Under the pieces are notes generated by a model that was not told the DNA's origin, ran no database searches, and saw only the letters and a list, made by a program, of their open reading frames with translations. Of a stretch of DNA of 27,223 nucleotides, positions 1-27,223 are shown in pieces. This stretch comes from an uncultured virus (IMG/VR IMGVR_UViG_3300036715_000919) (taxonomy: Duplodnaviria; Heunggongvirae; Uroviricota; Caudoviricetes). Location: IMG/VR virus record IMGVR_UViG_3300036715_000919; one strand, given 5' to 3'. The translations under genes and the position numbers were made by a program. The stretch's first letter is position 1; every line of letters starts with the position of its first letter.

Positions 1-1
1 G

Positions 2-619
2 TGGAATAGTAGAACGTACCACTTTACTGGCTATACTTCCAGCCTTCAATCCTTCTCCTGCTGCTTCAGCTAATGTCTTGAAGACAGTACCGAACGCCTT
101 CTCCTCAGCAGCAAATGGTATCATCCATTCGGCAGTAGACTTAATCACCGTATCAAACCACCAGGCTGGATCTTTCCAGTCCCAGTTATCATCAGGGTGC
201 TCATGGTATACAGGAAGCGGATCACGAAAAGACTGTAGTTTCTTAGTCAGTGCATTGGTGTAATCACTGTCATCATTGCCAGTAACACCTGCCCATACTT
301 TAGGATCAAGTCCAGTGGCAAACACTTCACCAATACCAAGCACAGAGTTGGTTGCAGCATTGACAATGGAGTCTCCGGCTTGTGCGTACCACTTCTGGTT
401 CTGTGCACGCAACATATAGTTGTCCGCATTCGTTTTGGGCTGAAATGAGAAGTCGCCAAAGTCTTCTCCTGTTACATTCCCAACAGCAGGCGAATTGCCA
501 GCAGTAGGAGTGTTGGATATTTTATTAAGATCAAAACCTCCTGAAGTAGAAGGTTTTGAAGATTTAGATGCCGGTGGTTTGCCGGGATCAGCTATTTTGT
601 CAAGGTCAAATCCAGGCAT
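2..619 (-). CDS. N-terminal 206 codons of a large virion cargo/ejection protein (possibly the giant virion RNA polymerase-containing protein); truncated at window edge
   Basis: Not in the ORF track. ATG at 619 overlaps the upstream TAA (TAATG) and the frame stays open to the window edge: MPGFDLDKIADPGKPPASKSSKPSTSGGFDLNKIS...LRAQNQKWYAQAG...PLPVYHEHPDDNWDWKDPAWWF.... The RAxNQxW and LPxY..WW pattern and the position after the cargo genes resemble N-termini of crAss-like giant cargo proteins. No RNAP motif is visible in the window. Confidence 0.75.
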   Translation of the reverse strand, partial: MPGFDLDKIADPGKPPASKSSKPSTSGGFDLNKISNTPTAGNSPAVGNVTGEDFGDFSFQPKTNADNYMLRAQNQKWYAQAGDSIVNAATNSVLGIGEVFATGLDPKVWAGVTGNDDSDYTNALTKKLQSFRDPLPVYHEHPDDNWDWKDPAWWFDTVIKSTAEWMIPFAAEEKAFGTVFKTLAEAAGEGLKAGSIASKVVRSTIP

Positions 620-2781
620 TACTTATGGTTTTGAAATGTTTCTATAATACTGTTTGCAAGCTCATCTACAGAGGATGCAGCCACTTCTTTTGAGGTGCCA
701 TTTTTTCCTGGGTAAGTGATTGTATACTCAGCTCCATCGTGTGCATTGAAAGTTGATTTATCTGATGGTGTGATACGTCTGATCTTTACAGACAGGTTAT
801 CCCCTACAGGTAAATCAAGTACTCCTCCTGGTGCATTGTTCACAGCAGAGATAGACTGTGTAAGGAATTGACGTGCAGGAGTGATTTGCCCCTCTTTGAT
901 CAGATTCTGTGCAGCGCCACTGTATGCCGGCATCTTCACCAGTACATCTTCACCAACTGTATTACCTTTAGCATCAGTCTTACCTGTTCCTACTTTGAAG
1001 AACATCTTGTACTGGCCATCCGTATCAATACCAATACCAGCGAACTTGGAAGCACCGGCAATTTTCTTATAATCGTCTGCTGCAAGTGGCGCACCAGACT
1101 TGTCGCCACTGGCCCAGGTCAATCCCTGTGCCCCGTACTTCAATCCTTTACTATCCAGATTCACAGATAAGTTATTGAAGTTATCATTGATAGCTGTGTT
1201 CAGCTTGGTATTCTTGAACGTAGTCAGTCCAATGACAGCTGAAGTGTTCTTGGTATTATCATTCAGCAATTGTTTGTAACGGGCATAGCCTGGGGTATCC
1301 TGTACAACAGCATCATAAGCACTCTGACCTCTCTTGGCAGCATCTTCACGGCTAAGGAGATTCTTAGGATCATTGATTGCATCCTGATAGTATTCCTGGT
1401 AAGCCTTGTCAGCTTTCTCTTTCAATGAAGGATCAATCTTATAACCGGCTTGCTTCTGCAATCTCTCTTTCAGATCACTCAGTTCCTGAGAAGACTTGGA
1501 AGCCTGCTTTTGGGTATCTATGAACTTCTGAGCCATAGAAGTAACTTCCTTGCCACTGGCATCGAACCACTTGGTTCCAGGATCATAGATGTTGCCATTT
1601 GGTTTAGCTTTAGTCGTATTCTGCCAGTCAAGCAGAGCAGTGTATGCATCTTTGTTGGCCTTATCATGAATAGCAATTCCAGATTCAATTGAAGCCGGGT
1701 TGCTGTATTGAGAACCATTGAGAGGTTGGATAATAGTTGACTGGATTGGTATAGACTGATTGTCCATATCCTTCAGTGTAAATGGATTGGCCTGGATACC
1801 TTGTCCTGTCTCCACATCGTGCTGAGTGTACTTATCACGGCCATAAGCATGTGCATTACTAAGCAACTGACTCACAATCTTATCTCCCTTGATACTCTTT
1901 ATAGCAGTAGTGAGGTCCTCTCCCTGAGCGAGTCTACTGTGCAGCGCCTCAGATAGGGTGACAGGTACACTATCTTTACCCTGATCTCCGGCTTTCATTC
2001 CTACTACTTCATCAGGATTGAGTCTACTATAATTAATATTGTATGTTCCCAGATCACGCTGCTGATGTAACCATGACTGAGCCTCAGGGTCATTGGATAG
2101 TCCTTCATTGATGATAGCCTGTACACGATCTGCAGGCATTGTAGTAGTTTTGCGGCTGGCACTGTCTATCCATTGCCCATTGAGGTATTCTACCTGACGT
2201 CCATTGACAACAGGCTTAGCATGTTCCAACCAGGTATCTACTTTCTTGGATAGGTCAATATCTTTGGTATAGTCTCTTCCCTGGAATCTTCCAGTATACT
2301 TACCAGTCTGTGGATCAATCTGTACACCTCTGTACTGATGAATATCCCGTTGCAGTATCTGATCCGCTGATGCTGGAGTGAGGTAGCCGGCATCAGTTGG
2401 GTTTTTCTCAGTAGCTTTCTTCAATTCTTCTTTACGGTCTACGAGATCCTTTGCAGACTGTGCAAATGGAGCATACTCCTGTGGCAACTGTTGAGCAAGC
2501 ATGGTAGACTCTCTCACAGCATTCTCCAGGTCGGGCCGCTTGGCCAGTGTAGAGAGTTTCGTAGAGAACTTATCTCTCAATCCCTGCAATGCCTGCTGAT
2601 CCTGTTGAAATGGGGTAGTCAGATTGCTCAGATACTGATTTGCATAATCCTGCCTGTCTTGAGCAGTATCATATTGCTTCTGTAGTTGAGCACTTACTGC
2701 CACCATCTCTGGCACAGCAGATCCCTGGTACTCTGGTACTCGGTTGCTGTTAGCTAATCTATATCCGTCGTAAAGTCCCAT
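619..2781 (-). CDS. Virion cargo/ejection protein (720 aa)
   Basis: Long intact ORF with a helical, Gln/Lys/Asp-rich N-half. It lies between the cargo-1-like genes and the giant protein, as in crAss-like gene order. Function inferred from synteny only. Confidence 0.6.
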   Translation of the reverse strand: MGLYDGYRLANSNRVPEYQGSAVPEMVAVSAQLQKQYDTAQDRQDYANQYLSNLTTPFQQDQQALQGLRDKFSTKLSTLAKRPDLENAVRESTMLAQQLPQEYAPFAQSAKDLVDRKEELKKATEKNPTDAGYLTPASADQILQRDIHQYRGVQIDPQTGKYTGRFQGRDYTKDIDLSKKVDTWLEHAKPVVNGRQVEYLNGQWIDSASRKTTTMPADRVQAIINEGLSNDPEAQSWLHQQRDLGTYNINYSRLNPDEVVGMKAGDQGKDSVPVTLSEALHSRLAQGEDLTTAIKSIKGDKIVSQLLSNAHAYGRDKYTQHDVETGQGIQANPFTLKDMDNQSIPIQSTIIQPLNGSQYSNPASIESGIAIHDKANKDAYTALLDWQNTTKAKPNGNIYDPGTKWFDASGKEVTSMAQKFIDTQKQASKSSQELSDLKERLQKQAGYKIDPSLKEKADKAYQEYYQDAINDPKNLLSREDAAKRGQSAYDAVVQDTPGYARYKQLLNDNTKNTSAVIGLTTFKNTKLNTAINDNFNNLSVNLDSKGLKYGAQGLTWASGDKSGAPLAADDYKKIAGASKFAGIGIDTDGQYKMFFKVGTGKTDAKGNTVGEDVLVKMPAYSGAAQNLIKEGQITPARQFLTQSISAVNNAPGGVLDLPVGDNLSVKIRRITPSDKSTFNAHDGAEYTITYPGKNGTSKEVAASSVDELANSIIETFQNHK

Positions 2782-2784
2782 TGT

Positions 2785-3903
2785 TTAGCATTTAACTTTT
2801 CTTCTTCCTATGTTTCCACCATAAGCTGCCACTGGTGGAAGTGTCTTTGGCATTTCCACGCTATGGTGAGAGAATTTATCACGGTAGATATTACTGTTCG
2901 GATTGTTGTTACGCATGTAGCTGGCCATGTTGATGATCCACTGGTCGGATGTAGGATTGAGGTTTTCACCTTTCTCTGTCTGAATTCCAGCGTATCCTAT
3001 AGGACGACGTAAACGTACAGGAGGAATAGGAGGATGTCCCGGATCAGGCTCAGTAATCAACCCACCTGCTGCAAACTGACCATACATTGCCTTGTATCTC
3101 TCGGGATCATTGTCTTTGAGATAAGCAGCATACCCACTATCAGCGCCATAGGCTCTGTCAGATACACCACTATTTTTCCACATTGGTTTGTAAGCTTCCC
3201 ACTTATCACGGTCGAGCTGCTGTGCATCCCTGAACTGCTGTTGGCCAACATACTTGTCGGCTGCATTGGAGAGATTAGCACTCTGTTCTCGTTGATCGAC
3301 TACCTGTGCTTCAGTGAGATTGTTCTTCCACTGATTCATTACTCCCATGTTCTGCATTTCAATGCCAGCATTCAATTGACGGTTCTGATTATCAATTCCC
3401 ACGTTGGTATTGTTCACGGATTCATACACGCTATTCTTAGCTCGGATACCTTGAGCCATATTGCTTCCCTTTACTGCAGCAGCTGTATTCTCATCCAGAT
3501 TTCTGTCAGCAGCTCCGTTCATTCCACGTACAGATCTGTCAGCTTCCACTAACTGTCCATCAGCAGATACATGAGATGCAGATACTGCACCTACCATACC
3601 GGGTGCCTGAGGCAAAGGAGGATGACGGAATGAGTTAGCCAAATTGGATACATACGGCACGATGTCCCCGAACTTAGAGAATACATTACTCCTGCGCATT
3701 GTACCCGGAGAATCAAATCCCGCAGTACGGCCTGGAGCATTGAACGCACTCACCTGTTTCCCAACAGCAGGAGTCTTATCGTAGGATAACATTTGTGGAT
3801 CAGCCATGGATACTCTTTTGGAGGAGTGGTTGGCTCCCCAATTGTAAGCTGGATCGTATGGATCTTCGGGATCTCCTCCATTTTTGAATACTTTACGTCT
3901 CAT
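2785..3903 (-). CDS. Virion cargo protein, resembling the C-terminal half of crAss-like cargo protein 1
   Basis: Carries FKNGG, FAAGG and AAYGG motifs, an Asn/Gln-rich helical segment (NSVYESVNNTNVGIDNQNRQLN) and PYVSNLANSF...PPLP, recalled as typical of this family. Synteny after the muzzle. Confidence 0.6.
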   Translation of the reverse strand: MRRKVFKNGGDPEDPYDPAYNWGANHSSKRVSMADPQMLSYDKTPAVGKQVSAFNAPGRTAGFDSPGTMRRSNVFSKFGDIVPYVSNLANSFRHPPLPQAPGMVGAVSASHVSADGQLVEADRSVRGMNGAADRNLDENTAAAVKGSNMAQGIRAKNSVYESVNNTNVGIDNQNRQLNAGIEMQNMGVMNQWKNNLTEAQVVDQREQSANLSNAADKYVGQQQFRDAQQLDRDKWEAYKPMWKNSGVSDRAYGADSGYAAYLKDNDPERYKAMYGQFAAGGLITEPDPGHPPIPPVRLRRPIGYAGIQTEKGENLNPTSDQWIINMASYMRNNNPNSNIYRDKFSHHSVEMPKTLPPVAAYGGNIGRRKVKC

Positions 3904-3909
3904 AGTATA

Positions 3910-4671
3910 TTAATTTAAACCCAGCATGTGCTTGGTGTACTCCTGGGATAGTTTCAATTGATTCTCTTTCTCCTTCAGCAGTTTCAGACTGTTTACTCTT
4001 TCAGGACTCAATGGCTTGTGTTCAATCTTACCAATAGCTTTTGCTATCGGCTTATGTAGTGCAGCAAATCCGAGACGGTCGGAGAATACATAACTTCCGT
4101 TAGTAGTCTCATTGCCCTCCACTTCAGCGCCCATGCCTGGTATCTGTATTCCTCCTTGCTCATGCGGTGGTCCATTGAATTCTGCTGCCTGTGAATTGAG
4201 TGGAGTGGCAGTACCTCCTTCAGTTTGTTGATTGGATACATTGAGTGGTCCGCCTGCTGCATAGTAACCGTTCATTAGGGTAGCAGTGTTACCACGTACC
4301 AATGTAGGATCAGTGGCAATGCGTGCTGACGCCTGCTGTTGATTGAGAAGAGTATTACGTCTCTGTTCTTCATTTTTCAATCTGGAAGCCTGTTCTGCCT
4401 GAGACTTATTAGATAGAAAGCCTGCAATCAATCCTGCTCCAGCGCCAATGCCAGCACCGAGTGGGCCGAAGTTAGCTCCCATGGCCGCACCCTTACCTAC
4501 ACTACTCACGAGATTGGCTCCCATGGTACGTTTGCCGTATTGATCAGCAGGTCCCAGTGAGTCAGTTAAACTACCAACCAGTGAACCGGCCTGGCCAATT
4601 CCTGTTGCCATTTCAGCATCAGTGAATCCACCGACTGCGTATTTCTTATATCGTTTGCTCAGTGTAGCCAT
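3910..4671 (-). CDS. Virion cargo protein with glycine-zipper hydrophobic segment, resembling the N-terminal half of crAss-like cargo protein 1
   Basis: Glycine zipper GAAMGANFGPLGAGIGAGAGLIAGFL; motif GPPHEQGGI...AEVEGNET...YVFSDRL characteristic of crAss-like cargo 1; YAVGG and YYAAGG motifs. Confidence 0.7.
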   Translation of the reverse strand: MATLSKRYKKYAVGGFTDAEMATGIGQAGSLVGSLTDSLGPADQYGKRTMGANLVSSVGKGAAMGANFGPLGAGIGAGAGLIAGFLSNKSQAEQASRLKNEEQRRNTLLNQQQASARIATDPTLVRGNTATLMNGYYAAGGPLNVSNQQTEGGTATPLNSQAAEFNGPPHEQGGIQIPGMGAEVEGNETTNGSYVFSDRLGFAALHKPIAKAIGKIEHKPLSPERVNSLKLLKEKENQLKLSQEYTKHMLGLN

Positions 4672-4672
4672 T

Positions 4673-5428
4673 TTACCTATAAGATTTATCTGCGTTGATG
4701 TCTGCTCCGTGCAGTACGAATTGTTTTCCGGATGAATTATCGAACTCTAACCGTATGATAAAGAAGCTATCATGAATAAGATCCTGGTCGAACCAAGGCT
4801 TATCCAAATCTATAGCCACATCATCTACAGCGAAGTTATGGAATATGTCAAGCAGAAACTGGGTTCCATATACAGCAAGCATGTCTTTGAAGGAACTGAA
4901 GCTCCATATAGATTGTGTCTTTCTGGTGATATACTCCAGGTTATCGAATACCTGATCCAGTGGAATGCGTCCAGTACACTGTTGATTGTTCCAGATGGTA
5001 ATATGTGTCAGTGTAGCAAATTCCAGTTCCTGTCTGTCATTGAAGACTTCACTCATCCACTGCACACTGTCAAGGATCATCTCACTGTCAGCAGTGAATA
5101 CTGCGTCAATAAAGAAGGGTTTGATAGCTACATCATGAAAGACACCAGGATTACCAGTATGATGTTTATATATAGATCTGTTTTTCAGATTATACAATTG
5201 AGTTTTTGTTGAGAAGTAGAAGTCCGGCAGGTAGTCATGAAAGAATACCCAGCCTCCACCGTCCAGTGAGAAGGAAAGTGTATAGGATTTATCAATTTGG
5301 GCATCCAGTTCTGCATCCTGAAATGCATAGCAGATACCATCTACCTTCTCGAGGTAAATGCAACTCCCATCGTCTACATCAGCAGACGGATTATAATTCT
5401 TGGCTTTGGGGTTAGTACATCCGTTCAT
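4673..5428 (-). CDS. C-terminal part of the tail muzzle/stabilisation protein, encoded separately, with an N-terminal GCTxP..NYNP.A..DDGSC motif
   Basis: SYTLSFS...WVFFHDYLPDFYF...IRLEFDN matches the segment that normally follows 'YDPKYKRLLLT' in crAss-like muzzle proteins. The start codon overlaps the upstream stop (TAATG at 5426-5430). Confidence 0.75.
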   Translation of the reverse strand: MNGCTNPKAKNYNPSADVDDGSCIYLEKVDGICYAFQDAELDAQIDKSYTLSFSLDGGGWVFFHDYLPDFYFSTKTQLYNLKNRSIYKHHTGNPGVFHDVAIKPFFIDAVFTADSEMILDSVQWMSEVFNDRQELEFATLTHITIWNNQQCTGRIPLDQVFDNLEYITRKTQSIWSFSSFKDMLAVYGTQFLLDIFHNFAVDDVAIDLDKPWFDQDLIHDSFFIIRLEFDNSSGKQFVLHGADINADKSYR

Positions 5429-8400
5429 TAGCTACAAGTTCCTTTAGTGTTAGCGTAAGTTTGTTTATTGGCAGCCACATCTGCTACGGCCAGCGCATCT
5501 GCTGCAGCTTGGGAGACGATGGACATGTATGTTCCCTGTGGAACTGTGTATGTAACTACAGAGCCTACACCAGTGGTGCAATCATTCTTCTGTACAGTCC
5601 CTGAGGCTGCTGCACTGAGATAGGTTACCACTGTAGCGCCACAGTCGATGTGATTGGCAATGTCCGGGTAATAGGGTACATTCATATCCTGGAAAGTGAG
5701 TATAGGAGTAAGCTGATTGTTCACTATGTTGATAATAGTTGAATGTCTCAGATCATTGATTTGCACCTTATCCCAGTGACGGGTATTGGTAGCTCCTGTA
5801 GGAACAACAGTCTCAATCTTCTTACAGCTAGGGGAACCTGTCAGGTCCAGTACATACCCGCTTGGACAAGTGGCTACTACATTGGGCTGATTGATCATGC
5901 TGGTAGTGGTATAAAGAATAGTCACTCCGGCATCAGTAGTTGCTGCCTGAATTGTAGCAGGCGTATTGTCATAGATGATCATTCCGATGGAATCATTGAC
6001 ACTGCCGTCTCCGGTACCTACCGCGTTAAAGATGTTGGCGCCATTGATAATGTCTACAGGAAAGATGTGGAATACCTTGAAGCTTTCGTGTGTACCCAGT
6101 CCATCTGTAATAGCAATACGTACACCATTCACTTTCAGCTCAAACTCATTGTCTCCGAAGATACCCACGTACACAGTACGGGCAGAGCCGGTGTTGTTAT
6201 AGTAAGCTGAGATGGTAGTCTGTGCCCCTGCAGTTAGTGCGTCCGGTGTTCCATTACAATCACTATCTACCCACACACCGCAGGCATTGGGCCTTCCTTT
6301 CCAGTAAGTAGTACTCATCTCTGCATACACGTCACTGGTGGGGGCTGTGAATAGTTCAATGGAACTGTTATTCCAGCCTGGCTTGTATATACGGGCAAAG
6401 TAACTTCCATAGGCGCTGTTAGTGCTGGCCGCCAAACAACCTCCGCTACTGATAATAGTGGCAGCTGTAGTAGTAGTCTTTACACAAGCAGATCCATCAG
6501 AGGATAGTGTATACCCTGATGGACAGGATGGAGTACCGCTGAGACAACTTGGGACTGCTGGTGAAAATCCAATTGAGCCCCTCGTGTACTCCACATTGAT
6601 GGTCACAGTGAAGAGTACTGGTGGTAAACCTGAGCCAGATACACTCATGTGTAATAGATACTGTGGGGTAACTATAGGATTAAGTGAACTATTGTTTACA
6701 AGGGTAATTACCAGTGTAGTTAGATCTACTGTGAACACTCCTGGTACACTTTCAGAGATGAGTGTGTAGGTCAGTGACAAGTCTTCTCTCACCAGAGCCG
6801 GTCCCAGTGTTACTACAGGAGTTAGTGATGGAGTAGTATCTGGAATGGTGATAGTAGTATCTGGCATTACAATTACCCCATCAGCAGGTGTGATATGTAC
6901 AATACAGGTGCCGTGTACCAGAGTCGTACCATCAGTGACTGTAATATCCAGCACATAAGTTGGAATGGTATTGCCATCCAGTTGTGTATGATCGGCAATG
7001 GTGATAGCCCCTGTTGCAGGGTTGATAGTGAAAGTTCCACCTGTGTTGCCTCCGGCGATGCCAAAAGTAAGTGTATCTCCCTCACGATCCGTAGCCACCA
7101 TCAATGCTACACTGTCACCATCAAGATTAGTCTCAGAGATAGTTACCTCATTGTTCAGTATCACTGGTGGACGGTTAACTGAAGTCAGGTGAACTATCAG
7201 GGTGAACCCGTCAAAGTCTCCTGCTGTGCCAAACCCCTTACCTGCGAAGGTGTACAGAGATTGAGTATAGTAATCCAGGCTTCCCACTACTGTAACCTTA
7301 CCAGTGGATGGGTCAATGGCAAAGGGAGACGAGGAGCCTGTGATATAGTAGTTTACAATGTTAGAACCTGCCAGTGTTCCTATGAGGGTACCAACGGCAG
7401 TGTTTTCAGAGATAGTCAGTTCCAAGTCGGGAACCCCCGGTACCGGCGCAGCATCACAGTTATAGACTGTACTATTGACACCAAGAAACCGTACTAGCTT
7501 GCCGTCCTTTAATAGCAGATCGCCTATAGAGTAAGTCAGGATGTTAGCCGGATCGTAGTTGTTTACTATAAGGCCCGCATTGGCTCTCACATCTTTAGCT
7601 GTCAGCAGGAGTCTCTTGTACTTAGGATCATACCCAATAGTGTAGCCATTACCAATAAAAGGATTATTCTCTTTCATTCGCAGGTATTCTTTGAAGAATA
7701 CGTTCATCTCTTTATTGATCAACTCCAGCTGTCCCTTGTAGATGAAGATGTTTCCTTCTTTGGAGTCAAGAAAGATATAACCATTTGGGGTACGTACACA
7801 GGCCAGGTCATGCTGTGTCCCTGCATACCCTCTGGGAGCTGAGTTTGCTTCCTGTGGTTCAAACTGGAAGATGTCTCCACTTCCAAGTGTGATGGATATG
7901 ATGTCAGCTTCCAGTTTGGTTTTATCCTGTGTACGGAAGAGGGCATTCTCACAATGGATGAGTAATCGGTCATCCATACCTTCCAGGTGAACAGGTTTGC
8001 CCATATTCTTCTGCATCTCGTAGTAATCCAGTGGCAGGCAGCTTCTCCAATTACGGACTTTAGTTTGCCGGCTCAGTTTACCCATTCGATGTATCCTGTA
8101 TGGGTGGAGGTATAAGTCCTCGGCGAACGTATTAAATATATCTGTTGCAAACAGATCATCCAGTGCATTGCTGTCCTTCTTATAGCCGAACTGGTTAGGA
8201 TCTATATCCCGCATGAAGTTAGTAAGGTAATTGTCCTTATCATTAGGTGTAAGTGAACTTTTCGGATAGTACCTGCTGTATGGATTGGCAGGGTCTTCAT
8301 AGCGGGCATAAAGATTAGCCACACATTCACAGATGAAGCGTCTTACTACTTTGGTTCCCTGGAACATACCATTGTAAGGAGATACCTGGTTCTCATTATC

Positions 8401-10620
8401 GAACCACCCGTATGTGTGGAAGGAGTAATCACAGATGTAAATGTCTCCTCCGTAGAAGATCTCGGTATTGTTCACAGTGTTTGAGCTTCCCCCTCTTACC
8501 AGTGACTGGGCAGTGAAGGGTACAAAGAGTTGTGATTTGATCGACATCATGTTTGACAGGAAACAGGTCTCAGACTTAGGTTGAGCCTCGGGCCCTGTAT
8601 ACGGATGACGGGAACCTGGTTGAACAGTAAGCTCATATACATCTCCGGAGCTAATGAGTGCTTCAGGATGTGTAAATCTGCCACCAAAGAAACGTTCAAT
8701 TCCTTTGTTATGCCACTTCAGGTATTCAATATTGTTTGGCACCCAGGAAGTATCAGCTACTGCTTTGATGCGTTTAGCGGGAAGTACTGGTGAGATCCCC
8801 TTTTGCAGGTAGTCCAGTACAAATACCATTGGGCCATCGTTGGAATCTGTTACCAACTGATCTTCCACAGTACCTCCCGTATAAGGAAAGTTCACACGGG
8901 AATGCTTTAGCTGTAGATCAATATAGTCAGGTGTTACACTGGGATTGTTGAATAGCATGTCAAAGCTATGGAAATGAAATATGGATTGGTCCATATATAG
9001 GTGGTAATCAGGTCCACTTTTCCAATCAATATAGCTGTTCCAATTACCTCCGGTTGAATAGTAATTACTTGGGGATAGTGCAGTTTCAGCCTGGTTACGT
9101 GCACCATTGAGCATGAGACTCTGTCCCACGATAGTAGAATTGGCCACATTACGTTTGGCATAAAACAGTTCCCAGCCAACTATCTGGTCTGCATATTCAG
9201 CAGGTATAGTTACATTCTCCAGACTGATGCCTAACATATCTAAACTGTTACGGCCGTAATCGGGCTCACCCATAAACAGATTCTGCTTACACCATGCAAT
9301 AGAAGGGAAACGGTGGTGTCTAACAGGAGTGCCCCTCAGATCCTCTCCACCTACAGCAGATGAATTGAAGTCATCTGTGTTGGGGTAATTCTCAGAAGCA
9401 TTCTCCCATTTACCGAAGTAGCCACTTTTAGATGCATAGTCAAATGAAGGTATCCTATCTTCTACCTGGAACTTCTTAGCTGTAAGTCCTTCTGCTGTAG
9501 CTAAGGGGGAGGTGAGCCGGTCTGTGGAATCCAGTGGTTCTCCGGGTATCACAAAAGATTGTGTTACGGTGCCATCTGTCTTCTTGAAACGTATGTACCA
9601 TGCGTATACTTCTCCATGCATGTGACTCTTCTCTTTACCCTCTGACATAGGAGTATAGACAGGATTTACGGTGATCAGTTTAGAATGCCACTTTAGTCGG
9701 ATCAGATTAACCCACTTTTGCATCCGAATCTGCTGTGGACTCTCAAGGTCAGCAATGTACAGGGCATCATTAAGTTGTCCCATGGTACCCACTTTGTTGT
9801 ATACCTTGCGTGGAGTAAGTATTTCTTCCAAGGTTACTGGTTCAGTCACTTCAGTACCTGTGTAGGCAATGGTGATTGAGCCGGATGCGAGGATAGGATT
9901 AAGAAACTGTACTGCTGATAATATGCCATTGATCTTGGTTACAATGGCTATCTGTACGTAATCATAATCCGGATCTATGTTAGTAAGCGTGATTTCAAGA
10001 CTTTTGTCTGTAGCCTGTCCAGTAGTGCCACTCACAACAGCAGGTGCACTTACAGCGATGTAACTGGTCTCCGTTCCATCTTTCTTAGTGTACTTTAGTG
10101 CAGCGTAATAAGCGCCGGGTAACAGGATACCTCCAGCCTGTACTTCAATAGTGAGATCTGCTGGTAATGCATTGGGGAATAGTTTTAGGTCATTGAGGGT
10201 GTTGGCCATAGGTGTATCCATATTAACATAGAAAGGAGTGGCATTCTTATCTGTGAATGCTACTACCAGTTCTCCCTTGTAGTTCCGCTGGGCCTGTCCG
10301 GTGATATAGAAATCGGTATCAAAAGGAAGTTTGAATGGGAGGGACGCGTCATCGTATTTGGGGATGTAAATGTCATTGTCCACGTCAAAGTATCCGATAG
10401 CACTGTGAACATTGTTACTGCTGAAAATAACAGGGTACTTATCTGTTTCAATGATACCGATTTGAGTGTAAGGTAGTATTGCAGCAGACTTGGCAAAGCC
10501 CATCTCATTGAGAGTAGCTCCTTCAATGTAGTTCTGTACTCCGTTCTTACCAAACGGGTACGTCCCCTTGGGTTGTTCCTGGGGACGGGTGTTTCTGCTA
10601 AGTTTATTAAATTTCTGCAT
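5428..10620 (-). CDS. Tail muzzle/stabilisation protein (N-terminal ~1010 aa) fused to cadherin-like, Cys-rich, jelly-roll-like and DUF5977-like domains
   Basis: crAss-like muzzle motifs: GEVYAWYIRF, WENASENYP, PVRHHRFP, FYAKR, YGGDIYI, LGSGDIF, YAGTQH, GYDPKYKRLLLT. C-terminal ~700 aa show cadherin signatures (ISENTAVGT, VNRPP, ATDREGD, FTINPATG, LDYYT) and end in QKNDC...VTYTVPQGTYMSIVSQAAADALA...QTYAN..GTC. Confidence 0.85.
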   Translation of the reverse strand: MQKFNKLSRNTRPQEQPKGTYPFGKNGVQNYIEGATLNEMGFAKSAAILPYTQIGIIETDKYPVIFSSNNVHSAIGYFDVDNDIYIPKYDDASLPFKLPFDTDFYITGQAQRNYKGELVVAFTDKNATPFYVNMDTPMANTLNDLKLFPNALPADLTIEVQAGGILLPGAYYAALKYTKKDGTETSYIAVSAPAVVSGTTGQATDKSLEITLTNIDPDYDYVQIAIVTKINGILSAVQFLNPILASGSITIAYTGTEVTEPVTLEEILTPRKVYNKVGTMGQLNDALYIADLESPQQIRMQKWVNLIRLKWHSKLITVNPVYTPMSEGKEKSHMHGEVYAWYIRFKKTDGTVTQSFVIPGEPLDSTDRLTSPLATAEGLTAKKFQVEDRIPSFDYASKSGYFGKWENASENYPNTDDFNSSAVGGEDLRGTPVRHHRFPSIAWCKQNLFMGEPDYGRNSLDMLGISLENVTIPAEYADQIVGWELFYAKRNVANSTIVGQSLMLNGARNQAETALSPSNYYSTGGNWNSYIDWKSGPDYHLYMDQSIFHFHSFDMLFNNPSVTPDYIDLQLKHSRVNFPYTGGTVEDQLVTDSNDGPMVFVLDYLQKGISPVLPAKRIKAVADTSWVPNNIEYLKWHNKGIERFFGGRFTHPEALISSGDVYELTVQPGSRHPYTGPEAQPKSETCFLSNMMSIKSQLFVPFTAQSLVRGGSSNTVNNTEIFYGGDIYICDYSFHTYGWFDNENQVSPYNGMFQGTKVVRRFICECVANLYARYEDPANPYSRYYPKSSLTPNDKDNYLTNFMRDIDPNQFGYKKDSNALDDLFATDIFNTFAEDLYLHPYRIHRMGKLSRQTKVRNWRSCLPLDYYEMQKNMGKPVHLEGMDDRLLIHCENALFRTQDKTKLEADIISITLGSGDIFQFEPQEANSAPRGYAGTQHDLACVRTPNGYIFLDSKEGNIFIYKGQLELINKEMNVFFKEYLRMKENNPFIGNGYTIGYDPKYKRLLLTAKDVRANAGLIVNNYDPANILTYSIGDLLLKDGKLVRFLGVNSTVYNCDAAPVPGVPDLELTISENTAVGTLIGTLAGSNIVNYYITGSSSPFAIDPSTGKVTVVGSLDYYTQSLYTFAGKGFGTAGDFDGFTLIVHLTSVNRPPVILNNEVTISETNLDGDSVALMVATDREGDTLTFGIAGGNTGGTFTINPATGAITIADHTQLDGNTIPTYVLDITVTDGTTLVHGTCIVHITPADGVIVMPDTTITIPDTTPSLTPVVTLGPALVREDLSLTYTLISESVPGVFTVDLTTLVITLVNNSSLNPIVTPQYLLHMSVSGSGLPPVLFTVTINVEYTRGSIGFSPAVPSCLSGTPSCPSGYTLSSDGSACVKTTTTAATIISSGGCLAASTNSAYGSYFARIYKPGWNNSSIELFTAPTSDVYAEMSTTYWKGRPNACGVWVDSDCNGTPDALTAGAQTTISAYYNNTGSARTVYVGIFGDNEFELKVNGVRIAITDGLGTHESFKVFHIFPVDIINGANIFNAVGTGDGSVNDSIGMIIYDNTPATIQAATTDAGVTILYTTTSMINQPNVVATCPSGYVLDLTGSPSCKKIETVVPTGATNTRHWDKVQINDLRHSTIINIVNNQLTPILTFQDMNVPYYPDIANHIDCGATVVTYLSAAASGTVQKNDCTTGVGSVVTYTVPQGTYMSIVSQAAADALAVADVAANKQTYANTKGTCS

Positions 10621-11489
10621 TAGCTGAGTGGTTGATTGGTTCCTGCAATGTACGGCTGCTGTGTATTGCTGTTGGCACTGCTTAATCCTGTATTAGGGCC
10701 AAAGCCGCGGGTATCAAATGTACCTTCTGGTCCTGGTGTAGAGAAGAAGTTGTCGTAGTACCCCTGGTGAGGGATGAACCGTACAAAGGTATTGATGCGT
10801 TTATCCATTTGCTCAGGAGAAGGCATACGAATCTCAGCTATTGCTCTTGGTCCGTAGAGCATCTCGAACTGCTGTATGCAGTAATCAAATTTGAAGATGG
10901 TATCCTTCCAGCCGGCACCGATCATCATCCCCCTACAATACCAGTAGAGTGCAGATTTGTAGTTTTGGTTATCGGGTATCATCGGAAAGCCATCTTCGTC
11001 AGTTTTGATGCCACGGTAGTACAGGATCACTTTTCCATCTGAAAATGAAGTATTGATGTGTCCCATGTCCGTGTAGTAATAGGCGCCTGCTGTGCATGAT
11101 TGAAGGGCATTGACGTCCTGTAGTTTACTTACATACAGGGTGTGTCCATCAAAGGTCTGCTTGTCTACTACTGAATTGAACGCTGAGTAATTGTCCAGAT
11201 AAGTCACTGCCCTGTCTCTTTCAGCAGGCCGGGCGCCACCGCCCTCTCTTAGTCTATGTCCATCATACTCAACTCCATCCAGGTACTTCATGCCGCAGGG
11301 AAGTTTAGCCTTGTGGAAGTTGATTTGTACCGGCTCCCATTTTCCTTCTAAAGAGAACTGAGTCTGCAGTTGTTCCATGGCTTCATACAACCACTCATGA
11401 ATGTCGGCTATGAAGGAACTGTCCTGGATACGCGTATTACGTACTACGTTTCCAATGACGTCCCGAAGGCTGGTGTACTGGTATTGCAT
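10620..11489 (-). CDS. Tail ring/adaptor (tail tubular, ring-1-like) protein
   Basis: Motifs EWLYEAM, FHKAKLPC, GHINTSF, YRGIKTDEDGFPMIPDN, ALYWY match the conserved crAss-like tubular protein immediately upstream of the muzzle. TAATG coupling to the muzzle. Confidence 0.8.
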   Translation of the reverse strand: MQYQYTSLRDVIGNVVRNTRIQDSSFIADIHEWLYEAMEQLQTQFSLEGKWEPVQINFHKAKLPCGMKYLDGVEYDGHRLREGGGARPAERDRAVTYLDNYSAFNSVVDKQTFDGHTLYVSKLQDVNALQSCTAGAYYYTDMGHINTSFSDGKVILYYRGIKTDEDGFPMIPDNQNYKSALYWYCRGMMIGAGWKDTIFKFDYCIQQFEMLYGPRAIAEIRMPSPEQMDKRINTFVRFIPHQGYYDNFFSTPGPEGTFDTRGFGPNTGLSSANSNTQQPYIAGTNQPLS

Positions 11490-12082
11490 GGTATCGGATG
11501 TTTGTTTATTCGCTTTATAATAGGGTAGTACTTGTATTTGAATTTAAGTAGCGGGTCATCAGTGAGTGCCTTGGAGAACTCAGCCTTGAATCCCTTCCTG
11601 GTGGCCATATTCTTCTCAGCAGGTTTGAAGTGATAATTGGTCTCGTTGGGTATCATTCCAAACTTAGCCCATTCAATTCTGCAGTAGTCGTCCTCTGTAT
11701 GGAAGACTTTGATCAACTTACCGTCTGGTCCTTTCTCTCCGTTGAACGTCTCATGCCAGTTGACCAGTGGTTTGGTGAAATCCCGTTGTATCCTGGCTCC
11801 TCTGATCTTTCCCAAGTTAGCCCCCAGTCTTAGTGTTTCTCCATGGATGATAGCGTATTTGGCTTTATGGAAGTAAACTTCAATCACATCTTTCCAGATA
11901 AACCAGCTCATTTTCAATACTACTTTGCCATTCTCTTTGGCGTAGATGTAGCAATCTTTACGCTTCACGCGTTTCTCGTATTTCCCCCACCAGGTAGGGT
12001 GCGCATCAAGTAACTTTTTTACATACGCCGCATAGACGTCTTTGATGGAATACTGCTTCGGTCTTACAATTGGTTTTGCCAT
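11444..12082 (-). CDS. crAss-like IHF/HU-like DNA-binding protein of the tail module
   Basis: Basic protein with IIHGETLRLGANLGKIR...VNWHET...VFHTEDDYCRIEW...YHFKP, the divergent IHF-like family found between ring genes. Overlaps the next gene by 46 nt and is the only called gene ending in TAG. Confidence 0.7.
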   Translation of the reverse strand: MAKPIVRPKQYSIKDVYAAYVKKLLDAHPTWWGKYEKRVKRKDCYIYAKENGKVVLKMSWFIWKDVIEVYFHKAKYAIIHGETLRLGANLGKIRGARIQRDFTKPLVNWHETFNGEKGPDGKLIKVFHTEDDYCRIEWAKFGMIPNETNYHFKPAEKNMATRKGFKAEFSKALTDDPLLKFKYKYYPIIKRINKHPIPCNTSTPAFGTSLET

Positions 12083-12094
12083 ATCGGTCTCAAG

Positions 12095-12736
12095 TTATTT
12101 CTCAACTGGTACTTCATCAGTGGGCTTGGAATCAGGTCGATTGTAATCAATCTGTAGTATAGACTGAACAATCAGCTGCATGATGTCACCACTGCATGGA
12201 AACTCAATATCCCAAACATCACAGTTGTATGCCTGAGGTAAACATGAACAGCTCATCTGCTGGATAAGAAGGGGATCATCAAAGATGCCATCAGTTCTCA
12301 CCACAGGGATACCGGTCTTATCAATATAGAGTTTGTTATTGCTGTATTCAAAGGCCGGGAACCACGAAGCGAACTTACCTGTCATCAGATAGTTGGCTGT
12401 GCCAGGGCCTACTTCACGAAATGGACTCTTGCCGTCCACACCTCCAACGTAATCAAATAAGGTAGTCCCCACTCTGATCAACAGGGGTATCTTTTCAACT
12501 GAGATGGATTGCATCTCCCCAATGCCTGCTGCATAATTTGAAGCAGAAGCAGTAGTCATCTTAACGTAGAGAGTTTGCCGAAAGAATTTACGCTGACCAG
12601 GCTCTTTTCCAATGGAGTTGGCGACATGCCTGCTTCTCCAGTACTTTATCCGTTCCATCAATTGAAGTCTGAAGGGAACATCCAGCTCTCTGTCAAGATT
12701 GGAAGCTATCAATGTGGTTATTTCATTCGGAGTCAT
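12095..12736 (-). CDS. Tail ring protein (ring-2-like)
   Basis: MTPNEI..., FDYVGGVDG, NNKLYI, GIFDDP, C-D..D.EFP motifs and synteny. ATG at 12736 (preceded by ACT) preferred over the TTG start at 12760. Confidence 0.7.
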   Translation of the reverse strand: MTPNEITTLIASNLDRELDVPFRLQLMERIKYWRSRHVANSIGKEPGQRKFFRQTLYVKMTTASASNYAAGIGEMQSISVEKIPLLIRVGTTLFDYVGGVDGKSPFREVGPGTANYLMTGKFASWFPAFEYSNNKLYIDKTGIPVVRTDGIFDDPLLIQQMSCSCLPQAYNCDVWDIEFPCSGDIMQLIVQSILQIDYNRPDSKPTDEVPVEK

Positions 12737-12771
12737 AGTGTACAGGATGTTTAAGAACAATTACAAGTTAC

Positions 12772-12797
12772 AAAAAAGAGTGGGTAGAAACCCACTC
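12772..12797 (-). terminator. Rho-independent terminator after the auxiliary capsid gene
   Basis: Minus strand GAGTGGGT-TTCT-ACCCACTC followed by TTTTTT: 8-bp perfect stem plus U-tract. Confidence 0.85.
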
Positions 12798-12853
12798 CGC
12801 TTGTCCAATATTTATGAAAACCTTCGAATTCTGCAATGTTCCTAAGAACTATA

Positions 12854-13834
12854 TTATAATCCTAGTATCAGCTTCACTTCAGCCTCTGCGTTAGTAGCAC
12901 CGTTGGAAGGGATAGCCAAGAGAATGTTGCGTGGTTGTGTATGTCTGTCAACAGGAGTAGGAGAATTTTCAGATGCAGTTCCCTGTATGATATACAAATT
13001 GTATGTAGCAGCGGGTAATGCAAATGCAGTAGGAGCACCGAAGTCAGATGGACGAGCCATTTGCATTCCGGGATACTGTGTACCTAATCCTTTGTAAACA
13101 TCAGATTCAAATTCCAGTTCAGCTACCTGGTTGTAAGTACCAGTTCCCCAGTAAGCATTGGCAGTACCACTTCCAGAGTAGGTAGCAGTTGCTGCATTAT
13201 CATTCAATGAGTCATAACTGAATGCCAGGCGGAAAGTGATTCCTGCAGAGGCAGCGGTTAAGATGATGGTAGTGGTAGACAATGTAGCAGTAACAATACT
13301 ATCTGTGCCCTTGTTAATTACGTTGGTCTTATCATTGATAAGGTCAACAATGCGCTGTAATAGGATAGCAGCAGTAGTATCAGTTGCTTTAGCAGTAACA
13401 CCATATTCCCATGATGGGAAAGGCTGGTAGCCGGGAGTAGTTTCAATTACTTTCACACTATAGTAGTGTCCGACAGTTGGTACTACAGCACCAAATACAG
13501 CTTTACTTATCTGAGCAACAGGAGCAGAATAAGTAACGCGTTTGGCAGTGTACCCACCAGCCAATTGGAAAGTACCAGTTTTCTCAATGTTACCATCTCT
13601 TTTCAAAGCGAAGAACAGATTGACTGTTGTAGCTGGGGTGGTAGCTCCACTGATCAGGGCATTGGTATCAGCATTGAAGCAGGCGATCTCACCTTCAGCA
13701 GCTGTACTTACGAATGTTGGAAAATCAGTTACACCAGTGGCGATACCAGTTCCTGAATAGTCAACTTGTTTGGCGATTAATACATCTGCAAATATACCGA
13801 GGGTAGATTTCCAGTACTTGTTTCTGTCTAACAT
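12854..13834 (-). CDS. Auxiliary capsid (decoration) protein
   Basis: 326 aa, Ala/Thr/Gly-rich and beta-rich; YSAPVAQIS...GTGTYNQVAELE...YNLYII...IAIP pattern. Size, position and following terminator fit the crAss001 gp36-like auxiliary capsid protein. Confidence 0.65.
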   Translation of the reverse strand: MLDRNKYWKSTLGIFADVLIAKQVDYSGTGIATGVTDFPTFVSTAAEGEIACFNADTNALISGATTPATTVNLFFALKRDGNIEKTGTFQLAGGYTAKRVTYSAPVAQISKAVFGAVVPTVGHYYSVKVIETTPGYQPFPSWEYGVTAKATDTTAAILLQRIVDLINDKTNVINKGTDSIVTATLSTTTIILTAASAGITFRLAFSYDSLNDNAATATYSGSGTANAYWGTGTYNQVAELEFESDVYKGLGTQYPGMQMARPSDFGAPTAFALPAATYNLYIIQGTASENSPTPVDRHTQPRNILLAIPSNGATNAEAEVKLILGL

Positions 13835-13853
13835 GAATATGAATTTTAAAAGT

Positions 13854-14906
13854 TTAAATGGGTACGGATCGGGTCATGTTGTCTTTCAGTTTAGTCTCCC
13901 AGTTTGGATCTGCTATCATAGCTTTAAAGTACTCAACTGTTAGATCACAAATGGCTTGATGAAACTCTTCTGGTAACTCACAATCCTGAGATAAAAGTAG
14001 ACTTATCCTACGGGGTTTTTTCACGTAGTCTATACTCACCCCAGTTACTATGAAGCCTGTATCCCCATAAACTGTCAATTCACGTCCTGAAACTTCTGAA
14101 ATTGGGGATAGATTAGATGATTTGATAAAGGCAGTACGTCTCATAGTACTGATCTTGTCTGCAGGAGTGAGCCTGTTGGCTTGCCATGTTCCCAGTATAG
14201 AACTGTATCTGTTGTAAGATAAGGAGGTGACGATTCCATTTACAGTTGTAGTATCATCTACAGTGATAGTTCCAATGGTACCACCAGGGAAGATGAAAGA
14301 ATGCGGCTTGTAAACAGATTTATAATTTTCCCAATATACAATTATGCCGAGTGTATTACGCATGTGCCAAAGCATTACATCACGAATGAGATACCTCTCC
14401 TCTTTAGAGTTGAGGCCAGTGTACCCCGTGATTTGCTGTGCGGTAATAATATCCAGTAGGCTGATGGTGTTACCATTGAGTGTAATCACTACTGTACTGA
14501 AATACTTAGGTGTACTCTTGCTGCTGTATAGAGGAAGGGAGAGTACACTCTCAGTGATGGTCTTCAGGGTAGGACGTGGTGTTCCGCATTGAGAAAGAGT
14601 ACGGCTATCATCTGATATGAGGTAACTGTAGTCTCCTGGTAAAGAAGCCACGTACACATCAGAGTCAAACGAGTCTGTCACTGGGATAGTTCTGTTAGTA
14701 ACCAGCAGGGTACGGATGCTATCTGCATCCAGTTGATCTACCTGGAATGCGCCATTGCCCTTTGACTTGAGTTTGGATTGAATAAACCTCTCCAGATTCT
14801 TATTCAGCAGCCAATCTATTTCATCTGGCAATAACTTACGACGTGTGTTAGAAGCTATGTTCTGTGTAGCCATTGACACTTCTATGTGCTGCTCGCGAAT
14901 GTTCAT
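13854..14906 (-). CDS. Tail ring protein (ring-3/4-like; conserved crAss-like structural gene)
   Basis: Motifs LPDEIDWLLN, IRTLLV, LPGDY, IDYVKKP, CELPEEFHQAICDLTVE. The central ~120 aa look like an insertion relative to shorter recalled homologs. Confidence 0.75.
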   Translation of the reverse strand: MNIREQHIEVSMATQNIASNTRRKLLPDEIDWLLNKNLERFIQSKLKSKGNGAFQVDQLDADSIRTLLVTNRTIPVTDSFDSDVYVASLPGDYSYLISDDSRTLSQCGTPRPTLKTITESVLSLPLYSSKSTPKYFSTVVITLNGNTISLLDIITAQQITGYTGLNSKEERYLIRDVMLWHMRNTLGIIVYWENYKSVYKPHSFIFPGGTIGTITVDDTTTVNGIVTSLSYNRYSSILGTWQANRLTPADKISTMRRTAFIKSSNLSPISEVSGRELTVYGDTGFIVTGVSIDYVKKPRRISLLLSQDCELPEEFHQAICDLTVEYFKAMIADPNWETKLKDNMTRSVPI

Positions 14907-14925
14907 CTGGAGAGGTTTTTATAGG

Positions 14926-15846
14926 TTATGCTTTGCTGGTAGCTGGAGTTTGCTGAAGTCCTTCCTGCATACGTGCCTTCAGCATCACAAGTGATTCTGA
15001 GTTTAATTTGTCCTTGATCCAGTACACTGCTTCCTGCATATCATTGCCGAGTACAGTTCCTGTTTCAGGGTTGATGATACGTTCCCCAATCTTCTGCAGA
15101 ACACTGGTGTTAAGCATAGTTTGAATAGTGTACATCTCATCAAATGATTTATCATTGAATATCTTCACTACATCTGAGGGTTTGGTTTCAGCCAGCACTT
15201 TTACCTTGTCCAGTTTCAATGCCTGAGCATTTTTACCTTTGAAAGTACGTGGATCAATTCCCATCAGTGTCAACAGCATATCTGCTTTCTCCGGAGTCTT
15301 TTTAATACGCAGGTAAAGTACCAATGCTTCATCCTTATCCTTGTTACCCAGTACTTCGAAATCTTCCTGTTCCTGTGCATCAAAGATGTAGTAGAATTTC
15401 AACATACTGTTCTCACCATCCTGCTTGCTGCCGGCTACTTCCGGGTGAGCCTTTGCATGACGGTAGGTAACATAGTCAGATAGATTGAGTGGTAAGTTGA
15501 TTGAGCTCAATGGTTCATTGTTATCAGTTTCCAATCCGATCTCCAGCTCACGGCCTTTATCAAATGGTACTGCTGTTTTGATTGCGGAGTAGTACTCTGA
15601 TACCTTGGCACGGAATGCTCTGTCCTCAGGTTCACAGTCTACAATGGTTGGTAATAATAGCTTCTGTTCAGAGAAGTTCAAACCAGACCCAATGGTCGTG
15701 GAATAACTATTCTCCCAAAAGGAACCTATGCTCCTTTTGCTCATAGCCATGAATTCCGGTGCGCCGTGTTGAGCATTTCCAATGAAGGAAGGCTTCCGGT
15801 AAAGCTTTACAATTCTACTGTTAGGGTGTTTCTTACTCGAGATCAT
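14926..15846 (-). CDS. Conserved crAss-like protein downstream of the major capsid gene
   Basis: PLNLSDYVTYRHAKAHPEVA...FYYIFD and C-terminal LGNDMQEAVYW; conserved position right after MCP. Function unknown. Confidence 0.7.
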   Translation of the reverse strand: MISSKKHPNSRIVKLYRKPSFIGNAQHGAPEFMAMSKRSIGSFWENSYSTTIGSGLNFSEQKLLLPTIVDCEPEDRAFRAKVSEYYSAIKTAVPFDKGRELEIGLETDNNEPLSSINLPLNLSDYVTYRHAKAHPEVAGSKQDGENSMLKFYYIFDAQEQEDFEVLGNKDKDEALVLYLRIKKTPEKADMLLTLMGIDPRTFKGKNAQALKLDKVKVLAETKPSDVVKIFNDKSFDEMYTIQTMLNTSVLQKIGERIINPETGTVLGNDMQEAVYWIKDKLNSESLVMLKARMQEGLQQTPATSKA

Positions 15847-15868
15847 TTGTTTACTGTATGTTTAAGTG

Positions 15869-15897
15869 TAAAAATACGAAATTCAAAACTACTGCAA
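15869..15897 (-). promoter_or_regulatory. Candidate Bacteroidota sigma70-type promoter
   Basis: Minus strand TTG-N18-TATTTTTA(CA), a one-mismatch match to the TTG...TAnnTTTG consensus, just downstream of the MCP terminator and ~20 nt before the 15846 ATG. Confidence 0.4.
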
Positions 15898-15912
15898 CTC
15901 CTGGGATTGGTG

Positions 15913-15937
15913 AAAAAAGAAGCCCCTAAAAAGGGGC
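15913..15937 (-). terminator. Rho-independent terminator after the major capsid gene
   Basis: Minus strand GCCCCT-TTTT-AGGGGC followed by TTCTTTTTT. A second 9-bp inverted repeat (TTAAGAAAC/GTTTCTTAA, 15947-15976) precedes it. Confidence 0.8.
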
Positions 15938-15981
15938 CTCTCGAGATTAAGAAACCTCTATACAGTAGTTTCTTAAATATA

Positions 15982-17532
15982 TTACTGACCAGCTAAGCAT
16001 TGGAAGTCGAAGCAACGGTTAGCTCTTAGGATCTGAATACCTGCAGACTTAAAGCGTGTGTATGCGCTCTTATCCTGGTCAGTGCTCAGCAGAGTTGCCT
16101 TGCTTTCGTTATCAATGTTAAAGCTTCCAGTCATTACCTGAAGACTCTTAGGCATGTTAGTCATACCGGCGATCACACCATGCTGGAATGAACGTCCTTT
16201 CTGAGCAACGTGTTGGATGTTTGGTTGACCATCGTAATCGTTGTCATCAATGAACACCATACGGTAAGATTCTAATGGCCACCCTGTTTCCGGATGAGTG
16301 TAACCAGCTGCCTGCTGTGCAAGAGCTACTTTACCCATGTCGAAGGTTGGGTTGTGTTTCACTTTCACAGTGTATCCATCAATATGATAGAACTGATCGA
16401 AGTATCCACCCAAAGCCAGATGTGATCCAGTACCAGAGATGAACTTATCGGCAATGTTGCCGGCGCCAGATCCAAGGTTAGCCAGGATAGTTCCACCTGC
16501 TTTCTTGATAGCACGATCGAATGCCCTCATACCACCACGACCTGTATGCAATGTGATAGAGATACCTGCTGTGTCAGACTGACCAAACAATGCGTCACCG
16601 ATTTGGCTCACCATGTAGTCGTAGTTCAAATCAGAGTAAGTACTCTTGTTCTGAATTTGCTCCAGGATACCTGATCCGGTTGGGATGTCTTTACCAGTAA
16701 GCAAATCTTTCAGCGCCACGGTACCGTTGGCAGCCCTGTTGTAACGAGAATACCAGTAGTTGTGTTCGCAGATAGATAGCCATTCCATTTCATACTGCCA
16801 CATAGCCCAATCCATCCAAACATCAGTTTCACCCTTGTCTGTCTTAACTGAGATCTTCATTACCTTGTTAGCAGAATTACCAGCCCAGCTGAAACCATGA
16901 CGCATGAAACCCATTTGGTTCTTGAATGAACCAGGCATGGCCATTTTAGATTCAGTTGTACGGGATTCACTCTCTGCAACAGCGGTAGTAATGTCAATCC
17001 ATGCATTACCACCATCCAGCTCTGTCAAAGGACAAAAGTCAGTTGGCAAGGCAGCATTCAATGATACAGTGTACTCATATTCACCAGTACCTGTAATAAC
17101 AGGATCAGAATGAACATAAGCCTGAATACCGCGGGCTGACTGGATGATGAAGAAACGTTTAATCCAGTTGTCCGTAAGGCGCAACTTGAACTGGTTGTTT
17201 CCGATACCAGGCTTATCACCAGTGGTGTACGCATTCGAGCTTACAATTGAAGCTTTATGAATACGGCCCATCACAGGATAAGTGAACTGGACATCATCCA
17301 ATTCCACAGCAGCTCTCTGCATAGCATTGCCTTCATAGCCAATACCACCGAGGGTCATCAATGAAATAGGATAATTCTTTGTATAGTCACCCATGATATA
17401 GGTGAGTTTACGGGTAAGCTCCGATGGAGCGCCCTGACGCTGGTGGTAGAAGTTGGTTTCATCCAGCATTGATTTGGAATCAAAGATTCCTTCGGTGACC
17501 CTGTATTTCAGGGCTGGGGTAGGTTGTGCCAT
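15982..17532 (-). CDS. Major capsid protein (crAss-like, HK97 fold)
   Basis: 516 aa; IPTGSGILEQI, LHTGRGG, GGYF..F.HIDG..V.V.HNP.FD, HPETGWPLESYRMVF motifs of crAss-like MCPs. Follows portal and scaffold; followed by a terminator. Confidence 0.92.
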   Translation of the reverse strand: MAQPTPALKYRVTEGIFDSKSMLDETNFYHQRQGAPSELTRKLTYIMGDYTKNYPISLMTLGGIGYEGNAMQRAAVELDDVQFTYPVMGRIHKASIVSSNAYTTGDKPGIGNNQFKLRLTDNWIKRFFIIQSARGIQAYVHSDPVITGTGEYEYTVSLNAALPTDFCPLTELDGGNAWIDITTAVAESESRTTESKMAMPGSFKNQMGFMRHGFSWAGNSANKVMKISVKTDKGETDVWMDWAMWQYEMEWLSICEHNYWYSRYNRAANGTVALKDLLTGKDIPTGSGILEQIQNKSTYSDLNYDYMVSQIGDALFGQSDTAGISITLHTGRGGMRAFDRAIKKAGGTILANLGSGAGNIADKFISGTGSHLALGGYFDQFYHIDGYTVKVKHNPTFDMGKVALAQQAAGYTHPETGWPLESYRMVFIDDNDYDGQPNIQHVAQKGRSFQHGVIAGMTNMPKSLQVMTGSFNIDNESKATLLSTDQDKSAYTRFKSAGIQILRANRCFDFQCLAGQ

Positions 17533-17566
17533 ATATGGGTACGGTTTTTACATAGTGCGGAAAGCC

Positions 17567-18754
17567 TTAAAGACTTCCGAGTGATACGAATCCTTTGTTC
17601 TTGCCAGCAGTATCATCTGCGCCGGATTTGTTATCATCTTTGGTTTTCTCAACAGCACGCTTCAGTCTTTTCACCTGGGCAGTTTGTGCCTGTGTCTTAA
17701 TGAGACCACTGAGATCTCCCTTCTTGAACAGCAGGTAGAGGCTTTCCAGTTGTTGAGTAAGATTGTCTCCGACTCTCTGAACCAAAAGGAACTTTCCGTC
17801 TTTACCATCATACTCCAGGTGCTCTCTTACATAAGCATTGAAGGCTACTTTATCAGTATCAGGTATGATGATTCTCATTCCTGCTCCCTCATTGATCGTG
17901 GTGCTGAGTTTCTGACTCAGTGCATTGACACTTGCAGTGTAAGCTTGTTCAGCTTTCTGCTGTTGCTCCTCGATCAGTTTGAGTTCATGCTCATGGCTGG
18001 CTTCTGTTGTCTTATAGGCAGCATCAGCTTTGTCAAAAAGTACCCCATCCTTGATCGCTTTGTCAACAGCCATTTGTGCTGTGTCAGCATCCAAACCTTT
18101 ACTTATTAAAGAACTCTTGTACAGTGTTACTTGCAGATCAACATTATCTTTAAATGTGCTATACTCAGGCAAGCTAAATGTTTTGAAAGAGTAAAAACTC
18201 TCGTCATCACCACCTGCTTGTCTGTGTAGCATGTATGCGTAAGATCTTGGATCCGCTTTCTTCAAATACGCCTCAAAGCTTTGCACAGCCTGCTCTGCAA
18301 CAACTTTGTCCCTATGGTAAATTCCCTCTGGTGTGAGTGGATCAACTCCGTCAGGATACTCAACTTTGATTGGGTTACCATGTAGTTTATCCACATCAGC
18401 AAAGAACGCTTCAGGACTATCGTCAACAGTATCCGTTGTATTGTCTGTTGGTTTGAATGTAGGGTCCTTAATAGCCTTACCATCTGCGTCTTCAATGTAT
18501 CCCTCAGCCAGGGTACCATCTTCATTGCGCCCATCAACAGGATCTGCAGGTGGAGGATTATCACCAGCAGCTTTCTTAGTTGCCTCAGTTGCAGCAGCAT
18601 CATCGGTTAACTTCTGTGCAGCAGCTGCATCATCGAGTTTCACCAGCGGTGGTGTGTAATTAGGATTGCTTAAATCTGCCAGTGAAGGTGGCATTGGTAT
18701 CGCTGCTGCTCCGTCTCCTGCAGAAGGATCATAGTGTCGTTTAATGTAGTTCAT
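17567..18754 (-). CDS. Putative capsid scaffolding protein
   Basis: Acidic, Pro/Ala/Asp-rich disordered N-terminus and helical C-terminus, between portal and MCP as in crAss-like phages. Confidence 0.65.
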   Translation of the reverse strand: MNYIKRHYDPSAGDGAAAIPMPPSLADLSNPNYTPPLVKLDDAAAAQKLTDDAAATEATKKAAGDNPPPADPVDGRNEDGTLAEGYIEDADGKAIKDPTFKPTDNTTDTVDDSPEAFFADVDKLHGNPIKVEYPDGVDPLTPEGIYHRDKVVAEQAVQSFEAYLKKADPRSYAYMLHRQAGGDDESFYSFKTFSLPEYSTFKDNVDLQVTLYKSSLISKGLDADTAQMAVDKAIKDGVLFDKADAAYKTTEASHEHELKLIEEQQQKAEQAYTASVNALSQKLSTTINEGAGMRIIIPDTDKVAFNAYVREHLEYDGKDGKFLLVQRVGDNLTQQLESLYLLFKKGDLSGLIKTQAQTAQVKRLKRAVEKTKDDNKSGADDTAGKNKGFVSLGSL

Positions 18755-18771
18755 ACTGTATAGTGTTTGAG

Positions 18772-21207
18772 TTATTTCTTAGTTGACTTGGCCTTAGCAG
18801 CCTGGAGTTTCATAGCTTCAGTCTTCTCTTTACTTTTTAGCTTTTCCTTCTCCAGTGCCAGTTGTTTATCGGCCAGGTTCATATTGTCCTTGTGTATCTT
18901 ATCACGGTGACTGATCTCCATATAGGCTACCTTCTCTTCAGATAGTACCTTCTGTGCTGCAATCACACGTTTACTGATCTCAACTGAATCGGGTATTCCG
19001 TTACCATCCGCATCACTGCTTACACCTGCTGCTTCGAGGGCGTACTCCCCAACTACCATGGCATTCTGGTCACGTCTGTCCCACTCGGCATTGATCTCAT
19101 TAATCTTGCAGTCACTCTGTATCTGGGCATACTTCTCTTTGATCTGTTCAATCATGGCCTCATGCTGCTGTTCATTCTGAGCGGTCTCTTGCGCCTGCTG
19201 CATTTCAATAGCCTCAATGCGCTTGAGTTTACCCATTAGTTCAGCTATGTTATCGGCACGCTGAATCTCCAGAATGGTGGATTGCTTTACACCATTCTGT
19301 ATCATAGCCTGCGTCTGTCCTTTGTACTGGTTGAGGTTCTGTTGCTCTTCTGCAGAGTGCGTCACGAATAGACCGAGCTCTGCCGAGCAGTAAGAGTTGG
19401 GGTCAATCTCCAGCAGCTCACGATCGAAGTCATCTTCATTGTAAATAGCACGAATGCCATCTACATTGACGAAGCGACTGTAATCCAGGAAGCCTTGCAG
19501 TTCTTTCTCTGTGAATTCTTCAAACAGGGTGAAAATCATATCTGTCATCAGGCTACTCTGGAAGAGATTGGCTTGAGTGGTACCCAGTCCATCACTACTA
19601 TTTGTCTGTGCCTTACGTTGTGGTGAGATACCCAATACTTCATCCCAGTCTCTCTTAAAACTATCACGCAGATTAATGAGTTCTTTGATCTGATCAAACA
19701 GACTCATATCCAGCGTATGGTATTGATTGAAGCTCTTGTCAACTCCCATCTGGGAACGGTTGATGAGCATGTATCCGAGTGCGTCCGCGTAGTAGAAGAA
19801 CTTTTCTTCATCCCAGCCATCTCCTTTGGGTATTGAATTCTGGTCAATGAGAGCGATCTTTCCTTTGCTCTTGGCAATAGTTTTCTCCAGCAGGAAGTTG
19901 GTTACCATATACATGATAGCATACGGCAGACCCATCTCCAGTACACTCATGTTTTCGGCATGTGTATCACTGTAGTGCTTACCATTGTAGGGAAGCTTAC
20001 ACCGGGAGAAGTTGTTCATCTCATTGCGCTGTACAGGAATTTCCCGCATACGTGAGAAGATCTTGTCCCCGATTCTCCATCCTTCATGCACACTGTTTAC
20101 CCAGATACGTTTGGTAACTTTCATTGTATCATCAATAGGAGTGTCTTCATCAAGTTCCATCTCCTCTACCTTTCCAGTGAAGGGATCGGTATATTCAACA
20201 ATCAGTACCTGTTTTTTTCCTTTCCAAGTTACATGGTATACGGGTATCTTACCACTATACTGATCTGACTTGGTATCTCCCTGCAAATAGTTATACATAC
20301 TGAAAGGAGTAACCCACTGGGTACGGGATTCAAGGTCTACATAGTCTGCATCTTTCAGTTCATCATAGAATCTGTCTACCACATCGCTGATGCTTAACAG
20401 TTGTCTACGGATGGCCCATTCACCATCTTCAATGAAGTCAAGTCCGGGACTCTTATCATAATCAAACTCGAGAGCACTTACTCTCTCATAGATGAAGCTT
20501 CCATTTTCAATATTCTTGTAACTGTACACACGACCAGTGATCAGCCAATCTTTAAACATCTTCAGTTGCTTCTGCCTTACGTTGTACTCACGGATGGCAC
20601 GCTTTATCCATTTCTGTCCTCTCCGTGCAAGGTTATCCTTGTAGCCGGAAGTGAACCTATCTTTGATTTCCTCAGGCATGGGTATCTCCTCCTGCTGAGG
20701 AATGGAAGGAACATCATGTCCAGCAGCTTGCATGTTAGCTTGTGCTGCAGCAAGGAAATGCTCACCAATGTTCTGTTCCAGCTTCTTGCTCAACCCATCC
20801 AGGTAGTTGTTAAAGGCATCTTCGCCCATATTTACTACTTGGTAGACGTAAGGTCTCTTGGGGTATTCTCCCAATAGTAAATCAATGTTGGTACGGAGCA
20901 TGGAAGTAGGTCTCACCTTAGCGGGGTAAACCTTGTGTTGTGGATTGGTAGCGGATAGCGGATCGGTGATATGGGAGAACCACTCAAGTGGGAATTGATT
21001 ATTGTACACGCTGTAGAGCATACCCAGATCTTTCCGGTTGCCGGGGGCAGTGCCAAAGTTGAAATTGGATAAACCAATTCTGTAGTCGATATTCAGTTTA
21101 AACCACTCGTAGTTCTTTGCAGTCTTTTCAGCCCATGAGAGTCTCTGTAATGGCTTACCACTGGGAGCTACACGGGTATTTTCTTCAGGTAACTGGTTAG
21201 ATGACAT
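18772..21207 (-). CDS. Portal protein
   Basis: 811 aa; IDLLLGE..KRP, FIEDGEW, CKLPYNG, IAKSKGK, GISPQR motifs, coiled-coil C-terminus with DADGNGIPD; directly after TerL. Confidence 0.92.
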   Translation of the reverse strand: MSSNQLPEENTRVAPSGKPLQRLSWAEKTAKNYEWFKLNIDYRIGLSNFNFGTAPGNRKDLGMLYSVYNNQFPLEWFSHITDPLSATNPQHKVYPAKVRPTSMLRTNIDLLLGEYPKRPYVYQVVNMGEDAFNNYLDGLSKKLEQNIGEHFLAAAQANMQAAGHDVPSIPQQEEIPMPEEIKDRFTSGYKDNLARRGQKWIKRAIREYNVRQKQLKMFKDWLITGRVYSYKNIENGSFIYERVSALEFDYDKSPGLDFIEDGEWAIRRQLLSISDVVDRFYDELKDADYVDLESRTQWVTPFSMYNYLQGDTKSDQYSGKIPVYHVTWKGKKQVLIVEYTDPFTGKVEEMELDEDTPIDDTMKVTKRIWVNSVHEGWRIGDKIFSRMREIPVQRNEMNNFSRCKLPYNGKHYSDTHAENMSVLEMGLPYAIMYMVTNFLLEKTIAKSKGKIALIDQNSIPKGDGWDEEKFFYYADALGYMLINRSQMGVDKSFNQYHTLDMSLFDQIKELINLRDSFKRDWDEVLGISPQRKAQTNSSDGLGTTQANLFQSSLMTDMIFTLFEEFTEKELQGFLDYSRFVNVDGIRAIYNEDDFDRELLEIDPNSYCSAELGLFVTHSAEEQQNLNQYKGQTQAMIQNGVKQSTILEIQRADNIAELMGKLKRIEAIEMQQAQETAQNEQQHEAMIEQIKEKYAQIQSDCKINEINAEWDRRDQNAMVVGEYALEAAGVSSDADGNGIPDSVEISKRVIAAQKVLSEEKVAYMEISHRDKIHKDNMNLADKQLALEKEKLKSKEKTEAMKLQAAKAKSTKK

Positions 21208-21243
21208 AGTACAGGTGATATGAGAACACCAATACTAAGCCGA

Positions 21244-23343
21244 TTAGAAGTAGGAGGTGGTACCAGCTTGTGTAGCTTGTGCCCCCCCGAAGAGGGGTTT
21301 CTTGAAGAAAGTGTTGTCCTTGGGGATACGCTTCTCTTCTTTGTAAGCATTCTCCTTGAGCATGAACATGGCTAGGATAGAACCTGAGATACGGTCAGCA
21401 TTCTTGTCCGGATTGAATCGCTTCATCTCCCTCAGCAGGCCGAGCCAGTAGATACGATGAATGTTTAGTACAGGTTTTCCCTCAGGAGTAGAGCCTCTCT
21501 GTGTAGTATGCCAGTTGGCCAAATAGGTAAGGCCCATACGTTTCTTTTCTGTGGACATATTCATGAAGATAGTACGATTTTTCTGCTGAGCAGCAGTAGT
21601 GTACTCCTTGTTACCGAGCATCTCAGGTTCGAAGTCCAGCTTGTGAAGTTGCTTCGTTTTACGTGCGTAGTCTACTATACCCTGTCCACCACCGGCTATC
21701 TCACTTTGGATAGACGCATTGTACATATCACTCAGCATAAAGAGATTCTTGTAAGCAGTCTCCAGTTGTTGTGGCCGGGCATCATACCAGGCTACAGGAA
21801 GTCCCTCATCTACAGGGTCCAGCATGTTATACTGCTTCCATACAGAGACAGAGAACAGTGAGGTGAGATCTTCACTCTCTTCCTTGTAATAAGGATCGAC
21901 TACGATTTGGTACATACCATCCGGAGTCTGCCCCTTGATGTCTTTATATGGACGGGCCGCGATAGTGACACATCCTTCCAGATCATCCTTGGCTGTGTGG
22001 GGATAGAAGTCCACTGGCTTGGCTACATCCTTTGCTTGGGGTACCAGTATGACTCCATGTTCCTCATCACGTCTAAGTTGTCCGTAGCGTAACATACCCT
22101 GTATCACCTGCTGTGTCTCAACACGCCTGATCTGGGCATCCACTTCAGCGATGTCAAACATATTCTTGGAGAGACGTTTGAACATTTCTCCAGGTTTAAA
22201 TGGGTACTCAGCCTTGTGTCCATCGAGTACTTTGGGATCTTTGGCTTTCTTTTTCTGCCGGCGAATGATCTTCTCAGAGTCAATGGCGCCAACAATATCC
22301 ACGTTACCCTCTTCATCCATGAAAGAACTCTTGGTTCTCCATACAGGGACAAAGTAGCCACAGGTAGTTCCCTCATAACCTTTCTCCCACACGTTGGGGA
22401 ATGCCAGCATATCAAAACTATCCGGATCATAGAAAATGTCTTCCAGTCCTTCAATACTTGTACCTTCTTCACCGCCGGTACCAAACACACTGATCTGTCC
22501 CACAGTGATGTCTCCATCTTGTATAGAACCGCGGCATACATTCAGCGCTTTCTTCAGGTTCTTGAATGAACCAGCCTCTTCAAATACAATCTTACGTCCA
22601 CGCTTTCCTCTGGTCTTTTCCGGATCATCAATGCTCAGTCCTATGATCTCACTGAAACTACCACGTTCAACTCCCATACTATCAACATAGGATGCTTTCT
22701 GATGCAGAAGTGTACTTTTCTTCTGCCTGTTCTTCTTCCATTCAATACAGTTGTCATTGATGAAATCCAACATGGGCTGTACCTTATTGAGGATACCATC
22801 TGTTGTCAAGTACTGTTCCAGTCCTGCAAAATAGTAACTCTTGGAACCATCAATGAAGGTGAAATTGTACACTCCATCCTGGGCCTCTTTGTAAGAGAAG
22901 CCGGCTCCTCTTGTCTTCCCACAGCAGACGTGCTTAGCGCCGGGAGACTGAATTCCCATGAATTCTCCGCCGTTCCAGGCGATGTGTTTGAAGTTGTACC
23001 ACTCATAATCTATCTCATAGAATCTAGGAAAGCCCATGATACGATCACTCACAGTACGACTGAGTTTACCATCCTTCTTACTTCTTCCTTCCCTGTACAT
23101 AGCCATGGCCACTGCATCGTCTACCTTCATGATAGGAGAGAAGTTTAGGTAGTGATACATTCTGCCGGGTATCCAAAGATCTCCAATACTGTAACCTTCA
23201 GCACACCGATGTTCTTCCTCATCCCACCATTCTGTCCACTCCCGGCTTCCTATAGGAGCCAGGCAATACTTGTCTCCCTGTTTTTTGAAATCACGGGCTG
23301 TATAAGAGAACTGTGCAGTATTGACTAACTTATGGAATCCCAT
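21244..23343 (-). CDS. terL: Terminase large subunit
   Basis: Walker A-like GKTRGAGFSYK, Walker B IVFEEAG, coupling motif FGTGG, RNase H-like nuclease motifs VVDPY and NADRI. Confidence 0.95.
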   Translation of the reverse strand: MGFHKLVNTAQFSYTARDFKKQGDKYCLAPIGSREWTEWWDEEEHRCAEGYSIGDLWIPGRMYHYLNFSPIMKVDDAVAMAMYREGRSKKDGKLSRTVSDRIMGFPRFYEIDYEWYNFKHIAWNGGEFMGIQSPGAKHVCCGKTRGAGFSYKEAQDGVYNFTFIDGSKSYYFAGLEQYLTTDGILNKVQPMLDFINDNCIEWKKNRQKKSTLLHQKASYVDSMGVERGSFSEIIGLSIDDPEKTRGKRGRKIVFEEAGSFKNLKKALNVCRGSIQDGDITVGQISVFGTGGEEGTSIEGLEDIFYDPDSFDMLAFPNVWEKGYEGTTCGYFVPVWRTKSSFMDEEGNVDIVGAIDSEKIIRRQKKKAKDPKVLDGHKAEYPFKPGEMFKRLSKNMFDIAEVDAQIRRVETQQVIQGMLRYGQLRRDEEHGVILVPQAKDVAKPVDFYPHTAKDDLEGCVTIAARPYKDIKGQTPDGMYQIVVDPYYKEESEDLTSLFSVSVWKQYNMLDPVDEGLPVAWYDARPQQLETAYKNLFMLSDMYNASIQSEIAGGGQGIVDYARKTKQLHKLDFEPEMLGNKEYTTAAQQKNRTIFMNMSTEKKRMGLTYLANWHTTQRGSTPEGKPVLNIHRIYWLGLLREMKRFNPDKNADRISGSILAMFMLKENAYKEEKRIPKDNTFFKKPLFGGAQATQAGTTSYF

Positions 23344-23528
23344 TACTTTTTGTTGGTTTTATATGTGCGGCGCTTGGATTTAGCCTGATGTGTTGTATGC
23401 CAATTTGAGCAAGCAATGCAGTAGTACACATAGGTAAGTTTGAATTGAAGTTTCTTCTTACGGTTGACTTCCTTCATTGCAGCTTTGGCAATGGCACGGG
23501 TTTCATAACATTTCTTGGTACATGACAT
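23343..23528 (-). CDS. Small basic Zn-binding protein
   Basis: C.KKCY...A...YYCIACSNWHTT pattern common in small phage proteins; TAATG overlaps at both ends support a real gene. Confidence 0.7.
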   Translation of the reverse strand: MSCTKKCYETRAIAKAAMKEVNRKKKLQFKLTYVYYCIACSNWHTTHQAKSKRRTYKTNKK

Positions 23529-23743
23529 TAGTTGGTTGTACTGATGATGTGGTCCTTTTCTACTGATAGTTCAAAACCAAAATGTTCAGACTTCATAGTA
23601 CCACAGGCCACTTCATAGGTAACATCTCCATCCCGGTATACCCTGAGAGAAGTGATTACTCTTAGCCGTTGCTCACTATCTGTAGTCAGGTATACTGCAC
23701 TGCCAATTTCAAATTGAGTCTTAACTATTAGTGTCATTTTCAT
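23528..23743 (-). CDS. Hypothetical small beta-barrel (SH3-like) protein
   Basis: FEIGSAVYL.TD.EQ..R.IT....Y...CG...S.HF.FEL pattern; tightly packed and coupled to neighbours. Confidence 0.65.
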   Translation of the reverse strand: MKMTLIVKTQFEIGSAVYLTTDSEQRLRVITSLRVYRDGDVTYEVACGTMKSEHFGFELSVEKDHIISTTN

Positions 23744-23749
23744 AAGTGT

Positions 23750-24433
23750 TTATTCCTCGTCATTTTCATCCCCAAGCATCTTCCCAATCTCTTCAAATGA
23801 GATCTGCTGTATAGAAGGAGCAGAGAGTTGCAGGGTTTTCTTTTCACTCCACTCAGTTCTCATAGTTCCCTCTTTCCTTCCCAGGGTAGACTGGCCACGG
23901 ATGGATGCGTCTCCCTTCATCTCTTCCTGAACACGTTTCTTAAAAGCATCAACCGCAGTGTAAGCCTTACCCAGTTTCTCCAGATTGGTGAGGTACTGGT
24001 TAGGACTATGTACAAGTTCTCCCTTCTTATCCTTTTCAGTAAAATCCAGCTCCAGGAAGTAAGTATCCAATGCATTGAGTGAGTACTCCACAGCCTTGAG
24101 TGTCTTGAGACTCCTACTGGATTGAAGCAGCAGATCATTGTACTTACTATGAGCCTGCATTACAGCTGCATCCATATCCGACTCACCAAGGCCGGCATAC
24201 TTCATTGCCTCCTGTCTACGTTCGAAGTCTTCCCACTCACGAATGGGGGAGGTGAAGTCCAGATCGAAGTAGATGAAAGTGAACTCACGTTTGGCTTTCA
24301 ACTTCTTGTCTCCGCGGTAATCTCCTTCTGAGCCCTTGTCCCTTCTCAGCAGAGCAGCAAACTCTGGTATCAGCATGATCCATTCCTTGTTTAGTTCTAC
24401 CTGGTAGTTAGCGTCTATAGTGAAGAGTCTCAT
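23750..24433 (-). CDS. Conserved crAss-like protein upstream of terminase (candidate small terminase subunit)
   Basis: LIPEF..L..RDK...K.KA..EF.FIYF..D..SP motif and helical C-terminus ending in 'IRG'; conserved location. TerS role is inference. Confidence 0.6.
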   Translation of the reverse strand: MRLFTIDANYQVELNKEWIMLIPEFAALLRRDKGSEGDYRGDKKLKAKREFTFIYFDLDFTSPIREWEDFERRQEAMKYAGLGESDMDAAVMQAHSKYNDLLLQSSRSLKTLKAVEYSLNALDTYFLELDFTEKDKKGELVHSPNQYLTNLEKLGKAYTAVDAFKKRVQEEMKGDASIRGQSTLGRKEGTMRTEWSEKKTLQLSAPSIQQISFEEIGKMLGDENDEE

Positions 24434-24747
24434 TGTTCAATGCCCTCCATCAGGACATCCATTGCATCCTTGTTTGATTTGAAATACTTCTTCATATCCT
24501 TGCCCAACGAATGTAGGAAGTCCTTGTACTGTTGTGAATGAAGTTTGACCTGAAACTTACCGAGATAGGGTACCATTACCCCTTCAAGTGAGCCGGAGTG
24601 AATGGTACCTGAGATAAATTCAGAGAAGTGTTTAGTAATGTGCTCAACCTGTGAGATGTTGAGACTCATATCTTCCGCTATTTCACGGATGATACGACTA
24701 TTACATTCCTTCTCCTCATAGGGTAGATGAGAATCATACATGGCCAT
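24430..24747 (-). CDS. HU/IHF-like DNA-binding protein
   Basis: IIREIAEDMSL....V..I...F..FI...I......V.VPYLGKFQVK is an HU/IHF signature. ATG at 24747 (preceded by ACT) preferred over the 24780 start. ATGA overlap with the next gene. Confidence 0.75.
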   Translation of the reverse strand: MAMYDSHLPYEEKECNSRIIREIAEDMSLNISQVEHITKHFSEFISGTIHSGSLEGVMVPYLGKFQVKLHSQQYKDFLHSLGKDMKKYFKSNKDAMDVLMEGIEQ

Positions 24748-24757
24748 AGTGAAACGT

Positions 24758-25606
24758 TTATTTGCACTTACACATAGCAAGCACTTCTTTCTTTAAATAG
24801 GGTACTTCGTATTCAACCGGCTTAGGATTGGGATTATCTGCTGTTGGGTGAGGATAGTGTTTGATAGTTATTCTTCCCGGCAGGAATCCCTGATACTCCA
24901 GACAGAGCATGTACACACTCTGTTGAATAGCGTAGTGGATCCAATTGCAATCCATCAGGTGAGCAATGGGATACTTCATCATCTTGTAACTGCCATTGCG
25001 GAACTGAAAACTCTTGAAGTCCAGCTTAGCGTTGGTTTTGTAATCCTCTATATTAGCATATCTCAGTGGTCCCCGTTGAACTCCGAACCCGTGAATAGGT
25101 GTATTGTCTGTAAGGATGATAGTTTTATCAATCCTTCCAGCTATTTTGTACCCGTGGTGCCACACCATCCTCTCTGTGTACACTCCATCAGGTCTCTCAA
25201 TCCATGGATAGTTATCCTCATAGCCGGGCCCGATCACCGATACCTGCTGTCCTTCATAGATGTTAATCATTCTCCCGTGGTCTGACACCTCATTGGCATC
25301 ATGTATCTTGTTCCCCCTCACTCTGCTCAGCAGGTTCTTTTCTTCCCACTTCTGTTTCCAGTACTCAGGAGTGTTACCATGTTTCTCAGCATATTTGATG
25401 TGAGCATCTGCAGGGAACTTCTCATGGAAGTCTTCATACAGAGAAGAAGCTCCGATGTATTTCTGTTGATTGAGAGTGTAAACATGTTCAGCATCATCAT
25501 AGACTACAGGAGTAGTTATAGGTATCTGCTGTTCAGTACCACACAGTAGTTTACTATCCATCTCTTTAGATGCAAACTCACGTTGTATGTTTTCTGCCCA
25601 ACTCAT
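24758..25606 (-). CDS. PD-(D/E)XK (RecB/Cas4-like) nuclease
   Basis: RGNKIH, ERMVW, IAGRID, EDYKTN, HYAIQQSVY motifs; a recalled conserved gene of the crAss-like terminase neighbourhood. Confidence 0.85.
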   Translation of the reverse strand: MSWAENIQREFASKEMDSKLLCGTEQQIPITTPVVYDDAEHVYTLNQQKYIGASSLYEDFHEKFPADAHIKYAEKHGNTPEYWKQKWEEKNLLSRVRGNKIHDANEVSDHGRMINIYEGQQVSVIGPGYEDNYPWIERPDGVYTERMVWHHGYKIAGRIDKTIILTDNTPIHGFGVQRGPLRYANIEDYKTNAKLDFKSFQFRNGSYKMMKYPIAHLMDCNWIHYAIQQSVYMLCLEYQGFLPGRITIKHYPHPTADNPNPKPVEYEVPYLKKEVLAMCKCK

Positions 25607-25764
25607 TACAAATAGTATCTTATTGGCATGATAAACTTCTTGGCAGCTTTCACAGCACTGCTCTTACGTTTGTAAGTCTCACTGGTAGCAATGGTCTTAC
25701 CGTTGCGTGCGTGAATAGTGAAGAATATCTGATTGTCGAGTGAACGTTTAATATGTATTTTCAT
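25606..25764 (-). CDS. YegP/DUF1508-like small protein (52 aa; below ORF-track cutoff)
   Basis: MKIHIKRSLDNQIFFTIHARNGKTIATSETYKRKSSAVKAAKKFIMPIRYYL matches F...A.NG..IA.SE.Y..K..A. Its TAA overlaps the nuclease ATG; ACAACT leader. Confidence 0.8.
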   Translation of the reverse strand: MKIHIKRSLDNQIFFTIHARNGKTIATSETYKRKSSAVKAAKKFIMPIRYYL

Positions 25765-25774
25765 AGTTGTAGAT

Positions 25775-26098
25775 TTATCGAGTGACGGCTTTCACTGCAT
25801 ACATCTGAGCAGTCTCCAGGTTAGTCTTGGCAATGGAGGCAAGCCGCATCATGTCTGAATGTTGTAAATCTCTTGAAGTAAAAGTTCTTTCAATGTTTTC
25901 CTTAACCTCAGGGTCAGTAGTAGAAGTCATATCAATATGCCTCTGTCGTACCCACTTATCAATTTCATCAAATGCATCAGCGAAGATCTGTTTGATTGCA
26001 GCCACGTCCTCACGCTGACCGGGATTGAAGGATACGGACATTATATGTTGTCCTCTGGTGAGAGTCTTCGAAGACTCCTGTGTAGATTGTGAATCCAT
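25775..26098 (-). CDS. Acb2/Tad1-like helical-hairpin protein, putative cyclic-nucleotide sponge (anti-CBASS/anti-Thoeris)
   Basis: FNP....V..IK...A...D.I N-helix and RLASIAKTNLETAQMYAVKAVT C-helix, resembling recalled Acb2 ([22 protein letters not shown]) and Tad1-like C-terminal helices. Confidence 0.7.
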   Translation of the reverse strand: MDSQSTQESSKTLTRGQHIMSVSFNPGQREDVAAIKQIFADAFDEIDKWVRQRHIDMTSTTDPEVKENIERTFTSRDLQHSDMMRLASIAKTNLETAQMYAVKAVTR

Positions 26099-26176
26099 AG
26101 TTGTAAAGATTTAATATTAGGTAGTTAAGGTACACCTGCTGGGTAGTGAGAAAATTGTTACCCACACGGTGTTGGT

Positions 26177-26211
26177 AAATAACAATGCCCCAGAGTATTA
26201 ATCTGAGGCAT
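26177..26211 (-). terminator. Probable Rho-independent terminator after the coiled-coil gene
   Basis: Minus strand ATGCCTCAGA-TTAATAC-TCTGGGGCAT (10 bp, one G-U) followed by TGTTATTT. Confidence 0.6.
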
Positions 26212-26227
26212 CTGTCATCTGGTTAGG

Positions 26228-26698
26228 TTAGACTGTTGGCGGAGTTGGGTCTGTTACTACTGGAGTTGGGTCAACTACCGGAGCTGGTGTTGGAGCCGAA
26301 ACAGTACTGGCTACATCAGTTGTAATAGTATCCAGGCCCTGGCTTACTACACCAAGAGATTCTCTTAGTGTTTGTACTCCTGCTGGTGATATACCACTGG
26401 CTAACTGTCCCTGCAAATCAAGGATGGTTGCTTTCAGTGTTTCGTTTGCTGCTTGTGCAGTAGCAATGGTTACATCTTTTGCAGCCATAGTGTCGGTGAG
26501 AGTTTGCTGTACACTATCAAGTGTAGTTTGTAATGTCGCTTCTTTAGCTTTCAAGGCTTCTACCTCAGCTAAAATTTCTTGTTCTGCATCCATGATTTTG
26601 TCGAGTTTTGAGTTAATAGATTGTAATAGAGTTACCAACTGTGCACCGGGTTCATCTCCAATGAATCTGTGCTCATGTTTGAATAGACCGAGTACCAT
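26228..26698 (-). CDS. Coiled-coil protein with Pro/Thr/Val-rich C-terminal tail
   Basis: Heptad-like pattern over ~100 aa; C-terminus PTPAPVVDPTPVVTDPTPPTV; TAA stop followed by a terminator. Confidence 0.7.
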   Translation of the reverse strand: MVLGLFKHEHRFIGDEPGAQLVTLLQSINSKLDKIMDAEQEILAEVEALKAKEATLQTTLDSVQQTLTDTMAAKDVTIATAQAANETLKATILDLQGQLASGISPAGVQTLRESLGVVSQGLDTITTDVASTVSAPTPAPVVDPTPVVTDPTPPTV

Positions 26699-26725
26699 AA
26701 TGTGTGTTTGAATTGAGTGTGAAAG

Positions 26726-27045
26726 TAGAGAGATAATTGAGCCATGTAGCCCACTCTCTATACAGCAGATGTCCCCTCAATGACAATTTACTGCATTCTT
26801 TCCATACGTCTGCTGGATACCAAGTGCCGAGGATTGGGTCATACACAGATCCTCCAGAGTAAACTATTCAGTGCCAGTTTCCTGGATACTCTTGCTGGAC
26901 GAGAGATGCGGAGGCACACTTTATGCTTAACAGGAGTCTTTGAATACCTTACAATCAAATATGCAAGTAGCGTGTTCCCTTCTTGTGTCCTATCAGTTCA
27001 ATGCCCCTATCTAAGGTAATACTTAGGAGAATAGCCTGGCAACAG
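26726..27045 (-). ncRNA. Candidate structured RNA (ncRNA or long 5' leader)
   Basis: At least six hand-predicted hairpins, several with G-U pairs and one GAAA tetraloop that work on the minus strand; no credible ORF. No known family recognised. Confidence 0.4.
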
Positions 27046-27061
27046 AGAGAGATGAATTGAG
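26727..27061. repeat. Imperfect direct repeat pair flanking the structured region
   Basis: AGAGAGATAATTGAG (26727-26741) and AGAGAGATGAATTGAG (27046-27061). Confidence 0.55.
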
Positions 27062-27223
27062 TGGTTGTTGTATTATAGGAATAGATTGAGTGCAAGGTAA
27101 AAAATTTCTAAAATTTTGAAAATATATTTTGAAGAAGTGTGTGTTGTTAACTGGTGGGACCACCTCCGTGAAGAGCCCCCTACTAAGTTTTGCGGGTGAA
27201 GGTGTCCGTCATCAGCAATTCAG

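What the first reader, a model, noticed from the sequence alone, without database searches (positions are those of the whole stretch)
4673..10620. Tail muzzle gene split in two at a variable loop, with a large adhesin module appended at the break
Seen: the 1730-aa ORF has crAss-like muzzle motifs only up to GYDPKYKRLLLTAKD (~aa 996-1010). The segment that normally follows (SYTLSFS..WVFFHDYLP..) instead appears ~45 aa into the next 251-aa ORF, coupled by a TAATG overlap with no slippery heptamer nearby. Known: in crAss001 the muzzle is a single hexameric protein capping the tail and gating cargo/DNA ejection. Inference: the muzzle here assembles from two chains, and the break creates a free C-terminus on which ~700 aa of adhesion domains are displayed at the tail tip. 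That would couple receptor binding directly to the ejection gate, an architecture I do not recall being described.
Basis: partly seen in the sequence, partly recalled or inferred. Interest (0 to 1): 0.78.

Follow-up and report, generated by a model that had tools for sequence, protein, structure and literature searches.

The report
Two-gene crAss-like muzzle with adhesin arm
In this uncultured crAss-like phage the protein that caps the tail is encoded as two adjacent genes, cut at a tight turn, and the free end made by the cut carries a long, swappable, adhesin-like arm that may help the phage grip its host.

Summary
ORF 5428-10620 (1730 aa) and ORF 4673-5428 (251 aa) overlap in TAATG. They are collinear halves of one muzzle protein. 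A single-chain relative (L016, 1243 aa) matches residues 1-1013 of the first ORF and 36-251 of the second back to back. The folded second ORF matches the crAss001 muzzle best (Z 11.7).

The cut lies in a turn of about 8 residues, near gp44 residue 1195, ahead of the ring-joining C-terminal domain.

The split is inherited. 25 of 37 IMG/VR relatives share it. 121 stand-alone homologues exist at 41-87% identity. Both genes are under purifying selection. Four independent assemblies give the same junction.

The 720-aa appendix holds three cadherin repeats, a weakly PA14-like beta domain between EGF-like motifs, and DUF5977. Among relatives this cassette ranges from 40 to 776 aa and is mosaic.

Physical two-chain assembly, receptor binding and coupling to the gate remain inferred, because the complex predictor was unavailable. 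The arm probably leaves the propeller near the barrel, not the distal tip.

A split nozzle in Pseudomonas phage A1002 (2026) is the nearest published precedent. This scan noted split crAss muzzles before on other DNA (27 notes).

The parts
5428..10620 (-). Gene 1: muzzle N-chain, 1730 aa (core plus appended arm)
   Evidence: ORF list and translation. Pfam crAss_MUZ E 1.8e-13. PHROG 15100 E 7e-32.
7591..10620 (-). Muzzle N-core, aa 1-1010. By homology to gp44 it holds the ring-joining N part, propeller blades, IG1, IG2 and the crass domain.
   Evidence: 44.6% identity to fused L016 over aa 1-1013. hhalign aligns aa 3-463 with crAss001 gp44 9-472, probability 86%.
7456..7590 (-). Linker after the break, aa 1011-1055, with the hairpin GDLLLKDGKLVRFLG
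   Evidence: The motif is found in 16 of 25 split tails by a strict pattern, including the 40-aa tail of L011. G1047 is invariant and C1055 nearly invariant in alignment A2. It is absent from the junction of the fused relatives L016, L019 and L028 that I printed.
6586..7455 (-). Three cadherin-like (EC) repeats, aa 1056-1345
   Evidence: Pfam Cadherin E 8.9e-15. AF2 tail model has mean pLDDT 81.9. Tail residues 51-333 align with cadherin-23 EC13-15 (7u71): Z 16.9, 270 aligned, rmsd 7.2.
5821..6585 (-). All-beta central domain between two CPxGYxLxxxGxxC EGF-like motifs, aa 1346-1600. Candidate binding head.
   Evidence: cEGF matches 6 of 8 aligned homologues, best E 5.1e-6. PA14 matches only 2 of 8, best E 0.019. 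Predicted all-beta. The domain is shared with L004, L009 and L010, which lack the cadherins.
5623..5820 (-). Unassigned beta-rich spacer, aa 1601-1666
   Evidence: Predicted strands at tail residues 588-624. No family hit.
5431..5622 (-). DUF5977 domain, aa 1667-1730, exactly at the C-terminus of chain 1
   Evidence: Pfam PF19404 E 1.2e-21, profile positions 1-65 of 65. It is terminal or within 3 aa of the end in all 5 tails that carry it.
5426..5430 (-). TAATG stop/start overlap
   Evidence: Logan contigs of 4 runs carry 4900-5950 with 0 differences and 0 gaps.
4673..5428 (-). Gene 2: muzzle C-chain, 251 aa
   Evidence: 121 stand-alone homologues at 41-87% identity.
5318..5428 (-). Cys-motif mini-domain, aa 1-37 (GCTNPxAxNYNPxAxxDDGSC plus a hairpin)
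   Evidence: Present at the start of 26 of 26 split C-chains and in 0 of 12 fused proteins. pLDDT about 86. The same 25-aa unit repeats up to 53 times in giant proteins.
4676..5290 (-). Muzzle C-core, aa 47-251: last propeller strands plus the ring-joining C-terminal beta-sandwich
   Evidence: 46.8% identity to L016 1022-1243. hhalign aligns aa 72-181 with gp44 1224-1332, probability 85.7%. Foldseek top hit 7qok_A, E 4.5e-8. VIA Z 11.7 against 7qol_P, next unrelated chain 6.4.
10620..11489 (-). Context: Ring protein 1 gene directly upstream, as gp43 precedes gp44 in crAss001
   Evidence: Pfam CrAss_Ring_1 E 4.7e-38. crAss001 gene order.

Best explanation
This is the tail muzzle of an uncultured crAss-like phage. 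The muzzle is the homologue of crAss001 gp44 and of podovirus nozzle proteins. Here it is encoded as two translationally coupled genes.

Shown:
- The two ORFs are the collinear halves of a protein that is one chain in close relatives.
- The cut lies in a turn of about 8 residues between two predicted beta-strands, near gp44 residue 1195.
- The split is inherited and both genes are under purifying selection.
- Between the halves sits a cassette with constant ends and a variable, mosaic middle. The constant ends are a linker hairpin after the N-core and a Cys mini-domain that starts chain 2.
- In this window the middle holds three cadherin repeats, an EGF-flanked beta domain and DUF5977.

Inferred:
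- Chain 2 supplies the last propeller strands and most of the ring-joining domain. The muzzle is therefore probably a 6+6 assembly closed by strand complementation.
- Six arms probably project from the propeller rim near the barrel.
- A free C-terminus lets modules of any size or fold be appended or swapped, which a closed loop would not allow.
- The arms act as built-in adhesins for host surface glycans or proteins.
For: Collinearity:
- P0001 1-1013 and P0002 36-251 abut on the fused relative L016 (E 0 and E 4e-70). They do the same on L019, L028 and 9 further fused loci.
- They also lie on one chain in Fpv1 gp30.

Structure of chain 2:
- AF2 model of P0002 has pLDDT 67.9, lowest at aa 44-70, next to the break.
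- Its best PDB matches are the crAss001 muzzle chains 7qok_A and 7qol_P (E 4.5e-8; Z 11.7 against 6.4 for the next).
- hhalign to gp44 1224-1332. gp44 carries Pfam crAss_MUZ_C at 1244-1333.

Inheritance:
- 25 of 37 IMG/VR loci are split and 12 are fused.
- 121 stand-alone homologues.
- dN/dS for N-core, tail and C-chain is 0.154, 0.238 and 0.089 (L015 vs L018) and 0.058, 0.191 and 0.048 (L014 vs L017).
- Identical junction in contigs of 4 runs at depth 13-30.

No recoding:
- Junction offsets of -4, -1, +1, +2, +3, +5, +12 and +18 nt use all three frames. There is no slippery heptamer.
- Some relatives have 69-300 nt gaps or a whole extra ORF between the halves.

Cassette:
- Tails run from 40 to 776 aa.
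- The Cys motif starts 26 of 26 split C-chains and occurs in 0 of 12 fused proteins.
- Sub-modules are shared in a mosaic pattern.
- Cadherin fold Z 16.9.
- DUF5977 is listed as a stalk domain of fibrillar adhesins (PMC8286594, passage read).

Precedent: the A1002 nozzle is rebuilt from two chains by strand complementation (PMC13730344, section 9 read).
Against: - No direct evidence that the two chains bind each other.
- No evidence that the arm binds anything. The candidate binding head has only weak PA14 similarity (2 of 8 members, best E 0.019). It has no PDB sequence match, and its fold was not tested alone because cadherins filled the list.
- Pfam does not see crAss_MUZ_C in P0002 itself. 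Only 1 of 31 family members reaches E 0.024. The profile of the C-chain family finds no gp44 in the PDB by sequence.
- The position of the break in 3D comes from linear alignment, not from coordinates.
- Three fused relatives nest inside the split clade (all-split monophyly 0 of 100 bootstraps). The history is therefore not a single clean split.
Confidence: 0.75

Rival explanations
1. The split is real, but the arm is not a receptor binder. It is a scaffold or dock for separate fibre proteins, or a brace along the tail. The A1002 nozzle-rope protein works this way: its extension carries 11 fibre dimers.
For: The A1002 precedent (PMC13730344). Cadherin and DUF5977 are stalk-type rather than adhesive domains. 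In L029 a separate 1313-aa protein of 15 DUF5977 repeats lies between the two halves. No confident binding domain was identified.
Against: Cassette content and length change faster than the core: dN is 1.1-2.2 times that of the N-core in the saturated pairs, and dN/dS is 0.19-0.24. The cassette is also mosaic. Both features are typical of host-range determinants. Tails as short as 40 aa exist, so no fixed docking surface is conserved.
Confidence: 0.17
2. The two ORFs are joined during expression, by frameshift, readthrough or RNA splicing, into one chain with the cassette as an internal loop.
For: The ORFs overlap by one base and are always adjacent or near each other.
Against: No slippery heptamer. 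Junction offsets among relatives fall in all three frames. Some relatives have gaps of 69-300 nt or extra ORFs between the halves. No Rfam intron or other RNA family at E up to 0.1 in 4000-11500. Chain 1 ends with a complete DUF5977 domain.
Confidence: 0.03
3. Assembly error or recent pseudogene: a stop or indel broke a single muzzle gene.
For: The record is an incomplete metagenomic virus contig, 41% complete.
Against: The same layout occurs in 25 of 37 relatives down to 41% identity. Both parts are under purifying selection. Four assemblies give an identical junction, although they may include the source sample. Chain 2 has a conserved start and a conserved N-terminal motif.
Confidence: 0.02
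4. Protein trans-splicing by a split intein rejoins the halves.
For: crAss-like phages carry many inteins and introns (PMC7886860, passages read). Chain 2 starts with a Cys-containing motif.
Against: No intein or Hint family hit in either ORF. The Cys motif is a common tandem repeat of giant surface proteins, not an intein. No Cys, Ser or Thr follows the N-core at the break: the sequence there is ...TAKD-VRANAG.
Confidence: 0.01

Closest known systems
Muzzle protein gp44 of Bacteroides phage crAss001 (PDB 7QOK, 7QOL; Pfam PF25731 and PF25729; Bayfield et al. 2023, PMC10172136)
   Same: Same gene position after Ring 1. N-core aligns with gp44 9-472 and C-chain with gp44 1224-1332. Best structural match of the C-chain.
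   Different: gp44 is one chain of 1371 aa with no appendage at this site. Here there are two chains and a 720-aa arm. Sequence identity is low (18-21% in the hhalign alignments).
Split nozzle of Pseudomonas podophage A1002: gp42 nozzle-base plus gp39 nozzle-rope (PMC13730344, 2026)
   Same: A nozzle-family protein divided into an N-chain (platform-N, propeller-N) and a C-chain (propeller-C, platform-C), with a long extension at the break. By linear domain order the break is at a comparable place (my inference).
   Different: An unrelated phage lineage. In A1002 the extension is on the N-terminus of the C-chain and docks fibre dimers. Here it is on the C-terminus of the N-chain and is made of adhesin-type domains. 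In A1002 the assembly is solved; here it is not.
Single-chain muzzle homologues of environmental crAss-like phages: Flavobacterium phage Fpv1 gp30 (NC_031914) and fused IMG/VR relatives L016, L019 and L028
   Same: Up to 45-47% identical in both halves. Fpv1 gp30 carries about 195 aa at the same hairpin without a stop.
   Different: One ORF. They lack the Cys mini-domain (0 of 12 fused IMG/VR proteins), and L016, L019 and L028 show no linker hairpin at the junction.
Bacterial fibrillar adhesins (cadherin and DUF5977 stalks; Monzon et al. 2021, PMC8286594)
   Same: The arm uses the same stalk domain families. Tandem cadherin repeats are 27-34% identical to giant bacterial cadherin proteins.
   Different: The arm is attached to a phage tail protein, not to a cell wall or a T9SS anchor. 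The adhesive head is unproven.

Membership tests
crAss muzzle (Pfam crAss_MUZ PF25731) | Profile match above the gathering score | tested here: met
   50 bits against a cut-off of 27, E 1.8e-13. Only profile positions 139-320 of 1224 are matched. Relatives L004 and Fpv1 gp30 score 98 and 119 bits.
crAss muzzle (Pfam crAss_MUZ_C PF25729) | C-terminal domain profile match in the short ORF | tested here: inconclusive
   No hit in P0002. 1 of 31 family members reaches E 0.024. hhalign nevertheless aligns P0002 72-181 with gp44 1224-1332, probability 85.7%. Fpv1 gp30, which aligns with P0002, hits MUZ_C at E 5.9e-14.
crAss muzzle | Fold similarity to solved gp44 | tested here: met
   For the C-chain only: Foldseek E 4.5e-8 and VIA Z 11.7 (rmsd 3.6, 140 aligned) against 6.4 for the next chain. 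The N-core was not folded.
crAss muzzle | Gene directly downstream of Ring protein 1 in the structural block | tested here: met
   Ring 1 at 10620-11489, Ring 2 at 12095-12760, and MCP, portal and TerL upstream. crAss001 has gp43 then gp44.
crAss muzzle | Single polypeptide forming a hexamer that gates the tail | tested here: not met
   Single polypeptide: not met, because there are two ORFs. Hexamer formation and gating cannot be tested with these tools.
Split nozzle (A1002 type) | Two chains that rebuild the propeller and platform by strand complementation | not testable with these tools
   Sequence collinearity with fused relatives is met.
Fibrillar-adhesin-like module | Tandem stalk domains | tested here: met
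   Three cadherin-like repeats and DUF5977.
Fibrillar-adhesin-like module | A recognisable adhesive (binding) domain | tested here: inconclusive
   PA14 matches 2 of 8 homologues of the central domain, best E 0.019. The Atlas gave a lead at score 0.80 only. The fold was not searched alone.
Programmed -1 frameshift site | Slippery heptamer before the stop, conserved frame relation | tested here: not met
   No heptamer in the 150 nt upstream. Relatives use all three frame offsets.
Split intein | Intein/Hint motifs at the two new ends | tested here: not met
   No such Pfam family in either ORF at E up to 0.1.

The most novel reading that the evidence does not exclude
The break is a dedicated, reversible cassette port in an essential tail-gate protein. 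Two constant adaptor elements flank the port: the linker hairpin on chain 1 and the Cys mini-domain on chain 2. These adaptors both clasp the two chains together and serve as recombination anchors. Whole adhesin arms can then be swapped, shed (giving re-fusion, at least twice) or released as separate genes. The six arms are the phage's primary receptor binders, and their engagement is passed through the propeller to the gate loop.
Probability: 0.25. Interest if true: 0.8.

Novelty: new variant of a known kind. Interest (0 to 1): 0.6.

Why it matters
The muzzle is the most conserved tail-tip protein of crAss-like phages and is thought to gate DNA and cargo ejection. A natural, inherited two-chain version shows where this fold tolerates being cut. 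It also points to a site where host-binding modules are exchanged in a large group of environmental phages of Bacteroidota that have no cultured member. That gives a concrete handle for predicting host range and for engineering display on the tail. Together with the A1002 split nozzle, it suggests that splitting the nozzle near the propeller/platform junction is a recurrent route to adding fibres.

Tried and rejected
- Complex prediction on N-core pieces plus the C-chain was not available, so co-folding was not tested.
- The tree programs could not be loaded. I used my own neighbour-joining trees with 100 bootstraps instead. No maximum-likelihood tree was made.
- phmmer of P0001, P0002 and Fpv1 gp30, and the profile of the C-chain family, found no gp44 in the PDB by sequence.
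- A profile of the central tail domain found nothing in the PDB: best E 0.71, and only on the EGF-like motif.
- The Atlas look-up of the central domain gave scores of 0.80-0.82, which is a lead only.
- PHROGs gave no hit for 11 of 12 cassette tails.
- NCBIfam gave nothing for P0001 or P0002.
- Rfam gave no match in 4000-11500.
- No RNA holder was listed among the sequencing runs, so there is no expression evidence either way.
- P0216, P0165 and similar long proteins looked like unsplit intermediates. They turned out to be unrelated Cys-motif repeat proteins.
- Earlier notes of this scan held no look-alike of P0002 and nothing on this genome.
- The structural search of the whole 720-aa tail model was filled by cadherins. 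Residues beyond 336 remain untested.
Full report
**What the window is.** It is the structural block of a crAss-like phage, all on the minus strand. The gene order is TerL (21244-23343), portal (18772-21207), major capsid protein (15982-17532; Pfam Crass_capsid E 2e-52), Ring 2 (12095-12760) and Ring 1 (10620-11489; E 4.7e-38), followed by the two ORFs of the finding. The order Ring 1 then muzzle matches gp43 then gp44 of crAss001. The window is part of a 36,741-base IMG/VR virus record rated 41% complete.

**Observation.** ORF 5428-10620 encodes 1730 aa (P0001). ORF 4673-5428 encodes 251 aa (P0002). They overlap in TAATG. No XXXYYYZ heptamer lies in the 150 nt before the stop.

**Identity of the two ORFs.**
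- P0001 hits Pfam crAss_MUZ (50 bits, cut-off 27) and PHROG 15100 at profile positions 13-480 of 1783. P0002 hits the same PHROG at positions 1531-1680.
- Fpv1 gp30 of a cultured Flavobacterium phage (1783 aa, one ORF, annotated virion structural protein) covers both ORFs.
- The decisive comparison is with fused relatives from IMG/VR. In L016 (1243 aa), P0001 1-1013 aligns with residues 4-1029 (44.6% identity, E 0). P0002 36-251 aligns with residues 1022-1243 (46.8%, E 4e-70). L019, L028 and nine more fused loci show the same pattern.
- In L016, L019 and L028 only 7-8 residues separate ...KRIxxTIKN from SFTLSYS.... The cut therefore falls in a tight turn between two strands.

**Structure of the C-chain.**
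- An AF2 model of P0002 (31-sequence alignment) has mean pLDDT 67.9. It is lowest at residues 44-70, which border the break.
- Its best PDB matches are the crAss001 muzzle chains: Foldseek 7qok_A at E 4.5e-8, and VIA-align 7qol_P at Z 11.7 (rmsd 3.6, 140 aligned). The next unrelated chain scores Z 6.4.
- Podovirus nozzle proteins (Pam1, Pan3, P22 gp10) appear at Z 5.5-5.9, which is not distinctive.
- hhalign places P0002 72-181 on gp44 1224-1332 (probability 85.7%). It places the N-parts 3-463 on gp44 9-472 (probability 86%).
- gp44 carries Pfam crAss_MUZ up to residue 1235 and crAss_MUZ_C at 1244-1333. The break therefore corresponds to about gp44 residue 1195.
- According to Bayfield et al. 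(PMC10172136, passages read), gp44 consists of a ring-joining domain, a seven-bladed propeller, IG1 (163-292), IG2 (318-1021) and the crass domain. The gate loop is in blade 4.
- By linear order, which is my inference and not a coordinate measurement, chain 2 holds the last propeller strands and the C-terminal part of the ring-joining domain. The arm would then leave the propeller rim near the barrel rather than the distal tip.

**Is the split real and inherited?**
- A length-restricted search found 121 stand-alone homologues of 138-440 aa at 41-87% identity, many on contigs of 80-100 kb.
- A profile scan of IMG/VR returned 37 loci. By my ORF parsing 25 are split and 12 are fused. Some loci are near-duplicates: L011 and L012; L025, L026 and L027; L014, L017 and L023; L036 and L037; L031 and L039.
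- Among the best 150 representatives of a 1.84-billion-protein library, 98 are unrelated proteins that share only the Cys motif. 28 are fused muzzle forms or fragments of them. About 16 are split-type. 8 are unclear fragments.
- dN/dS in close pairs shows purifying selection on all three segments. L015 vs L018 gives N-core 0.154, tail 0.238 and C-chain 0.089. L014 vs L017 gives 0.058, 0.191 and 0.048.
- Logan contigs from four runs (sediment and microbial-mat metagenomes, depth 13-30) carry 4900-5950 without any difference. These runs may include the source sample and contigs hide rare variants, so this is weak but consistent support.
- Junction geometry among 21 adjacent pairs uses all three frames: offset -4 four times, -1 six times, +1 four times, +2 three times, and +3, +5, +12 and +18 once each. 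One further pair (L020, offset -35) was left out because its start call is doubtful.
- Other relatives have gaps of 69-300 nt or an extra ORF between the halves. That excludes a conserved recoding signal.
- Rfam finds nothing and no intein family is present.

**The cassette.**
- In split forms the N-core is followed by a tail of 40 aa (L011, L012) to 776 aa (L006).
- Every one of 26 split C-chains begins with the motif GC-x-NP-x-A-x-NYNP-x-A-xxx-D-x-SC. None of 12 fused proteins contains it.
- A short hairpin (GDxVxxxGRxxxFxG) follows the break in 16 of 25 tails by a strict pattern, including the 40-aa tail. Alignment A2 shows G1047 invariant.
- The split type is therefore N-core, linker hairpin, variable modules, stop, start, Cys mini-domain, C-core.
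- The window's 720-aa tail folds with mean pLDDT 81.9. Residues 51-333 match three cadherin EC repeats (7u71: Z 16.9, 270 aligned, rmsd 7.2, 22% identity).
- After the cadherins comes an all-beta domain between two EGF-like Cys motifs. cEGF matches 6 of 8 homologues. PA14 matches only 2 of 8, best E 0.019. A beta-rich spacer and a terminal DUF5977 (E 1.2e-21) follow.
- The tail is mosaic. L003, L006, L008 and L020 share all of it. L005 and L021 share only the cadherins. L004, L009 and L010 share only the central domain.
- Pfam finds cadherin in 8 of 20 tails and DUF5977 in 5. It finds nothing in 10.
- Other arrangements exist. P0141 has two PKD domains ahead of the Cys motif on the C-chain. 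L029 has a separate 1313-aa ORF of 15 DUF5977 repeats between the halves. L005 has an extra 183-aa ORF.
- Single-chain Fpv1 gp30 carries about 195 aa at the same hairpin. The site therefore accepts insertions with or without a stop.

**History.** Neighbour-joining trees put the split forms in a crown group: N-core with 993 columns, 33 distinct sequences and 100 bootstraps, and C-core without support values. That group also contains the fused L016 and L019 (grouped with L007 and L011 in 91 of 100 bootstraps) and the fused L028 (grouped with L004, L009 and L010 in 100 of 100). Monophyly of all split forms got 0 of 100. All split forms share the same adaptor elements. One origin followed by at least two re-fusions is therefore more economical than many independent origins. 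This rests on distance trees only.

**Mechanism.**
- Shown: collinear halves, a conserved split, selection on both genes, and a variable cassette with constant ends.
- Inferred: the overlapping stop and start couple translation. The last N-core strand and the first C-core strand pair as they do in fused relatives. The muzzle is a 6+6 assembly with six arms. The free C-terminus removes the geometric constraint of a loop insertion and allows module exchange. The arms bind host surface structures.
- The hosts are probably Bacteroidota. MAG labels of related contigs are Flavihumibacter, Sphingobacterium and 'Bacteroidetes bacterium'. These labels are binning hints, not proof.

**Comparison with the literature.**
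- The five papers that contain 'muzzle protein' were listed. I read passages of four of them, and none describes a split muzzle there. The fifth, PMC10136315, I saw only in the listings.
- The searches 'stabilization protein' + crAss + split (6 papers; passages of PMC7886860 read) and Crassvirales + receptor-binding + muzzle (1 paper) added nothing.
- Supplements were not consulted.
- The A1002 paper (PMC13730344; abstract, passages and section 9 read) describes a nozzle rebuilt from two chains, with a fibre-docking extension at the break. It is the closest known system, in an unrelated phage and with the extension on the other chain.

**Earlier notes of this scan.** 27 notes in at least 23 other genomes already describe split crAss-type muzzles with swappable modules. 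I saw them after forming my reading. They agree with it but concern other DNA.

**Verdict.** The two-chain reading is well supported by comparative evidence. The receptor-binding role, the coupling to the gate and the 'tail tip' position are unproven.

Noticed in passing
window 5318-5428 (P0002 aa 1-37); proteins P0140, P0144, P0152, P0260: The Cys motif of about 25 aa (GCTxPxAxNYNPxAxxDDGSC) is a tandem repeat present up to 53 times in giant proteins of 1000-4400 aa. Several carry T9SS sorting domains. Neither Pfam nor NCBIfam has a model for it.
   Followed up: partly
L002:5596-7083 (Synechococcus phage S-CAM4 gp233, 495 aa): A T4-like cyanomyovirus structural protein next to tail-fibre genes matches P0002 aa 3-233 (26.6% identity, E 9e-6). 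The Cys motif plus muzzle C-core module therefore also occurs outside crAss-like phages. P0134 (467 aa, crAss_MUZ_C) is similar.
   Followed up: no
L029:4058-7999: In one relative a separate 1313-aa ORF lies between the two muzzle halves. It has 15 DUF5977 repeats, an SprB repeat and an unknown C-terminal part.
   Followed up: partly
L032:4583-7976: In this otherwise fused relative the N-part itself is interrupted near aa 366-382, with a gap of about 215 nt and a frame change. This may be a second kind of split, an intron or an error.
   Followed up: no
window 25775-26098 (minus strand, 107 aa): A small ORF with an Acb2/Tad1 hairpin domain (Pfam PF24729, E 1.6e-10). It is a candidate anti-CBASS/Thoeris nucleotide sponge.
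   Followed up: no
L044 (contig JACPEA010000007.1, 233,651 bases, range 172849-189580): A full copy of the same split muzzle with the same arm (47.9% identity over P0001 1-1730) lies inside a 233-kb contig of a Bacteroidetes MAG. It could be an integrated or co-assembled crAss-like phage.
   Followed up: no
window 619-4671 (minus strand): The three complete ORFs after the muzzle C-chain (253, 372 and 720 aa) have no Pfam family, and only one has a weak PHROG hit of unknown function. By position they correspond to the cargo genes that follow gp44 in crAss001.
   Followed up: no
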